A DNA stretch of 64,000 nt from Candidatus Woesearchaeota archaeon (GCA_016929255.1 JAFGJH010000029.1:375-64374); one strand, 5' to 3'. Counted from the stretch's first letter, positions 1-64,000 are shown. Notes: generated by a model not told the origin, from the sequence alone. Translations and numbers: made by a program.

Positions 1-910
1 CACCGACCTCAAACTCTGTGCCTGCTGAAGTGACTTCAGCAGTAAGGTCAGGCCTCCTGACCTCAGTGCCAGGCTTGTAGAGCAGGACGGTGGTGGATGC
101 CACGTTATTGTCCTCGTTCCACTCAGGGACATTGTCCCCGTAATCCGCGACAATCGTGGGCCTTACTGAAGTCGGCAGTATCGATCCTGGAAGATGCAGC
201 AAGGATAATGCAGGGTATGTAAAGCTGATTGTGCCAACAAACGTCTCTCCTGCATCAAGCGCAACAGTGTCGGATATCATCGGCTTGATCTTTGAGACCG
301 AACCAGCAGGGAGGCGGAAAGGCAGCAAAGTCCTGTTAGCATAGTCCGGATAGAATGCATAAGTGAACTTAGCAGGCTTTGTCCCGACATTCTTTATACC
401 AAACTTGAAATTGACAGTCTCGCCTAAAGCGACCTTCTTCCTGTCAGGCTCGATTGAGAGAACTGTCAGGTCAGCCATCCTGAGCACAGGTATCCTTGGC
501 TCAATATGGATGTCAGGTCTAAGGTCCAGGGAAGGCAGGCTTGAATCATCGTCTTCTGTATCGTCTATGCTGGGCAATGCGCAGTCATCACTTCCATCAC
601 TTCCGTCATCTACAGGCAGTGCAGGGATAGGAATCCCGGGCGCCAGAGGCACCTTAGGAATGTCTGTCTGAGGTATTGCAGGCTCTATAGGAACCTTGGG
701 AGTCTCATAGATGGGCTTTATTGTCTTTGTTATTGTCTTTATTGAAACAGCCGGCTCTGTCTTAACAAGCATCTTAGACGTCGCATTGGCTGTGTAGTCT
801 TTGTCTACAGGCTTAAATGCCACCATCTGCAAAGAAAACACGTTGGACGCCAAAATAATCACTAAAAATAGCGCTATAACGGAAATAACCGTTGATTTGC
901 GTTCTTTCAT
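1..910 (-). CDS. secreted CARDB-domain protein (N-terminal part; gene continues beyond window start)
   Basis: Absent from the ORF track because it runs off the window. Reverse-strand ATG at 908-910 sits behind a GGAGGT Shine-Dalgarno (agggaggttttaagATG). Translation starts MKERKSTVISVIALFLVIILASNVF (signal/TM). It contains CARDB-like motifs (ADLTVLSIEPDRKKVALGETVNFKFGIKNVGT ... DNVPEWNEDNNVASTTV) and an acidic DGSDGSDD linker. Confidence 0.6.
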   Translation of the reverse strand, partial: MKERKSTVISVIALFLVIILASNVFSLQMVAFKPVDKDYTANATSKMLVKTEPAVSIKTITKTIKPIYETPKVPIEPAIPQTDIPKVPLAPGIPIPALPVDDGSDGSDDCALPSIDDTEDDDSSLPSLDLRPDIHIEPRIPVLRMADLTVLSIEPDRKKVALGETVNFKFGIKNVGTKPAKFTYAFYPDYANRTLLPFRLPAGSVSKIKPMISDTVALDAGETFVGTISFTYPALSLLHLPGSILPTSVRPTIVADYGDNVPEWNEDNNVASTTVLLYKPGTEVRRPDLTAEVTSAGTEFEVG

Positions 911-1103
911 CTTAAAACCTCCCTGTTGAAATCTTGAGCATAATAAATGATTAATTTAGTTATTTGGTAGTGGTGATTATTTTAGTATTTAAATCTTTCG
1001 GTGGTGTAGTTACTATTTAGTGACAAAAACATATAGAATGCCTTTAAAACGCAAAACACAGGAGAAAAAAATGAACAAAAAAACAATATGAAGAGAATAT
1101 CAG

Positions 1104-1319
<216 letters not shown>

Positions 1320-1417
1320 AATAGCACCCCCAGGATTGATATCATATGAAAACCACCCTTTTGCAGCGCAGGGGAAAACAAGTCATATTTAAAATTAATG
1401 TTTTTGTAACTGTTCAG

Positions 1418-1470
1418 ACACGAAAAGAAAAAGAAGAAAGAGAAGCAGAAAAACCAAAAAATAAAGGATT
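1418..1470 (-). terminator. oligo-T tract downstream of the giant surface-protein gene (archaeal-type terminator)
   Basis: The minus strand reads ttattttttggtttttctgcttctctttcttctttttctttt immediately after the stop at 1477. Confidence 0.4.
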
Positions 1471-1476
1471 AAGGGC

Positions 1477-4400
1477 TCAGAGCCCGTGGCCTGGCCTTTT
1501 CTTCTCAACAAAGTAGAGCGCAACCATCACCCCTGCTATGATGGCTATCAGCGTCCCGAAGAGGTACCAGTACCAGGCACCCTTCTGCTCATTGACAACA
1601 GTCTCCGCGGGCGCAGGAGGCGTTGCTGTAGGAGCTGCAGAGGTCTCCGGAGCAGCAGGCGCTGCAGCCTCGCCAACATCAGCAGGAGATTCCCCTTCAG
1701 CAGGAGCTGCAGAAGCAGTCCTCTTGGCAGGAGGAAGCAGGGCAATCTTGGATCCTCCGCTGACAAGTGAGGTCACCTTGACAAGAGCCTTGTTGTATAC
1801 TATGTCAATCAGCTTGACAGTGACATCATCCCTGGTATCACCGTCAAGATTTACATCCTTGCTCTGGCCGATGTAAAGTGTGAAAGACTGAGGCTCACTC
1901 AGCACCTCAAAATCCACAGAAGCCTCGCCCAGGCGGATGACCTTAACATAGTGGTCCTTGGCATCATGCGTGAAATGCATGCTGTCACCGCTCTTCAGCC
2001 CCATCTCTGTCTGGCCGCCGGTGAGGTCGCCCAGTTCAAGGATGGACGTCGTGGTGTAGGAACCGCCACCACCACCGCCACCACCGCCGGTGCTTGCCGC
2101 TGACGTGGTGAAGTTGAACGGCCCTCTTTCAGTGGTATCGACGTTACCCGCCTCATCCCGGCACCGTGTCACATTATAGTAATAAGTCGTCGAAGCGCTC
2201 AAACCGCTCAAAGTGACCGCGCCTGTTGCCGAAATGCTTCCTGCCACCACTGTTCCAAGCAGACTTTCATTAGTCCCATAATTCACGGTGCATATCACAT
2301 TTTCAGTGAACGAGCTTGAAGATACTGTCGCACCGCTTGAGCTTAATGAGGAAGCGGTGAAGTCGTTCGGGACGGCCTGGATCAGATTATCTGTGGTGTA
2401 ATTTGTAGTGACTGTGTTGTTGGCGTTGGTCAAAGTATCCAGTGCAGTAAACGTCAAAGTACATACACTGTTTGCAGCACAGCCGAAATTAGTGCCAGTG
2501 TCATTAACTTCATACAGTCCAGCACCCATCGCAGTCATCGCGACACCTTCAACACTTACAGAGGTCATTCCAGCAGGGCTGTCTGTCGCGGTGACCCTCA
2601 CCATCACATCATCACCTATCTTTGCTTTCGTGACGTTCACGCCAGGGTTGATTACAAGAGGACCGTCGTTGTCTATCTGCAGGTTGGTGGTCGCTGTTCC
2701 GATGTTTCCTGCTCCATCTGTCGCGGTAAATGTTATGAGACATGCGCTTGTGCTAATAGCGCAACCCAGACCTGCACCCCCGACAGCGACACCTGCTATT
2801 GACCATGTGTTGCTGGTGCCCTGCCTTGTCATGGCATGCCCGTTGGCAGTGACTGATGCGTTGGTGTTTATCTCATCCACCGTGACATTGAGCGTGACTG
2901 TGTCCGCGCTTCGCCGCAGACTTGAGCTGTTGTATGTGAACGCCACCACCGGTGCAGTATCATCCACCATCACCGTAGTTGTCTCCGTATTGTTGGCATT
3001 GCCTGCCATGTCTGTGGCTGTGAACCCAATTGTGCAGACTGCGTTCGCTGCGCAGCCCAGGGCTGAAGCATTAGTGGTCGCGTTCCAGCTGCTGCCAGTA
3101 TTAGTCAAAGCAACACTGTTGTTACTTACAACAGAAGTCACATTGCTGACATCAGAGACGACTGCTCCGATATACAGCGCGGATGCTGGCTTGACTTCAA
3201 AAGGACTTGCTGAAGGCGCAGTCACGGCAGGATTGGTGTCATCCACATAATAAGATGTGGTCTCAGTATCATTGTAGTTGCCGAGAGTGTCTGAAGCGTT
3301 TATCGTTATTGGGCACGTAGCGTCACCTGAGCATCCGAGGTCGGTCGCATTGAAATTTCCTGACCATGTTCCTGATGTTGTAGTGCCTGAAAGAAGAGAC
3401 ATAGACTGCCCGTTCGCACGGACATCAGCAACAGTTGCAGGATCGGCCACTGTCGCCTGGATGTTTACCACAGTTGAACTGCTTACATTCGTCGCATTGG
3501 TCACGCTGACTCCGCTGACTGAAGGCGGTCCGACATCAACAGTGAATGAAGTGACCACGCTAGTATTGGACTGGTTCCAATAATCTGTAGCGTTGAATGT
3601 TACGGTGCAGGTCCCTGATTCAGTGCATCCCAATGCAGCAGGGGTTGTCGTCAAGTTATAACCAGTCGCGCTGTGGTTGGTCATCGGGACCATTGTTGTG
3701 TAACCTGCTTCGACACTTGACACGTTTGTCGAGTCAGTCACTGTTACATTCAGCAATATCACTGTATTGCTGTTCACTATCCCAGTCACATTACTCTGGT
3801 TGTTAGTCACTGAAGGCGCTGAAGAGTCAGTGCTAAAGTTCCAGACAGTGTAGTTGCTGTTACCAGTATCATCACCATAATCATATGCTGTTATGTTCAA
3901 CACATGGGAACCGTCCCCTAATGGTGCGGTCAGATTGCAATTATAAAGCTCAGATCCAGGAGATGTTGCATTACACGTCACTTCATACCGACTGTCTCCC
4001 GGATTGTAGCTATAACCAGTACCATCAAGATAAACCTGCACCCAGCTTACTTGCGTTCCTGTACCATTGACTGTGAAATTAATCAAAGGCGCCGGACCCC
4101 GGACTGTCGTCATGTTCGGCGCGGGCGAGTTCACAGTTATGGTTGGCGCAACAGTATCTGAAGCGTTGTAGCCTGAGAATCCATTGACCATGAAAGTCAG
4201 GTTGCCGAAAGTACCATTGACTGTTGTGTAAGGCTCATATAGTGTAGTAAATGCTGTTTCATTAATCCCCGCAGCACCCGGATCAGCAACCAATGATGGC
4301 ATTGAGTCAAAAGGCAGACCGTAAAGTGTCAGTATTGCTGTCCTATTAAATGTAGCCACTGCAGACGAATTGAGATATATCCTGCTATTGCCAAATTGGC

Positions 4401-7400
4401 CGTCAGGAGTTATCGTGACATCAATGGAATCAAGGAAACTACCCAATTGCTGGAATGCCTCCTCTGAAGTCAGATTTATGTCAGTGAAGTTGAACTTGGC
4501 AGAACGATGCAACAAGTCATCTGCAACAAGAGCAGGAATTCCGCATGACGTAGAGTAGTTCAGGTCTATGAGCAGGTTCAGGTCTATGTGGTTCCAGTCA
4601 GTCTCTGTACTGAAATCAGTTGAGCCTGCTGCAATCTCACCGCATCCTGCAGGATCACCAGGCATGAGAGTCATGTTGTAGAGCACTACGGTCTCAAAGA
4701 CAATATCAAGACCTCCTTCTTGGGGATTGCCTGCAAAATCATACGCAATAAGAGTTATGTTCTTCGGCTCAAAGTCATAGGAGCTGGTGTCTGATACGCT
4801 CGCATCCACCACCCAAAGCCCAGAATCAGGGGTCATGTTCACTATGGAAACATTAGCGGAAGGTATCTCTGTAAAATTCGCGGTCACGTATGCCACACCA
4901 GTACCTGCATCAGTGTAATTGGCCTCTATCGAAATGACATTATTAGGCGCGAAACCGCTTACCATAATATCAGGCTCATCAAGCGCAGTGTAATCGACTA
5001 CCGGTCCGACAACATCATAAGTGACCGTCCTTGTCGCTGAGCTGCCCGCGTTGCCGTTGATAGTATCTAAGACATTGGAACCCGCCTTATCATAACATGT
5101 GACATTCCATGTGTAGATGCCAGGCGCTGCGAATGACAAAGTCAATGTTGTGGCAGTATCATTAATCGTAGTGTCGTTACCAATCGTCGAGACAGGGGTT
5201 CCTGAAGCGTTGTAGAGTGTCGCGTTGCAGGTAGCGTTGGTCGCAAGATCGTCAGTCACAATGAATACCGCATCAAAAGACCCGACGCTCGTGTTGAAAC
5301 TATCAGCAGGAGATGAAGGCATCACAGAAGGTGCTGTGTTATCCACTATGATGTCAAAAGCCTCTGTATCATTGTACATATATCCGTTCGTTGCGTTTAC
5401 TACGAGGTCGCTCGTCGGACCATCAATGAAACCTGAAAGATAAACAACAGCCCACCATATCGCATTGGTAGGGTCCGCGCCCGACATCACCATCGGCTGA
5501 GCAGCTGTCCCGTTCCATACTGCGACAGCGGTCACGGGCTGCACATCAGTCACGTTCACAGAGAAGTTGAACATGCTGAACATCCTGACATCCGGGTACA
5601 TAGGCATATCTAAAAGAACGCCAGGCATTGAGCAGACCGGAGGAGCGCCGTAAGTGGTCCAGCCGTTCGAGGCGTTATACGGATAACTGTCCACTACATT
5701 GGCCGCGTTCGAGTCCACACCGGCCGTGAATAAAGAACCGCAGGTCGAATGACCCCAATAGTTGCCCTGATTATTATAATACAGGTCTATAGAGATAAGA
5801 GCATAAACACCGTACTCTGAATTGCTGTATATGTTGTTGTGCCACAGCCGGGTCGTGTTGCTGTCCAGCGAAACTCCGCGTCCAGTGTTGCTCGAGACAT
5901 TGTTCCTAGTGATATTATGATTCGTGCCTGCTATGCTCATCCCGCCAATAAAGCAAGAAGTAATAGTATTGTCCTCTATATTATTAGCAGAAGGCGTTCC
6001 CTGGACAGTTATTCCGGTGCTGTTCACATCATACAGGACGTTGGAAGATATGTTCATGCTGTTTATATTGGAAGTATAAACACCACCGATAAGGTTACTG
6101 CTGGCACCAGTCAAGTCATGTAGCGTGTTACCATAAATCAGCCCGTTGCTAGCAGAACCTCCCGTCACCGCAATCCCTGCCTCATTAGCGACACCTAATG
6201 ATGTAGTGTCGTGAACTATATTACTCATGATCTTGAAACCTGTAGCGGCGCCACTGACAAGTATGCCCTGGAATTTGCTCCCGTACACATTGTTGCCAGT
6301 AATGTTCGAACCTGATCCCCCTTCGACCCAAGCACCATAGTAATTATTATAAAGCGTGTTGTTCAGGAGAAGCACGTTGCTGCTGCCCGTAGCATAGATT
6401 CCTGCCTCGACACCGCTGGTGGTGTTGTAGCCATATATTGTGCAGTTCTTTACAGTAACTCCATTGGCAGTTATGTAAACTCCATACTCGTTGCCGCTGC
6501 TCACATAGTCGCCCTGGATGTGATGACCGTTGCAGTCGAGAGTCACGCCTGCAGTAGCTATGTTCAGACCATTGCCCGTGCAGCCAGCCAAGTCAGCAGG
6601 CAGTGTAGTGTCGCTAGTTATTGTGTCGCCGCACTGCAGATTGAGCGCAGCATACACAGTCTTTGTAGACTCTGTATTGTTTACATTGTCAGTAGAATAG
6701 TACTCAAGAGTATTATTGCCCAAAGCATCGATTGTCACTTCAATCGGTCCTGGCCCGCCAGTCACCCATCCTCCTGAGTTGTAATTGTAGCTTATGTTCC
6801 TACATCCCGAGCTACCGTCGCTGCAGGTGAGATTTACAATATACGGCGCACTATGCCAGCCGCCAGTCTCATTCGTCGTAGTCGACGGAGCAGTGCAGTC
6901 AGTCCATCCTGGGAATATGGTTGCAGTAGCAAGGTTGCCTGCAAGGTCCCACACGCGGAGGTTCAGGTTGTAGTCCTGCTCAGCAGTTGAGGTGCTTGTA
7001 GTCGCGATGCAGTATCCGTGAGTGCTATTGCCACTCCAAGAGGTGCTGGTGTTGTGCCATTGGGCTGGCCCGCTCCTGTCCTTCCATTCGCATGAAGATG
7101 TATTGATTCCTGAACCAGTGTCACTGAAATTGGCAGTGATATTGATATCATTCCTATTGCATGCAAGCCAAGTGCCGTAGACATAAGTGAAATTCACCGC
7201 CGTAGTTGCGCCTGCTGTCGGCGGATTGGAATCAAATAGGAAACTGCGGGTTTCAGAAACATTCGTATCGGTCGTATTTGAGCAGGTTATGTTCCAGAAA
7301 TTCGCATCTTCAATGAAAGCTTCGCTGGAATATATTGCGGCCAGAATATCGACCACAACAGATGCCTGTGAACCAACAACCACGCCGTTTAGCGTGAGAT

Positions 7401-7644
7401 TACAGTCGACAGTCCCTGTGAGCTCATTCGTATAATTGAAGGTGAAAGCTAAAGTATCATTGTCTGTGTTCAGGATAGCACTATCCGGCGGAGAAACAAG
7501 ATTCACGATGGCAAGCACATAGCTCACGTTAAGCAGCAAGACCAGGATTGCGAAGACAAGAAGCAATGACTTAGAAGACGCTGAGGCCAATCTGCCTGAA
7601 AAATAATTTAGCACATTTCTTGTCTTTTTCCCCAAGTTCGCCAC
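1477..7644 (-). CDS. giant (2055 aa) cell-surface glycoprotein: N-terminal signal, right-handed beta-helix (pectate-lyase-like PbH1) repeats, multiple Ig-like repeats, Pro/Ala/Thr-rich stalk and C-terminal TM anchor
   Basis: GTG start at 7644; hydrophobic N-terminus LLLVFAILVLLLNVSYVLAIV. Very many N-x-S/T sequons. Repeated beta-helix blocks (NNTLYNNYYGAWVEGGSGSNITGNNVYGS, ITRNNVSSNTGRGVSLDSN, etc.). Repeated about 90-aa Thr/Ser/Asn-rich Ig-like modules ending in CxxxxxCT. A G9 run, then PPAKRTASAAPAEG...TPPAPAETV stalk and WYWYLFGTLIAIIAGVMVALYFVEKKRP C-terminal helix. Confidence 0.85.
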   Translation of the reverse strand: MANLGKKTRNVLNYFSGRLASASSKSLLLVFAILVLLLNVSYVLAIVNLVSPPDSAILNTDNDTLAFTFNYTNELTGTVDCNLTLNGVVVGSQASVVVDILAAIYSSEAFIEDANFWNITCSNTTDTNVSETRSFLFDSNPPTAGATTAVNFTYVYGTWLACNRNDINITANFSDTGSGINTSSCEWKDRSGPAQWHNTSTSWSGNSTHGYCIATTSTSTAEQDYNLNLRVWDLAGNLATATIFPGWTDCTAPSTTTNETGGWHSAPYIVNLTCSDGSSGCRNISYNYNSGGWVTGGPGPIEVTIDALGNNTLEYYSTDNVNNTESTKTVYAALNLQCGDTITSDTTLPADLAGCTGNGLNIATAGVTLDCNGHHIQGDYVSSGNEYGVYITANGVTVKNCTIYGYNTTSGVEAGIYATGSSNVLLLNNTLYNNYYGAWVEGGSGSNITGNNVYGSKFQGILVSGAATGFKIMSNIVHDTTSLGVANEAGIAVTGGSASNGLIYGNTLHDLTGASSNLIGGVYTSNINSMNISSNVLYDVNSTGITVQGTPSANNIEDNTITSCFIGGMSIAGTNHNITRNNVSSNTGRGVSLDSNTTRLWHNNIYSNSEYGVYALISIDLYYNNQGNYWGHSTCGSLFTAGVDSNAANVVDSYPYNASNGWTTYGAPPVCSMPGVLLDMPMYPDVRMFSMFNFSVNVTDVQPVTAVAVWNGTAAQPMVMSGADPTNAIWWAVVYLSGFIDGPTSDLVVNATNGYMYNDTEAFDIIVDNTAPSVMPSSPADSFNTSVGSFDAVFIVTDDLATNATCNATLYNASGTPVSTIGNDTTINDTATTLTLSFAAPGIYTWNVTCYDKAGSNVLDTINGNAGSSATRTVTYDVVGPVVDYTALDEPDIMVSGFAPNNVISIEANYTDAGTGVAYVTANFTEIPSANVSIVNMTPDSGLWVVDASVSDTSSYDFEPKNITLIAYDFAGNPQEGGLDIVFETVVLYNMTLMPGDPAGCGEIAAGSTDFSTETDWNHIDLNLLIDLNYSTSCGIPALVADDLLHRSAKFNFTDINLTSEEAFQQLGSFLDSIDVTITPDGQFGNSRIYLNSSAVATFNRTAILTLYGLPFDSMPSLVADPGAAGINETAFTTLYEPYTTVNGTFGNLTFMVNGFSGYNASDTVAPTITVNSPAPNMTTVRGPAPLINFTVNGTGTQVSWVQVYLDGTGYSYNPGDSRYEVTCNATSPGSELYNCNLTAPLGDGSHVLNITAYDYGDDTGNSNYTVWNFSTDSSAPSVTNNQSNVTGIVNSNTVILLNVTVTDSTNVSSVEAGYTTMVPMTNHSATGYNLTTTPAALGCTESGTCTVTFNATDYWNQSNTSVVTSFTVDVGPPSVSGVSVTNATNVSSSTVVNIQATVADPATVADVRANGQSMSLLSGTTTSGTWSGNFNATDLGCSGDATCPITINASDTLGNYNDTETTSYYVDDTNPAVTAPSASPFEVKPASALYIGAVVSDVSNVTSVVSNNSVALTNTGSSWNATTNASALGCAANAVCTIGFTATDMAGNANNTETTTVMVDDTAPVVAFTYNSSSLRRSADTVTLNVTVDEINTNASVTANGHAMTRQGTSNTWSIAGVAVGGAGLGCAISTSACLITFTATDGAGNIGTATTNLQIDNDGPLVINPGVNVTKAKIGDDVMVRVTATDSPAGMTSVSVEGVAMTAMGAGLYEVNDTGTNFGCAANSVCTLTFTALDTLTNANNTVTTNYTTDNLIQAVPNDFTASSLSSSGATVSSSSFTENVICTVNYGTNESLLGTVVAGSISATGAVTLSGLSASTTYYYNVTRCRDEAGNVDTTERGPFNFTTSAASTGGGGGGGGGSYTTTSILELGDLTGGQTEMGLKSGDSMHFTHDAKDHYVKVIRLGEASVDFEVLSEPQSFTLYIGQSKDVNLDGDTRDDVTVKLIDIVYNKALVKVTSLVSGGSKIALLPPAKRTASAAPAEGESPADVGEAAAPAAPETSAAPTATPPAPAETVVNEQKGAWYWYLFGTLIAIIAGVMVALYFVEKKRPGHGL

Positions 7645-7710
7645 CTCTTTAACAATGACAGGTCAGAAGACTGACTCTTCAAACCCCCATCAAAGACCAA
7701 AAGAACATTC

Positions 7711-7719
7711 ATTTATAAA
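7711..7719 (-). promoter_or_regulatory. TATA-box-like element upstream of the giant surface-protein gene
   Basis: atttataaa lies 67 nt upstream of the GTG start at 7644, in a 115-nt intergenic gap. Confidence 0.3.
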
Positions 7720-7759
7720 CATTTCGGTAATAAAGGAATAAACGGAAACAATCCAAAAA

Positions 7760-10700
7760 TCATGCCTCCGGCTCCTCCCCTATCTCTTCCACAGCCTTCA
7801 AGACAGCCAATCTCAGGTCTCGTGGCCAGGTCTTCTCTATCTCTTTGCTGTAGGTGTGCAGCGCCTTCAGCACATCAGGCCGTATGCCTGTGCGCTCGCC
7901 CTCAAGCATCCTGACAATCTCCTTCTTCGCGAACATGGGCACGCGCTTGAGGTTCCAGGCCTGCTTGATCAGCCGCTGCTTCGTGGACTCGTGTCCGGTA
8001 TCAACCTCGATGCCTTTCCACAGGTCCTCATACACCTTCTTGGTGTCCTCGTCAAAGCTGTCCTTCCTTCCCTGCTCAAGGGATATCTTCGCAAGCACGA
8101 GCTTGTGCATGCGCTTCAGGAACTCTATCCTGTCCTCCATGCGTATCATGTCCATGTGGCCCTGCAGCACAAGGTTGAAAGCGAAAGGGCTCGGGATTGC
8201 AGTATCAATGCCCTTCACGGAGATGCTGTGGTTCTCTATCATGCGGATCACACGTGTGGCATTCTCGATGTCCATAAGGTCCTCGAGCACCTCACGCCTT
8301 GCCTCCTTCAGCACAGGGAAGTCCTTTGATATCCTCTTCACAGCAGACATGAGTATCATTGAGGAGACCTGCTGCCTGCCGACTTTCTTCTGGTGCCCCT
8401 TATAGCTCCTTAGTATCATGAGCGCACGGCCTGCGCAGTGGCGGAACCTCCTGCTCAGCACCTGCGTCCTGTCTATCGCCATGTTGAGCAGCTCATCGAG
8501 CCTCCTGGACTCGAGCAGGGAGAGAGCACGCGCAGCAGGCAGGTTCTTCTTAGCGGCAAGGTAGAAACCGTTGTCAGTCACGCCGATCTCCACATCCTTC
8601 TTCTGGGTCTTGGATATCACGAAAGCGACTGCCCTCGAGAGGCAGTCATTCACCCTCCTGCCGAACATTGTGTGGAACACAGCATATTTCTTATCCTCAT
8701 CGAAATAATGCTCGATCACTATCTCCTTGTCTGTAGGTATCAGCGCGAAGTCATACTGCTCACGCATGTACTCATAGATGGCGTTCGCTGCGTTGTCGTC
8801 TACATAAAGATGCGAATTTATGAACGCAAGAATGTCCTTCCTGGACATCTTGGCCTCGAACTTCTCGCGCATCAGGCGCCTGAACCTGCCGACCTCCTGC
8901 GCAAGGTCAAAGCTGAGGGGCAGCATCTCAGAGAACCACGACGGAACAGTCGGCTTCTTTCCCACAGCAGCCCTGACCTGGGCGACAGTGCCGCGGGAGA
9001 AAAGGAACTCATATGTTGAGCCGCCGAGAATGAACACGTCCCCGCGCTTCAGGCGCTCAAGGAACGCCTCGTCTATCATACCTATGACCTCTGCACCTAC
9101 CTTCACAGTCACGCCAGTCTCGTCAGGTATCGTGCCGATGTTAGTCATGTAAAGAACCCTGGCGAGCTTGCCCTTCCTGCCGACCATGCCTGTCTCAAGG
9201 TCATACCATATCTTCGCATAAACATGCCTGTCCTCGAGAGAGACATGCTCACCTGAAAGATAGCGTATGACTGAGTAAAAATCCTCGCTTTCAAGGCTTC
9301 GATAGCAATAACTCTTCTTGATGAGAGCAAGAAGCTCAGAGACGTGCATCTTCTCACTGATGCAGATGCCGTATATCTGCTGCGCTAGCACATCGAGGCA
9401 GTTGCTCGGGATGTGTATCCTGTCTATCTTTTTCTCCACAGCACTCTTGAGAAGGACAGAGCACTCGACGAGATCATCGCGGTCGAGCACTATGATGCGG
9501 CCCTTTGTTGTCGCATGCAGCTGGTGGCCTGAGCGGCCGACGCGCTGGAGCGCGCGGGCTACTGACTTGGGGGAGCCGAGGAGTATCACAAGGTCTATGT
9601 AACCGATGTCAATGCCTAGCTCAAGTGATGTGGAGCAGACGACGCACTTGATCTTTCCCTGGCGCAGGCCTTCCTCTATCCTATGACGATGGGTCTTCGA
9701 CAGCGATCCGTGGTGCGCTCCGATGGCGGTGACCTTCTTGTACTCTTTCTCGTCCAGGATGTTCGGTATTTCCTCCTGCTCAGCAGGCGATGCCGCAACC
9801 GCCACTTTGCGAGCCGAAACGGAATCAGTCTTTGCGCCCGTCGCGGGGGACGTCTCCGACCGAAGGGAGCGAGATGCCAAAGCCGCAGCTTTGAGCACCC
9901 CATCCGGGGAGGCAGGGCCTGCGAAACCTCCATCAAAAGGCGAGCCTGGCGTTGCGGCATTGCCATCACCATCACCATTCTCAAGCACAACATTGCCTTC
10001 GCTATTCGTTTTCAGCTTTGCCTTGAAGTCATCTTCATCAGCATTAGTAATCACGTCAGTGTAGTTCTTCGGGAAGCGCTCCTTGAGGTAATGGACAATC
10101 CTCTCTGTCGCCGAGCGGGTGTTTGTGAAGATGAGTGTGGTCTTGTGCTGCTGGATCAGGCCGTTGATCAGATCGTACATCCTGTTGTGCATGCCTTCAT
10201 GCGTCGTGTCTATAAGGTCAGGCACCGGAGACAGCACCTTCATGTCTAGCTGCTTTATGAACTGCACATCAACTATCCTGCAGCTGCGCGCTGTGCCAAC
10301 GAGGAACTTAGCCACATCCTCCAACGGCGCTATCGTCGCAGAAAGCCCGACACGGCACATGCCAGGCGAGATGCGCTGCAGCATCTCCATACTCAGGCTC
10401 AGATGCACACCCCTCTTGTTCTCAGCAAGAGCGTGTATCTCGTCGATGATGCCCCACTCGACACTGCTCAGGTGCCTGCGGAAGTTCACAGACTGCAACA
10501 GGATTGCCAGGGATTCAGGTGTCGTGATGAGGATGTGAGGCGGGATCTTCATCATCTTTGCACGCTCTTTGGGTGATGTGTCCCCTGTGCGGACCCCGAC
10601 TCGTATGCCCAGGCGCTTCCCCGCAAGCTTCTCTATCTCCTTCAGGGGATTCCGGAGGTTGTGCTGGATATCATAGTTCAGCGCCTTCAGCGGGGAGATG

Positions 10701-10972
10701 TACACTGCGTAGACCTTGTCCTCCAGCTGCTTCTTCTCAGCAAGGTCCACAAGCTCATTCAATATGGAGAGAAAACCTGTGAGTGTCTTAGTGGCGCCAG
10801 TCGGGGCGGACACGAGAATGTTCTGCCTGCAGTGGATGTCATACACACCGAAGAGCTGCGGCAAAGAGAACTCCTTGAATCGCGAGAAGAACCAGTCCTT
10901 GACAGTGGGTGACAATATCTTGAGCAGTTTGTCTGCTGTTTCAGGCTTTTCCTTGAATTTTATGTCTTGCAT
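7760..10972 (-). CDS. lhr: Lhr-type (large helicase-related) superfamily-2 DEAD/DEAH-box helicase
   Basis: Motif I APTGATKT, motif II DEIH (GIIDEIHAL), motif III SAT (GLSATIAPL), motifs V/[40 protein letters not shown] ... QRVGRSGH, and a long Lhr-like C-terminal domain. About 110 aa of low-complexity sequence ([26 protein letters not shown]...) is inserted between motifs IV and V. Confidence 0.8.
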   Translation of the reverse strand: [1070 protein letters not shown]

Positions 10973-11158
10973 CTCTGTTCCGAATCTGAATCACCTCTCC
11001 AGAACCGTGTTTAAATAGTTTGTCAGGACATGTCCAGTGGAGCCGTGTCCAGTGTGATGCAAGCATAAAAAACAACACCCATTTATAAATCTTTTAGTTA
11101 CCGCCAGGTGATTACAGAAAGAAAAACTATATAAATAGGGCATCAGCGACCAGAAAAC

Positions 11159-12265
11159 ATGCAAGGAGAAATATCAGAAGCAGATATACTGCAAGACTGC
11201 TCTTATGAACGCATATTGAAGCATTTCTTTGGCGAAAAAGCGTTCGATAAAAGCAGAAAGGCACGAGAGAAGAGGCTGAAGCAGATAAAGAAAGGGCTTG
11301 TGGTGCCCGGTGAAGTGATGGGCGAATACCTCATCCACCGCATGAACCCTGGCTGCATAGAGAGGGCAAGGAAGAGCGGCAAGACAATCCCCTGCTTCAA
11401 CATCCTGGATGTCACCCACCTTCCCACAGAGGAGGACCGCGTACTCAAGACACCAAACCCAGCACTCATGATAGACAGACCTGACCTTGAGTTCTACCTG
11501 CAGAATGAGTGGAGGGTCCTGTCCAGGCTCAACCACAGGAACATAATCAAGGCATACAGGCCAATACAAAAGAGGAAGGTGCCATACCTTCCGCTCGAAT
11601 ACCTGCCATACCAGCTGCATGAGATAATAGGAAAAAGACCCGCCCTTGAGGGAATTGTATTCTTCGCCCTCGAGGCAGCTACAGCAATGCAGTGCCTGGA
11701 GCAGGAGGGGGTCGTCCACGGAGACATAAAACCGCAGCAGTTCATGGCAGGACATGACCCTGAGGACTTCAGGTACAGCGTCGTGAAACTACTTGACTTC
11801 GGCGCGGCAAGGCATCCGGACATCCCTCCCGTCGGCGTGATATACACCCCAGCATACCTTGCGCCAGAAACAAAGAGGGCAGTCGAGACAGCAGGCCTCA
11901 GCGACGAGGAGAAGGTAGCTGCCTTCACGCACAAGTCAGACATTTTCGCACTCGGTCTCAGCTATGCAAGGGTCGCGCTCTCATCAGAGATGGCCAGTGC
12001 AGAAGTAAGCATCCTGTTCGCAGAGCCGGGCAAGGCTGCAAAGATGACCGTCGAAGCGATGTACGACCACCACCTGCCATACCTGTTCAACAGGATAATC
12101 GAGATGATGATTGCAGAAGATCCTGACGAGAGGATAGATGCAGATGAGGTCGTGAGGAGGTTCCAGGATTTCATGCTCACCTTCAACCTGGGCCCGAAGA
12201 CAGTCATAAGCAAAAACCTCTATTCAGGGAAGGTCTTAAACAGGAGCACAGACCGGCCTTATTAA
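11159..12265 (+). CDS. eukaryotic-like Ser/Thr protein kinase (variant catalytic loop HGDIKPQQ)
   Basis: VVHGDIKPQQF catalytic loop, LLDFGAAR (DFG), YTPAYLAPE (APE), and IFALGL subdomain IX. Divergent twin TATA elements lie in the upstream gap shared with the helicase. Confidence 0.7.
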   Translation: MQGEISEADILQDCSYERILKHFFGEKAFDKSRKAREKRLKQIKKGLVVPGEVMGEYLIHRMNPGCIERARKSGKTIPCFNILDVTHLPTEEDRVLKTPNPALMIDRPDLEFYLQNEWRVLSRLNHRNIIKAYRPIQKRKVPYLPLEYLPYQLHEIIGKRPALEGIVFFALEAATAMQCLEQEGVVHGDIKPQQFMAGHDPEDFRYSVVKLLDFGAARHPDIPPVGVIYTPAYLAPETKRAVETAGLSDEEKVAAFTHKSDIFALGLSYARVALSSEMASAEVSILFAEPGKAAKMTVEAMYDHHLPYLFNRIIEMMIAEDPDERIDADEVVRRFQDFMLTFNLGPKTVISKNLYSGKVLNRSTDRPY

Positions 12266-12378
12266 AGCCCGCAACCTTTATAAACCACCTCTTTCTCCAA
12301 CAAAGATATGCCCTGAATAAGGGATCTGGCAACCAAGTTGCCGACGTGGCCTGCAAAGGCGATATCAGGTGAAAAATA

Positions 12379-12924
12379 ATGCCAACAATGTTTGATGTTC
12401 CAGTAAATGACCTCATAGAAGAGGTAGCCAAAGACCTCCAGAAGGCCAGTGAAATAAAGCCGCCCGCGTGGTCTGTATTTGTCAAGACAGGAGTGCACAA
12501 GCAGAGGCCTCCGAAAAGAGCAGACTGGTGGTATGTCCGCTGCGCATCAGTCCTGCGGAGCGTGAGGCTGCTAGGCCCGGTCGGCGTGCAGAAGCTCAGG
12601 ACAAAATACGGCGGCAGGAAGCAGAGAGGCCACAAGCCAGAACACTTCTACAAAGGATCAGGTAACATCCTGAGGAAAGCGCTTCAGCAGCTGGAAGCAG
12701 CAGGGCTCATCAAGTACGAGAAAGAAGGCGTACGAAAAGGAAGAATCATAACCCCTAAAGGGATATCGCTCATTGACAAGGCAGCTGTAAGGCTGTACAA
12801 GACCAAGAAAGCATTGACGCCAAAAACAGCATCTGCGGAGAAACCTGCACCCGCGCCAAAACCAGAAGCAGCCCAGGCAGCACCAGCAAAGGAAGTGCCG
12901 AAAGCTCCTGGTAATGAATCATAA
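12379..12924 (+). CDS. rps19e: ribosomal protein S19e with C-terminal Ala/Pro/Lys-rich extension
   Basis: [19 protein letters not shown] ... [31 protein letters not shown] is a strong match to S19e. AGGTGA Shine-Dalgarno sits 7 nt before the ATG and a TATA element at 12276-12284. The C-terminal tail is [35 protein letters not shown]. Confidence 0.9.
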
Positions 12925-12939
12925 TAATATAACTACAAA

Positions 12940-13113
12940 ATGGCAAGATACATACACAAGTCAAGGAAGCTGAGACTCGCAAAGCTCGGCAGACAGACAA
13001 AATGGGCACCATTCTGGACAGTCCCGAAGATATACGGCACAGGAAGAAGGGTGCACCCTGGAAGGCACACAGCAGTCAAGCGCACCTGGAGAAGGCACAA
13101 GACGAAAGCTTGA
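12940..13113 (+). CDS. rpl39e: ribosomal protein L39e (57 aa; below the ORF-track size cutoff)
   Basis: Translation MARYIHKSRKLRLAKLGRQTKWAPFWTVPKIYGTGRRVHPGRHTAVKRTWRRHKTKA fits the L39e pattern (KKLRLAK...R.P.W......R...P.RRHWRR.K). It sits between S19e and L31e, as in archaeal ribosomal clusters. Confidence 0.8.
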   Translation: MARYIHKSRKLRLAKLGRQTKWAPFWTVPKIYGTGRRVHPGRHTAVKRTWRRHKTKA

Positions 13114-13149
13114 ATAGACCGGAAAAAAGATAAAAAAATACTGATCAGC

Positions 13150-13644
13150 ATGGCCACGACCGAAAGGACATACACAATCCCGCTGCGGAAGGAATATATG
13201 AAGGCCCCTATGTACAGGAGGGCCAAGAAAGCGGTCAACGCAGTGAGGACATTCATGAAGAAGCACATGAAGTGCGAGACCATACTCATAGGCCCGAAGC
13301 TCAACCTAAAGATATGGGAGCACGGCATCAAGAACCCGCCCCACCGCGTCAAGGTCACAGCAGTCAAGGACGACAAGGAAGACACAGCAAGGGTAGAGCT
13401 CTTCGGATTCGAGTTCAAGCCGAAGGAGAAGAAAGAGAAGAAGGAGAAGAAGCCTGCCGGAATCGCGGGCAAGATACAGGAGAAGCTCGCACCGAAACAT
13501 GAAGAGGCACCGAAAGCGGAAGTGACGACAAAGAAGGACATAAAAGAAGTGAAGAAGGGCGTCGAGAAGAAAGAAGAGAAGAAGGAAAAGAAAGTAGAGG
13601 CTGCACCCAACAAGGAAGCGAAACCGAAAGAAGAAAAGGCGTAA
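13150..13644 (+). CDS. rpl31e: ribosomal protein L31e with about 85-aa lysine/glutamate-rich C-terminal extension
   Basis: TYTIPLRKEYMKAPMYRRAKKAVNAVRTFMKKHMK...IGPKLNLKIWEHGIKNPPHRVKV matches the L31e core. The tail is KPKEKKEKKEKKPAGIAGKIQEKLAPKHEEAPKAEVTTKKDIKEVKKGVEKKEEKKEKKVEAAPNKEAKPKEEKA. Confidence 0.85.
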   Translation: MATTERTYTIPLRKEYMKAPMYRRAKKAVNAVRTFMKKHMKCETILIGPKLNLKIWEHGIKNPPHRVKVTAVKDDKEDTARVELFGFEFKPKEKKEKKEKKPAGIAGKIQEKLAPKHEEAPKAEVTTKKDIKEVKKGVEKKEEKKEKKVEAAPNKEAKPKEEKA

Positions 13645-13686
13645 TCATATTTCTTTAAAATATTTTCATCCTGAGGCAGGAGAAGA

Positions 13687-14688
13687 ATGACCCAAGAACT
13701 GCCGTTCGAAAAGACCAAAAGAAAGATTCTAGTCAAGAAACAGTCAGAGACATCTGACAAGTACGGCTGCAGCCCTGAAGCGCGCAGCACAGAGCAGCTG
13801 CTCCAGCTCGGGATAATAAACATAGACAAACCTAAAGGCCCGACATCACACCAGGTATCAGCCTACGTGCAGAAGATACTCGGAGCCAAGAAAGGAGGGC
13901 ACAGCGGCACACTCGACCCAAAAGTAACTGGAGTCCTGCCCACAGCCATAGAGAAGGCTACAAGGATCGTCCAAGCGCTGCTGGTCGCAGGAAAGGAATA
14001 CATCTGCCTGATGCACCTGCACAAGGAAGTTCCTGAAGAGCAGATAATGAAGGTGATGAAGGAATTCACGGGCAAAATAACCCAGCTTCCCCCTCTTAAG
14101 TCAGCGGTGAAGAGGCAATGGAGGGAAAGAAGGGTCTATTACATAGAGATACTTGACATCGTCGGACAGGATGTGCTTTTTGTAATAGGCTGCCAGGCAG
14201 GCACGTACATAAGGAAAATATGCCATGACATAGGAAAGTCTCTCGGCACAGGGGCGCACATGGCAGAGCTCCGCAGGACAAAGGCAGGGCCTTTCAACGA
14301 GAGCACGCTCGCTACACTCCACGACCTGACCGACGCATACTGGTACTACAAGAACGAGGGCAACGACAGGCTGCTCAGGCATATTGTGCAGCCGGTGGAA
14401 AATGCTGTGAGCCACCTGCCGAAGGTGTGGGTGATGGACACGACAGTGGACACACTGTGCCATGGCGCAGACCTTGCAGTGCCTGGCATCGCCAAGCTGG
14501 AGAGCGGCATAGAGCCTGACCAGACAGTCGCTGTGATGACACTCAAGCAGGAACTGGCTGCACTGGGAACTGCAAAGATAAACTCCAATGACATGATGCG
14601 CAGGGACAGGGGAATAGCAGTCAAGACAAAGAAGGTATTCATGGATCCAGGCACGTACCCCAAGGTGCAGAAGAAAGAGCCCCAGTAA
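13687..14688 (+). CDS. cbf5: H/ACA RNP pseudouridine synthase Cbf5 (TruB family with PUA domain)
   Basis: GIINIDKPKGPTSHQVSAYVQKILGAKKGGHSGTLDPKVTGVLP (TruB motifs I/II with the catalytic Asp), a C-terminal PUA-like region, and GGAG Shine-Dalgarno upstream. Confidence 0.9.
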   Translation: MTQELPFEKTKRKILVKKQSETSDKYGCSPEARSTEQLLQLGIINIDKPKGPTSHQVSAYVQKILGAKKGGHSGTLDPKVTGVLPTAIEKATRIVQALLVAGKEYICLMHLHKEVPEEQIMKVMKEFTGKITQLPPLKSAVKRQWRERRVYYIEILDIVGQDVLFVIGCQAGTYIRKICHDIGKSLGTGAHMAELRRTKAGPFNESTLATLHDLTDAYWYYKNEGNDRLLRHIVQPVENAVSHLPKVWVMDTTVDTLCHGADLAVPGIAKLESGIEPDQTVAVMTLKQELAALGTAKINSNDMMRRDRGIAVKTKKVFMDPGTYPKVQKKEPQ

Positions 14689-14770
14689 ACCACCAACCAC
14701 ATTTTCATCATTTCTCAGTGGTTAAAAAACGAAAAATTTATAAATGACTGGTTTTCTTTTCCGGGATAAA

Positions 14771-15280
14771 ATGGGCCGAAGAATCAACAGATATCTGAGC
14801 GAGAAAGAAAAGAGAGAAAGAGAAAACAATGACTCCCTGCTAGACAGACAACCAGACAGACAACCCGGCGCGACCCTCCAAGGCATCGCTAAGGTATTGA
14901 CCTACACCGGCGCGGCGCTGCTGGTCGCAGGAGCAATAGCTGCAGAGTTGCTGACAGCATATGACACCCAAAACCCCCTTGACAGGTACACTCCCTGCAC
15001 ATACACGATCCAGAAAGGGGACACGCTGACAAGCATCTGCAGGAGCGAGGGATTCACAGGCAATGACCTCCAGCACTGCATCGACCAGCTCTGCAGGGAC
15101 AACAGGCACAACCAAATGCCGGACAGGGTCACGCCCGTATTCGACCCTCTAGCAGGTGAATGCAGTTCTATGAAAGCAGGCGGAAATATAATCTTCGTAG
15201 ACAGAAATGGTGACGGCAAAGTCAACGGGCAGGAATGCAGCAGGGATTACGCTTCAGAAGTCCTAAGGGTCACACAATAA
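14771..15280 (+). CDS. membrane-anchored LysM-domain protein with C-terminal DxNGDGKV calcium-binding-like loop
   Basis: One TM helix (VLTYTGAALLVAGAIAAELL); LysM signature YTIQKGDTLTSICRSEGF; DRNGDGKVNGQE EF-hand/dockerin-like loop. The ORF-track ATG at 14744 abuts a TATA box (tttataaATG), so the ATG at 14771 is the more likely start (leaderless). Confidence 0.5.
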   Translation: MGRRINRYLSEKEKRERENNDSLLDRQPDRQPGATLQGIAKVLTYTGAALLVAGAIAAELLTAYDTQNPLDRYTPCTYTIQKGDTLTSICRSEGFTGNDLQHCIDQLCRDNRHNQMPDRVTPVFDPLAGECSSMKAGGNIIFVDRNGDGKVNGQECSRDYASEVLRVTQ

Positions 15281-15922
15281 TCAGTCAAGCTTTATCCCTT
15301 TTATGAAATCATAAGTCCGCGGCGCATCCTCACGCTTCAGCGTCTTCTTCAGGTGCTTGAGCTCTTCGACAGTGTCGACATCAGGCAGCTCGTCAAGGAG
15401 GACGAAAGTCATCCCCTTATCCTTGACTGCCCTCACCTGCTCGTCAAGAAGACGCTCTGTCCCGAAATGAAGCTCCTTGAAGAGGTCATGCGCCTTCTTC
15501 ATTCCGATAAGGTAATAGCCGCCATCCTCTGCAGGTCCGAGCACAACATCATAAGAAGACAGGGCATTGAATGCCTTGATTATCATCGCAGAAGGAAGGT
15601 CAGGGACATCACAGCCGATTATGACCACCTTCTCATAATCGTCAAGAAGGTCCTCGAAAGTACAGGACAGGTTCTCACCAAGGTTCATACCCCTCTGGAC
15701 GTAGAGGATAGCATGCGGAAACATGGTCCTGTACTGCTCCTTATGCTCATGGCCTATGAAGCTAAGATAAAGGTCATAGTCCCTGTCCTTGTTCTTATCG
15801 ATGATGTCTTTTATGAAAGACTCACAAAGCCTTGCAGAATTCTCCATGCCTATGACTCTGCCGATCTTCTTCTTGACTGTTCCCGCCTCCGGGAACTTGG
15901 CAAACAAGACAAGCGCATTCAT
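15281..15922 (-). CDS. DUF2064 (TIGR04282-like) nucleotidyltransferase/glycosyltransferase-fold protein
   Basis: N-terminal LVLFAKFPEAGTVKKKIG (AKxPxxGxVKTRL-like) and VVLGPAEDGGYYLIGMK (GPAxDGGYYLxG), both signatures of the DUF2064 family. Confidence 0.65.
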   Translation of the reverse strand: MNALVLFAKFPEAGTVKKKIGRVIGMENSARLCESFIKDIIDKNKDRDYDLYLSFIGHEHKEQYRTMFPHAILYVQRGMNLGENLSCTFEDLLDDYEKVVIIGCDVPDLPSAMIIKAFNALSSYDVVLGPAEDGGYYLIGMKKAHDLFKELHFGTERLLDEQVRAVKDKGMTFVLLDELPDVDTVEELKHLKKTLKREDAPRTYDFIKGIKLD

Positions 15923-16044
15923 TCTAGACCATAGGATGGATAATCAATAAATAAGCGATATAATATCAATATAACAAATATATAATGCATATGTTCATCT
16001 TGTTTTTAAAGCTTTTCACTGTATTTAAAATAAATACGCAAGAA

Positions 16045-16668
16045 CTAAACATCCACACCCGAATTTCTCAGCTTTTGCCTCAGAAGCTCCGCATCCTTGA
16101 ACAATATCCCATTCATGCCTGCAGCCTCAGCCCCCTGCACATTCTTCTCCTTGTTGTCGATGAAGATGCAGTCTATCGGCCTCAGGCCGAGACGCTCTGC
16201 AGCGATAATATAGATATCCTTATCCGGCTTCTTGACATGCACATCGCAGGAGATGACCCATGCGTCAAAATAGCGGTCAAGGCCAAGGTCATCCCCCACA
16301 TAATCAGACCATTCAGAGGAATTGTTCGAGATGACTCCAACACCATACCTGCCAAGAGCCCTTATGTCCTTCACGACATCCAGCACATCCTCACTGACCT
16401 TGATAAAAGAGCATGACTTTGCGAGAATCTCCTCAGCATTCAGGCCGACACCAAGGTCGGACAACTGCCTCTGGAAGAACTCGACGCCACTCATCCTGCC
16501 AAGCTCATAATCAAGCCAGTACTGATTCCTGACCTCCTTCACTTTAGGATAAGGAACACCAGTAAGGCCCGAGATATAGCTCTCCATCAGAGGGAATAGG
16601 TCTGTGACCAGAACCCCTCCCAAATCAAAGAATATCGCCTTAATCACATCATCCACCACACAACACAC
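16045..16668 (-). CDS. HAD-superfamily hydrolase (subfamily IA-like)
   Basis: Motif I FFDLGGVLV, motif II GVISNNS, motif III/IV K...IFIDNKEKNVQGAEAAGMNGILF. Its start lies 2 nt after the PEPC stop, so the two are probably co-transcribed. Confidence 0.75.
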   Translation of the reverse strand: MCCVVDDVIKAIFFDLGGVLVTDLFPLMESYISGLTGVPYPKVKEVRNQYWLDYELGRMSGVEFFQRQLSDLGVGLNAEEILAKSCSFIKVSEDVLDVVKDIRALGRYGVGVISNNSSEWSDYVGDDLGLDRYFDAWVISCDVHVKKPDKDIYIIAAERLGLRPIDCIFIDNKEKNVQGAEAAGMNGILFKDAELLRQKLRNSGVDV

Positions 16669-16670
16669 CC

Positions 16671-18146
16671 TCAGCCGAGACAGCGCCGCAGCCTGGCAGC
16701 AGCGAGCAGGTCCTTGGAGAAGTCTTTTTTAGTCGACCAGAGATGGAACACATTAGATGTGTGGTTCCTGTGCAGAAAATCATCTGTAGAGGCAGGCCCA
16801 AGCGAACCGTCAGTGTAATCCTCCACAAGCTTCACATCATTAAGTATGGTCTCCCAGACCCTGCCTGTCTTCGCAAGGAAGCGCAGGTTCTCCTTGTTGA
16901 GCAAACGGCATGAAGTGACAAGATCCTGCTTTATGCCAGGATACATCCTTTCAAGATCCTTGACAAGACCCTCCTTTATGCACTCGACAATCGCCCTCCC
17001 TGCGCCGATGATTTCAGGAGGGATGCCGAGAGAGTAGAGCGAGAACGAGCGGTGTATCCTCTTGTCGATCACCTTGTTCAGGGAGCTCATCGCAGCAGGC
17101 ATCTCAGAAAAGCCAGGAAGGCTTTTCATAGTCTCCCTGAAATGCCTGGAGAATATTTTTTCCACCCTCGTCAGCATCTCAGACTCTTCCCTCGTATAAG
17201 ATAAGGCCTTGTTCCTGGGAAGCAACCTGTTGAGGGCAGAAACCGCCTCCTTCACCTCATCAATCTCGTAATCATACCTGAAAGCAGGGGTTATGGTCAC
17301 TGTCCGCGCGCCAGGATAAGTATCAACAAAATCCCTGAACGAACCTGGATTCAGACCACCCCTGAACATGAGGGGCCCAGCCTCTACAATCGGGTGAGAG
17401 ACCGTGCCTGTGATGCTCGAGAAAGAGGAATAGCTTGAAAGAACCCTCTTGGTCATCAGCACAGCAGCGACAAAACCCACCTTGTCAGCCACTTCTGAAC
17501 GGGGTATGAGCGGCCTGAAATAGTCCAACTTGCACCTGAAAGAAGACTGGAACCCTGAAAAATAGCTGTTCAGGAGGGAGTACCAGTTCTGCGAGCTGAA
17601 ATCATGCGTCGGGATTATAGAAATAAACTTCGGCCCGCAATCATGCCTGAGCTTCTCTGTCGCAATACCTACTGACTCATTGTAAATCCTTGCAAAACGC
17701 AGCAGGCCATCAGAAGAGGCTGAGGAGTGCACGACTTCAAAGATAGGCGGAGAGAACATCCTCTGCCCTGCAGCGAAATCATTGGAGCTGATTATGGACA
17801 TCGACATCCTGCCCATATCCTCCAGCCCATGCTCTCCTTCCACCCTAAAAGTCACAAAACAGCTCTTGCCTATAGGGTTATCCCTGAAGAATGCCTTGTA
17901 TATGTTGACAAGCTTCTTGATGAGCAGCTCATCCACCTTCCTGCCCTGCCAGTCCCAGAAGTATTCATGGCAGTCCAGCTCCTTGAAAGCGACATAGCAG
18001 TCAAAGAAATCATCTGAAGTCGATGTGTTCTCCTTGAAAGACCAGAATGGCCTCCTTGTATTATCAGGAAACTGGGTGGCAGTAGTTGAAGGCAGCTTCC
18101 TGCCGCCAGATACACCAACACCTTCTTTTGGCTCCTTGAGGGGCAT
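16671..18146 (-). CDS. ppcA: archaeal-type phosphoenolpyruvate carboxylase
   Basis: TATQFPDN (compare MSTQHPDN), FRYDYEIDEVKEAVSAL (compare FKYDYDYDKVKSAI), LYSLGIPPEIIGAGRAI (compare LYSIGIPPELIG), C-terminal AARLRRCLG (compare ALIRRSLG). The 491-aa length fits archaeal PEPC. Confidence 0.8.
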   Translation of the reverse strand: MPLKEPKEGVGVSGGRKLPSTTATQFPDNTRRPFWSFKENTSTSDDFFDCYVAFKELDCHEYFWDWQGRKVDELLIKKLVNIYKAFFRDNPIGKSCFVTFRVEGEHGLEDMGRMSMSIISSNDFAAGQRMFSPPIFEVVHSSASSDGLLRFARIYNESVGIATEKLRHDCGPKFISIIPTHDFSSQNWYSLLNSYFSGFQSSFRCKLDYFRPLIPRSEVADKVGFVAAVLMTKRVLSSYSSFSSITGTVSHPIVEAGPLMFRGGLNPGSFRDFVDTYPGARTVTITPAFRYDYEIDEVKEAVSALNRLLPRNKALSYTREESEMLTRVEKIFSRHFRETMKSLPGFSEMPAAMSSLNKVIDKRIHRSFSLYSLGIPPEIIGAGRAIVECIKEGLVKDLERMYPGIKQDLVTSCRLLNKENLRFLAKTGRVWETILNDVKLVEDYTDGSLGPASTDDFLHRNHTSNVFHLWSTKKDFSKDLLAAARLRRCLG

Positions 18147-18249
18147 GCCTGCACAAAGGCCTGGAGTGGTTTATATATTTTGTGAGAAATCCTGCAACAT
18201 AAAAAACAGCCGAACCGATTAACAGGCACACACCAGCAGGATGGCCTGC

Positions 18250-19416
18250 CTACATATCATCAAGAAAACGGTCTATCTGACTTTCCTGCCTTACCACCTC
18301 CCTCTTTGAGGGATCATACCCTTTCTTAAGAAGAGAATACTCTGCCTCTGCAACCTCTCCTATGAAGTGCAAGTTCAGCTGAGTGTTCGAGTTCCGGCGC
18401 CCAATCCGCAAGTGGTCAGGATTCACGGAGGCAGGCACCATCCCCTTGGCCTGCACCACATAACAGTTGAATATCCTCTGGATGAAACCCTGTTCATGCA
18501 CATACAAATATACTGACCCTGATTCAGGAAATATCCTCTCAACAAGCCGGATCACAGCATCATCATGCTCATACACCGACATCCGTCCAGCATAATCTCT
18601 ATAAAATTCATCGCATCTTGCAAAACGCCCCCCATTGCTTTCAGCAACGTCGCCTGCTATCCCCTCAAGCACAGAATGGTCGCCGCAGTCAACCAACAGG
18701 AACCTCTCGAGGATATACAGCTTGTCATACCAGATGTGGCTCACGCTGCTATACAAATCCTTCATCGTCCGCAATATGAGATTCTTGAGGTCATCTGACC
18801 TGTAGTGCCTGCCTTCAGCGTCATAACGCTTATCTATACCCCTCAGGTTCACCCTGCGCCTTACGCCAGGAACTCCAGAGAAATTCTCTACAGGAAGCGA
18901 AACAATCCCTTTCTTGACGAGCTGAGCACGGGTCTGTGCCAGCGATGCATCAAGATACTGCTGCATCATCACAGAAATGAATGATTCTCTGGGAGTTCTG
19001 ACAGCCTCATCCAATAGAGGATCTTCGCTGGTGGCGATGAAACCTCCATCCTCATGAACCAGGTAAGAATTTTTCAGCGGATTGAACAGGGGTGCGCTCT
19101 GACCACCTATCAGAACCACCTCATCGACCCGGGTTATGGTCTCTTTCCTTAAAGGGTCTACCCTGCTTTCTGAAAGCTCCCTGATATATGTCAACTCAAC
19201 TCCGAGAGGCTCGACAAAAATATGGATGCACTGCTCATCCCCCAACTCAGACGGTTCTTCCACAAGCTGGATGACCTGGTCAGGACTGCCTCCCCGCATC
19301 GAGTGGCACCGCCTCAGCACCCCTTCAAAATGCTTGACTGCCCTCAGAAGATCTGAGTCATAATGGATCCATGACCTGTCCACTTTCCCAGGGCGCGTAA
19401 TTTCAGACATGACCAT
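18250..19416 (-). CDS. hypothetical protein (about 388 aa)
   Basis: Long ORF with protein-like composition. A TATA element (aaatttatatatc) lies just upstream of the internal ATG at 19416 (MVMSEITRPGK), which suggests a leaderless start there rather than at 19476. No confident family assignment. Confidence 0.5.
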   Translation of the reverse strand: MVMSEITRPGKVDRSWIHYDSDLLRAVKHFEGVLRRCHSMRGGSPDQVIQLVEEPSELGDEQCIHIFVEPLGVELTYIRELSESRVDPLRKETITRVDEVVLIGGQSAPLFNPLKNSYLVHEDGGFIATSEDPLLDEAVRTPRESFISVMMQQYLDASLAQTRAQLVKKGIVSLPVENFSGVPGVRRRVNLRGIDKRYDAEGRHYRSDDLKNLILRTMKDLYSSVSHIWYDKLYILERFLLVDCGDHSVLEGIAGDVAESNGGRFARCDEFYRDYAGRMSVYEHDDAVIRLVERIFPESGSVYLYVHEQGFIQRIFNCYVVQAKGMVPASVNPDHLRIGRRNSNTQLNLHFIGEVAEAEYSLLKKGYDPSKREVVRQESQIDRFLDDM

Positions 19417-19671
19417 AAAATAGCTGCATAGAGATATATAAATTTTCTGTATTTTACATTTTAACAGTAGTAACACATTAAAAAGAGCAGTGCAGGCTCT
19501 GAAAAGAGGTGTTGAAAAAAAATAGTCATCAATATTTCGTTAAACAAGAAAAAAGTAATAAATATCCATATTTAGTAAAAAAATAAAACAAAAGATTTTT
19601 CAATTTGAAGCACATCATAATCCTGGATATGTTAAGAGTATAATCACCAAGTGTGTTGGGAGGTCAACAAA

Positions 19672-19959
19672 ATGACAAACAAATGCGAGACATACATCCT
19701 GAACAGGTCAGGCAAGTGGATACGTGAAGATGACTGGTTCTGGCCGACAGTTTCCGAAGACGAGAGACTTGACGAGGAAGATAATCTTGAAGGGGAGCTT
19801 TCTCTCGATGAAAGGAGAGCGATAGCAAATCCACTCTCAGGTGCTGCCCAGGGCATAGGCAACATAGCCGCAGAAATGTACCGGAGCGCAAGAGATTATG
19901 TGACCTGCGCAGACATCGTCGAGGAGGGCAACAGGCTCACCGACGGTTACAGCAGATAA
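19672..19959 (+). CDS. hypothetical small protein (95 aa)
   Basis: GGAGGT Shine-Dalgarno 6 nt upstream of the ATG at 19672 (MTNKCETYILNRSG...); a T-rich terminator follows. Confidence 0.5.
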   Translation: MTNKCETYILNRSGKWIREDDWFWPTVSEDERLDEEDNLEGELSLDERRAIANPLSGAAQGIGNIAAEMYRSARDYVTCADIVEEGNRLTDGYSR

Positions 19960-19978
19960 GATAATCACTATTCAATAC

Positions 19979-20006
19979 TTCTTTTATTTCTTTTTTTGTT
20001 TTTGTT
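19979..20006 (+). terminator. oligo-T terminator
   Basis: cttttatttctttttttgtttttgtt lies directly after the stop at 19959. Confidence 0.45.
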
Positions 20007-20043
20007 CAGCTAAACTCAGGCAGCACCTTATAATAACAAGAAG

Positions 20044-20367
20044 TCAAACGCCCAACAGCTTTCTCTCAAAGACCTCGCATCCCAGGAAGAACACGAGGAC
20101 ATAAAGGAAGCTGAACGACCAGAACTGGATGCTGTCGTTCGCGAGCACTGCACCGCCGAAGATGCCTGCGACTATGACAATCACAATAGACAGGAATGAG
20201 TACCTTCTCTCCAGCCTGAACATAGAAGAAAGGAATGCCAACAGGATCACGAGTATCACCCTAAAAAGGACTGTAAGACGCTCTGCTGTCATGAAAACCC
20301 CTAACAGGAGCATAAGCACGAAGAAAGTCACCCAATAAACAACCCGCTTGACGCTCTCCATCTCCAT
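20044..20367 (-). CDS. small integral membrane protein (3 predicted TM helices)
   Basis: Hydrophobic segments VVYWVTFFVLMLLLGVFM, VILVILLAFLSSMF, IVIVIVAGIFGGAVLA. Confidence 0.45.
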   Translation of the reverse strand: MEMESVKRVVYWVTFFVLMLLLGVFMTAERLTVLFRVILVILLAFLSSMFRLERRYSFLSIVIVIVAGIFGGAVLANDSIQFWSFSFLYVLVFFLGCEVFERKLLGV

Positions 20368-20805
20368 ACAGGAAATATTGATAATATCAAATAAAAACTT
20401 TTTTATCCCGTAAAAAACATCACAAAAAAAGACATTTGAGAAAAAATAACCAATTTAGTTTACAAAACACTTTCCACTCATAAAATAATCCTAATAATCG
20501 TAAAAAAATGCCGAACAAATTTTATTAATAAAGCGCGCGTAATATGCCTTATTGAAATGTGAGCCTGTATTGCACCATAGGTTCATGATGTTCAGGGACA
20601 CAATTGTCCCTGGCAAAAAATCCAGGCCTGGAAGCCCGCGTGCAACAATTTTCCTCCAAAGCTCCCCTTTGAATGGACAATTACAGGCGGCGGGTTTCCG
20701 GGCAAACTATGTTTACAGAATCACTGCAAAAGCATCCAGGTGTTGAAAAAGAGGAAGCATAACTAAAAAACAAAATTACCGAGCCACAACCGGAGGAGAT
20801 GTCAA

Positions 20806-21411
20806 ATGAAACAAACAGAAAACAGTGAACTCGACCAGTGCCTTCAAGAGATACTCGAGATGAACAGAAAAGGCAATGCCACGCCACAAGACGAAGTTGA
20901 AGTGGAAATAGATGTGACCGACCTTGAATTCGTCGTCAAGAGAACCGCAAGCGCGCCCTTAAGGGCGAAAGCAGCCCCTGCTGAGGATTCTAACCCGTTC
21001 TCAACAACCAATGATGGGTATATAGAGCTGAGATTAAAATATGACGGAGGCGGAAGGAAGATACCCCACCTCACTGCATTCGTTGACTGGGAAAGCGGCA
21101 AAGGATACATGATGGGCGCAACGCCAGACCAGCTCGGCATGTATCTGGAGCAGCTTGCGAAATCAGGCCAGAAAATAGAAAGGGAGATCGGCGAAGCTAT
21201 CCTGCACCCCGAATACATGCAACAGGTAAAGATGGAGTACGGCGAACAGGGCGCAGAATACGTGACTGCGACAGTCAGGAAGCTGATGCAGGAACCTGCA
21301 AAAGTGGTCCCGATAACCTCAAAAAAGAGCAAGACTGCAGACGGGCCAAGAGTCCCGGATGCAGCATTCCAGTTATACACCCACACAAAACACGGAGAGA
21401 TGTCAAAATGA
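20806..21411 (+). CDS. hypothetical protein
   Basis: GGAGG Shine-Dalgarno (accggaggagatgtcaaATG). Its stop overlaps the start of the next gene (ATGA), implying an operon. Confidence 0.55.
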   Translation: MKQTENSELDQCLQEILEMNRKGNATPQDEVEVEIDVTDLEFVVKRTASAPLRAKAAPAEDSNPFSTTNDGYIELRLKYDGGGRKIPHLTAFVDWESGKGYMMGATPDQLGMYLEQLAKSGQKIEREIGEAILHPEYMQQVKMEYGEQGAEYVTATVRKLMQEPAKVVPITSKKSKTADGPRVPDAAFQLYTHTKHGEMSK

Positions 21412-21875
21412 AGCAGAACACAAACACCAAAGCAGGAATGTACCATCCCAAGAAGATCCTGATGGTCATGAGCGCAGAAGACAGCGAGACAGTCAATATG
21501 CTTGGTCTCGAACTTGTGCTTCAGGGCGCAGATACAGTCCATTCAGAGTCAGATGACCTGACTGCGGCAGTCCTACTGCAGCATAATCAATACGATGTAG
21601 TGATCACAGGAGTGGAGTTTCCGTATGTGGCAGAATACATCAAGAGCCGCAATGACAGCAACAGACCACTCACGGTCGCAGTCAGCACTAACGGCGTCAA
21701 AGCAGATGTCAAAGTGCCTGATGCAAAAGACCTTATTGGGTATGTGAGCCAAAGCCTCCTTGCAGAGCATTACTGCGACCACAGGACAGCGCAGGTACGC
21801 AGGGAAGAGTCAGAGTCTCCTCAGATGGCATATGCCAACCTTGAGATAGCGCTCATGAACGCCCAAGCAGTGTAG
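21408..21875 (+). CDS. hypothetical protein with degenerate CheY-like receiver-fold pattern
   Basis: KILMVMSAEDSE ... YDVVITGVEFPYV resembles a receiver domain that lacks the acidic pocket; translationally coupled to the upstream gene. Confidence 0.4.
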   Translation: MKQNTNTKAGMYHPKKILMVMSAEDSETVNMLGLELVLQGADTVHSESDDLTAAVLLQHNQYDVVITGVEFPYVAEYIKSRNDSNRPLTVAVSTNGVKADVKVPDAKDLIGYVSQSLLAEHYCDHRTAQVRREESESPQMAYANLEIALMNAQAV

Positions 21876-21909
21876 GCCAAGAAATATTTTCTTTTTTTAT
21901 ACCTGTTTC

Positions 21910-23121
21910 TTATATCTTTATAGTATATACAGGATCCAGCACAGCTGCAATTTCGCACATTCCAATGTCAAGGCAGCGCTGCATCACCTCCCTGCCACGA
22001 TACGTGAACTCCATCTCCCTCATGTTGGACAGTATCTTCTTCCCGACGCTGTTTGCCATCTCTATCTTGAAGTAACGCTTGTCCTTCATCTCAAACACCT
22101 TCTCGACGCTCAAGGCGTCAGGGAACGCGTAGCCGCCGCCATGCGGCAGGACATCTGCCCTGTTCAGCCTGTTGTAGACGCCGAGCTCATCAGCGCGCGA
22201 AGTGAATCCGAGAAGGTCCATCTGGTGCGGCGTGAAGTTATGAACCCCTCTCACAAGATATGAAGGCAGGTCAGCACGGATAGATACGGGAAGCAGCTGG
22301 TCCTTAGAATGAAACATCTGACAGCCAAGGGTTATCTCATTCATGTTCAGCAAACCCTGGTGGGTATGGTTGATCAGTATCTTGCCACCGTAGAATATTT
22401 CCCTGAACGCCAGCTCACGCCTCTTCTTGGCAAAATCCTCTGCAAACATATGGAAATCATGGTAGTCGACAGCGTCGTGACCCCTCAGGATGTACATGGG
22501 ACCGAACGGAGTCTTGACAATCTTGCACATCTCCTTGAGCTGGTTGCTTTCATGCCAGTAGAGGCCCATACCCTTCTCAGTCTCGCCCTTCAGTTCGGGG
22601 CAGCCGGCATGCATTATCACCGCATACTTGGGAAGCTTCAGCTTAGGCTCCTTGGTATCCACCCTGAACACGTCGATGAAATGATTGCCCTTGTAAAAAT
22701 CCCACTTCACACGGACGTCATTTATGTAGCTAGCCTTCTGCTCAAGGTCGAACACCCTCCCCAGGATCGACCTGGGCTTGGGAAGGTCATGCAGCCCGCC
22801 GACAAGCATTCCGCAGCAGTTGGGCATGACATCAAGTATCGTGAACTTCTCACGGCCATTACCCCATGACAATCTGCCTCCGTAAGATATCCCCTGCTCC
22901 CACCTCTGAGCATTCCGGCTTACAGTCTCATCCGGAGTGGTGATGAACGTAGCGTCTGGCGCAAATCCATACTTGTCCTGCACATAATGCATCTTTGCAA
23001 GACCATACTTCATGTTCGCATTGCAGAGATGGGAAGTGCCGTCATTCAGGCCCGTTGAGAAAATGTGCTTCTCAGCCCTGTTCAGAAGACCCTGCTTTGT
23101 GAGTGGGAGCATCTTTTTCAT
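21910..23121 (-). CDS. divergent RtcB-family (3'-phosphate RNA ligase-like) protein
   Basis: DVMPNCCGMLVGG (compare D..NCG.R), YKGNHFIDVF (compare GGNHFIE), LPHGGGYAF (compare HGAGR). AGGAGG Shine-Dalgarno 7 nt upstream of the ATG at 23121 (MKKMLPL), so the ORF-track start at 23241 is probably too long. Confidence 0.45.
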   Translation of the reverse strand: MKKMLPLTKQGLLNRAEKHIFSTGLNDGTSHLCNANMKYGLAKMHYVQDKYGFAPDATFITTPDETVSRNAQRWEQGISYGGRLSWGNGREKFTILDVMPNCCGMLVGGLHDLPKPRSILGRVFDLEQKASYINDVRVKWDFYKGNHFIDVFRVDTKEPKLKLPKYAVIMHAGCPELKGETEKGMGLYWHESNQLKEMCKIVKTPFGPMYILRGHDAVDYHDFHMFAEDFAKKRRELAFREIFYGGKILINHTHQGLLNMNEITLGCQMFHSKDQLLPVSIRADLPSYLVRGVHNFTPHQMDLLGFTSRADELGVYNRLNRADVLPHGGGYAFPDALSVEKVFEMKDKRYFKIEMANSVGKKILSNMREMEFTYRGREVMQRCLDIGMCEIAAVLDPVYTIKI

Positions 23122-23343
23122 GTTCATTCCTCCTTGATTCTCGCGACACTCATACCTGCATGGTAAAGCTTGCATATAACCGAAACAGACTCTGTGGCCG
23201 GGCCTATTGTGCAGACAATCTTTGTCTTGAACATGATTCACCTCTTTATACTGCTGAATAAGGAGCTTTTGTTTAAAAAGGTTTCGAGAGATTGGCGAGC
23301 CAATTCAGAAAATTATAAATAATCAGCATGCCAAGATAAGTGC

Positions 23344-23652
23344 ATGGTAGAAGTCCATCCTATCGCGAAGATGCTCGCAGAAAAAGGCATCGAAAGCGTA
23401 GACCTCTCCATGTTTTCTGAAGAGCAGAGGAAGATGATATACTCGCAGGCAGCAGACATACTCATGAGGCTCAACAAGCACGAGTCAGCATTCATAGCGA
23501 TGGAACTCGCAGGCAGGCCGCTACCTGTAGAGCAGCTCAAGAGGATAGCGGAGAACAAGATACTCCTGGGCCAGCACCGCGAGGCATACGATCTTCTCCT
23601 GAAGACAGGGCATAAAGAGCTTGCTGAATTCGTGAAAGCAAACTTCCTATGA
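23344..23652 (+). CDS. hypothetical small protein
   Basis: 102-aa ORF with helical-protein-like composition; no family recognised. Confidence 0.35.
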   Translation: MVEVHPIAKMLAEKGIESVDLSMFSEEQRKMIYSQAADILMRLNKHESAFIAMELAGRPLPVEQLKRIAENKILLGQHREAYDLLLKTGHKELAEFVKANFL

Positions 23653-23688
23653 GCAAAGTTTATTAATGCTTGGACCATATTTCTATCG

Positions 23689-24147
23689 ATGATCAGGCTG
23701 ATATTTGTCGGGCGCACAAAGGAAGACTGGCTCAAGGAGCAGGTCCAAGAGTATGTCAAGAGGATAGGCAAGTTCTCAAGGATACAGGCGGATGAGCTAA
23801 AGGATGAGAAGGTCCTCGGCAAGGACTACGACAAGATAAAGAAGAATGAAGGGGAGAGGATACTGAACCTCATAACAGACGACTATGTCGTCGCGCTCGA
23901 CTCGAACGGGAAATCCCTTGAGTCAAATGAGTTCGCGAAGTCACTGGGCGAGGCAGTGAAGGAGAACAAGAGGATAACCTTCGTGGTTGGCGGTGCCTTG
24001 GGACTGTCAAACGAAGTGCTCAAAAGGGCTGACTTCAAGCTTTCCCTCTCAAAGATGACCCTGACCAACCAGATGGTCAGGCTAATGCTCGTGGAGCAGA
24101 TATACAGGGCATTCACGATAATGGCAGGAATGGAATACCACAAGTGA
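23689..24147 (+). CDS. rlmH: 23S rRNA (pseudouridine-N3)-methyltransferase RlmH (SPOUT, YbeA family)
   Basis: RITFVVGGALGLSNEVLKRADFKLSLSKMTLTNQMVRLMLVEQIYRAFTIMAGMEYHK matches the RlmH C-terminal signature; N-terminal MIRLIFVGRTKE. Confidence 0.8.
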   Translation: MIRLIFVGRTKEDWLKEQVQEYVKRIGKFSRIQADELKDEKVLGKDYDKIKKNEGERILNLITDDYVVALDSNGKSLESNEFAKSLGEAVKENKRITFVVGGALGLSNEVLKRADFKLSLSKMTLTNQMVRLMLVEQIYRAFTIMAGMEYHK

Positions 24148-24185
24148 GAAAAGTTTATTAAGAGACATAGGTTCTTTTTCTCATC

Positions 24186-24815
24186 ATGAAGATGCTTTTC
24201 ATAGAAGCAAAGTCATCTTTAGGCAAGGCAGAGTTCGACGCGTCAGGCCTGCCGAAACGGGTGGGGATAGTCACGACCATCCAGCACCTGGCTGAGATGA
24301 AGAAGGTCGTCGATTACCTGTGGAAGAAGGAGATAAAGGCTGTCGTGGCAGGACAGGTGCTGGGCTGTGATGCCAGCGCTGCCTTGAGGCACAAAGGGGA
24401 TGTGGACGCATTCCTCTATGTCGGAACAGGCGAGTTCCACCCGATCGGCGTGGCCCTGCAGACCGGCAAGCCTGTGTTCATCCTGCATCCGGAGACAATG
24501 CAGATACGCAAGCTTGATGACAGAGAGATAGAGAGGATACGCAAGAAAAAGAAAGGCATGCTTGCGAAGTTCCACAGCTCGGCAAACATCGGAGTGCTCA
24601 TGACTACAAAGGCAGGGCAGGGCACTGTCCAGGGCGGGCTCAAGAAGGTGCAGGAGCTCGATAAGAAGCACCCCTGCAAGAGATTCTATTATTTCATCTG
24701 CGACACGCTCAACTTCTCCGAGCTTGAGAACTTCCCGTTCATCGAGTGCTGGCTCAACACCATGTGCCCCAGAGTGATGGAGGATATCAGTGTCCTGAAT
24801 GTGGAGGACCTGTAA
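24186..24815 (+). CDS. dph2: Dph2-like diphthamide synthesis radical-SAM protein, N-terminally short (domains 2-3 only)
   Basis: RVGIVTTIQHL...AGQVLGCDASAA...VGTGEFHPIGVAL (Dph2 domain 2 with the conserved Cys) and FYYFICDTLNFSELENFPFIECWLNTMCPRV (domain 3, CPR motif). Only 209 aa against about 340 for archaeal Dph2; domain 1 with its Cys ligand is missing. Confidence 0.6.
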   Translation: MKMLFIEAKSSLGKAEFDASGLPKRVGIVTTIQHLAEMKKVVDYLWKKEIKAVVAGQVLGCDASAALRHKGDVDAFLYVGTGEFHPIGVALQTGKPVFILHPETMQIRKLDDREIERIRKKKKGMLAKFHSSANIGVLMTTKAGQGTVQGGLKKVQELDKKHPCKRFYYFICDTLNFSELENFPFIECWLNTMCPRVMEDISVLNVEDL

Positions 24816-24827
24816 GGGTGAACAAGG

Positions 24828-25604
24828 ATGTTCCTAAAATACCTCGACCTGCATAACAAGATACTTCGCGATGCAGCAGACCCTGACAAGGTCGCTGAAG
24901 AGCTGGTCCAAAACGGGTATTATGTCGTCGGAGTAAACTCACACAATGACGGCGCAGAAATCAAGAACAAAGAGCACTACTACAAATTCTTCGAGACCCA
25001 TTTCGAGATATTCGAGAAGAAAGGACTTCTCATACTCCCCGCAGTAGAGATAAAGATGAGGGATGACAATTATGAAACACTGCCCGGGCTGATAGATGAG
25101 TTCTCCAGAAAATACGTACCTGTAGGGCACAAAGGAGAGACCCACCACGTGCCTTTCCTGGTGTTCGTGCACGGAGGCGCAGCAGAGGCCAATACCATGA
25201 CCTGCAAAGACACGAAAGCAGACCTTCTGTGCCATCCTGAAAAAGAAGGGGGCGTTCTGACGCTCGAGAACGCACGCGATGCCGCAAAGAATGACGTAGG
25301 AATAGAAGTGAACTACAGGGAATACAAGTTCAGCGAAGAGAAAGAGGAGCACAGATCAAGAGTGATGGACACCCTGTCAAAAGTCAAGAAAGCTGGGGGA
25401 AAGCTATTCCTTTTCTCAGCCACCATAAAAGAAGGGGAGCTGGTGCACATAAAAGAACTGGTGGAATACGGCAAGGCACTTCACGAAGACCTCGTGCATG
25501 AAAGCATACAGAACGTGCACTCACTGCTCATGGCAAAGTATGGCAAACTTCTTGAGAAGACGCACTACAGCATTGATGCGATGAAAGAAAGTCACGGAGT
25601 CTGA
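24828..25604 (+). CDS. PHP-like TIM-barrel protein, possible RNase P protein subunit Rpp30/Rnp3
   Basis: N-terminal YLDLH. C-terminal KLFLFSATIKEGELVHIKELVEYG resembles the Rpp30 (F/I)(L/I)xSSxA region. Size and neighbourhood (translation/RNA-modification genes) fit. Confidence 0.3.
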   Translation: MFLKYLDLHNKILRDAADPDKVAEELVQNGYYVVGVNSHNDGAEIKNKEHYYKFFETHFEIFEKKGLLILPAVEIKMRDDNYETLPGLIDEFSRKYVPVGHKGETHHVPFLVFVHGGAAEANTMTCKDTKADLLCHPEKEGGVLTLENARDAAKNDVGIEVNYREYKFSEEKEEHRSRVMDTLSKVKKAGGKLFLFSATIKEGELVHIKELVEYGKALHEDLVHESIQNVHSLLMAKYGKLLEKTHYSIDAMKESHGV

Positions 25605-25607
25605 GCA

Positions 25608-26495
25608 TTACAGGTGCAGTGCCTTTAGCTCTCTGCGGACATACTCTATATTTTTCCTTACAATCCCTTCCTGGTGATCCCTTGTCTGCTCATGCAGGCC
25701 TTTAGTATGACCCTCTATAGATATTATACCTTTGTAACCCTTACCTATGAGATGACTAAAAACATTATCCAGATACGCGTGCGGGATGTCAGTCATGTGG
25801 AACGGAACGTGCACCTTGTCTTTTGAATGCCCGCTCACATGGACGTGGATGATATCCTCTTCCATCCAGTCCAAGAACTCCAGCGGCTTGTCTTCACCGT
25901 TCGTGAATGCATGTATGAGATCAAAAGTGATGCCGAGGTTCTCCGAGCCTATCTTGTGCAGTATCTTCTGGACATGTTCCGGCTCAATGATGAACTCTTT
26001 CGGCCGTTTCTCCATCGGTTCAAGGCCTATAAACACCCCCAATTCTTCACCGCGTTTAGTGAGCTGCCTGAACGCATCGATCTGCAGTCGCCAATACTCG
26101 TCATCAGCTGTCTCATCCTCCTTGTCAGTATGACCTGGGTGGACAGTTATGATATTTAAGCCCAATTCGTTAGCCAGTTCCACTGCCTTGAGGACCATCT
26201 TCAGCGACTTTTCCCTGAACATCTTGTCTTTTGAACTGATATTGTACTTCCTGGCAGGGTCATTGAGGTCCCTTAGAGGGCAATGGATGACTCCAACCAT
26301 ATCATTCTCTTTCAGGGCAGCTTTGACTTTTTCGACAGAAGTCAATCCCTTCCCGACCTGTTGGTCAAGGAACTCAGGCCACAGCTCTATCGCCTCGTAA
26401 CCCGCGCGGGCCATGATTGCTACAGCTTCGTGAATAGGGTAAAGAGAAAGCAGCTTGTTGCTGGTCGCAATCCTGTTCTTCAGCTTTACCGGCAT
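25608..26495 (-). CDS. sugar phosphate isomerase/epimerase (xylose isomerase-like TIM barrel)
   Basis: AIMARAGYEAIELW, ELGLNIITVHPGH, GITFDLIHA, IIHVHVSGH, GIISIEGH are typical of this fold. Leaderless start MPVKLKNRI at 26495, directly behind a TATA box. Confidence 0.7.
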   Translation of the reverse strand: MPVKLKNRIATSNKLLSLYPIHEAVAIMARAGYEAIELWPEFLDQQVGKGLTSVEKVKAALKENDMVGVIHCPLRDLNDPARKYNISSKDKMFREKSLKMVLKAVELANELGLNIITVHPGHTDKEDETADDEYWRLQIDAFRQLTKRGEELGVFIGLEPMEKRPKEFIIEPEHVQKILHKIGSENLGITFDLIHAFTNGEDKPLEFLDWMEEDIIHVHVSGHSKDKVHVPFHMTDIPHAYLDNVFSHLIGKGYKGIISIEGHTKGLHEQTRDHQEGIVRKNIEYVRRELKALHL

Positions 26496-26510
26496 CGTAT
26501 GGTGAAAAGA

Positions 26511-26532
26511 TTTAAATACATATTTAAATATT
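26511..26532. promoter_or_regulatory. bidirectional promoter with two TATA-like boxes between divergent genes
   Basis: tttaaatacatatttaaatatt lies between the minus-strand start at 26495 and the plus-strand start at 26550 (GGGGTG Shine-Dalgarno). Confidence 0.4.
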
Positions 26533-26549
26533 GTTGTTATAAGGGGTGA

Positions 26550-27656
26550 ATGATGAGACTTATCTCGCATAAGATATTCTTGAAGCATGACATGCATGCG
26601 CATCCTGAAAGGGCTGAGAGGATCAGGAAAGCCATGAAACTCTTTCCATATGAGAAAGCGAAAGACGGCGAGCAATACCTGACCAAGGTGCACACGCAGA
26701 GGTACATACAGAAGGTCAAAGAGAATTCCGCGCTTGCAGAAGGCCATGTAAGATACATGGATGCAGGCGAGACATACGTATGCAAAGATACGTACAAAGC
26801 AGCATGCTATGCTGCCGGCGCGGCAGTGCAGGCAGCAGAATACGCCATCAATAAACAGCAGGCATTCGCGCTGGTCAGGCCGCCAGGACACCACGCGCAC
26901 CCTGACTGGACAAACGGATTCTGCATATTCAACAACATGGCTGTCGCGGCAGTGCATCTCGCAGAGAAGAAAGAGCGGGTGCTTATCATCGACATTGACC
27001 TGCACAGGGGGGACGGGACAGCAGACTGCGTGAACCTGCACAACCCAAAGCTCGGCGACAGGCTGTTCTACTTCTCGATAAACCAGTACGGAGTGTTTCC
27101 AGGCATGGCGATAGACGAAGGCAGCATAAAGAACGTCTATGTGGAAGCAGGGCTGAAAGAGGAGGAGTACATCACGATACTGAAGCGAGAGCTGCCGCCG
27201 CTGATCCGCAGGTTCAAGCCCACAGTGATAGGCATATCCGCAGGGTTCGACTCTTTCGCGACAGACAAGGAGACATACTCCTCACAACTCGGCTGCGGCC
27301 TCCCTTTGACAAGGAAGGGGATAACAGAACTGAAAGGTATCATCAAAGGGCTGCCTTATTTCGCGGTGCTCGAGGGAGGATACAACCCTGAAAGCGTGGT
27401 CGAGGGAGTTGCCGCTTTCCTGGGAGTCGCGGTGAAAGAGGAGAAGAAGCCCGCCGAGAAAAAGATGCCTGCAAAAAGACCTGAAGCCAGAAAATCACCA
27501 AAAAAAACAATAAAAAATAAGCCTGCTGCAAAAAAGATACGCAAGTCAGTTTTGGCGACCAAGGCAAAGGGGAAAGCTGCTAGAGCAAAGAAGGCAACCA
27601 GGGTTAAGAAGCCAGCAAGACCAAAGAAAGCAGTGAAGAAATCCAAGAAAAGATAG
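26550..27656 (+). CDS. histone deacetylase/acetoin-utilisation (AcuC/HDAC) superfamily enzyme fused to a histone-H1-like lysine-rich C-terminal tail
   Basis: RPPGHHA, GFCIFNN, IIDIDLHRGDG, SAGFD, LEGGY are HDAC signatures. The tail is KEEKKPAEKKMPAKRPEARKSPKKTIKNKPAAKKIRKSVLATKAKGKAARAKKATRVKKPARPKKAVKKSKKR. Confidence 0.8.
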   Translation: MMRLISHKIFLKHDMHAHPERAERIRKAMKLFPYEKAKDGEQYLTKVHTQRYIQKVKENSALAEGHVRYMDAGETYVCKDTYKAACYAAGAAVQAAEYAINKQQAFALVRPPGHHAHPDWTNGFCIFNNMAVAAVHLAEKKERVLIIDIDLHRGDGTADCVNLHNPKLGDRLFYFSINQYGVFPGMAIDEGSIKNVYVEAGLKEEEYITILKRELPPLIRRFKPTVIGISAGFDSFATDKETYSSQLGCGLPLTRKGITELKGIIKGLPYFAVLEGGYNPESVVEGVAAFLGVAVKEEKKPAEKKMPAKRPEARKSPKKTIKNKPAAKKIRKSVLATKAKGKAARAKKATRVKKPARPKKAVKKSKKR

Positions 27657-28223
27657 CTACCACTTCATGATCTCCTCATTCATCTTCTCTATCCTATCCC
27701 AGTTCCTCTTCATTTTGACATTAGACCTCTGTATGAGAAGTCTGAGATAGTCATCATCAACAAGGAGCCTCCCTTCCCGGGATATTATGGTATCTATATG
27801 CTCGGTTCCTATAATCTCAACCACCTTCCTGCTGCCGAGAGATATTATGCCTGACCGCTTGATGCCCAGGTCCTGGGCTAACCTGAGGAGACGGCAGGCA
27901 TCATCCACTGTCCTGCAGGCGACATGGAGTATGAAAGGCTCGAACCTGAACCACACCTCCTCTTCAGGGAGAGTGCTGAGCTCATTCTTCATGTTGTAGA
28001 ATCCAGCCTCATCATGCGAGACAAAAAGCCATTCTGCCTCATCCTTCCTGCCGCCCGGAGGCACCTTTATCAGCACGATGCGGCCAGAGCAGGAAGAGGT
28101 TGTGTAATAGTCCTGATTGGAGTTTATCAGGTCACAGAGGCATTTTATGTGGCTGTCTATGCTGCCCTTCACAGACTTGTCTTCCTTTTCAAGAAATGTG
28201 CGTTTCTCAGCCTCAAACACCAT
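27657..28223 (-). CDS. taw3: tRNA wybutosine/wyosine-derivative synthesis methyltransferase TYW3/Taw3
   Basis: NSNQDYYTTSSCSGRIVL carries the TYW3 SSCSGRI signature; about 190 aa. Confidence 0.8.
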   Translation of the reverse strand: MVFEAEKRTFLEKEDKSVKGSIDSHIKCLCDLINSNQDYYTTSSCSGRIVLIKVPPGGRKDEAEWLFVSHDEAGFYNMKNELSTLPEEEVWFRFEPFILHVACRTVDDACRLLRLAQDLGIKRSGIISLGSRKVVEIIGTEHIDTIISREGRLLVDDDYLRLLIQRSNVKMKRNWDRIEKMNEEIMKW

Positions 28224-28390
28224 CCAGAAAATAATGCAGCAGAAGTTTATATGTTTTTATGTTTTATCCGAAAAAGACCAACAGATTTACAATATTTAAA
28301 TTTTTCGTTTCGTAGTCACTGAATGGTGGTTATAAATTCGATATGTTTAAATAAAAGATGATGCCTCCTGAGAGCATATAAGGGGGAACC

Positions 28391-28930
28391 ATGGCATTTT
28401 TTTTCAGCGACAATCCTATAGCATTGTTCTTGGCACTGGTGCTGATAGTCATAGTCCTCAAAGCAGCCCTGTCCAAGCATAAGTGGTTCCAGGGAGGAAA
28501 AACAGCCTACGTGACACTCATAGTGATCATCGCCATCATATTCCTAATAGCATACTCTCCCCTGCTTAAGGTCGTGAGCATAGGAGTGCCTTACTTCATC
28601 ATGGTCGTGATGTTCCTTGTCGCATTGGCAGGCATATACCTTGTCATGGGCGCGCATAAAGAAAAAATATGGCCTATGATGAAAGACGTCGGCCTGCTCA
28701 AGGTCTCTGTGCAGATATTCATCATCTGCTGCATAGCATTCGCAGCAAGCCAGGTCTACGGAGAGAAGCTGCTCAAGGAGCCGAAAGTCTCTTTCGCAGA
28801 CCCGATGATACCTGACAAAGAGCCTGCCCAGATAGACTTTGCCCCCCTGTTCACAAAGCAGGCGCTCGGCATGACATTACTGATCATAGTGCTTGCGCTG
28901 GCATTCTTCTTCGTGAACATGGCAAGATAG
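28391..28930 (+). CDS. integral membrane protein (4-5 TM helices)
   Basis: Hydrophobic helices throughout (IALFLALVLIVIVL, VTLIVIIAIIFLIAYS, IMVVMFLVALAGIYLV, IFIICCIAFAAS, MTLLIIVLALAFFFV). Confidence 0.5.
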   Translation: MAFFFSDNPIALFLALVLIVIVLKAALSKHKWFQGGKTAYVTLIVIIAIIFLIAYSPLLKVVSIGVPYFIMVVMFLVALAGIYLVMGAHKEKIWPMMKDVGLLKVSVQIFIICCIAFAASQVYGEKLLKEPKVSFADPMIPDKEPAQIDFAPLFTKQALGMTLLIIVLALAFFFVNMAR

Positions 28931-28945
28931 CAAGACAGAAAATAA

Positions 28946-30469
28946 TCATATCCTGAAGCACATGTCGAACATGGCCTTTCTCGCGCGCCTGAAGTCGGTG
29001 GTGTATGCTCTGTCGTAGCCGACATCAGAGATATTCATCATGTTCAGCCACTCGCGCTCACCGCGGTTGGCGGTCTTCACATCACCATCCTCTTTCCTCA
29101 AGACCAATACCTGGCCCTGCACCTTCTGCTCAAAATCTATCTGGTCATGCAGCGGGAAGACAAAAGGGTTGAGGACCCTGCTGCCCTCATCCAGCTCATG
29201 CTTCATGTAATCGCAGGCGAGCGCCACGACATGCATGTCCGCGTATGATGCCTTGTACTGGCTCCTCCGGTGCATCACAGCCATGTAGCGCGAATCATCG
29301 CACCCGCAATGGCAGTCGAGGTCAGGCCACATAGAATAAGCCTTCGCAGGCATGCTCCTGTAAGAAGGTATGCCGCTGACCCAGGGATCATGGTTCGTCC
29401 TCGAGCCTGACTTGGACATCACAGCGCCGGTCGCTGCATGGGCGCGGCTGTCCCTGAGGCCAGTCACCTCCCGTTTCTTCACGTCAAAACCGTGGCTCTC
29501 AAGATACCCCAAGAACGCAGAGTAGAGATGGATGCGCATCCCCATCGAGTCGTTCGTCGTCAGCAATACCTTGGGGTGATGGACGTCGAATCCCCTGAAA
29601 GTGATTGTAAAGTAATCCTTGCAGTCTGAAAGAGCATCAAAAGCCCTTTTGTAGAACTGTTCGGGCGTGAGCCTGTTCTCCTCGAACTCCACCCGGGTCT
29701 TGCTCCGCGGAATGAGATAGACCCTCTCGAAAGAAGGCAGGCTGTCGACTATCCTCTCGGCGAGCGACTGCAGATTGCGGTCCTGCATCATCCGGACAGC
29801 CTTTCTCCTCGCACCAGCATACTTTTTTTCCCCGCTCTTCAACAGCCGGTCAAGCTTAAGGCCAAACCTCTTCTCAATCTCCTTACTGACATTGTACCTT
29901 ATGAAAGCGTCGACAGACTCTTCACGCGAAGGCTTCACGTCCTTGATGAGCCTCTGCGAGAAAGGGGCGGGCAGCTCAAACCTGCTGTCAAGCAGCACGA
30001 CCTGGTAATCCGCGGCGTTGCGGATGGCTCCTGCTGCATCTTTCCTGCCATTGACATCCACCACAACGCCTGCGTCCCTCAACCTCTGGATGAGATTCTG
30101 ATAATTGCTGACCTTGCCAAGTTCCGGCAATGGCGCGAGAGCCTGCTCCAGCGGGATCCCCGCATCAACATTCCTAAGGATGTTCTCCAGAAGCCTCTTT
30201 GTAGACCTACGGTTCTTCAAGGCCTGCCTCGCAGCGAGGTTCGCCGGGTTGACCCCAAGATCGTGCACTTCCTGCTTTATCTCTGCCTCAAGCCTGCTGA
30301 TGCCATTTCCGATAGTCCCGCGCTCATTGCCTTCATAAAGCCTAAGCCTTCCTACCACCTTGTCAAGGCGCTCATTGTAGCGCCTGATTGCATTAAGAAC
30401 TATGTCCTGCCTTTCAGGCATTTCCAGCACCCTCCGGCGGACTTTGTCTGGATCTATCGCCCCAACCAT
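28946..30469 (-). CDS. hypothetical protein (507 aa) with C-terminal Cys/His cluster
   Basis: Long ORF; C-terminal HDPW...DLDCHCGCDD...H looks like a metal-binding motif. No family recognised by eye. Confidence 0.5.
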   Translation of the reverse strand: MVGAIDPDKVRRRVLEMPERQDIVLNAIRRYNERLDKVVGRLRLYEGNERGTIGNGISRLEAEIKQEVHDLGVNPANLAARQALKNRRSTKRLLENILRNVDAGIPLEQALAPLPELGKVSNYQNLIQRLRDAGVVVDVNGRKDAAGAIRNAADYQVVLLDSRFELPAPFSQRLIKDVKPSREESVDAFIRYNVSKEIEKRFGLKLDRLLKSGEKKYAGARRKAVRMMQDRNLQSLAERIVDSLPSFERVYLIPRSKTRVEFEENRLTPEQFYKRAFDALSDCKDYFTITFRGFDVHHPKVLLTTNDSMGMRIHLYSAFLGYLESHGFDVKKREVTGLRDSRAHAATGAVMSKSGSRTNHDPWVSGIPSYRSMPAKAYSMWPDLDCHCGCDDSRYMAVMHRRSQYKASYADMHVVALACDYMKHELDEGSRVLNPFVFPLHDQIDFEQKVQGQVLVLRKEDGDVKTANRGEREWLNMMNISDVGYDRAYTTDFRRARKAMFDMCFRI

Positions 30470-30506
30470 GCATCATTATAGGTGTGGAAAATATATTAAT
30501 TATTGT

Positions 30507-30522
30507 GGTGAACTTGTTCACC
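30507..30522. promoter_or_regulatory. inverted repeat (GGTGAAC-TT-GTTCACC) in a divergent promoter region
   Basis: 7-bp perfect inverted arms with a 2-nt spacer, between the minus-strand start at 30469 and the plus-strand start at 30536; candidate operator for the adjacent HTH regulator. Confidence 0.4.
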
Positions 30523-30535
30523 TCCAAAAAATGTC

Positions 30536-31216
30536 ATGTTTTTGGGAAGGTTTATAAATGCCTGCAGAAAAAGGCTCTGCATGCCAGAGGAGACCAAGAA
30601 GAAAAGCGTAGAACACATTGTGGACGACGCAATAAAGCCCGTACTAGGGGTAAGCATAGACGATCTCAACAGGGACATCTCAGAGAAACTGTCAAAAAGC
30701 CCGTTACTGTCCTTTGACATAGACACCAAGCTCAGCTTCAAGAAAGCGAAGAAAAAGTTCAAGCAGCAGTTCCTCTCGCGGCTGCTCAAGGTGACATACG
30801 GAAACATATCAGAAGTGGCAAAACGCGCCCGTGTTGACAGGCGCAGCATACACCGGATAGTCAAGGACGCAGGCATCGATGTCGCGAAGATACGCGAAGA
30901 GATGATTAAGCCTTACCAGATAAGGCAGAAAGCTGTCGGCAGCGTTATAGAAGATGTGCTTGAGCACTACAAGACAATCATACACCCTGAAAGGATGGCA
31001 GAGGTGTACAAGAGCGTAGACACAGTATCCAAGGAGATACTCGACGAGCTTCCAGAGAAACCAATATCCCTGAAAGAGGCGGAAGAGGAGTTTGAGAAGG
31101 AATACCTCAGGAAGGTGCTGGCAGAAGAGTCCGGCAATGTGACAAAGACGGCGCGCAAGATAGGCCTCAGGTACGAGACATTGCTGCGCAAGCTGAAGGC
31201 TCTGGGATTGAGATGA
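30536..31216 (+). CDS. DNA-binding protein with two tandem Fis-type helix-turn-helix domains
   Basis: KFKQQFLSRLLKVTYGNISEVAKRARVDRRSIHRIVKDAGI and FEKEYLRKVLAEESGNVTKTARKIGLRYETLLRKLKALGL are both classic Fis/NtrC-C-terminal HTH signatures. An alternative in-frame start lies at 30581. Confidence 0.65.
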   Translation: MFLGRFINACRKRLCMPEETKKKSVEHIVDDAIKPVLGVSIDDLNRDISEKLSKSPLLSFDIDTKLSFKKAKKKFKQQFLSRLLKVTYGNISEVAKRARVDRRSIHRIVKDAGIDVAKIREEMIKPYQIRQKAVGSVIEDVLEHYKTIIHPERMAEVYKSVDTVSKEILDELPEKPISLKEAEEEFEKEYLRKVLAEESGNVTKTARKIGLRYETLLRKLKALGLR

Positions 31217-31428
31217 AAAGGACCAGACACACACTCATAACAGCAGAGATCCTCGGCTTCTTCATGATAATCATAGGAGTGCTGGGGTTAATGACCGGCA
31301 GGAGGGTGTTCACCATCGCAGCAATCATGCTTTTTTGCCTGATACTTGCAGTGGCGGCGATGTTCGCGGTTTTTGCAGCCACATCAGTCAAAGAGCATAA
31401 GGCGAACAAAACCCATAAGAAGAAGTGA
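31213..31428 (+). CDS. small 2-TM membrane protein
   Basis: ILGFFMIIIGVLGLMTG and IAAIMLFCLILAVAAMFAVFAA, with a KKK tail; ATGA overlap with the upstream gene. Confidence 0.4.
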   Translation: MKRTRHTLITAEILGFFMIIIGVLGLMTGRRVFTIAAIMLFCLILAVAAMFAVFAATSVKEHKANKTHKKK

Positions 31429-31467
31429 TTAAATTTATATACTGAACAGAAAATTTTTGACTGATAG

Positions 31468-31489
31468 GGGCTCGTAGCTCAGCCTGGTA
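31468..31489 (+). other. 22-nt exact duplicate of the 5' end of the downstream tRNA-Ala gene (tRNA fragment, possible att-site remnant or split-tRNA 5' piece)
   Basis: gggctcgtagctcagcctggta at 31468-31489 is identical to 31602-31623. Downstream of the first copy there is no D-stem partner, anticodon arm or acceptor 3' strand; instead GC-rich hairpins follow (31490-31600). Confidence 0.5.
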
Positions 31490-31601
31490 ACGCGGCACGG
31501 CATCGCTCCGTGCACACGCGAACCCGGTCCCATCTCGCGAAGCTCGATGGGACGCTGCAGCAAATAACCCGCGAAATCATTTAACAAAATCATTTCAACA
31601 T

Positions 31602-31705
31602 GGGCTCGTAGCTCAGCCTGGTAGAGCGTCCCGTTCGCAACGGGGAGGCCTCGGGTTCAAAAGACAGCAATGCGGATTGCTGAACTGAAAGTCCCGACGA
31701 GTCCA
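31602..31705 (+). tRNA. tRNA-Ala (anticodon CGC) with about 30-nt intron in the T-loop
   Basis: Acceptor GGGCUCG/CGAGUCC with the G3:U70 Ala identity pair; D-arm GCUC-AGCCUGGUA-GAGC; anticodon arm UCCCG-UUCGCAA-CGGGG; variable AGGCC; T-stem UCGGG/CCCGA. The T-loop is UUCAAA + AGACAGCAAUGCGGAUUGCUGAACUGAAAG + U, i.e. a non-canonical intron near position 59/60. Confidence 0.8.
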
Positions 31706-31709
31706 CTTT

Positions 31710-31809
31710 GGGGCATTAGTGTAGCTTGGACGGCAAGCGTTGCTCTGCCGGAGCAATATCACTGGCGGTTCGGGGCCGCCCGACCGGGGTTCAAATCCTC
31801 GATGCCCCA
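31710..31809 (+). tRNA. tRNA-Gly (anticodon GCC) with atypical D-arm and about 23-nt insertion (probable intron) in the variable region
   Basis: Acceptor GGGGCAU/AUGCCCC; anticodon arm UUGCU-CUGCCGG-AGCAA; canonical T-arm CGGGG-UUCAAAU-CCUCG. A 28-nt segment UAUCACUGGCGGUUCGGGGCCGCCCGAC sits between the anticodon stem and the T-stem and forms a hairpin. Only 4 nt separate it from tRNA-Ala. Confidence 0.7.
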
Positions 31810-32148
31810 TTTTTATTCCTTTTCGACACCAGAATGAATAATGAACTTATAGGCTTTCTATTGGTTGATATCCTTGGTTTTCTTGTTCTGGGATTTGTTG
31901 CTCATCTCCGGGCAAAACTTGATTTTTGTCCCAAATTGGCGGAATCAGTGCCAATAAGGACTTTCGATACCCGAATATCATGGATATAGCCCCTGAGAAT
32001 ATAAATGTTGTCCGGGAAAGGAGGATTTTCGATGCCTGGATGGTCTTGTTTATTATTATGACACTTAGAAATGACTAAAGTAGAACGCAGACTCCTACGA
32101 AACGTTTTTATATAGACTTGCTCTAAAAGCCCCAAAAGAGGTGTTAAA

Positions 32149-35100
32149 TTGGTTGTTGATGGTCAGAAGGCTGAAGCATACATAAAACAGGTTTTAGAAA
32201 AACTGAATCGTAAATATTCAGAGAAGACGTTTAGAACTCCTTTTGAAAACTTTATCAATTCATTGAGTCCAGATTATTCGCTTCAACAAGAGATAACGGA
32301 TGAAGGAATTGGAACACCAGACTTCAAAGCATTCTATAAAAATCACAAAGTGGGTTATATTGAAACTAAGGATTTTAATGCCACTCTTAAATTAGACACT
32401 GAGCAAATAAAACGGTATGTTGACTATGAGAATAACCTCTTGCTTACCAATTATGTTAAGTTTGTACTAATACGAAAAGGAAGAACAATACAGACTGCAA
32501 CGCTATTCTATCCCGAGATTAATTCTAAGAACAAAAGCCAAAAATTAAATCGGAAACACTTAGATGATGTTTTGACCCTCATTTCAGAATTCTTCGGATT
32601 TCCAATAACTCCAATCCAGTCAGCAAAAGAGTTGGCAGTCGAACTCGCAAAAAAAGCTAAATGGCTAAACTTGTTGTCTCAAGAGCAACTCGAGCTCGAA
32701 AGAACTCTCCCCAGAGATAAACGAGGTAGTATTTCTGAGTTCGAGATAGGACTTAAAGAGCTAATCGGAGATTACGAACAAGATATCAACTTTGGAGAAG
32801 CGTATGCAGAAACAATTACGTACGGACTCTTTTTAGCCAAGCTAGAATTAGGAAATAATAAAACACTGGATAAAAACACCGCGTATCAATTCATCCCTCC
32901 ACAAATAAAAGTCATCAAAAGAATTTTTAGGAACATAACCGACCCAGGAGAGCTTCCGCAGTCTCTCTCATGGGTGGTTGATGATATAATAGATATTCTC
33001 AATCTTACTGACTTAAATAAGTTCATTGCAGAGTTCCATGTGGATGGAGAAATATTCAGAGATCCATTTTTCCATTTTTATGAGGATTTTTTATCTGAGT
33101 TTAATCCAGTAAGAAGAAAGAAGATGGGGGTCTACTATACCCCCATCCCTATAGTTAAATTTATTGTCCGCTCAACAAATAGCATATTAAAGAAAGAGTT
33201 TCATCAAAAACTAGGATTTGCAACTGAAAACGTTCATACGCTGGATCCGTGTGTAGGAACTGGAACTTTCTGCGTATTGGCGATAATGGAAGGAATAAGT
33301 GAGTTGAAAAAACACAAATTGATGGGTTTGAAAAAAAGTAAAATAAAGAACCACTTCCTAAAGAGATTTTTTGGTTTTGAGATTTTAGTGTCGCCTTACA
33401 TAATTGCTCATATGAAGATTGGAGAATTACTTGAACAAGATAAATATGAGTTAGGTGTGGATGAACGAATACCTGTTTATTTAACAAACACACTGGAACT
33501 GCATCCTGAAGAAGGTCACGAACTATCTCCGTTTCTTACTGTAATTAAGAATGAAGTTCATACTGCAAATGAGATTAAGACCAAGAAACCGCTTCTTGTA
33601 GTAATGGGTAATCCGCCTTATTCAAGCAGTAGCTTTAATGATAAAAAATGGATTAAGAAGAAAATTGAGGATTATAAAGAAGGATTAAATGAAAGAAAAC
33701 TCGGAGATCTTGATGACGATTACGTTAAGTTCATACGGTTTGCTCAGTGGGAGATTGAAAGACAAGGCAAAGGTGTTGTTGCTTTTATAACTAGCAACGG
33801 GTATCTTGAAGGAATAACTTTTCGAAAAATGCGTGAAAATCTGTGCAAGACATTTGATAAAATATATATCTTAAACTTACATGGAAACTCTAGAATAGGT
33901 GAGCATTCTCCTGACGGCTCAAAAGATGAAAATCCATTTAACATCCAGACGGGTGTTGCAATTGGTTTGTTTGTGAGAAATTCTGAAAAACCAAAGAAAA
34001 TTGCAGATGTCTACTACTTTAATGAGTATGGGCTCCGCGATCTAAAACTTAAGTTCTTGAATAAGAATATGGTTGACACAGTTAAATGGAAAAAACTTGA
34101 TATGTTTGATGAGAATTTCTGGTTTGTTCCTAAGGATCATTCAACTTACAAAAAATATGCTGAGTTTTTCGAGGTTAGACATATTTTCAAAGAGTATAGT
34201 AGTGGTGTAGAAACTAAACGAGATAATTTTGTTATAGACTTTGAAAAAAAAGAACTGATTGATAGACTTACTAAATTTGCTAATACTGACGAACGTGTTG
34301 ATGTTACGAGACGTATTTTCGGGCTTTCTTCAAAAAGTGATTTGGATGTGGTTGGTGCTCAGAAGTTCTTGAAGAGCAATAAATATAAGTTATCAGATTT
34401 TGTTATAAAATATAACTACAGACCCTTTGATGAACGGTTATTATTTTATAAAGAATCTCTTGTTAGTAGAACAAGATTGCCATTTATGAACAGTTTATTA
34501 TTGCCAAATATTGCTCTGAATTTATGTAGACAAGTCAGACCGTCTCACCCATTTAATCATGTTTTTGTCACTAACAACGTTACTGATAGGATTTTGTTAT
34601 CAAATACAACCTCTGAGTGTAGCTTTGTTTTCCCTCTGTATATCTATGAAAAAGAAACGCAGTTGAAACTAGGCTCACAGAAATCAAAAACAGGAAAGAA
34701 ACAAATTAATTTTACAGAGGAGTTCAAAACGTTCTTAAAAAATGAATACAAAAAAGATGTCGCACCAGAAACTGTAATGGGTTACATATATGCCATACTA
34801 AATTCCTGCAAATATAAGACAGAGTTTCAAGAAGCATTACGAACTGACTTTCCGAGGGTTTACTTTGTCAAGAGTTTGAAGAAATTTATAAAGATTGCCG
34901 AATTAGGTTCTGAGCTAGTTGATCTTCACCTTTTGAAAAAGAAGAAACTGAACAGGGTCGGAACTTTTGAAGGAAAAGGAAACAACTCTGTTGAAAAGAT
35001 AATATATAAAGATGATAAAATATTCATAAACAAAAATCAATACTTTGGCAAAATCAGTAAGGACTTATGGGAGTTCAAGATTGGAATATATCCTGTATTA

Positions 35101-35241
35101 AATAAATGGCTCTATTACCGAAAAGGTAGAACGTTATCAAATAATGATGTCGAGACGTTTATTGATATAGTCAGCAATATCTCTGAAACAATCAAGATAT
35201 TAACAGAAATAGACAAAATAGACATTTTTAAAGGAGAATAA
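32149..35241 (+). CDS. single-polypeptide type IIG/IIL restriction-modification enzyme (MmeI-like: N-terminal PD-ExK nuclease + gamma-class N6-adenine methyltransferase + C-terminal target-recognition region)
   Basis: TTG start with AAGAGGTG Shine-Dalgarno and an upstream TATA. N-terminal GTPDFKAFYKNHKVGYIETKD (D...E.K nuclease motif). Methyltransferase motifs VYYTPIPIV (motif X), LDPCVGTGTF (motif I), VVMGNPPYS (motif IV NPPY). About 400-aa C-terminal region; 1030 aa. Confidence 0.65.
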   Translation: MVVDGQKAEAYIKQVLEKLNRKYSEKTFRTPFENFINSLSPDYSLQQEITDEGIGTPDFKAFYKNHKVGYIETKDFNATLKLDTEQIKRYVDYENNLLLTNYVKFVLIRKGRTIQTATLFYPEINSKNKSQKLNRKHLDDVLTLISEFFGFPITPIQSAKELAVELAKKAKWLNLLSQEQLELERTLPRDKRGSISEFEIGLKELIGDYEQDINFGEAYAETITYGLFLAKLELGNNKTLDKNTAYQFIPPQIKVIKRIFRNITDPGELPQSLSWVVDDIIDILNLTDLNKFIAEFHVDGEIFRDPFFHFYEDFLSEFNPVRRKKMGVYYTPIPIVKFIVRSTNSILKKEFHQKLGFATENVHTLDPCVGTGTFCVLAIMEGISELKKHKLMGLKKSKIKNHFLKRFFGFEILVSPYIIAHMKIGELLEQDKYELGVDERIPVYLTNTLELHPEEGHELSPFLTVIKNEVHTANEIKTKKPLLVVMGNPPYSSSSFNDKKWIKKKIEDYKEGLNERKLGDLDDDYVKFIRFAQWEIERQGKGVVAFITSNGYLEGITFRKMRENLCKTFDKIYILNLHGNSRIGEHSPDGSKDENPFNIQTGVAIGLFVRNSEKPKKIADVYYFNEYGLRDLKLKFLNKNMVDTVKWKKLDMFDENFWFVPKDHSTYKKYAEFFEVRHIFKEYSSGVETKRDNFVIDFEKKELIDRLTKFANTDERVDVTRRIFGLSSKSDLDVVGAQKFLKSNKYKLSDFVIKYNYRPFDERLLFYKESLVSRTRLPFMNSLLLPNIALNLCRQVRPSHPFNHVFVTNNVTDRILLSNTTSECSFVFPLYIYEKETQLKLGSQKSKTGKKQINFTEEFKTFLKNEYKKDVAPETVMGYIYAILNSCKYKTEFQEALRTDFPRVYFVKSLKKFIKIAELGSELVDLHLLKKKKLNRVGTFEGKGNNSVEKIIYKDDKIFINKNQYFGKISKDLWEFKIGIYPVLNKWLYYRKGRTLSNNDVETFIDIVSNISETIKILTEIDKIDIFKGE

Positions 35242-35258
35242 ATACCCGAGGTTGAATC

Positions 35259-36356
35259 TTGTCTGAATTCACATCCGAATCTGTAACGGAAGGCCACCCA
35301 GATAAAATCTGTGATCAAATCAGCGATGCTGTTCTTGATGCATGCTTAAAACAGGACAGAAAGTCTCGAGTGGCATGTGAAGTTTTTGCAACTGGCAACC
35401 ACCTAATCCTGGGTGGAGAAATCACTTCTAAGGCTAAGATAAATCCTGAAGCCATTGCTAGACGAATAATTAAGAGAATAGGTTACACATCACAGGATAT
35501 GGGCTATTCTTATGACTCAGTAAATATCCAGAACTTAATACAGAAACAGTCTCCAGAAATCTCAATAGGGGTTGATAAAGGGGGTGCAGGAGATTCTGGT
35601 CTAATGTTCGGGTATGCTACAAACGAGACCAAAGAGTTAATGCCTTTACCAATTCTCCTTGCTCATAAACTAGCTAAACAATTAGCAGATATGCGCCGTT
35701 CGAAGTTGAGATATCTAAGACCTGATGGTAAGGTTCAGGTGACTGTTGATTACGAAAATAAGACTCCTAAATCTGTTAGTGCAATAGTTGTATCTGCACA
35801 ACACACCTCAGAAATTTCTCTCAAGAAACTCAGAGATGACTTAGAGAAACATGTTATTAAACCAGTTTGTTCCAAGTACATGACAAAAAAAACTGAGTTG
35901 ATGATAAATCCAGCAGGGAAATTTACTATTGGAGGACCCGTTGCGGATACTGGACTTACCGGAAGAAAACCTGGAGTTGACACCTATGGAGGTATAGCTG
36001 CGCATGGTGGAGGTGGCTTTTCTGGAAAAGATCCTACCAAAGTGGATAGATCTGGAGCATATATGGCCCGATATGTTGCCAAAAGTATCGTTTCCTCAAG
36101 ATTGGCTGATAAGTGTGAGATTCAATTGGCTTATGCAATAGGTAAAGCACAACCAGTCTCTTTACTAATTGATACACAAGGAACGAATAAGATTCCTGTT
36201 CAGGAGATATATGGGATAGTCAAACGTAAATTTGACTTCACACCTAACGAGATAATAAGAAAGTTGAATCTACTTAACCCGATATATGAAAAAACTGCTG
36301 CGTATGGGCATTTTGGAAGACCTAGTTTCTCTTGGGAACAATGTTGTAAACTCTAG
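35259..36356 (+). CDS. metK: S-adenosylmethionine synthetase, bacterial/eukaryotic MetK type
   Basis: [57 protein letters not shown] are canonical MAT motifs. TTG start 18 nt after the upstream stop. Archaea normally use a distinct archaeal-type MAT. Confidence 0.85.
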
Positions 36357-36555
36357 TCTTTTGAGTACCATCCGCAGTACCAACAATCACCTTATACATC
36401 TCATCAAACCTCTTCTCGAAGACGAAGTCCTTGTCCAGGGCTGTGTATCTGAGATAGCTCGCTAATGACTTGTGCCCCTTGGCCTGGGCGTTGTTCTGGA
36501 TTCTCTCGTATTGGGATTGAGTTACCCTGAACAATATCATCCGTGTTTTGGCCAT
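36322..36555 (-). CDS. MobC-like ribbon-helix-helix protein (plasmid mobilisation accessory protein family)
   Basis: [36 protein letters not shown] matches the MobC/RHH pattern (R...VRxTxxExxxIxxxAxxxGxSxSxYxR). Its 3' end overlaps the metK end by about 35 nt. Confidence 0.5.
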
Positions 36556-36655
36556 TGTTGGTTCCCAATAAATGCCTATTTAACCGGAGCAGTGAAACCG
36601 CTGAAAGCCCTGAATTCCGGCTTTCTGGGCGGTTTCGCCATTGATTTAATGGCGC

Positions 36656-37990
36656 TCAATGGTAATAGCATATTTCCTCCACCATTTTCTTCGCCTTTTT
36701 GGGCGTCAGAGCAAAGCTTTTCTTTCCGTCAACAAACTGCGAGTATCTTGGAAGCAGGTCTTTCTTGCAGACGTAAATCCAGCAGTCAAAGTTCTCATTC
36801 AGCCAGGCAGTCTTCTCAGCAAGGTCATCCAACTTGTTGGTTCCGGTCTCAATCTCAATAGCTACCTTGTAATCTTCAATGTTGAGATAGACATCAACCC
36901 GCCTGTCCTTGACCTCTTTCTCAATCTGCATGTTCTCATGCAGCTCTGCAAACAAATGCTTCATGTAGAAGTGATACGGAGTCTCCTGAGAGTCACCTCT
37001 CTGGATGTAGAAGCCTCCGCTCAAATGGCTGTCAAGCTCTTTACCTCTTATGAACTCAAAGCCCTGCTTCTGAGCGCGTATCTTCTGCTCCTTGGTCAAA
37101 TCCCGCGCTCTGTAGAAGACTTTTTCCAGTCTCTGGCCATTATACTCTAATCCTGCCTTCTTATCTACACAGAGGGCGCCAGATTTGATTTCAGACCTGA
37201 CCTGAAGAAAGACCTCAACCTCCTTCGGATCTTTCAACTGAGGCACTGAATCAATGTCATACCGAGAATAGTAATCAGTCGCTTCCTCACGTTTCCACTT
37301 CAGCCAATCCTGCTCCTCAAAATACTGCCTGGCCCTGAAGCTTGCCTCTTGCAGGACATGCTCGGAATAATCACTATTTGCAGGGATGGACTTAGGATTA
37401 CGCACCTTGATTTTGTACTGGACAAGCTCCTCAACAACATTCTCAAAACGCCTAAGTTTTTCTTCTTCTCTGCGTTTCTCCAATGCTATCCTTCTGCGCT
37501 CCTCGGCCTCTGCTTCGAGTTTTCTTTGTCTGGCCAGTTCTTCTTCAATCTGCTTCTGTTTTACAATCAATGGAGCTCTTTTACAGAGATCATCAAGAAG
37601 CTGCTGGAATTGGGCGACCTCTTCCTTCGGGTATTTCAGGAGTTTCTTTTTTATGACATCCAGCCTTGACATGACCTGAGAGGAATTAAACTGACTGAAA
37701 TCCTCGCGGGCATAGCTCTTTATCTCGTTAAGGCGCTGCAAACGCTGCTTTTCTTCTTCCTGCTTGTCTTCCTTTCTTTGATTCAACCATCTTCGTAAAT
37801 TCCACGTTATGAGGAACAAGAAGATTGATGATAAAAGTATGATTCCTATCGCAAGCCAGGGCAATGCGAGAAAAGAATTGACATCTCGCATTACTTCAAG
37901 CCCGTGTTTCTTCCAAAACACCAGGCCCGCAGCCCCTATAGCTACAGCTACAACTATGAAGACTTCTACGTTAGAATCCATATTTTTCAC
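36656..37990 (-). CDS. membrane-anchored coiled-coil protein with C-terminal PD-(D/E)xK nuclease-like domain
   Basis: Two N-terminal TM helices (VEVFIVVAVAIGAAGLVFW, WLAIGIILLSSIFLFLITW), a long E/K/R-rich coiled coil, and C-terminal HFYMKHLFAELHEN...RRVDVYLNIEDYKVAIEIETGTNK (D...E.E.K-like). Confidence 0.5.
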   Translation of the reverse strand: MKNMDSNVEVFIVVAVAIGAAGLVFWKKHGLEVMRDVNSFLALPWLAIGIILLSSIFLFLITWNLRRWLNQRKEDKQEEEKQRLQRLNEIKSYAREDFSQFNSSQVMSRLDVIKKKLLKYPKEEVAQFQQLLDDLCKRAPLIVKQKQIEEELARQRKLEAEAEERRRIALEKRREEEKLRRFENVVEELVQYKIKVRNPKSIPANSDYSEHVLQEASFRARQYFEEQDWLKWKREEATDYYSRYDIDSVPQLKDPKEVEVFLQVRSEIKSGALCVDKKAGLEYNGQRLEKVFYRARDLTKEQKIRAQKQGFEFIRGKELDSHLSGGFYIQRGDSQETPYHFYMKHLFAELHENMQIEKEVKDRRVDVYLNIEDYKVAIEIETGTNKLDDLAEKTAWLNENFDCWIYVCKKDLLPRYSQFVDGKKSFALTPKKAKKMVEEICYYH

Positions 37991-38417
37991 ATCCTACTTA
38001 CTGATTTCTAAGTATAAAAATTTTGTAATGAATTTGTAATACAATATCCGCAATCATGATTTATAAATTTTGTAATGCAAAGCGATATACAAAATCGCCT
38101 TTAAATAATTTGTAGCCCATTTGCGGGCCACATTCATAATAAGTCCTGTGAACATATTAACCTCCTTAACAAAAACTACGGCATACATACGGAATATGCC
38201 GCAGCCGATATTTGAATGTCCTTAACAACAGACATATAACGGATATATAACATAAAAAGGTCTTTAACAAAAACCATACAACAACACTACAACAACTATT
38301 ATGTCGGGAGGATATAAGAATATTAGCGGACTTTCGTGCCCACAAATCAATTAGAAACAAGCAGGTATAAAAAGAGTCGAGTCAAAAAATGCGTACAGAT
38401 TCCTGTACAGAAACACC

Positions 38418-39026
38418 TTATTTTTGTTCCTTTTCCTTTTGATGGTTCTTGAATGCTGTTTCTATGCTGTTTATGACAGGTCTACCCATAAATTCAAGAA
38501 GAAGATGATTTGATTTTAAATTGTTAATGCCTTCTTGGCGTAATTTTTTATCTTCAAAATCAAGAGAATATTTTGCAATACCTTCAGCCATTTTACAGGA
38601 TAGGAATTTTGACTCGCTTGAAAGCTGATTGACAAGATCCAATACCAATATTTCTCCAGTAATTCCTTCTTTGTGCTCTTCTAACTCATCCAATGCAGTT
38701 TTGATTTTATAGATGAAACCTTTCACCGCTCTGTCGTATTCTTCTGAATCTGCAAGATCTATCCTTATCCTTATTGTTCCTATCTCTTCTGTTATGAACT
38801 TAAATTGTATATGCGGGAAGTCGTGTGGCTGGTCTGGATGGTGTTCAATAGCGTAATTCCTGTGTTTGGGCACATCCCTTTCTGATCTAGTCTTTACCCT
38901 GAGTGAAAATCCTTCTTCGATTATGTTGATATTTCCTCCTTCTGCCACCTCCACGCGGATTCCCGACTTAGAATCATCATACGTTGTCTGGTGAAAATAC
39001 TTATTTGAATATTTGACCCATTCCAT
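38418..39026 (-). CDS. hypothetical protein (island gene)
   Basis: 202-aa A/T-rich ORF, same strand as its neighbours; no family recognised. Confidence 0.45.
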   Translation of the reverse strand: MEWVKYSNKYFHQTTYDDSKSGIRVEVAEGGNINIIEEGFSLRVKTRSERDVPKHRNYAIEHHPDQPHDFPHIQFKFITEEIGTIRIRIDLADSEEYDRAVKGFIYKIKTALDELEEHKEGITGEILVLDLVNQLSSESKFLSCKMAEGIAKYSLDFEDKKLRQEGINNLKSNHLLLEFMGRPVINSIETAFKNHQKEKEQK

Positions 39027-39029
39027 ACA

Positions 39030-39902
39030 TTATCTCCTCGTGATATTAAACTGTTTCATGAGCTTATCTTCATAAGATAAACTATTCCACTCCGAACTCA
39101 TCTTGTTTGCTAGAGATGATGCGATGCTGCGTTTCCATTCATCTGTAACTTTCTCTTCCTCACTTAATCTCAGCGGGTCTTCCACATCAGAATTAAACGA
39201 ATCTTCACTAAGACCATGTTCGTAGTACAGTTTTCTCCATAGAACCAGATTCTCATAGTCAAGTCTAAGCGCATTCTCCTTGAAGGATATCCTAAATTCT
39301 TTGCGCAGAGCAACGCTTATTGATTTTAAGTATAATGTCAGATAATCCTTGGAGTAATGTTTATGGGTATTGTCAACTCCGAAGAATTCAGTTGGCGAGA
39401 GTGTCCTTTTTCCAATGAAAACTTTTTTAATCTGAATATCAAGTGTAAAATCTTTTTTTACACCTTTGATAACATTATGTTCAAATTCGCAGCCCACCTG
39501 TTGACCTGCAAAAGTCGTTGTAAAAAAAGCTCTTTTACGTTTATACTTAATGGCTAGAAGATTCTGGTTACCTTTTGTTTTAGTTGTTGTCCCTAGTATT
39601 TTAGCTATAACATCATTGAATGTTTCATCACCTTCTTTAAGAGCATTCAATGTTTCCCACACATCAACATCAACTTTGATATTCTTTGATCTTTTTGGTA
39701 AAGCAGTGATATTGTGTGATAGAGAATTCTGTAATGCACTTAGTTCAGCAGTAGATATTTTTTGTATATCTGAGTTAAAGTTTTTAAAAAATAGTTCAAG
39801 CTCTTTCTTTCTCGAATCATCCATGTTTTCAATCAATCTCTCATAAAACTCTATATTTCTTTTTCTAGTTGCGCTGTCGGAATTTGTTTTTTTTAGGCCC
39901 AT
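39030..39902 (-). CDS. hypothetical protein (island gene)
   Basis: 290-aa A/T-rich ORF, 4 nt from the downstream gene (operon); no family recognised. Confidence 0.45.
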   Translation of the reverse strand: MGLKKTNSDSATRKRNIEFYERLIENMDDSRKKELELFFKNFNSDIQKISTAELSALQNSLSHNITALPKRSKNIKVDVDVWETLNALKEGDETFNDVIAKILGTTTKTKGNQNLLAIKYKRKRAFFTTTFAGQQVGCEFEHNVIKGVKKDFTLDIQIKKVFIGKRTLSPTEFFGVDNTHKHYSKDYLTLYLKSISVALRKEFRISFKENALRLDYENLVLWRKLYYEHGLSEDSFNSDVEDPLRLSEEEKVTDEWKRSIASSLANKMSSEWNSLSYEDKLMKQFNITRR

Positions 39903-40000
39903 TTAGTTCACCTTGACTACTAAGTATACTTAGTATAAAGGTATACTATTATTTAAATATTCCTATTTATTTATAAATAAATGTTGAAAATTCTTCGGTT

Positions 40001-40783
40001 TTAACTGCTACTTCGTAACATACTACATATTCTTTCAAACTCCTTCGGCGTTATCTCCCCATACGCCAGCCTTCTCTTGGCAATATCCAGCGGGTCCTCG
40101 GGCTGCTGCGGTGCGGCTGTTATTGACGCTGCCTGGCTCTGCGGTTTGTCATCTACATCCACATCCTCTACCATCTTGTTGAGTTCTGTGTCAAGGATCC
40201 ATGTGTAGGTCAGAGTGGTGTCTATCTCATCATGCCTCATGAAATGCTGCACTTTTTCGATTGGCACGCCATTATTCAATAAATGTGTACACCTGGAATG
40301 CCTCAGCGTATGAAATTTATACTGGTGCTGGACTCTGCCGCAGCCGTCCTCATGGATTGGCTTGAACATCCCTGCCCGTTCCATTGCCTTCTTGTAGTCC
40401 TTGTAGATTCCACTCTTTGTGTAATGGGGCATGCCGTAGATGTCTGAAGGCAGAAAGTATTCCTCATCAGGGTTCATCAGCTTCCACTTCTGCAATACAG
40501 GAATACATACCGAACTTATAGGCACGAAGCCATCCTTGTAGTTCTTGCCCTCAACAACCTTCAAGCGCTTGTTGTCCAGATCAATGTCAGTCCACCTTAA
40601 CTTAGCCACCTCTGAAATACGCAGGGCACAGAAGAAAGCCATAAACGTGGCCATCATGGTCTTGGGTGTGTTGATATGGTCGAACAGCTTAACCATTTCA
40701 TTCTTGAAGAAGACATTCGGATACTTCCGACGTTTCTTCTTGGTTTCCTGTGTCTTGCTTAAAGGTTTTCTTGGCCGCGCCAT
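40001..40783 (-). CDS. tyrosine recombinase/integrase (XerC/D-phage integrase family)
   Basis: Catalytic-domain motifs ALRISEV (Arg I), HTLRHSRCTHLLNNGVPIEKVQHFMRHDEIDTTLTYTW (H-x-x-R ... Y nucleophile region). Confidence 0.8.
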   Translation of the reverse strand: MARPRKPLSKTQETKKKRRKYPNVFFKNEMVKLFDHINTPKTMMATFMAFFCALRISEVAKLRWTDIDLDNKRLKVVEGKNYKDGFVPISSVCIPVLQKWKLMNPDEEYFLPSDIYGMPHYTKSGIYKDYKKAMERAGMFKPIHEDGCGRVQHQYKFHTLRHSRCTHLLNNGVPIEKVQHFMRHDEIDTTLTYTWILDTELNKMVEDVDVDDKPQSQAASITAAPQQPEDPLDIAKRRLAYGEITPKEFERICSMLRSSS

Positions 40784-41181
40784 TTTAGACCTCCAATCAC
40801 AGCCATCATCTCAGCCATGATATCCTTGCCTGCCTTTGTGTTCATCATCCTGCGCCATTCATAGCTCATAGTCATGCCATCCTTGATAGAGACCTTTCTA
40901 GCTTTGAGCTTTTCCTTGACATGAGACGGTGCGCGTTCCAGAAGCAGCCAGCAATAGACCGTCTTTGGGCTCAGCTCGTGCTTCATCAGTAGGTCGTAGA
41001 TTGCCCTTTGTGTCTCATTCAATTCCTTGTGCTTGCCTTCCCGAAAGCTCTGCACCTGCAACACCAATCCAACCAGCTCCTTGTCCGGTGTGTCCTTTGT
41101 GACCGGCTTCAAAATCTGTCGGATGGCTTCTATCCGCTCAAACACATTCATCTTTTTCCATTTCCTGTTCATGGGTTTCAT
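40759..41181 (-). CDS. hypothetical protein upstream of and overlapping the integrase start (possible regulator/excisionase-like)
   Basis: 140-aa ORF; repeated motif actttgtataacaaagcgatatc just upstream (41211-41236). Confidence 0.4.
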   Translation of the reverse strand: MKPMNRKWKKMNVFERIEAIRQILKPVTKDTPDKELVGLVLQVQSFREGKHKELNETQRAIYDLLMKHELSPKTVYCWLLLERAPSHVKEKLKARKVSIKDGMTMSYEWRRMMNTKAGKDIMAEMMAVIGGLKWRGQENL

Positions 41182-41941
41182 ACCTCATGTATAATCCCAG
41201 AACACGAATAAAAACTTTGTATAACAAAGCGATATCAATAAATAGAAACAGCCACATCATCTGGTAAAACAGGGGAAACACCCCCATAAAAACAATCCCG
41301 ACTGCATCGGGATTGTTGAACGGGTAAAAAGGAATGAGTGCCGACTGCATCGGCATCATTCCTTTCTTCCCCATTTTATTTCACTGCGATGCCGGGAGGT
41401 GAGACCAGCGAACCTGAGGTTCGCGCTGACTCGCAGCCCTATTTTTATCCATCCGTGACAGAAAATCGGTTTTTGTGATCTACAATCACTTCTCGAACGC
41501 TTTCAAGCCGCCCTTCTTGAAAAGAGAATATGCGCGAAGGAAACTGAGTATCATATCAGAAGAGTCAAGGCCAGAATACTTCTGAAGAACATGAAAACCT
41601 GACTTGGTATTATTGTCATGCGTCTTGTAGAATATCGAGAAATAGCAATAGAAAAGGCATCGTCCGACGAGCTCGCTGTCAGAAGCGGCCAGCCCCGTGC
41701 CTGAAAACTCATTCATCTTATTCATGAGCGGCCTGAACCTCTCAGCGTTTAGCTTTATCGTGATCTGCTTTGTGATTCAATCACCTCTAAAGCGCATGAT
41801 ATCTTCAGGCAACACATAAAATAGGCTATTATTTAATTGTTTTGAAAATCGCCAGGACTGCAGCCCATGCCAAAAATGTCACACTTTCGTCTGTTTCTTC
41901 CCAATTTTGTTTATAAATCTGTTTAACATACATATCACATC

Positions 41942-42199
41942 ATGACATATTCGTCTTGCTGTGAAAATGAGAATTATTGCGCGAGCCAGGGCAGTGCAGG
42001 GAGCGGTACGGGCAGAGACAACCCTATAAGGGACGCGTACGGAAGCAGCATCCTGCAGACCAGCAATTCTGAACACAGCTGGTACCAGAACGGAAACAGC
42101 AATCCGGGCTATGATGCAGGCATAAACAAGGTAGCTGGAGCGTACACGAGCACACCTGTTTGCGGCAGATTCGAGGCTGCGAACAACCTCCTGCTGTGA
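41942..42199 (+). CDS. small Gly/Ser/Asn/Cys-rich ORF (possibly N-terminal part of the next gene if a frameshift is present)
   Basis: 85-aa ORF ending 2 nt before the ATG at 42202 of the HExxH protein, in a different frame. Confidence 0.2.
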   Translation: MTYSSCCENENYCASQGSAGSGTGRDNPIRDAYGSSILQTSNSEHSWYQNGNSNPGYDAGINKVAGAYTSTPVCGRFEAANNLLL

Positions 42200-42201
42200 A
42201 G

Positions 42202-43146
42202 ATGGGCTACGCACCATGCAACAGCTGCTACAGCGCGGCATCAGCCATGCGCCTTGAGCAGGCAGTCAACAAGTTCTACATAAACGGAGATGTGCACATA
42301 AACAACGGCAGCATAAACCAAGGTATACAGCACACGATAGCCGCGCAGAGGACGGGCGACGTGCATGTCTACAGCCAAAGCATAGACAACAGGGTCGGAG
42401 TGCAGCAGGTAAATTATGTGCTGAACATGGATAACAGGAAGGTCGAGTTCGTCTCTCCCTATATTGGCGGAGAAGGACGGCATGAATCGGGTTACGACAC
42501 CAGAAACAGCAGGTATCTCCTCTCCAGCCCTCCGGACAGCCATGACAATAGCCAGGCATCCTCTTATCAGCAGACAATAACTTCAGGCCTGCTCAAGCCA
42601 AAGCGCCCCCTCACACAGTTCGTTGAGAGCGCAGAGGAGATAGAAGGCATCGTCCGCGAGACATTCGAGAAGCTGACGGGACAGGAATTCCCCGACGACA
42701 TAGTCGTGCGGGTGCTGGCAGAGGAAGAGATGAAGAGAGCGCACAAGGCGAACGGCGGGAAGTGGAGCCCCGGGATAATGGGATTCGCGCTGAACAGGGC
42801 GCCGTACCCGAGCGCGATCTTCGTGCGGAAGAACCACCTCGACGCACTGATGTTGACGGTCGGCCACGAGCTGGGCCACGTGCTCAGCGAAAGGCTTCCC
42901 AATGAGCTGGATGAAGAAGCTAAAGCATTCGCATTCGAGCTCGCCTGGACAAAGTGCATAATCAAGAACGACATCGGCGGGCTCGCGGCGAACTTCAATG
43001 CAGACTTCATGCCCGCAGCAAACGGACTTCATGACAGGGCATTCGCGTTCGTGCAGAGCCTGGTCAGGAAAGGCAAGGAAGCGCTGAAAGTATTCTGGGA
43101 GATAGCCAAAGGTGCTGCCCGTTTCGATGAAAAAGCATTTATATGA
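42202..43146 (+). CDS. HExxH zinc-metallopeptidase-like protein
   Basis: LTVGHELGHVLSERLP (HExxH) with a downstream Glu-rich segment AFAFELAW. The longer ORF-track start at 42160 gives an odd Cys-rich N-terminus; starts at 42202 or 42247 are more plausible. Confidence 0.5.
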   Translation: MGYAPCNSCYSAASAMRLEQAVNKFYINGDVHINNGSINQGIQHTIAAQRTGDVHVYSQSIDNRVGVQQVNYVLNMDNRKVEFVSPYIGGEGRHESGYDTRNSRYLLSSPPDSHDNSQASSYQQTITSGLLKPKRPLTQFVESAEEIEGIVRETFEKLTGQEFPDDIVVRVLAEEEMKRAHKANGGKWSPGIMGFALNRAPYPSAIFVRKNHLDALMLTVGHELGHVLSERLPNELDEEAKAFAFELAWTKCIIKNDIGGLAANFNADFMPAANGLHDRAFAFVQSLVRKGKEALKVFWEIAKGAARFDEKAFI

Positions 43147-43598
43147 CGACACATAATCCTCCCCTCATGGAAACAAAGCAGGAGGTCACTAACAAGTTCA
43201 TCGTTGGACTTACCCTGATCATAGCGTCACTGGTTATAGGAAAACTGGTCCTAATACCCATCATACTGTTCACTCAGAACCTTAAGTGGGAATCAGCAAT
43301 GATCATCACATACATATTCTCATGGGTGATACTGTTCACAGGCATCGGCTTTGCAGGATGGGAAGGGTACAGGCTGGTGACGCACAAGTACAGGGAATAC
43401 CAAAGAAGGACAATAGAGCAGGTCAAGCACCACAGCAGGAAAGCTGCAGAGCACACCAAGAACGCAGCATACAAGACAAAGGAGATGGCGAATAAGACAA
43501 GGTGTGTGACCCTGCAGGGTGTGGACAGGCTCAAGAAAAATCTCCGTGCATCCGAAAAAGAGCTCATGAAAGGGATACGCAGGAAACGCGGGCTGTGA
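43143..43598 (+). CDS. membrane protein (2 TM) with basic C-terminal tail
   Basis: FIVGLTLIIASLVIGKLVLIPIILF and MIITYIFSWVILFTGIGFAGW; ATGA overlap with the upstream gene. Confidence 0.45.
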   Translation: MTTHNPPLMETKQEVTNKFIVGLTLIIASLVIGKLVLIPIILFTQNLKWESAMIITYIFSWVILFTGIGFAGWEGYRLVTHKYREYQRRTIEQVKHHSRKAAEHTKNAAYKTKEMANKTRCVTLQGVDRLKKNLRASEKELMKGIRRKRGL

Positions 43599-43712
43599 CT
43601 TTTTAGTCCCAGAAACACCTATTCTTCTTCAAAAGTATTTATAAAGGAAGATGTCTTTATACCCTGCATCAGAATATTTTGTCATTAGTAATGGTAGAAC
43701 GGAGGGCATAAA

Positions 43713-44003
43713 ATGGCAATCAAGGAAGTCAAGACCGGAACGAAACCGGCAGCAAAACCGATGGCGGGAGGCGCAAGCAAGGACGAGCAGGTAGGATTCC
43801 ACAAAGGAGCGCTTTCCACACTGGCAAAAGAGAGGGAAGAGATGCTCAAGATACTGAGCATAGTGGAGCAGCTCATGCAGATGCATGTCGCAGCGCTCAA
43901 AGAGCTCGGAGTGGATCTGGAGAGGATGGCCAAGCAGGCGCAGGCAGCGCAGGCGACAGCAAAGGCAGGCAAGCCCGCACCGCTTGAGAAGAAGCTCAGG
44001 TAA
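43713..44003 (+). CDS. hypothetical small protein
   Basis: GGAGGG Shine-Dalgarno 8 nt upstream (aacggagggcataaaATG). Preferred over the overlapping minus-strand ORF 43629-44087, whose product is Cys/Arg-rich. Confidence 0.45.
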   Translation: MAIKEVKTGTKPAAKPMAGGASKDEQVGFHKGALSTLAKEREEMLKILSIVEQLMQMHVAALKELGVDLERMAKQAQAAQATAKAGKPAPLEKKLR

Positions 44004-44252
44004 AATATTTTTCATTTTTCCATCAGCCCTTTCATCACAGGCTCGCATGTCGGCTGCGGCGGTGTTAACTGCGCTTATGCATACCACAAAGAGGCGTTTT
44101 TCTCCAAAGGCAGCAGCACAATCCTGGTCACGGATGTCACACTATCCTGCAGTCCAGCCCAACAGTGCTTAAAAGCGAACAGCCCATAATCATCCCCGGG
44201 TGGTATGGGATGTCACAAAGTCACAGCCACACTAAAGATATGAGGGATTGGG

Positions 44253-44912
44253 ATGCAGGAACAAGCACAGGCAAGCACGCCCGCAAAGGACATTTACTCT
44301 GACGGAATAAAAGAGGCAGGCAAGCTGGACACCCAGAGCGGCAGGAAAGCCAACATGATCCAGAGGGCATACGAGGCAGCAGTATCAGACCTCGGATACT
44401 CCGACAAGGAGCTGATGGACCCTTCGAAAGCAAAGAAGGTCGCCAAGCTGATGTTCAGCGACAGGTACCTCGGCAACGCCGGGTTCAACCCGCTCGTCGG
44501 CAAAGACTTCACGAAGCTGGACGCGATAGAACAGCAGAGGGAATACGAGCACTCGCTCGGCATGAACCTTGACTCATTCGTCCGCAACGGAGGGGTCATC
44601 GACAGGTACGGAGGACTGAGGAGAGGCTCAATAACCGACGCTGTAGAGAGGCACTTCACAGCACAGACAGCACAGCATCTCGCAGGGCTCGCGTGGCAGA
44701 AGGCATACGACCCTGACAGATCACTGTCAGAGAACATGGCAAGCTACGCCAGGGTGCTCAGCGAAGACCCAATACTGGCGCACACAGGAGCGAAGCTTGA
44801 CCCTGGGAAGTTCGACAGCGTCGACGACATAGCACAGGCGCTAACCACATCCTGGGCAGGAAGGTCTTCAAGGGAAGGGTACCAGTACAAGCACTGTGTC
44901 GATTTCAACTGA
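44253..44912 (+). CDS. hypothetical protein
   Basis: GAGGGA Shine-Dalgarno upstream of the ATG; protein-like composition. Confidence 0.5.
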   Translation: MQEQAQASTPAKDIYSDGIKEAGKLDTQSGRKANMIQRAYEAAVSDLGYSDKELMDPSKAKKVAKLMFSDRYLGNAGFNPLVGKDFTKLDAIEQQREYEHSLGMNLDSFVRNGGVIDRYGGLRRGSITDAVERHFTAQTAQHLAGLAWQKAYDPDRSLSENMASYARVLSEDPILAHTGAKLDPGKFDSVDDIAQALTTSWAGRSSREGYQYKHCVDFN

Positions 44913-44952
44913 TGCCTGAAATGTTTTTTCATTTTTATTTTAATATCTGACC

Positions 44953-46008
44953 ATGGAAGCGAACACAGCATACAGGATATCGCAGTATCCGGCACGTGAA
45001 GGTTCAGATAGTTCCACCTCTTACTTCTGCAGAGCTGACAGCGACCATGAAAGGAAGAAAAAAGAGCTCACATACATGATCAGGAAGGAGATTGACGCAG
45101 AGATACATCCCCATTTAAGGGAAATATCCCACCGGTTCGCGCAAGGGATAACGGACCTGCTCTACACATCCGGCAGGGAAGAACCTTTTCCGACGAGAAG
45201 GCAGACCCTCGACTACTTCGACAGGTCATTCATGCAGAGAGAGCTGAGGAGGGTCAAGGGAAACATAACCCAGTACGCAAGGGACGCGCTCGGCGCAGTG
45301 GACGAGGGCGAAGTGAACAACCTGCGCAGGAACGTCTACAGGCAGATAGAGAAGTACGGACTTGGCGGCCTCGTGGACGCGGCAAGGCCGTGGAAGCAGA
45401 CACCTCTCGAAGACACCATAAACCTGAACTATGTCAAGCCTGACAAGGTAGAGACCACGCTCACCGGCGTGCTCTCAGGATACAAGAATGTCATAAACCC
45501 GGGGCTCTACGACGACATAAGCGCAAGGATAAAGGAAAAGGCACCAGTCATAGCAGAGAGGATATCCCCTTATGCTCCTACACCTGAGAACAGGCTGAAA
45601 GACATCATGGGCACCACTGAAGGGGTGAGAAGCTACACAGGAGCCAGACAGACATTCGAGAGGCAGGTGGTCTATGACGCGCTGTCAGCAGCAGGATTCG
45701 ACAAGAGCAAAGCAGCAAAGTACCTCGGAGACTCGCTCAGGACGCTCAACAGGAGGATAGCAGAGCTAGGCATGGAAGAGCAGGCAAGGAAAGGAGAGCA
45801 GACAAATGAGATGCCGCGTGACAATGTCGTGCGCATAGACGAGTTCGTGCAGAAGAAGCTTGAGCCAGACATGCCGCCCCGGGCAGTCGGCGAGATAGAG
45901 AGGTTCCAGCAGCTGGTCAGGGAATACAATGCGAGGAGGGAATCAGCAAGAGAGAAGAAAGGACAGAAGAATAAACAGCAGAAGGTCAAGATAATGATTG
46001 CTGATTAG
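44953..46008 (+). CDS. hypothetical protein with C-terminal Fis-type HTH
   Basis: VVYDALSAAGFDKSKAAKYLGDSLRTLNRRIAELGM resembles the Fis-family HTH; the rest is unassigned. Confidence 0.45.
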   Translation: MEANTAYRISQYPAREGSDSSTSYFCRADSDHERKKKELTYMIRKEIDAEIHPHLREISHRFAQGITDLLYTSGREEPFPTRRQTLDYFDRSFMQRELRRVKGNITQYARDALGAVDEGEVNNLRRNVYRQIEKYGLGGLVDAARPWKQTPLEDTINLNYVKPDKVETTLTGVLSGYKNVINPGLYDDISARIKEKAPVIAERISPYAPTPENRLKDIMGTTEGVRSYTGARQTFERQVVYDALSAAGFDKSKAAKYLGDSLRTLNRRIAELGMEEQARKGEQTNEMPRDNVVRIDEFVQKKLEPDMPPRAVGEIERFQQLVREYNARRESAREKKGQKNKQQKVKIMIAD

Positions 46009-46071
46009 GTATCCTGCAAAACATTTAAATATGCTCCTTCTTTGAAAGCCATATAAAGAGGTATCTGCATC

Positions 46072-46635
46072 ATGACCCTGATAAAAAAAGCGGTGAATGA
46101 AGGCAAATCAGCCGATCCAAAAGATGACCTTCTCAGGTACATGAGTCTTGCGGTGGACACAGAGAAGCGAGGAATAGAATTCTACACCGAGGCCAAGAAG
46201 AAGGTCAACGACTACAACATGACACGGCTCATGGACGTCCTGCTGGAGCAGGAATGCATACACCTCAAGTTCTTCACAGACATCTACAACGCAGAGAAGA
46301 AGAAAGGGCTTGAAGAGGCGGCAGACAAGGCTGCAGCATACAAAGGACAGCCCGCGTTGAAGAGCCCCCTGTTCAGCACGCAGCACCTGCACGAGGCGGT
46401 CAAGAAGAAGACCACCATATACCACCTCTTCAACCAGGCAGCGGAATTCGAGCAGAAAGGCCACGACCTGTACATGGACCTCGCAAAGAGGATAAAGAAC
46501 AGGAAGATAAGCGACTTCCTGAAGATGGTCGCGGCAGAGGAGCTCAGGCACAGGGACTTCATACTCATGCACCAGGAAGCCATATACGACACAGGCCACT
46601 GGCTGGGCCTGGAGCACGTAAGGCTGGAGATGTGA
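46072..46635 (+). CDS. ferritin-like/rubrerythrin-like diiron-carboxylate protein
   Basis: Two E...H pairs (EQECIHLKFF, EELRHRDF) and E-rich helices typical of the ferritin-like four-helix bundle. Confidence 0.55.
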   Translation: MTLIKKAVNEGKSADPKDDLLRYMSLAVDTEKRGIEFYTEAKKKVNDYNMTRLMDVLLEQECIHLKFFTDIYNAEKKKGLEEAADKAAAYKGQPALKSPLFSTQHLHEAVKKKTTIYHLFNQAAEFEQKGHDLYMDLAKRIKNRKISDFLKMVAAEELRHRDFILMHQEAIYDTGHWLGLEHVRLEM

Positions 46636-46653
46636 TTTCCATTATTTCTATGG

Positions 46654-46709
46654 CAGCATCAAAGCATGCTAAAAGCATGCTAGACCTGCTGCGCCGGATT
46701 TGATGCTGC
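46654..46709 (+). repeat. stem-loop: 11-bp perfect inverted repeat (gcagcatcaaa / tttgatgctgc) enclosing tandem GCATGC palindromes
   Basis: Lies 19 nt after the ferritin-like gene stop; the loop contains aagcatgctaaaagcatgctag. Confidence 0.45.
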
Positions 46710-46824
46710 AGCGGACATATTTGTCACGCATTCTTACATTCCCGTTGATAAAACACTATAAACCATGCCCGCATATATACTGCCGGGCAGTCCTGGAACT
46801 GCACTAATGTCACAGGTGATATGT

Positions 46825-47391
46825 ATGCAGAAAGAAACCGACAACGCAAGCATGAGGGCCCCGATATATTTGGGAGACAACCTGTCAAAAGAGGATGGAA
46901 AAAAGAAGGGCAGCAAGGAAAAGAGGCAGTATGATGAGGCACTGAAAAGGTTCCTTAAGGAGCTTGGCATAGACCCTATCGAAGATGAGGATGACCTGCT
47001 GATGGTGCCCGGCAGGCTGGCATATCTTGGAGGCGGCGAGAAGGGGATGACCGGAATGATGTCCTCAATACCTTACAGCACACCGCCGTCGATGATGGGC
47101 AGAGGAGGATACGGGCCGATGGCAGTCCAGCCAGGCATGAGGTCGCCGCAGATGCCCTATCTTGGAGACAGCAACACATCAATGATCAGCATAAGCTACA
47201 CATCACCTGACGGCACGCTGTACCACATGGGCGTGACCGCGCCGCAAGAGTACAGAGGAAAGGCGCTCTACAATGTCCTGTGCGGACTCTACGGGCTGAT
47301 GATGGCTGAAGGAGACAAGTCAGGGAAGTACAGCGGAGGTAAAGGAATAAAAGGATATGCAGGCAGCAGCTATGCTAGTGGAGGGAAGTAG
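46825..47391 (+). CDS. Gly/Ser/Met/Tyr-rich low-complexity protein
   Basis: AGGTGA Shine-Dalgarno 5 nt before the ATG at 46825 (MQKETDN...); the ORF-track start at 46765 is less likely. Repetitive GG(Y/M)G segments. Confidence 0.4.
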   Translation: MQKETDNASMRAPIYLGDNLSKEDGKKKGSKEKRQYDEALKRFLKELGIDPIEDEDDLLMVPGRLAYLGGGEKGMTGMMSSIPYSTPPSMMGRGGYGPMAVQPGMRSPQMPYLGDSNTSMISISYTSPDGTLYHMGVTAPQEYRGKALYNVLCGLYGLMMAEGDKSGKYSGGKGIKGYAGSSYASGGK

Positions 47392-47418
47392 ACATCTCTG
47401 TTAGGATGTACTCCAACT

Positions 47419-47545
47419 AGCAGCGCCGCCGTGATTTCGCGAGGCTTGGCGGTTGATTACGCAAGAGCGTTACGGGGGTTGCCCCATCCGGGGAAGTAGT
47501 TCCCTTAGCGATGTTACCAGAAGCCGAGCCTCACGCGGCGCTGCT
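47419..47545. ncRNA. candidate structured non-coding RNA (about 125 nt, 14-bp terminal helix)
   Basis: 5' AGCAGCGCCGCCGUG pairs with 3' CACGCGGCGCUGCU (14 bp, one bulge). A second helix GAGGCU/AGCCUC is stacked on it, and internal hairpins are present (GGGAAGUAGUUCCC; CCCC-AUCC-GGGG). The 200-nt gap has no ORF. Strand and identity are undetermined. Confidence 0.35.
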
Positions 47546-47592
47546 CCATCATTTGAAAACATTTAAAAAAAGAAGGTGATTCCATCCCCTCC

Positions 47593-48111
47593 ATGATCGA
47601 GCTTGAGAAGACATACCTGGCAAAGTCAGTCCCAAAAGGCCTTGCTGAGTGCAGGTCAAAGGAGATAATAGACATATACATACCAAGATCACACCTGCAT
47701 CCCAAACTGAGGATACGAAAGAACGGCGACAGGTACGAGATGACAAAGAAAGAGCCTGTCGCTGACGACGCATCAGAGCAGGAAGAGCAGACCATCATCC
47801 TGACAGAAGAAGAGTTCAACGCACTCAACAAGCTTGACGGGAAGAAGACCCGCAAAATCCGCTATCACTACCCGCACGACGGCAGGATGGCAGAGATAGA
47901 TGTCTTTGAGGGAGCGCTCAAAGGTCTCATAGTCATTGATTTTGAGTTCGACACAGAAGAGGATAAGGAAACTTTCGCCATGCCTGAATTCTGCCTTGCT
48001 GAAGTCACGCAGGAGGAGTTCATAGCAGGCGGGATGGTCTGCGGCAGGAAGTACGAAGACCTTAAGAAAGACCTTAGAAGGTACAATTATAAGAAACTAT
48101 TTCTTGACTGA
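47593..48111 (+). CDS. CYTH-domain triphosphate tunnel metalloenzyme (CyaB/thiamine-triphosphatase-like)
   Basis: N-terminal MIELEKTY (the EIEhK CYTH signature) and paired acidic residues (EIDVFE, DFEFD); about 170 aa. Confidence 0.6.
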   Translation: MIELEKTYLAKSVPKGLAECRSKEIIDIYIPRSHLHPKLRIRKNGDRYEMTKKEPVADDASEQEEQTIILTEEEFNALNKLDGKKTRKIRYHYPHDGRMAEIDVFEGALKGLIVIDFEFDTEEDKETFAMPEFCLAEVTQEEFIAGGMVCGRKYEDLKKDLRRYNYKKLFLD

Positions 48112-48627
48112 AAGTCCATATATGCTGAATGATGCCCCTTTCACAGACAGCTGCCTTTCAGGATTCAGCGTCAGGGGCCTGAATATGTTGTCAGCGATGA
48201 TGAGCGTGCCCTTGAACTGATCGACGATGTTCTTCTCGAGCCTGTAGAAATAGTTGTCCGGGTTGATGAAGATGACATCATATGCTGACAGGTCCTCCTC
48301 AAGATAGTCAGCATTCTTCAGCAAGTAATCAAGGCAGAGCCTGCCCCTCATCTCAAGAGCGGCCTTATGGAGCCCGTCATCCGCCTCGATGCCTGCAGCG
48401 CGGGTGAAGAGCGAGGCGACTGCGACGACAATGCCGTCACCAGAACCAAGATCGGCAAAGCCCTTGTATCTCTCCAGGCCGAGCTGCCTGAAAAGCTCAA
48501 ACAAGTGCGCAGGGTTTGAAGAGGCCCAGTAGCCGACCTTTGTCGGTCGCTGGGCATTGTGCGACATTATCAGCCTTCTGCGCCGTCTCGAGTATTCCCT
48601 GTTTATCATATCAAACTTTTCCTGCAT
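48097..48627 (-). CDS. class I SAM-dependent methyltransferase
   Basis: FADLGSGDGIVVAVAS (motif I) and VIFINPD (motif IV-like). Confidence 0.6.
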   Translation of the reverse strand: MQEKFDMINREYSRRRRRLIMSHNAQRPTKVGYWASSNPAHLFELFRQLGLERYKGFADLGSGDGIVVAVASLFTRAAGIEADDGLHKAALEMRGRLCLDYLLKNADYLEEDLSAYDVIFINPDNYFYRLEKNIVDQFKGTLIIADNIFRPLTLNPERQLSVKGASFSIYGLSVKK

Positions 48628-48884
48628 GATAATCGCTGAGAGAAAAAGCCTTTTATTAATATTGCCATTTGCTTAAAAAACCGGGCGGGTGCTACTCTGC
48701 CATGTTGCTGGAGGCTGCAGCCACGCCGCTATTCTGTACTCGGTTGCTATTTGATCATCTCACTGTTGGTTGCTGCGCAAACACTGCTGCATCAATAGGA
48801 AGTGCAACCCATTCCGCTTCAATTACCTGACTGCACGCAAGAGGCGGTGGCTGCCGCCAAATAAAGACAGATATAAAGAAGAAC

Positions 48885-49742
48885 TCATTTGCTGGCAATA
48901 ATCTCCTTGACCGCGTGGACAAAACCCTCTGCCTCTTTCCTGTACCTGTCGTAATGGTCTCCGGAGACCCGGCTGACCTCGCCCGACATGATCATGCGGC
49001 CGACATTCATGAACTCGCCGACAACAGACAAGTGACGCTTCTGCATCACCCCCTTCACCACAAGGTGGTGCTTCATGAGAGGTATGATATGCTCAGGAGT
49101 GTCGGGGACAATTCCATAGTGCAGGAGCGCGGCATGCGCTGCATCGACAACGCCCCAGTAAAGGTCAAGCACCGCCTGCTTCATGTTCCAGTGGGCGTTC
49201 GATATAGACATAGGCCCCCTTCCGAGGTATATCCACACTATCTCCTTGCCGGGAAGTATCTTCCCTGAGCTCAGCATCCTCTTGGCCATCCCGAAACATC
49301 CTGTATCAAATAAGGCGGTGCCGTCACGCAGCATGTTAATCAGTATCGGGTCCCCTTTCACGGAGTAATCCCAGAACTTGGTGAGAGGCATGGTCGTTAT
49401 GTGGAGCCTTTTGGAAACCTTTGCAGCGGTCTTCTCTGTCACAACCCTATACGCAGTGATGACCTCAGGGGTGAGAACATTAATCATGTCGTCGAAGACT
49501 ATCATAACATCTATGTCGCTGCCGAAAAGAGCCTCGTCGCGGAGGTCCTTCTTGCCATGCACGAACCCTCCCCTGACAGCTGAGCCGAACCACACCACAG
49601 ACTTCACCAGAGTGCCCAGCTCTTTCCTCATCCCATCAGAGAATCTCCTGACTATGCCCTCTATCTCGCCTGGTTTCGCGACATATTCTGAATGTGCTGT
49701 CCTGATGTTCATTCCAAAGGCACCCCACTCCAAAATACCCAA
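48885..49742 (-). CDS. Pol-beta-superfamily nucleotidyltransferase fused to HEPN-like helical domain
   Basis: VVWFGSAVRGGFVHGKKDLRDEALFGSDIDVMIVF (GS...DxD NTase motif); C-terminal AVLDLYWGVVDAAHAALLHYGIVPDTPEHI (HEPN-like). Confidence 0.6.
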   Translation of the reverse strand: MGILEWGAFGMNIRTAHSEYVAKPGEIEGIVRRFSDGMRKELGTLVKSVVWFGSAVRGGFVHGKKDLRDEALFGSDIDVMIVFDDMINVLTPEVITAYRVVTEKTAAKVSKRLHITTMPLTKFWDYSVKGDPILINMLRDGTALFDTGCFGMAKRMLSSGKILPGKEIVWIYLGRGPMSISNAHWNMKQAVLDLYWGVVDAAHAALLHYGIVPDTPEHIIPLMKHHLVVKGVMQKRHLSVVGEFMNVGRMIMSGEVSRVSGDHYDRYRKEAEGFVHAVKEIIASK

Positions 49743-51766
49743 TCATCCGTGGGCCTGTACTCTCCGACGACGTACGGCGGCGGGTTCACGTGGCCGAAAT
49801 AGCTCTCCGCAACATCGCTCCAGCGCGCGCCACCGGGAGTCGCTGCAAAGTAGCTGTCAGCAATATCAGCGCCGAAAGCCCTCCAGGTCTGCAGCAGTAT
49901 CCTTCCCCTCCCGAACTGCTCCTCCTCATGGCCCTCTGACACCACAAATCCTGTGAAGCCGTGCGACTTCAGGTAATCGACAGCCTCGACAACCGGAAAT
50001 ATCCCCTGGCCGGGAGGCAGGTGGCCGTGGGCAGCGGTCGCCGAGTCGACAGCCTGCACGCTGCCGATGACACCCTCCTTCTGCATCTTCTCCACCATCT
50101 CCATGTACCAGCCCTTGAACCGCGCAAGACGCTGCTCCTCTGACTCCTGGGGATGCGCCTTCTTGAAATGCTGCAGCCACATGCCGAGATGTGACGTGTC
50201 AAAGCATCCCTTGAGATGCCTGTCAGCGAAACTATTAGCATCATCCTTTGAAAGGCCCCTCTCCTTTACGAGGCGTTCAGCCATCTCCTTCCTGGACTCC
50301 TTTATCAGCTCGATAAACTCATCAGGATGGCCGCCGTAACCGGTAGGCCATCCGATCTCAGGCCCAACATGGATGGGCCGCTCGACCCTCCTGTTGTTCC
50401 TGGTCTCGTCGAACGCAGCAAGCCCTGCCTCAGCATAAGACTCCACCGCCTTTTCCTTTGCATACTTCTTCAGGGACACAACCTCATCCATGGTCCTCCT
50501 CACCTCATCCGCCTGCGCGTCCGAGGCTGCAGATGCCTCATGCACGTGCTTGAGGCGGTGCTGTATCTGGTCAAGGTTCTGCCTGATTATCTCAGTGGGC
50601 TTCCTGTACTCGGGAGGTATGAACATGCCGTGCATGGCAGGGTCCTCGCGAAGCATCTTCCACTGCTCTTCGGGAGGTATGGCTTTCTCCACCTTCTCGT
50701 AATATTCCAGGGCTTTCTTCAGCGACTCCCTCCTCTTGATTTCCTCCTCATACTGGGTAGTATAGAAAAGCGAATGGCCCCTCGCCTGCATCCACTTGTT
50801 CTCAAGATTAAGCCTGAAAGCGTACTCGGCAGGGTCCAACGGCTCCATAGCCACACCCCTCTCCTTGGCCAGCGCATTGAAATCCTTTGTCCTCTCGACT
50901 ATCCTTTCCCAAGGCACCCTTTCTGACTTGAACTTCTTGTTAGTAGGATCCCACTCGGGGACGCGGTAGAGCAGCTCCTCATTGTTGAAAGGGTCTATCC
51001 ACTTACCGTCGACATCGACCCAATCGCCAGCCTTTATCAGGATCTTGTTGCCCTTCCTGTCCTCGCCCCACCTTTCCTTGTCAGACTTCTTGAACACCGG
51101 CTCGAATATGTCTGTCGAGTGCCTCATCTCCTGCATGACATGACCAGTCCTCTTGTCGACAAGATATTCTGTCGCGAACTTGTCCTCTGTCTCGTAGGCC
51201 TCGAACTGGCCAGCCCACTTGCCCTTCTGGTTCCAGGGCGCGTCGACGATGTTCCTCGTGAACTCCTGGGACCACACGTCAACCCCGCCGCCTCCGGAGA
51301 CATCCGCGAGGAACTTGATGGCATCCTTGACCTCCTGCAGGTCCTTATGCCTCTTCTCGTCGGAGATATTGAAACGCTGGGGATCAAAACCTGAAAGGTT
51401 AGTTATAGACGACGTGGGCATCTCAACACCCTCTATCATGACATTGTTGGCCCTTGAAAGCTCCCTCAAGCCCTCGCGCACCTCCTTGCCGTAGGCCTTA
51501 GGCCTGCCGCCTATCGCGTTATAGGATGGCTGGTTGAAGACCAGCTGTATCTTGCTGGTGCCCTGCCTTATCGCAGCGTCGACATTCTGTATTATGTTGC
51601 CGCCAGTCACAGGGTCCTTCTCAACGACGGTCACGCCAAGCTCATTGATGGGGATTATGGGCTTCTCCAGCCTAGGTGCCTCCCTCTGAGGCTGGCTGTA
51701 TTCCCTGTCCATCGGCGTGTAGCTCGGCCCTGTACTGAACTGCATAGTATCAACCCTTGACTCCAT
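49709..51766 (-). CDS. large hypothetical protein with C-terminal xylose-isomerase-like TIM-barrel domain
   Basis: C-terminal GHLPPGQGIFPVVEAVDYLKSHGFTGFVVSEGHEEE is typical of sugar-phosphate isomerase/AP-endonuclease-2 folds; the roughly 420-aa N-terminal part is unassigned. AAGGAG Shine-Dalgarno; overlaps both flanking genes. Confidence 0.55.
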   Translation of the reverse strand: MESRVDTMQFSTGPSYTPMDREYSQPQREAPRLEKPIIPINELGVTVVEKDPVTGGNIIQNVDAAIRQGTSKIQLVFNQPSYNAIGGRPKAYGKEVREGLRELSRANNVMIEGVEMPTSSITNLSGFDPQRFNISDEKRHKDLQEVKDAIKFLADVSGGGGVDVWSQEFTRNIVDAPWNQKGKWAGQFEAYETEDKFATEYLVDKRTGHVMQEMRHSTDIFEPVFKKSDKERWGEDRKGNKILIKAGDWVDVDGKWIDPFNNEELLYRVPEWDPTNKKFKSERVPWERIVERTKDFNALAKERGVAMEPLDPAEYAFRLNLENKWMQARGHSLFYTTQYEEEIKRRESLKKALEYYEKVEKAIPPEEQWKMLREDPAMHGMFIPPEYRKPTEIIRQNLDQIQHRLKHVHEASAASDAQADEVRRTMDEVVSLKKYAKEKAVESYAEAGLAAFDETRNNRRVERPIHVGPEIGWPTGYGGHPDEFIELIKESRKEMAERLVKERGLSKDDANSFADRHLKGCFDTSHLGMWLQHFKKAHPQESEEQRLARFKGWYMEMVEKMQKEGVIGSVQAVDSATAAHGHLPPGQGIFPVVEAVDYLKSHGFTGFVVSEGHEEEQFGRGRILLQTWRAFGADIADSYFAATPGGARWSDVAESYFGHVNPPPYVVGEYRPTDDWVFWSGVPLE

Positions 51767-52577
51767 CCTTGACGTGCTCCTTCACGAACTCGTCGATCTC
51801 CTTGATGAAAAAATCAGCATCGGCAAGATAAGAATCGAAATCCCTGCCCGAAACCTCAAACACCTCCCTGTGCATCACCTTCTTTGCAGCATCATAAACC
51901 CTGTCTATTATCTCGCCGCACCTCCTGTGCACAAGGTTGCGCGCGACCAGCTCCCTCTTGACTGTCTCTGCAAGATGGCTCGGAGAGGGTGGGACAATGC
52001 CTGCGACCATGACCGCTGCGTGTGCCGCATCAGTGACCGCCCAATAAAGATCCACAACCGCCCTCGCGACATGGTGGTTGGCATCCTTGACAGAATGCTC
52101 TGCCTTGACGAAGTAAACGTTCACGCTCTCCTTGGAAGGCCGTATCTTGCCTGTCACCAGCAGGTCCTGGATAGGGAGGAAAAACCCGTTGTCGTGCACG
52201 GCAAGCGACTCCCTCAGCAGATGCATGGTGCCCTCGTCACGGGCATTGAATCCTGCCCAGAACTCAGACGCGAGCAGGGTCCCGCACTTGAGCGGCAATG
52301 TGCTGGTGTATGCCATCTCTGAGATGTCCAGCTTCAGGCCCTCGACCTGCTGGTCAAAGACAACATTGTTGAGGTCATCTATCAGGAAAATAAGCTCTAC
52401 AGACTCTGACGCTGAAGAAGGTCTCTTGATGACTGATGATGATATGAGCGCCTTATACCTGGAACGCACCTTTTCCGAGAATGACTCTATATCCCTGTAC
52501 CTATGGTCAGCAATCTTCCCGCTGTTTTGCAACTGCCTGGGTTTCAGCGTCTCTTCCATAATGATACACCAATGCAC
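51750..52577 (-). CDS. paralog of the 48885-49742 gene with degenerate nucleotidyltransferase motif and HEPN-like domain
   Basis: VVDLYWAVTDAAHAAVMVAGIVPPSPSHL parallels VLDLYWGVVDAAHAALLHYGIVPDTPEHI. The N-terminal region ELIFLIDDLN replaces the GS...DID motif. Confidence 0.5.
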   Translation of the reverse strand: MHWCIIMEETLKPRQLQNSGKIADHRYRDIESFSEKVRSRYKALISSSVIKRPSSASESVELIFLIDDLNNVVFDQQVEGLKLDISEMAYTSTLPLKCGTLLASEFWAGFNARDEGTMHLLRESLAVHDNGFFLPIQDLLVTGKIRPSKESVNVYFVKAEHSVKDANHHVARAVVDLYWAVTDAAHAAVMVAGIVPPSPSHLAETVKRELVARNLVHRRCGEIIDRVYDAAKKVMHREVFEVSGRDFDSYLADADFFIKEIDEFVKEHVKDGVKG

Positions 52578-52650
52578 AAATAATCTTCAAACATGATTTA
52601 AAATTTATTTACCATTCAAGGATGGTGCGGGAAATGATGCCATCAGGATC

Positions 52651-53259
52651 TCATCCTCCGCCTGGCCCGAACCAGTTCATCTTGTAGCCCATGGACCTCA
52701 ACAGCCTCATGGACTGGACAACATCCTCGACGAGCTCCTCCGAAGGCGTCGAGTAGAGCTCCCGGTCGGGCGGCTTCTGCATGCTCTGACGGAGCACATC
52801 ATATGCCTCTCTCGCGTGCTCATACACCTGGAGGAACTCATCCCTTGTCGGCGGGACATTGTCCTGCGAATACCACTGCTGGATCTCCTGGAGGGTGTTC
52901 TGCGGCAGGAGCTCCTGTATCCTCCTCGCGTAGTCTGCTCCTCCTCCGCTCCCAGCCAAGGCCTTGTCTGCAGCAACTTCCTCTTCTATGCCCTTTGACT
53001 TCCCGAACAGCCTGTTTATATCGATCTCTTCCTGCTTCGGGACCTCGATCTCCTGAAGCATCTCGTCGAGCTTGATCTCCTTCAGCGACTCCTCGACTAT
53101 GCGCCTGGCCTCATCCTCCTGCTTCTTCCTCCTTGTCTCAAGCTCCTTGAGCCTCATCAGGCGCTCCTTGGGCGGAAGCTTCCTTATCTCCTCAAGCTCT
53201 TTCTCATCAGCCATCTTGGTCAATTCCGTGCGAGGACAAGCACCGGCTCGGCCCGCCAA
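52651..53259 (-). CDS. hypothetical coiled-coil protein
   Basis: TTG start 4 nt after the upstream stop, with GGTGAGG just before it; charged helical sequence with a C-terminal Gly-rich end. Confidence 0.45.
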   Translation of the reverse strand: MAGRAGACPRTELTKMADEKELEEIRKLPPKERLMRLKELETRRKKQEDEARRIVEESLKEIKLDEMLQEIEVPKQEEIDINRLFGKSKGIEEEVAADKALAGSGGGADYARRIQELLPQNTLQEIQQWYSQDNVPPTRDEFLQVYEHAREAYDVLRQSMQKPPDRELYSTPSEELVEDVVQSMRLLRSMGYKMNWFGPGGG

Positions 53260-53265
53260 CAGACC

Positions 53266-54738
53266 TCACCAGGTAATCATCCTGTGAGCCTTCTTGAAGT
53301 TCTTGTAAGTGTTCCATATAGCAGCCTTCATCGGTCCGGCAGCCTTTTTCCTTTCGCCGCCGAGCTCCCATGCTGTCGGCTTCCCCTTATCCTTCCTCTT
53401 GACCGTGGGCAACAGCGCGCCGAACACCTCCTTGAAGCCTCCGAACAATGCAGTGAACGGCTCCACCGCGCCTTTCATCTGCTCAAGCCGCTTCTTCTCG
53501 GCGGCCTTCTGCTCATCTTCCTTCTTGGCTTCCTCAGGGAACTTCTCTCCAGCCTCCTTCAGGTAGTTGCGCAGGTCATCCCCGAGTGCCTCGATAGACT
53601 CTTTCAGCGAAGTGTCGACATCACCGAGCAGGTCAAGGGTCTCCTGTTCCCGCATCCTGAAATAATTGGCCATCTCATCATCAGTCCAGACATAGCCGCG
53701 CATCGTGAACTCACTCCTTCCGACATGCACCGGCCCCTTGTGCTGGTAGCCATCCTGGTGGAAATCCATATGGGGCTGGGTCCTGAACAGTATGTCCAGC
53801 ACGACGACCGAATGACAGTGCTTCGACGACTTCCTGCTGCAGACCACCTCTATCTCGGTGACGCTGCCCTCGAAAGCGCCGATGATGTCCTCGCTCATCG
53901 TGCGGGTGAAGTTCTGCTCCAGCCTCCTCACGTTCCTGAGGTAAGGCTTCACCCAGTTGATGTACATCTGTATCGCGTTGTAGTGCTGGCGCAGGAACTT
54001 GAGAGTGAACTTCCTCCTGTTGCTTATCTCGCTGTAAGTGAAATCCTTCCAGACAAGATATGCCTTCAGCTTCTTCCTGAGCACATCCTTGACCTTCACA
54101 TTGAACTTCAGGCTGTCGACGTAGCTGTCCACCTCCTCTTTCCTCATCGGCGGGGCCGCGAAGAAAAGGTCCGGAAGGGCGGTGTAGCCGAGCGTGCTCG
54201 CAAGCCCGTAGACAGAACCAGGAGACTTCACGCCGCCGTCCTTCAGGTCGACCCAGTAGCTCCTCAGCACTATCTCTGCCGACTGGCTCATCCTCCTGTC
54301 GAAGACACTGGACCTGGACGCCACAGCCTTGTTGCTCTCGTCATAGAGGGCAAGCCTCTCGTCAAGTATCCTCATCTCGCGGACTATCTGGAACAGCTCC
54401 TTGGTCAGCTTGCCAATCGTCGCCAGATAGTTCGAGACCTGGCCCTGCTGGATGGTCAGCCGCTGCTGAGCCTGGCCCCAGAACGCAGACTGCTCAGAGG
54501 CGGTGAATATGTCGGTGATCTTCTTCACGTCGTGCAGGCCGAAATCCTCCCTCAGGCTTGCGAGGAGCCAGAAATAGACCTCCTCTATCGACTGGTTGAA
54601 GGACTGGTAGACAAGCCTCATCTTATGGACAGGCCTGGGAAAGTTCTTTACCGGGACAAGCTCTTCAGGCAGGTTCGAGCCTCTAGCTCTCTCATCCCAA
54701 TCATAGTCCTTGAAACCAAAATCCTTGCATTCAACCAT
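53266..54738 (-). CDS. hypothetical protein (490 aa), first gene of a 5-gene minus-strand operon
   Basis: Long ORF, protein-like composition, no family recognised; K/E-rich C-terminus. Confidence 0.5.
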   Translation of the reverse strand: MVECKDFGFKDYDWDERARGSNLPEELVPVKNFPRPVHKMRLVYQSFNQSIEEVYFWLLASLREDFGLHDVKKITDIFTASEQSAFWGQAQQRLTIQQGQVSNYLATIGKLTKELFQIVREMRILDERLALYDESNKAVASRSSVFDRRMSQSAEIVLRSYWVDLKDGGVKSPGSVYGLASTLGYTALPDLFFAAPPMRKEEVDSYVDSLKFNVKVKDVLRKKLKAYLVWKDFTYSEISNRRKFTLKFLRQHYNAIQMYINWVKPYLRNVRRLEQNFTRTMSEDIIGAFEGSVTEIEVVCSRKSSKHCHSVVVLDILFRTQPHMDFHQDGYQHKGPVHVGRSEFTMRGYVWTDDEMANYFRMREQETLDLLGDVDTSLKESIEALGDDLRNYLKEAGEKFPEEAKKEDEQKAAEKKRLEQMKGAVEPFTALFGGFKEVFGALLPTVKRKDKGKPTAWELGGERKKAAGPMKAAIWNTYKNFKKAHRMITW

Positions 54739-54864
54739 CCTGTTGTCATGCCTCTTTTTTGCTTTGCCTTACCAACCAGCTGAACAATCATTGTTGAGCT
54801 GTGTTTATAAACATTATGGTGGTCTTACTGACGACAGCGTGACATTGCTGCGCATGGCCCGCAC

Positions 54865-55188
54865 TCACCTCTTGTAGAGCACGGCGACGAAACCCACCTG
54901 GTCGACAAGCTCTGACCGGGTCATCTCAGCAAGATCCCTCGCAGCCTCTTTCCTGTCGTTCGTATCGACAAAAGCCCTCAAAAACTTCACCTTGACCAGA
55001 TTCCTCTTCACCAGGAGCTTCCTCACCTGGAGCACCGCAGATTCGGTCAGGCCATTCTTGCCTATCCTAACCAGCGGCTCCAAAAGCCGCGCCTTGCTCC
55101 TCAATGCCTTGATGGTCTCAGGGGCCATCTTAGTCCTCTTGGCCATCCTGGCCATCCCGTCCATATCAGTCTTCAGCTCCATCAACAT
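54865..55188 (-). CDS. CRS1/YhbY (CRM-domain) RNA-binding protein
   Basis: ETIKALRSKARLLEPLVRIGKNGLTESAVLQVRKLLVKRNLVKVKF matches the YhbY/CRM signature (L...A..L.P.v.iGK.GlT..v........ELVKVK). Confidence 0.7.
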   Translation of the reverse strand: MLMELKTDMDGMARMAKRTKMAPETIKALRSKARLLEPLVRIGKNGLTESAVLQVRKLLVKRNLVKVKFLRAFVDTNDRKEAARDLAEMTRSELVDQVGFVAVLYKR

Positions 55189-55192
55189 CCAC

Positions 55193-56911
55193 CTATGATC
55201 CTATGTGCGTAGGGTGATCCTGGCCCACACCCTTCCTCTCAATGAGGTCATTGATGTGCCTGTATTTCAGCATCAGCATCCTGAGCTGGTTGGACTCAAA
55301 ATCAGGCAGCAGGCTGGCGACCATGTCGCCTCCGAGGAAATGCGGAAGAATCACATAATCAGCGCCCTTCCTGTAAAGCTCAAGAGCCTGGTCTATCTTG
55401 TGCGCAGTCACTATCGTCGGGACGTACTTGTTCGCAGCCTTCACCTTCTGCAGCAGCAGGAGATTGTCATCATACGAGTTTGCGGTCGATATCACGAGCT
55501 TTGTGTTCCTCATCTCGAGCCGGCCCATGACCTCAGGGTCGCAGATGTCACCATACAGGCAGGCCACGCCCACCTTCTTCAGCTTCTTGACGACATCAGG
55601 GTTGAAGTCGACAACAACCACGCTCTTTTCCTGTGCTTTCAGCGACTTCAGTATGCTGTACCCTATACGGTCATAGCCGCAGAGCACCACATCGTAGAGC
55701 ATCTTCTCACCGCTCTGCTTACGGTGGTGGGCAGCCTTGATGCCAATCCTCTTCAAAAGGTTCACAAACTGATGGTAGAAGCTGTTCTCATAGTCCATGA
55801 AATAAGACGTGAAAGTCATGGTAATTACAGCCAGCAGTATGGTCAGCGTCAGGATGCCCTGAGAGAGCACGCCAGCATTCACCCCCTGCAGCACTATTAT
55901 CAAGGAGAACTCGGATATCTGCGCAAGCGATGTCGCGGTGATGAAGGACGTCCTCGCCTGATTGCGCAGGAGCACCAAGGTGACATGCAGTATCGCTGTC
56001 TTGCCGACCACGACGAGCAGCAGGAGCACAAGCAGAGGCAGCATCAGGGATAATATCCCTTCCAGGGTCAGCTGCAGCCCCAGCGAGGTGAAGAACATGA
56101 TGGAAAAGAAGTCCCTCAACGGCTTCACCTTGCCGACTATCTCGATGTTGTAAGGCAGGTTCGCGAGAAGCACTCCTGCGAAGAACGCACCTATTGTTAT
56201 CGAAAGTCCTATTGCGCTGAATATCAGCGAGAACAGGAAGCAGACCCCCAATGATATGGTCAGCAGAAGCTCCCTGGACCTGGCGGCGAACTCGAAGACT
56301 GAAGGGAATATGAACTTGCTGGCAAGAATGCCGAAAATCAGCACCAAAGCAATCTTGGCGAAGAAAAGATAGCCTATCGCAGCGCTCGACACAGACGCGA
56401 GGTATGACAATGCAATGACCGCAAATATGTCCTGCACGACGAGTATTCCTATCGTCATCCTGCCGTGCAGGGTGTTCGTCTCAAGATTGTCAGACAGTAT
56501 CTTTATCACTATCATCGTGCTGCTGAACGCGATGACCAGCCCGAGATATACCGCCTCGACATTGGTGAAGCCGAGCAGCTTGGTTACCACATACCCCATC
56601 GCAAAGACAAATGCCATCTGCACACTGCCCGCCACAGAAGACACCAGCCCCAGGTCCTTGAGCTTCTTCAGCTCGAGCTCGAGGCCTACCATGAACAGGA
56701 GGAACGCTATGCCTATCTCGCTGAGGTTGGCTATCAGCTCATGGTTCGTGATGATGCCCAGGACATTGCCTATCACCACGCCTGAGATTATGTATGCTGG
56801 TATGAGCGGCTGCTTCGTCAGCTTCGCTATGTAAGTGCCGAGGCCGGCAAAGATCACGAGCATGCCTATCTCAAAGAATATGTCCATGTCATCCCACCTT
56901 TCGCCCGGCAA
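55193..56911 (-). CDS. Kef-type monovalent cation:proton antiporter (CPA2) with C-terminal RCK/TrkA-N domain
   Basis: 11-12 TM helices, then VVLCGYDRIGYSILKSLKAQEKSVVVVDFNPDVV (Rossmann GxGxxG-like RCK). The ATG 24 nt downstream of the annotated TTG (MDIFFEIG) has an AGGTGGG Shine-Dalgarno and may be the real start. Confidence 0.75.
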   Translation of the reverse strand: MPGERWDDMDIFFEIGMLVIFAGLGTYIAKLTKQPLIPAYIISGVVIGNVLGIITNHELIANLSEIGIAFLLFMVGLELELKKLKDLGLVSSVAGSVQMAFVFAMGYVVTKLLGFTNVEAVYLGLVIAFSSTMIVIKILSDNLETNTLHGRMTIGILVVQDIFAVIALSYLASVSSAAIGYLFFAKIALVLIFGILASKFIFPSVFEFAARSRELLLTISLGVCFLFSLIFSAIGLSITIGAFFAGVLLANLPYNIEIVGKVKPLRDFFSIMFFTSLGLQLTLEGILSLMLPLLVLLLLVVVGKTAILHVTLVLLRNQARTSFITATSLAQISEFSLIIVLQGVNAGVLSQGILTLTILLAVITMTFTSYFMDYENSFYHQFVNLLKRIGIKAAHHRKQSGEKMLYDVVLCGYDRIGYSILKSLKAQEKSVVVVDFNPDVVKKLKKVGVACLYGDICDPEVMGRLEMRNTKLVISTANSYDDNLLLLQKVKAANKYVPTIVTAHKIDQALELYRKGADYVILPHFLGGDMVASLLPDFESNQLRMLMLKYRHINDLIERKGVGQDHPTHIGS

Positions 56912-57800
56912 CGCCGAGCCTCTTTATCTCGCGGAGGAAGTCGCTGGCTATGAAGCCGAAACCGAAATTGGACCTCTTCAGGAGGAGGTCTCCAATCCTC
57001 TTGCAGTTGTGCGACGCAAGCCCCGCGGACGTGAACAGGTCTGCCGTCTGCGCCACGTATCCTGCGCAGATCCCTGCAAGGATGTCACCTGTCCCGCCGA
57101 CGGTCATACCCGCATTCCCGCCCCTGCTTATCAACGACCTGTCCTTTGATATGACCAGGTCATGCCTGCCCTTGAGCAGCAGGACATTCCCTGCGCTGAA
57201 AAGACCTGAGAGCTCTGCCTGTATCATGCAAATCCTCTCTCCGTCGGAGAGCCTGCTGTCCTTGAGCCCGCCGGCGAGCGCAGTCCTCCTGTTCACCCTG
57301 AGGAACATATCGAACTCGTCCGCGTGGGGTGTGATTATCGCGTTCTTGAGGCGCCTTATCTCTGCTACCTTCACGGCGTCAGCGTCGATTACCATAGGGA
57401 CCCCGATGCCAGAGAAGCCTTTCAGGAGCAGGTTCACCACCCTCGGGCCGACACCAGACATACCAGGGCCGATGAGCACAGCATCGGAGCGCCTGCCAAG
57501 GTCTACCAACGTCCTGACGTGCGGCTCTGATATGTAATCCCCTTTCAGCTTGACAGTGATCAGGTCCGGCGAGAGCGCGTTCATCGCCCAGGCAGCCTTC
57601 TCAGGCGCAGCTATCCTGACCATGTCGCAGCCAGCCCTCAAGGCAGCGAGGCCCGCGAGAGCCGGCGCGCCGACATAGTCTTTGCTCCCTCCTGCAACCA
57701 GGACAAGTCCATTCTGTCCTTTATGAGAATCAGGCTCCCGTCCCGGGAGTGCAAGTCTCGGTCCTCTTCCTTCCCGCGTCATATTATCATCTTTCAGCAA
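56889..57800 (-). CDS. nnrD: ADP-dependent NAD(P)H-hydrate dehydratase (YjeF C-terminal domain family)
   Basis: HKGQNGLVLVAGGSKDYVGAPALAGLAALRAGCDMVRI and GGTGDILAGI are YjeF-C signatures. Confidence 0.7.
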   Translation of the reverse strand: MLKDDNMTREGRGPRLALPGREPDSHKGQNGLVLVAGGSKDYVGAPALAGLAALRAGCDMVRIAAPEKAAWAMNALSPDLITVKLKGDYISEPHVRTLVDLGRRSDAVLIGPGMSGVGPRVVNLLLKGFSGIGVPMVIDADAVKVAEIRRLKNAIITPHADEFDMFLRVNRRTALAGGLKDSRLSDGERICMIQAELSGLFSAGNVLLLKGRHDLVISKDRSLISRGGNAGMTVGGTGDILAGICAGYVAQTADLFTSAGLASHNCKRIGDLLLKRSNFGFGFIASDFLREIKRLGVAGRKVG

Positions 57801-57933
57801 TCTTGAGAACTATATTCCCCTGCCCGTCGAGCTCTAACTTTATCCTAGAACCTTTCTTCCATCCTTTGGCGTCGACCAGTGCCTTTGGAAGGGTTATCTT
57901 GTACTGTTTGTTGTTGTCAAACTGCAGCTTCAC
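57787..57933 (-). CDS. small AbrB/SpoVT/MazE-like swapped-hairpin DNA-binding protein (unlisted ORF, non-ATG start)
   Basis: Translation (V)KLQFDNNKQYKITLPKALVDAKGWKKGSRIKLELDGQGNIVLKIAER matches the AbrB/SpoVT pattern (v.iPk.lr..lg.k.Gd.v.l..d.dG.ivl). GTG/TTG start; its stop overlaps the nnrD start. Confidence 0.35.
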   Translation of the reverse strand: MKLQFDNNKQYKITLPKALVDAKGWKKGSRIKLELDGQGNIVLKIAER

Positions 57934-58524
57934 CAATGCATATCACTTCATACCGCCTGTTCCCTGCAACCGTTCCCTCGAATGAAGGCATTGTTGGAAG
58001 CGGCGCATGTTCGATTGACGATCATCGTCACGGAGGTATCAGCGCATTCGATGTAACGGGGGGTGATAAGCAGCGCCGCTTCCACATGCCTAACCTCTTT
58101 TTCCCCTACAGTGTTCGGACCACGGCAAGGTGCCGCCAAAAATCAAGCATGAATAAATTATATGTATAATTTAATACGTATTTTTATATTTTTTTAAATG
58201 CATTTAATTATAGTTTTATTTATACATATCATCTATTTAAAGGTTTCGGTCAGATTTCCTGGTGGTTTTTTGTTACCACTTACAAATAACTAAAACATCA
58301 CAACATTTAAATAAAAGAAGAGCCAACCTGTAATGGAAACTGCCAATGCATAAAAATAAGCAAATAAACTTACTAAAATTATCCTATTTTAAAAATTAGT
58401 CAGAATTTACTAAAAAACTCACCAGATATGTTTATAATTGAAAGGGGCCTGATATATCCCATAATACTCAAAATACACTGATCAAGCAAAAAGAGCATTC
58501 TTTTGAGAGACCCATTGATCAAAC

Positions 58525-60498
58525 ATGGAAACTGCAGCCAGACTGGAAGGAGAAATGAAAGAAGAATACAGACCAAAAGACATCGGCGAAATAGTCCAAG
58601 ACGCATACGCAGGCCAGACAGCGGTCCATATAGCAGGCCAGGCCAGCAGCCACGCCGCCTATCAGGCTGAATGCCCTGCTGACAACCACACAATCCATCT
58701 TGATCTTTCTGACATCGAAGTAATAAAGGAAAGGCAGCGTCCAAAAGTGACGGGCAAGTGCGTCGGCAACTCATACACCGCCCAGGAGATATTCAGGGTC
58801 ATGGAAGAGTGGTGCCGTGTCAAGCACCACGTCGCAATAACAGAAGCCCTGACCGCAGACGACAAGCAGGGGGGCTGCAGCATAACATACAAGGGGGAAT
58901 GCAGCGTGTATACCGGGCCGGAACAAGCGCTCCGGAACGCGATGATTGCCGTCGACAGGAGCCTTGAGGGCGAGAAGGCCCTGGATGACCTGAAGTTCCA
59001 GATCAGCGAGGAAGCATGCGGAAGGTATGTGATTGAAGAGGCATATGCCAAGACAGAACATTTCCCGGACTCCTATTTCAGGGATGACATCCCGCGAAGC
59101 GAACTTGGACTGCCTGAGTACTGGCCTGTATTCGGAGAGGAAGCGAACTTCCTCGCACTTGAGGAGACTGAAACTGCGCCAGGAAGGAGTAAACCTGACG
59201 TGATAGTCAGGATGTTCAGCGCGCTTTCGAAGATAGCAAGGAACAGCAAGGACGGATACTTCCATCTCAACCCCTACACCACAGAGCCCGTGTTTGTCAA
59301 AGCGATAACAAAGGCGGACGCTGACATGATATACGAGGAGCTGCACACGCATGTCATGCTCGACGGGAGGCATTCTGTACCGCCGCTCGTAGCCATCGAC
59401 GTGATAAAACTGCCCAACAGGGACACACCTGATGCTGATCCTGAACAGAGGGAGCATACCCTGCCCCTGCTCATAACCAGGTACATCGAAGGGACCACGC
59501 TCAATGAGCACATAAAGCAGAAGGGCCTCTCAGAGAGGGACACGCTTTCCCTTTACGCGAAGGTGGCCCGCGCAGTAGCGGGAATACATGATGCAGGAAT
59601 CACACACAGGGACATAAAGCCCAGAAACATCCTGGTCACCCCTGAAGGCGATGTGTTCATAGTCGACTATGGCACAGCGACCGAGAGCTATGACACCCCT
59701 CTGGACGCAGGAAGGCTCAACATGACACCATATTACTGCTCGCCAGAGCATCTTGAATGCGTGGTCGACCCGAAGATGGACATATTCTCGCTCGGCGCGT
59801 CATTCTGCGATACTCTCCTCGGCGCGAGCCCGTTCCACGAACTCGCGAAAAAGATCGAGGACCTCATAAGGCAGGGCAAGCGGCAGAGCGAGGTAGAGGC
59901 GCTGGCGAAGAAGACACCTGTCGATGTGGCAAAAGATCTCCTGAAAAAGCTCTACACGACATTGAAGCAGGAGGCATACATCTCAAAGGGAGGCGACGGA
60001 GAGCAGAGACTGACAATGCTGTCAGACGACCCGAAGAAGCAGGAAGAGCTTGAGGCAAAGCTCCAGAGCACATCAGAGAAGACAAGGGATGTCATATTCA
60101 AGTGCCTCAGAGGCGACATGAAGGACAGGTACAAAGACTGCTATGAGATTGCGACGGCTCTAGACGAGGCTGTCGACTACATGGACCAGCAGCTTTATGA
60201 GATTGTCCTGTATGCACTTGACAAGGACCCCATCTTCGGCAGGAACGCGGAAAGAAAAAGAAAAAGCAACAGAAGACCTTCGATAAGCATCCGCTCCCCT
60301 GAGAAAGAAGATTATGATGAAAGGCTGGCCGAGCTGGTGGCAAGAACATTCGACCTTGCCAAAGACGCCCCTGACAACAGGACTGACACACCAGGCATCT
60401 CAGAAGATAATAGCGACAACAGAGGCGGAGGGAAAGGATACCGCCAAGTGTTCAAAAAAGCAGAATCCTCCAAAAAAAGAAACAGCCACAGAAAGTGA
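58525..60498 (+). CDS. eukaryotic-like Ser/Thr protein kinase with N-terminal Cys-containing domain and long charged C-terminal extension
   Basis: GITHRDIKPRNILV (HRDxKxxN), IVDYGTA (DFG variant DYG), YYCSPE (APE variant SPE), DIFSLGASF (subdomain IX). About 300 aa N-terminal of the kinase domain; C-terminal K/R/E-rich tail. Confidence 0.75.
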   Translation: METAARLEGEMKEEYRPKDIGEIVQDAYAGQTAVHIAGQASSHAAYQAECPADNHTIHLDLSDIEVIKERQRPKVTGKCVGNSYTAQEIFRVMEEWCRVKHHVAITEALTADDKQGGCSITYKGECSVYTGPEQALRNAMIAVDRSLEGEKALDDLKFQISEEACGRYVIEEAYAKTEHFPDSYFRDDIPRSELGLPEYWPVFGEEANFLALEETETAPGRSKPDVIVRMFSALSKIARNSKDGYFHLNPYTTEPVFVKAITKADADMIYEELHTHVMLDGRHSVPPLVAIDVIKLPNRDTPDADPEQREHTLPLLITRYIEGTTLNEHIKQKGLSERDTLSLYAKVARAVAGIHDAGITHRDIKPRNILVTPEGDVFIVDYGTATESYDTPLDAGRLNMTPYYCSPEHLECVVDPKMDIFSLGASFCDTLLGASPFHELAKKIEDLIRQGKRQSEVEALAKKTPVDVAKDLLKKLYTTLKQEAYISKGGDGEQRLTMLSDDPKKQEELEAKLQSTSEKTRDVIFKCLRGDMKDRYKDCYEIATALDEAVDYMDQQLYEIVLYALDKDPIFGRNAERKRKSNRRPSISIRSPEKEDYDERLAELVARTFDLAKDAPDNRTDTPGISEDNSDNRGGGKGYRQVFKKAESSKKRNSHRK

Positions 60499-60534
60499 TG
60501 GGTTACAGATTAATGGGTTACAGATGGATGACGG

Positions 60535-60726
60535 CTATCTTTTTCTGCCTTTGATTCGCGCAACCTTCTGTTGTACGAGCATCCAGATATCGCCCGCCTT
60601 GTCAGCCCTCAGGATCAGCATACCAAGGACAATCATCAGGACTCCCTGAAGAAGCGGAAGGAAAAGCCCTGCTATGCCGAGAAGGATAAGACCTGTGCCC
60701 AGCCCGTACTGCAACGCTTTCAGCAT
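60535..60726 (-). CDS. small 2-TM membrane protein
   Basis: GTGLILLGIAGLFLPLLQGVLMIVLGMLIL plus a basic tail. Confidence 0.35.
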   Translation of the reverse strand: MLKALQYGLGTGLILLGIAGLFLPLLQGVLMIVLGMLILRADKAGDIWMLVQQKVARIKGRKR

Positions 60727-61128
60727 TTTAAACCTCTTAAGGGCACATAATCAGGGGTCGTATTTAAAACTGAGCATAGGGACACAGGGACAGGCAGAGA
60801 GTGCGCAAAAACCCGCGTCAAGAGATTAAAATAGTCACTCGAGAGTGGTTACAAAACGAAAGGTTTAAATATGAGCAGCCCAACCAGACCGTATATATAA
60901 TGCTAAAAAAGGCGGGTGGACAGTTTTGAGCGCTTTAACTAAAAAACAGGGCAGAGCGCTTAAAAGATCCATGCACAAAATGTCCGGGCGACATTTTGGC
61001 ATCCTAAAATCCGCCTGCAAAAGGAAGTACCTGAGAAAGTGCCCGAACAAACCCCGCCTTTCAGTGCGGATCAGGGCAAATCCAGCGGATTTGATGATAT
61101 TCAATAAAGTTGATAGGATGGTGAGAGA

Positions 61129-63606
61129 ATGTCTTTGGAAAAAAAACTAACCCACAGAAAAACTGCTGATGAGAACGCAGGGCTGACTGAGATGGCACAG
61201 GACACATTGTTCACAGGCCTAAGCAGCTTCATGATCAATGAGCAAAGGATGATATCTGAGAAGACAAGGCCAAGGAAGATAAAGCAGGCAGTGGCCCAGC
61301 ACATACAGTCAGCGCTGCCGCAGGGATATTTCGCAAGATCACAGCAAACAGCCATAGAGAACGCAGGATTTGACATATGGCAGGAATATCTGGCGATGAG
61401 CGACGAAGAGAAAGCAACACTCTCCCAAATCCCGACACATTCCCTCAAGGACAGGGTCGCCACAGCAGTCCAGCAATACTTCGAAAGGGCGCAGGACGCA
61501 GAGCACCCCACCAGAGTATACTCAAGATTCATGGCAGAGATCAGCGGCAGAGAGACTTCCAGGCCATTCTGGCAGAAGATGACAAGCGCCGCGGCAGCAC
61601 TCGCGCTTTTCGCGACACTGGGCCTGGCGGGATGCGCACCGAAGGTCACGGACTACAACGACGGCGGAGCATACCCTGACCCTCTTCCGACCATGAACAT
61701 GCATGTAGACGCAGGAACAGTATATGGATTTCCAGACGCCGACGCAGACGAACCTTTGCCAGGAGGGATAAGCGGCGACGGAAGCGGTGCATCAGAGGAC
61801 CTGTCTCTGCCAGCAACAGCACCACCAGACGAGCCTGAGCACCCTGATGAAGACATTGCCGAAAGCGACACAGTAACAACCCCTGCAGAAGGGACATCAG
61901 CTTCAACCGCACCAACTGCAGCTCCTGCAAGCTGCCTGACGGAAACAGTCATACAATTTGGCTACAACACACCCGCACTTACGCCTGAATCAAGGGCGAA
62001 GGTAAGGGAATATGTAAGGGATGCGCATGCCAACGGATTCGACAAGATATACGTCACCACTTTCAGGAGCATCGAGAGCCTGGATGACGGAAGAAACCCG
62101 CAGCTCGACGATGATGATTACAATGTCCGGCTCGGATGGCAGACAGCAGACACTGTCGCGGAAGCCGCTTCTGAGGAGAATGAAGCGCTCGGCAGCAGCA
62201 TCAGCGTCCTAAAGACAACATACGGCGAAGGAGCATCGCAAGGCCCCGGTCTCGCTGAGAACAGGATAGCCGTGCTTTCAACAGCGCCTCTGCCTGACCT
62301 CGACGCGGATCCAGAAGCAGCGGCAAGGATAAGAGGATACGCACGCGGCGTAATATACAGCAACTGCGGATCCACATCTGCAGCCTCAGCTACCGCGCCG
62401 GAAGCGATGCCCGAAGCAGGAACACCTCCTGCTGACACAAGCGCACCAGCACCGGCAGCTCCGGCAGCGCCCGCAGCAACCGCACACGCGCCGGCAGCGC
62501 ATGCGCCTGCGGCAGCACATCCTGCTGCTCCGGCACACGCGCCGTCTCACCCGGCAGTCACACCCGCCACACATATGGGCCCTGCCAATCTCAGCACGGC
62601 TCCTGACGGACACCCTGTCATAACAGCACCGAACGGCGCGGTCATAGACTACGGCACATTCGGCGCTGACCACCCTGCAGGGCCCGCATACGTCCTGCCC
62701 GAGGGCGCAGAGAGCGCGCCTTCTGCACCAGCAGCTGAACCGTCGACACCGACGCCTTCAGCAGAGCCTGCTGCCCCTGCAACAGAACCTGAAGCTGCAT
62801 TGCCAGCTCCCGCAGCACCTGCCGCACCCGCAGAGGAAGAGCCGCTCGCCGGCGAGGAGATACCTGCCAGCATCGTGGCAAGGACAAGCGCGCTCGAGGA
62901 GTTTGTCGAGAGCATGAGCGGAGAGCTGCACAACCTCCACTCATTCATGGACAAGATAGAAGGAGAGTGCTCACCCGGAGGGACAGGCAACACCCTCTGC
63001 GCAGTCGCGGAGCATGACAGCTACATCAACAGGTGCGGAGCTGACGGCAGCCCCAGGACGCCTTCAGCGCCCGGAGAGCTCACCGTCTGCCACGAGGCAC
63101 TGGTCAACGCAAACGCGCAATACGAAAACATAGTCCTTGACATAAACCTTATCTCCACCAATTATCAGGGACTGCTCAGTGAGCTTGAGGCCGCAGGCAT
63201 GGCCCCCGCAGATGTCGAAGGGCTTGAAGAGCTGGGAAACGCAATACGCAGCCTCGAGGCAGCTGTCGAGAGCAGCAGCGGCTCTGACACATCCTCTTCA
63301 AATGCGTACACGCCGCCAGGCAGCATGTACGCGGCACTGCTCGCAGAATACACGAGCACGGCAAGCGGCAGGAGGACTGTCGCAGAGCTGAGGAGCGAGG
63401 GACTGGATGACGCGCTCGCGCTCGTCCCGGCGATGCGCGGAGCGAGATCCACGATTGACGCAGCCCGCAGAGAGGCAAGAAGGGCTGATGCGTATGCGAT
63501 GTATGCAGGCGGAGCATCTGTGCGCGACATAGCTGCAGAGCACGACGTGAGCACAAGCACGGTATACAGGGACCTGAAGGCGTACGCAGAGACAAGACCT
63601 GCTTAG
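61129..63606 (+). CDS. large modular protein: N-terminal soluble domain, TM/lipobox-like segment, OmpA-like domain, Pro/Ala-rich low-complexity region, coiled-coil region and C-terminal HTH
   Basis: AAAALALFATLGLAGCAP (signal peptide with an LAGC lipobox-like motif). VIQFGYNTPALTPESRAKVREY...YVTTFRSIESLDDGRNPQLDDDDYNVRLGWQTADTV resembles the OmpA/MotB C-terminal domain (F..ns..L......L...GhTD..G....N..LS..RA..V). Very GC-rich P/A/T repeats (PAAPAAPAATAHAPAAHAP). C-terminal GGASVRDIAAEHDVSTSTVYRDLKAY (HTH). Confidence 0.5.
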   Translation: MSLEKKLTHRKTADENAGLTEMAQDTLFTGLSSFMINEQRMISEKTRPRKIKQAVAQHIQSALPQGYFARSQQTAIENAGFDIWQEYLAMSDEEKATLSQIPTHSLKDRVATAVQQYFERAQDAEHPTRVYSRFMAEISGRETSRPFWQKMTSAAAALALFATLGLAGCAPKVTDYNDGGAYPDPLPTMNMHVDAGTVYGFPDADADEPLPGGISGDGSGASEDLSLPATAPPDEPEHPDEDIAESDTVTTPAEGTSASTAPTAAPASCLTETVIQFGYNTPALTPESRAKVREYVRDAHANGFDKIYVTTFRSIESLDDGRNPQLDDDDYNVRLGWQTADTVAEAASEENEALGSSISVLKTTYGEGASQGPGLAENRIAVLSTAPLPDLDADPEAAARIRGYARGVIYSNCGSTSAASATAPEAMPEAGTPPADTSAPAPAAPAAPAATAHAPAAHAPAAAHPAAPAHAPSHPAVTPATHMGPANLSTAPDGHPVITAPNGAVIDYGTFGADHPAGPAYVLPEGAESAPSAPAAEPSTPTPSAEPAAPATEPEAALPAPAAPAAPAEEEPLAGEEIPASIVARTSALEEFVESMSGELHNLHSFMDKIEGECSPGGTGNTLCAVAEHDSYINRCGADGSPRTPSAPGELTVCHEALVNANAQYENIVLDINLISTNYQGLLSELEAAGMAPADVEGLEELGNAIRSLEAAVESSSGSDTSSSNAYTPPGSMYAALLAEYTSTASGRRTVAELRSEGLDDALALVPAMRGARSTIDAARREARRADAYAMYAGGASVRDIAAEHDVSTSTVYRDLKAYAETRPA

Positions 63607-63636
63607 AAACAGGACAAACAAGAGGTGCAGAAACAC

Positions 63637-64000
63637 ATGCCAGACCCTTTGAAAGTCAGGCCGCACAGGGCCGCTGAACTCATCCTGGAGGACATACTCA
63701 GTGATGAGGACAAAACAGCCAGCGCCAGGCGGGCGGCAGAGATGACAGCAGCGCTGTCCTTGAAGGACAGCTCAGACCCTGAATACACAACAGGAAATGT
63801 CGTGCTCAACAGGGCATACGAGACACCGCTGGAGGGGATCAGCGGGATGCGGGCAGCATTCAAGACCAAGCTCTACGCACCGCTCGGATTCATCATGCAA
63901 GGCACGGAAACACCTGAAGAGCATGACTGGCTTGACGACTATGATATATTCTTTGTCCAGAGCATGCAGATGATACAGCAACTCGGCAGGCTTGCGAAAG
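63637..64000 (+). CDS. hypothetical protein (5' part; continues beyond window end)
   Basis: AGGTG Shine-Dalgarno about 9 nt upstream of the ATG at 63637 (MPDPLKVRPHRAAELILEDI...); open to the end of the window. Confidence 0.4.
   Translation, partial: MPDPLKVRPHRAAELILEDILSDEDKTASARRAAEMTAALSLKDSSDPEYTTGNVVLNRAYETPLEGISGMRAAFKTKLYAPLGFIMQGTETPEEHDWLDDYDIFFVQSMQMIQQLGRLAK

Follow-up and report, generated by a model that had tools for sequence, protein, structure and literature searches.

A vertically inherited TIM-barrel and nucleotidyltransferase gene cluster with an orphan-fold partner in Woesearchaeota

Several described systems resemble parts of the locus reported here. KNTase is a dimer with composite active sites, and the ANT(4'), AadA (ANT(3'')(9)) and AAD(9) resistance enzymes combine an N-terminal Pol-beta nucleotidyltransferase (NTase) domain carrying G-S and D-x-D motifs with a C-terminal helical bundle. 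MntA-HepT brings together Pol-beta NTase and HEPN folds encoded by separate genes, and Hailong comprises the NTase HalB and the membrane effector HalA. Among PF01261 proteins, UlaE, FrlC, D-tagatose 3-epimerase and MJ1311 make up a sugar-phosphate 3-epimerase/isomerase group, and UlaE-type epimerases have a D-x-x-H motif, a Glu on the last strand and an LPPGxG loop. Castelle et al. (2021, PMC8204110) report that, of the protein families specific to DPANN lineages, most lack a functional prediction; their products are predicted in the main to lie in the membrane or outside the cell.

Proteins resembling some of these are encoded side by side in a Candidatus Woesearchaeota metagenome-assembled genome, where the minus strand carries five tightly packed ORFs at positions 48885-54738 of the window, i.e. 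the whole 64-kb stretch of DNA that was analysed. The initial annotation had reported five packed or overlapping ORFs in an arrangement unlike any recognised system; each ORF was recovered at the coordinates given there, and no described system with this gene arrangement was found. Those coordinates delimit maximal ORFs, and start codons were adjusted from homologue alignments, giving the following features.

p1, 53266..54738, minus strand: 490-aa orphan protein
p2, 52651..53214, minus strand: protein of ~187 aa; maximal ORF reaches 53259
p3, 51750..52559, minus strand: predicted catalytically dead paralogue of p5; maximal ORF reaches 52577
p4, 49709..51766, minus strand: 685-aa xylose-isomerase-like TIM barrel, PF01261
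p5, 48885..49712, minus strand: 275-aa active-type NTase with HEPN-fold domain; maximal ORF reaches 49742
TTTATAA, 54805..54811, minus strand: possible archaeal TATA box ~70 nt upstream of the p1 ATG, read from the sequence
AAATAAATTTTAAAT, 52596..52610, minus strand: possible internal TATA-like element ~45 nt upstream of the p3 ATG, read from the sequence
CRS1/YhbY RNA-binding protein gene, 54865..55188, minus strand: PF01985, E=6e-21
Kef-type Na/H exchanger gene with TrkA_N domain, 55193-56911, minus strand: precomputed Pfam matches at loci L003, L084 and L085
NAD(P)HX dehydratase gene, 56889-57800, minus strand: precomputed Pfam matches at the same three loci
Class-I methyltransferase gene, 48097..48627, minus strand: 176 aa, weak DOT1-like match (PF08123, E=1e-4)

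The p5 gene starts at ATG 49712 in an ATGA overlap with the p4 stop codon, which suggests that the two are translationally coupled. The alignments place the start of p3 at ATG 52559 and that of p2 at ATG 53214, 51 nt beyond the p1 stop, and p4 starts at ATG 51766 or 51745 and so either overlaps the end of p3 by 17 nt or leaves a 4-nt spacer after its stop codon. Given the TATA-like element upstream of p3, p3-p4-p5 could be transcribed separately from p1-p2. No transmembrane segment was predicted in any of the five proteins, and no extra paralogues of the five families occur elsewhere within the window. A long antisense ORF (53284-54783, plus strand) was without support and is regarded as spurious.

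The central protein, p4, scores 33.2 bits against PF01261 (gathering threshold 31.1) and 29/30 of its homologues match this family (best E=2.6e-18), in agreement with the xylose-isomerase-like barrel claimed for it earlier. With its C-terminal half p4 resembles UlaE, MJ1311 and D-tagatose 3-epimerase, the N-terminal half aligns to E. coli UlaE (hhalign 64%, E=6e-5), and the UlaE alignment covers both halves with their order preserved; in the PDB, every one of its best sequence matches is a sugar epimerase or isomerase. The D-x-x-H motif (DTSH), the last-strand Glu (E611) and the LPPGxG loop are held in common with UlaE-type epimerases. The signature motif of the family is AHGHLPPGQG, and the alignment invariants are E168, E470, H480, D523, H526, H580, H582 and E611; D574 and E115 are close to invariant. 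Unlike the UlaE-type enzymes, the p4 family spans 600-760 aa because a large, helical and variable insert of ~150-250 aa splits the barrel; in p4 itself it measures ~230 aa (about residues 215-440). A Gln (Q571) takes the position of a UlaE His ligand, and the further invariant His residues (H480, H580, H582 and H613) indicate a different, possibly multinuclear, metal site. Scores against characterised subfamilies and curated equivalogs lie far under the cut-offs. Judged by these alignments, p4 is probably a metal-dependent TIM-barrel enzyme whose nearest relatives are sugar-phosphate 3-epimerases, and its metal site appears to differ from that of the canonical epimerases.

In p5, an NTase is fused to a four-helix HEPN-fold domain in a ~270-aa chain with a KNTase/ANT(4')-like architecture. 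PF01909 is matched by 27/36 family members (best E=2.7e-11), and the catalytic G43-S44 and D66-x-D68 of Pol-beta-type NTases are both intact. The AF2 model (pLDDT 84) has its best full-length Foldseek matches in the ANT(4') structure 6un8 (E=3e-5), AadA and AAD(9), at TM 0.41-0.44; HalB (E~1e-4, TM only 0.27-0.37), the MntA/HepT complex (7ae9 and 6m6u, E=7e-4 to 9e-3) and the HEPN protein AF_0298 (2hsb, E=0.02, TMt 0.68) are also retrieved. Full-length superpositions have an rmsd of ~18 Å (pTM 0.51), so the inter-domain orientation is uncertain. Identity to the ANT enzymes is 10-15%, with no sequence-level match, and the p5 family differs from them in having its own invariants (R129/E157/W186/H193), in including an apparently ancient, catalytically dead paralogue, and in being a chromosomal DPANN core gene, linked to a TIM-barrel gene, and not a resistance gene. 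Some members weakly match palm models (MTPAP-like, DNA_pol_B_palm), which together with the HalB and MntA structural neighbours makes a polymerising or protein-AMPylating activity conceivable, and p5 may have such an activity.

The paralogue in question is p3, which is 30% identical to p5 across 206 aa (BLASTP, E=2e-36) in an alignment that includes the segment AV(V/L)DLYW(A/G)V(T/V)DAAHAA...GIVP. At the positions of the catalytic motifs p3 reads KRPSS...VEL, with R-P in place of G-S and V-E-L in place of D-x-D, while the HEPN-fold domain and equivalents of R129/E157/W186/H193 are kept. The initial annotation had described p3 and p5 as paralogous NTase/HEPN-like proteins with a common HEPN-like segment, one with an intact and the other with a degenerate NTase motif, and the structural matches of p5, the BLASTP alignment and the motif comparison bear this out. 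It had also placed the two on either side of the TIM-barrel gene, which is correct here and is a minority arrangement overall, a p3-type copy being found upstream of the TIM gene in only 9/53 loci. Among 149 representatives there are 18 dead-type clusters, and the dead upstream copies of two divergent lineages form a single clade with an R substitution common to all. These sequences suggest that p3 is an ancient, catalytically dead p5 paralogue, limited to some lineages.

The remaining two proteins fit the unannotated DPANN families of PMC8204110, a study in which neither this cluster nor any TIM barrel, NTase or HEPN is mentioned; unlike most of those families, p1-p5 are predicted to be soluble. 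More than 823 homologues of p1 were found, every one annotated as 'hypothetical' and without a Pfam domain, and 47 members gave no consistent Pfam match. The AF2 model of p1 (pLDDT 77) consists of two small beta-sheets linked by very long helical hairpins and is dominated by helices of 50-67 residues, a fold without a match in the PDB or BFVD. In its tail, a hydrophobic, F/G-rich motif is conserved (428-446), and a polybasic stretch is present together with the helix WxTYKNFKKAHxMxxW. p2 is acidic, helical and fast-evolving, with a conserved N-terminal motif (alignment consensus kkLpPeeR.k.Lk.Le); its mean identity is 27%, and pairwise values nevertheless track those of the TIM protein (r=0.86).

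The neighbourhood analysis covered 80 genomes at species level and 10 further loci. TIM homologues were found in 158 GTDB species genomes, in Woesearchaeota/Nanoarchaeota only, and the locus is single in each of the 80 genomes fetched. Unbiased clustering of neighbours returned the NTase (58/80 loci), p1 (44/80) and p2 (38/80) as the top TIM partners, and the pairwise identities of p1 (r=0.84) and the NTase (r=0.67) likewise track those of TIM. p1, the most conserved partner, lies upstream of TIM in 37/53 loci, p2 sits between the two in 29/53 (HMM search), and a p5-type NTase follows within 3 kb downstream in 46/57, making p1-p2-TIM-NTase the general gene pattern and conserved core. A look-up from three distant p1 homologues found TIM adjoining p1 in 3/3 cases, as p1-(p2)-TIM. 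Co-conservation of the genes in other archaeal genomes, which the initial annotation had put forward as a check, is thus observed, and the cluster is a module of the whole lineage that has not been described before, one of its components having an orphan fold. It is vertically inherited across Woesearchaeota/Nanoarchaeota, and a diverged version exists in an Aenigmarchaeota-type locus (L089), where three consecutive genes encode a p1-like protein (hhalign 87%, E=4e-6), a split TIM protein scoring 32.7 bits against PF01261, and an NTase-HEPN protein. At another locus, L090, the series is p1 (E=9e-77), a gene for 155 aa, TIM, an NTase and a second NTase-like gene.

We cautiously favour, at somewhat better than even odds, a DPANN housekeeping enzyme module in which p1, p2, p4 and p5 form a soluble assembly. 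p4 would isomerise or epimerise a phosphorylated sugar- or polyol-like substrate, and p5 would then add a nucleotidyl group to a hydroxyl on this substrate or on a molecule derived from it. As in KNTase, the helical domain of one p5 subunit would complete the active site of its partner, and where p3 exists we infer an asymmetric p5:p3 heterodimer with a single functional site. The orphan-fold helical/beta scaffold p1 and its small helical partner p2 would organise or localise the enzymes.

It is unlikely that p1-p2, p4 and p5/p3 are unrelated units tied only by conserved DPANN synteny. Small genomes that rearrange slowly could have kept part of the neighbourhood through inherited synteny, the possible promoter upstream of p3 and the syntenic NnrD, Na/H exchanger, YhbY and methyltransferase genes are compatible with this reading, and some loci have only one partner (NTase without p1 in 11/43, p1 without NTase in 5/43). 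Of five more distant NTase relatives, three lie near neither a TIM gene nor p1. Nevertheless, only 3/43 loci have neither partner near TIM, the p1-TIM pair survives amid entirely different flanking genes (L086), at ~37% TIM identity, and in the Aenigmarchaeota-type locus despite sequences that can barely be aligned, TIM and NTase stay paired in a clade without p1/p2 nearby, and the ATGA overlap joins p4 to p5. An improbable alternative is nucleic-acid end-processing or repair, with p4 as an endonuclease-IV/CbiR-like phosphodiesterase and p5 as a template-independent nucleotide adder. Endo IV-type enzymes have multinuclear metal sites, which H480, H526, D574, H580-x-H582 and H613 of p4 recall, and a few p4 members weakly match NCBIfam models for deoxyribonuclease IV (2/12) or the CbiR phosphodiesterase (2/12); yet the p4 profile has no similarity to E. 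coli Nfo (hhalign probability 0.4%, against the 64% obtained with UlaE), in line with the sugar epimerases and isomerases that head its PDB matches. Similarly, the palm-model matches of p5 members (DNA_pol_B_palm at 7.9e-6, or MTPAP-like) and the oligo-dA made by HalB must be set against the closer structural match of p5 to the small-molecule ANT enzymes, and the YhbY, NFACT-R and ATP-dependent DNA ligase genes that recur near TIM, which would suit this role, may be mere syntenic housekeeping genes.

A role in cell division or architecture, with p1 and p2 as membrane-proximal coiled-coil scaffolds acting with FtsZ and the enzymes modifying a division or envelope substrate, seems quite improbable. 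The long helices of p1, its tail resembling peripheral membrane anchors (F/G motif, polybasic stretch, basic/aromatic helix) and the acidic, helical p2 with its short N-terminal motif would fit, as would FtsZ (PF00091 at 2e-48, PF12327) within ~7 kb of TIM in 14/80 loci, in three arrangements, with FtsZ directly upstream of TIM at a gap of 21-330 bp in 10-11 of these loci. The adjacency comes mostly from a single clade, however, where it may be a relic of the ancestral order of genes, and the FtsZ-adjacent loci have no p1/p2 within 7-10 kb; FtsZ was not found within the window, the unbiased clustering recovered no other division genes, and the structure search with p1 matched no known cytoskeletal or division protein. 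Least probable by far is a toxin-antitoxin or anti-virus module, as implied by the initial annotation, in which a HEPN RNase would be neutralised or activated by an MNT-type NTase, and the TIM protein would be an accessory effector. The combination of NTase and HEPN-fold domains, the MntA/HepT and HalB neighbours, a weak PADLOC match of p5 (PDC-S09, E=2.8e-6) and the active and inactive paralogues, in principle a possible regulator/effector pair, point that way, but PADLOC models gave no convincing match to the cluster proteins, and the two domains form one KNTase-like chain, so that p3/p5 are two fused-protein paralogues and not an NTase gene beside a HEPN gene. The HEPN R-x4-6-H motif, whose presence was to be checked, is absent, as there is no Arg 4-6 residues ahead of the invariant His (DLYWAVIDAAH), and no member of the Woesearchaeota p5 family reaches a HEPN Pfam model. 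A HalA-like membrane effector is missing, all five proteins being without transmembrane segments. Single-copy, phylum-wide and passed on vertically, the cluster is distributed as a core gene set and not patchy, mobile or confined to defence islands, and it lies among housekeeping genes; its GC content (0.53-0.55) is native and like that of its flanks, compared with 0.35 for an RM island at 32-36 kb of the window, and no relatives of p1 or TIM were found on viral contigs. Taken together, the fused chain, the absent RNase motif, the core-gene distribution and the native GC largely refute a defence role.

The neighbours of the favoured housekeeping module are themselves housekeeping genes. The YhbY gene is upstream of p1 in 26/48 loci and is probably a syntenic gene outside the module, and the methyltransferase recurs downstream in 16/57 loci (21/80 by clustering). 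The Na/H exchanger gene, found at 19/80 loci, and the NAD(P)HX dehydratase gene are co-directional syntenic neighbours of the cluster.

All five minus-strand ORFs listed in the initial annotation were found at exactly the coordinates it gave, and the starts of three were refined by homologue alignment:

54738-53266, minus strand: p1, orphan protein, 490 aa
53259-52651 as maximal ORF, minus strand: p2, small helical protein; start refined to 53214
52577-51750 as maximal ORF, minus strand: p3, degenerate nucleotidyltransferase (NTase)/HEPN-fold paralogue of p5; start refined to 52559
51766-49709, minus strand: p4, the predicted TIM-barrel protein (TIM), 685 aa
49742-48885 as maximal ORF, minus strand: p5, NTase and HEPN-fold fusion; start refined to ATG 49712

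With these alignment-based starts, 51 nt separate the p1 stop from the p2 start and the p5 ATG forms an ATGA overlap with the p4 stop; between p3 and p4 there is either a 4-nt gap or a 17-nt overlap, according to which ATG serves as the p4 start. The gene order, all in one direction, is NAD(P)HX dehydratase, Kef-type Na/H exchanger, YhbY, p1-p5 and a small methyltransferase. The GC content of the cluster (0.53-0.55) is similar to that of its flanks, and TM segments were found in none of the five proteins. No further copies of the cluster families were found elsewhere in the 64-kb window, which also contains no FtsZ, DNA ligase, HTH regulator or NFACT. A 499-aa ORF antisense to p1 (53284-54783, plus strand), which lacks independent support, is taken as an artefact of coding-strand composition. 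A CYTH-domain gene (triphosphate tunnel metalloenzyme) at 47593-48111 (plus strand) lies shortly beyond the downstream end of the cluster; it converges with the methyltransferase gene and is kept only in the closest relative, locus L004.

The proposal that p4 has a xylose-isomerase-like TIM barrel was borne out at the level of sequence profiles, by a match to PF01261 (AP_endonuc_2) at 33.2 bits, against a gathering cut-off of 31.1, and the same family matches 29 of 30 p4 homologues (best E=2.6e-18). The predicted barrel is made up of the two ends of the protein only, split by an insert of 150-250 residues (~230 aa in p4) that shows little conservation. With the insert taken out, the C-terminal half matches UlaE, MJ1311 and D-tagatose 3-epimerase, and the N-terminal half aligns with E. 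coli UlaE (hhalign E=6e-5). Q571 of p4 aligns with the His metal ligand of UlaE, and D574 and E611 with acidic residues of UlaE; the alignment also holds several extra invariant His in the p4 family. The active site, as read from these alignments, is thus atypical, with Gln in place of the UlaE His ligand and additional invariant His. The protein lies outside the UlaE/SgbU/FrlC sugar-phosphate 3-epimerases, scoring 13-20 bits against NCBIfam equivalogs with cut-offs above 300, and its split barrel and Q571 differ from their canonical Glu/Asp/His/Glu ligands in a contiguous barrel of ~285 aa. An assignment of p4 to the MNIO/DUF692- or Endo IV-like multinuclear enzymes was also considered and rejected, as none of the p4 members matches these families and an hhalign comparison with Nfo gives no match.

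The paralogy suggested for p3 and p5 is confirmed by BLASTP (30% identity over 206 residues, E=2e-36), with the DLYW..DAAHAA..GIVP helix inside the alignment. Each protein is a fusion of ~270 aa comprising an NTase-like and a HEPN-fold domain, and, as noted earlier from the sequence, one NTase motif is intact and the other degenerate: p5 has the Pol-beta G-S...D-I-D (catalytic residues G43-S44 and D66-x-D68), p3 has R-P...V-E-L at the equivalent positions. PF01909 matches 27 of 36 p5-family members (best E=2.7e-11). In its AlphaFold (AF2) model (pLDDT 84), p5 consists of an NTase domain and a four-helix bundle at 156-274, and structure comparison matches it to ANT(4')/KNTase, AadA and AAD(9) over their full length, and also to HalB, MntA and the HEPN protein AF_0298 (2hsb, TMt 0.68). 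KNTase/ANT-like two-domain NTases are dimers with a composite active site and nucleotidylate a small-molecule hydroxyl. Their Pol-beta fold with G-S and D-x-D is found in p5 but not in p3, and p5 is modelled with the fused C-terminal helical (HEPN-fold) domain that these enzymes carry.

The p3/p5 superfamily is small, with 315 representatives among 1.8 billion in an exhaustive search with p3. Among 149 representatives, 97 are of the active and 18 of the dead type, and R129, E157, W186 and H193 are retained in both types alike. Every upstream dead copy, from the clade of the window and from three divergent loci alike, falls into one clade of a neighbour-joining tree, apart from all active copies; the dead copies also share an Arg at the G-S site of the active enzymes. 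The single clade, the common Arg and the four retained residues indicate that p3 is, to judge from its sequence, a conserved pseudo-enzyme descended from a single old duplication. The pair of p3 and p5 clearly illustrates how a catalytically dead NTase paralogue of ancient origin can persist next to its active counterpart. Two genes of 285-286 aa near TIM in loci L001 and L002 were considered as divergent dead NTases and rejected by hhalign. The superfamily also includes forms of 590-640 aa with unannotated N- and C-terminal extensions, together with a 1136-aa TPR fusion (P0389, P0408, P0420, P0421, P0433, P0441 and P0451), and in locus L090 members of 275 and 637 aa stand side by side after TIM.

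The remaining two proteins are orphans. More than 800 homologues of p1 were found, every one unannotated, and a Pfam scan of 47 of them gave no recurrent family. The moderately confident p1 model (pLDDT 77) combines a pair of small sheets with very long helices, and Foldseek searches of PDB and BFVD returned only coiled-coil noise (TM<=0.23). Fast-evolving, acidic and helical, p2 carries a short motif conserved at its N-terminus. Against PDB sequences, p1, p4 and p5, searched both as single sequences and as profiles, gave only weak partial NTase or sugar-epimerase matches.

Relatives of TIM were identified in 158 species-representative genomes, every one from Woesearchaeota/Nanoarchaeota. Of these loci 80 were fetched, each the only one in its species genome, and the partners of TIM were counted by iterated HMMs and by unbiased clustering.

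Partners of the TIM gene at homologous loci
p1 upstream of TIM, iterated HMMs: 37/53 loci
p2 upstream of TIM, iterated HMMs: 29/53 loci
YhbY upstream of TIM, iterated HMMs: 26/48 loci
NTase <=3 kb downstream of TIM, iterated HMMs: 46/57 loci
Dead paralogue at the p3 position, iterated HMMs: 9/53 loci
Neither p1 nor NTase, iterated HMMs: 3/43 loci
NTase near TIM, unbiased clustering: 58/80 loci
p1 near TIM, unbiased clustering: 44/80 loci
p2 near TIM, unbiased clustering: 38/80 loci

The partners' pairwise identities correlate with those of TIM (r=0.84, 0.86 and 0.67 for p1, p2 and NTase). The p1-(p2)-TIM adjacency recurs in all three loci reached from distant p1 homologues, one of them with unrelated flanks, and two distant members of the p3/p5 superfamily led to loci with the p1/TIM/NTase trio. 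At the first, L090, p1 (E=9e-77) is joined by a 155-aa gene, TIM, NTase and a further, longer gene resembling NTase. At the second, L089, which is of Aenigmarchaeota type, the trio consists of a gene similar to p1 (87%, E=4e-6), a TIM gene with a split PF01261 region, and an NTase gene whose product weakly matches a HEPN model (PF05168, E=0.017). Near a further three distant relatives of NTase (P0410, P0408 and P0417), neither TIM nor p1 was found, so the linkage is specific to the p5 subfamily and its Aenigmarchaeota and L090 relatives. The paralogues do bracket TIM in the window, as described initially, but a dead copy occupies the p3 position in only 9 of 53 loci; the bracketing is a clade-specific elaboration of the general p1-p2-TIM-NTase cluster. 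At the Woesearchaeota locus L084 (13301-17235), the place of the NTase between TIM and a DOT1-like methyltransferase is taken by two genes, 621 and 654 aa long and unannotated, which do not match the p5/p3 HMMs at E<=1e-3.

The initial annotation had suggested a toxin-antitoxin or defence module, a reading that fails because the domains are fused, the HEPN R-x4-6-H motif is absent, the distribution is core, single-copy, vertical and, for p1 and TIM, free of viral-contig relatives, and searches with defence models fail. In 36 of 36 sequences, positions -4 to -6 from the invariant H193 (within DLYWAVIDAAH) are W/A/V, leaving no Arg 4-6 residues upstream of this His. MntA-HepT modules are bicistronic, with one small gene for the NTase antitoxin and another for the HEPN toxin, whereas p3 and p5 are fused NTase and HEPN-fold chains and mutual paralogues. 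MntA-HepT systems are patchy, often multi-copy and mobile; here there is one locus per genome, with co-inherited partners (r=0.67-0.86). Searches with p1 and TIM found no relatives on viral contigs. Hailong places a HalB-type NTase beside the transmembrane effector HalA, but HalB is only a low-TM fold neighbour of p5, and the upstream membrane protein is the Kef-type Na/H exchanger (PF00999). Against the PADLOC-DB v2 defence models, p1-p4 had no match, p5 matched only PDC-S09 (2.8e-6, through the NTase core) and, at 7e-4, a generic cyclase model, and no system matched significantly. The combination of NTase and HEPN alone is an unreliable marker of toxin-antitoxin or defence function. Real toxin-antitoxin genes in DPANN genomes are illustrated by small pairs a few kb from the cluster at L089:11102-11795 and L086:19091-19449 (MazE/PIN; DUF4258/MazE-like).

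A lineage-wide housekeeping enzyme module is the best-supported reading, and the cluster is probably a conserved functional module outside defence. For its chemistry, the family resemblances suggest a tentative scheme. In it, p4 would isomerise or epimerise a substrate resembling a phospho-sugar, and a hydroxyl would be nucleotidylated by p5, either as a KNTase-like homodimer or as a heterodimer with p3 in which a single site works; p1/p2 might serve as scaffold. More speculatively, the cluster may encode a DPANN-specific cytoplasmic machine, in which a p1/p2 scaffold would hold the split, atypically metallated TIM enzyme and the KNTase-like NTase, here paired with an ancient pseudo-enzyme subunit, for the synthesis or remodelling of a sugar-like, nucleotidylated metabolite or signal that the symbiotic lifestyle requires; a tie to cell division is conceivable because FtsZ linkage is recurrent.

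That the genes are independent units in mere synteny, with no single system behind them, is unlikely; they are tied together by an adjacency conserved across deep divergence, a second DPANN phylum included. Quite unlikely, too, is a role of p4/p5 in processing nucleic-acid ends, with which the extra metal ligands of p4, weak Nfo/CbiR matches and polymerase-type palm matches are consistent. Endonuclease IV (Nfo) has a nine-residue trinuclear Zn site; p4 lacks profile similarity to the E. coli enzyme (hhalign probability 0.4%), and weak PRK01060 matches occur in only 2 of 12 p4 members. A division-linked role for the cluster as a whole is likewise quite unlikely, though FtsZ lies within ~7 kb of TIM in 14 of 80 loci, in three arrangements; it is absent from the window. 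FtsZ is directly upstream of TIM in L024, L029, L035, L036, L043, L045, L049, L050, L052 and L068, loci without p1/p2 within 7-10 kb, and 3.6-7 kb away in L042, L069, L032 and L048. Near TIM-NTase it is often accompanied by genes for a TrmB/IclR-type HTH protein and an ATP-dependent DNA ligase.

DPANN archaea are abundant symbionts, almost none of them in culture, and most of their lineage-specific genes lack annotation. The cluster is one of few cases in which several such genes can be linked: an orphan-fold protein for which more than 800 homologues exist, its fast-evolving partner, and two enzymes of recognisable superfamilies. It provides a concrete, testable way into DPANN-specific biochemistry. 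Its interest would be greater if the module proved to be a DPANN-specific machine. Lineage-specific families of DPANN archaea are largely unannotated (Castelle et al. 2021, PMC8204110). The enzymes p4 and p5 represent new, atypical subfamilies of known superfamilies. Literature searches gave no description of the cluster, in agreement with the view that it matches no described system.

Elsewhere in the window, in a low-GC stretch at 32149-36356 (plus strand; GC 0.35 versus ~0.50), the gene for a Type ISP/MmeI-like restriction-modification enzyme of 1030 aa (PF18135, 3e-70) precedes one for a SAM synthetase (MetK) of bacterial type. Directly before this stretch are two Rfam tRNA matches (31602-31809), not called by ARAGORN, which may be intron-containing or split tRNAs. 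The stretch has the look of a defence island that entered a tRNA locus by horizontal transfer, and bears no resemblance to the p1-p5 cluster. A minus-strand gene at 1477-7644 encodes a 2055-aa protein in which right-handed beta-helix/NosD and Big_7 domains occur; this is probably a giant surface protein like those reported from Woesearchaeota/Pacearchaeota.
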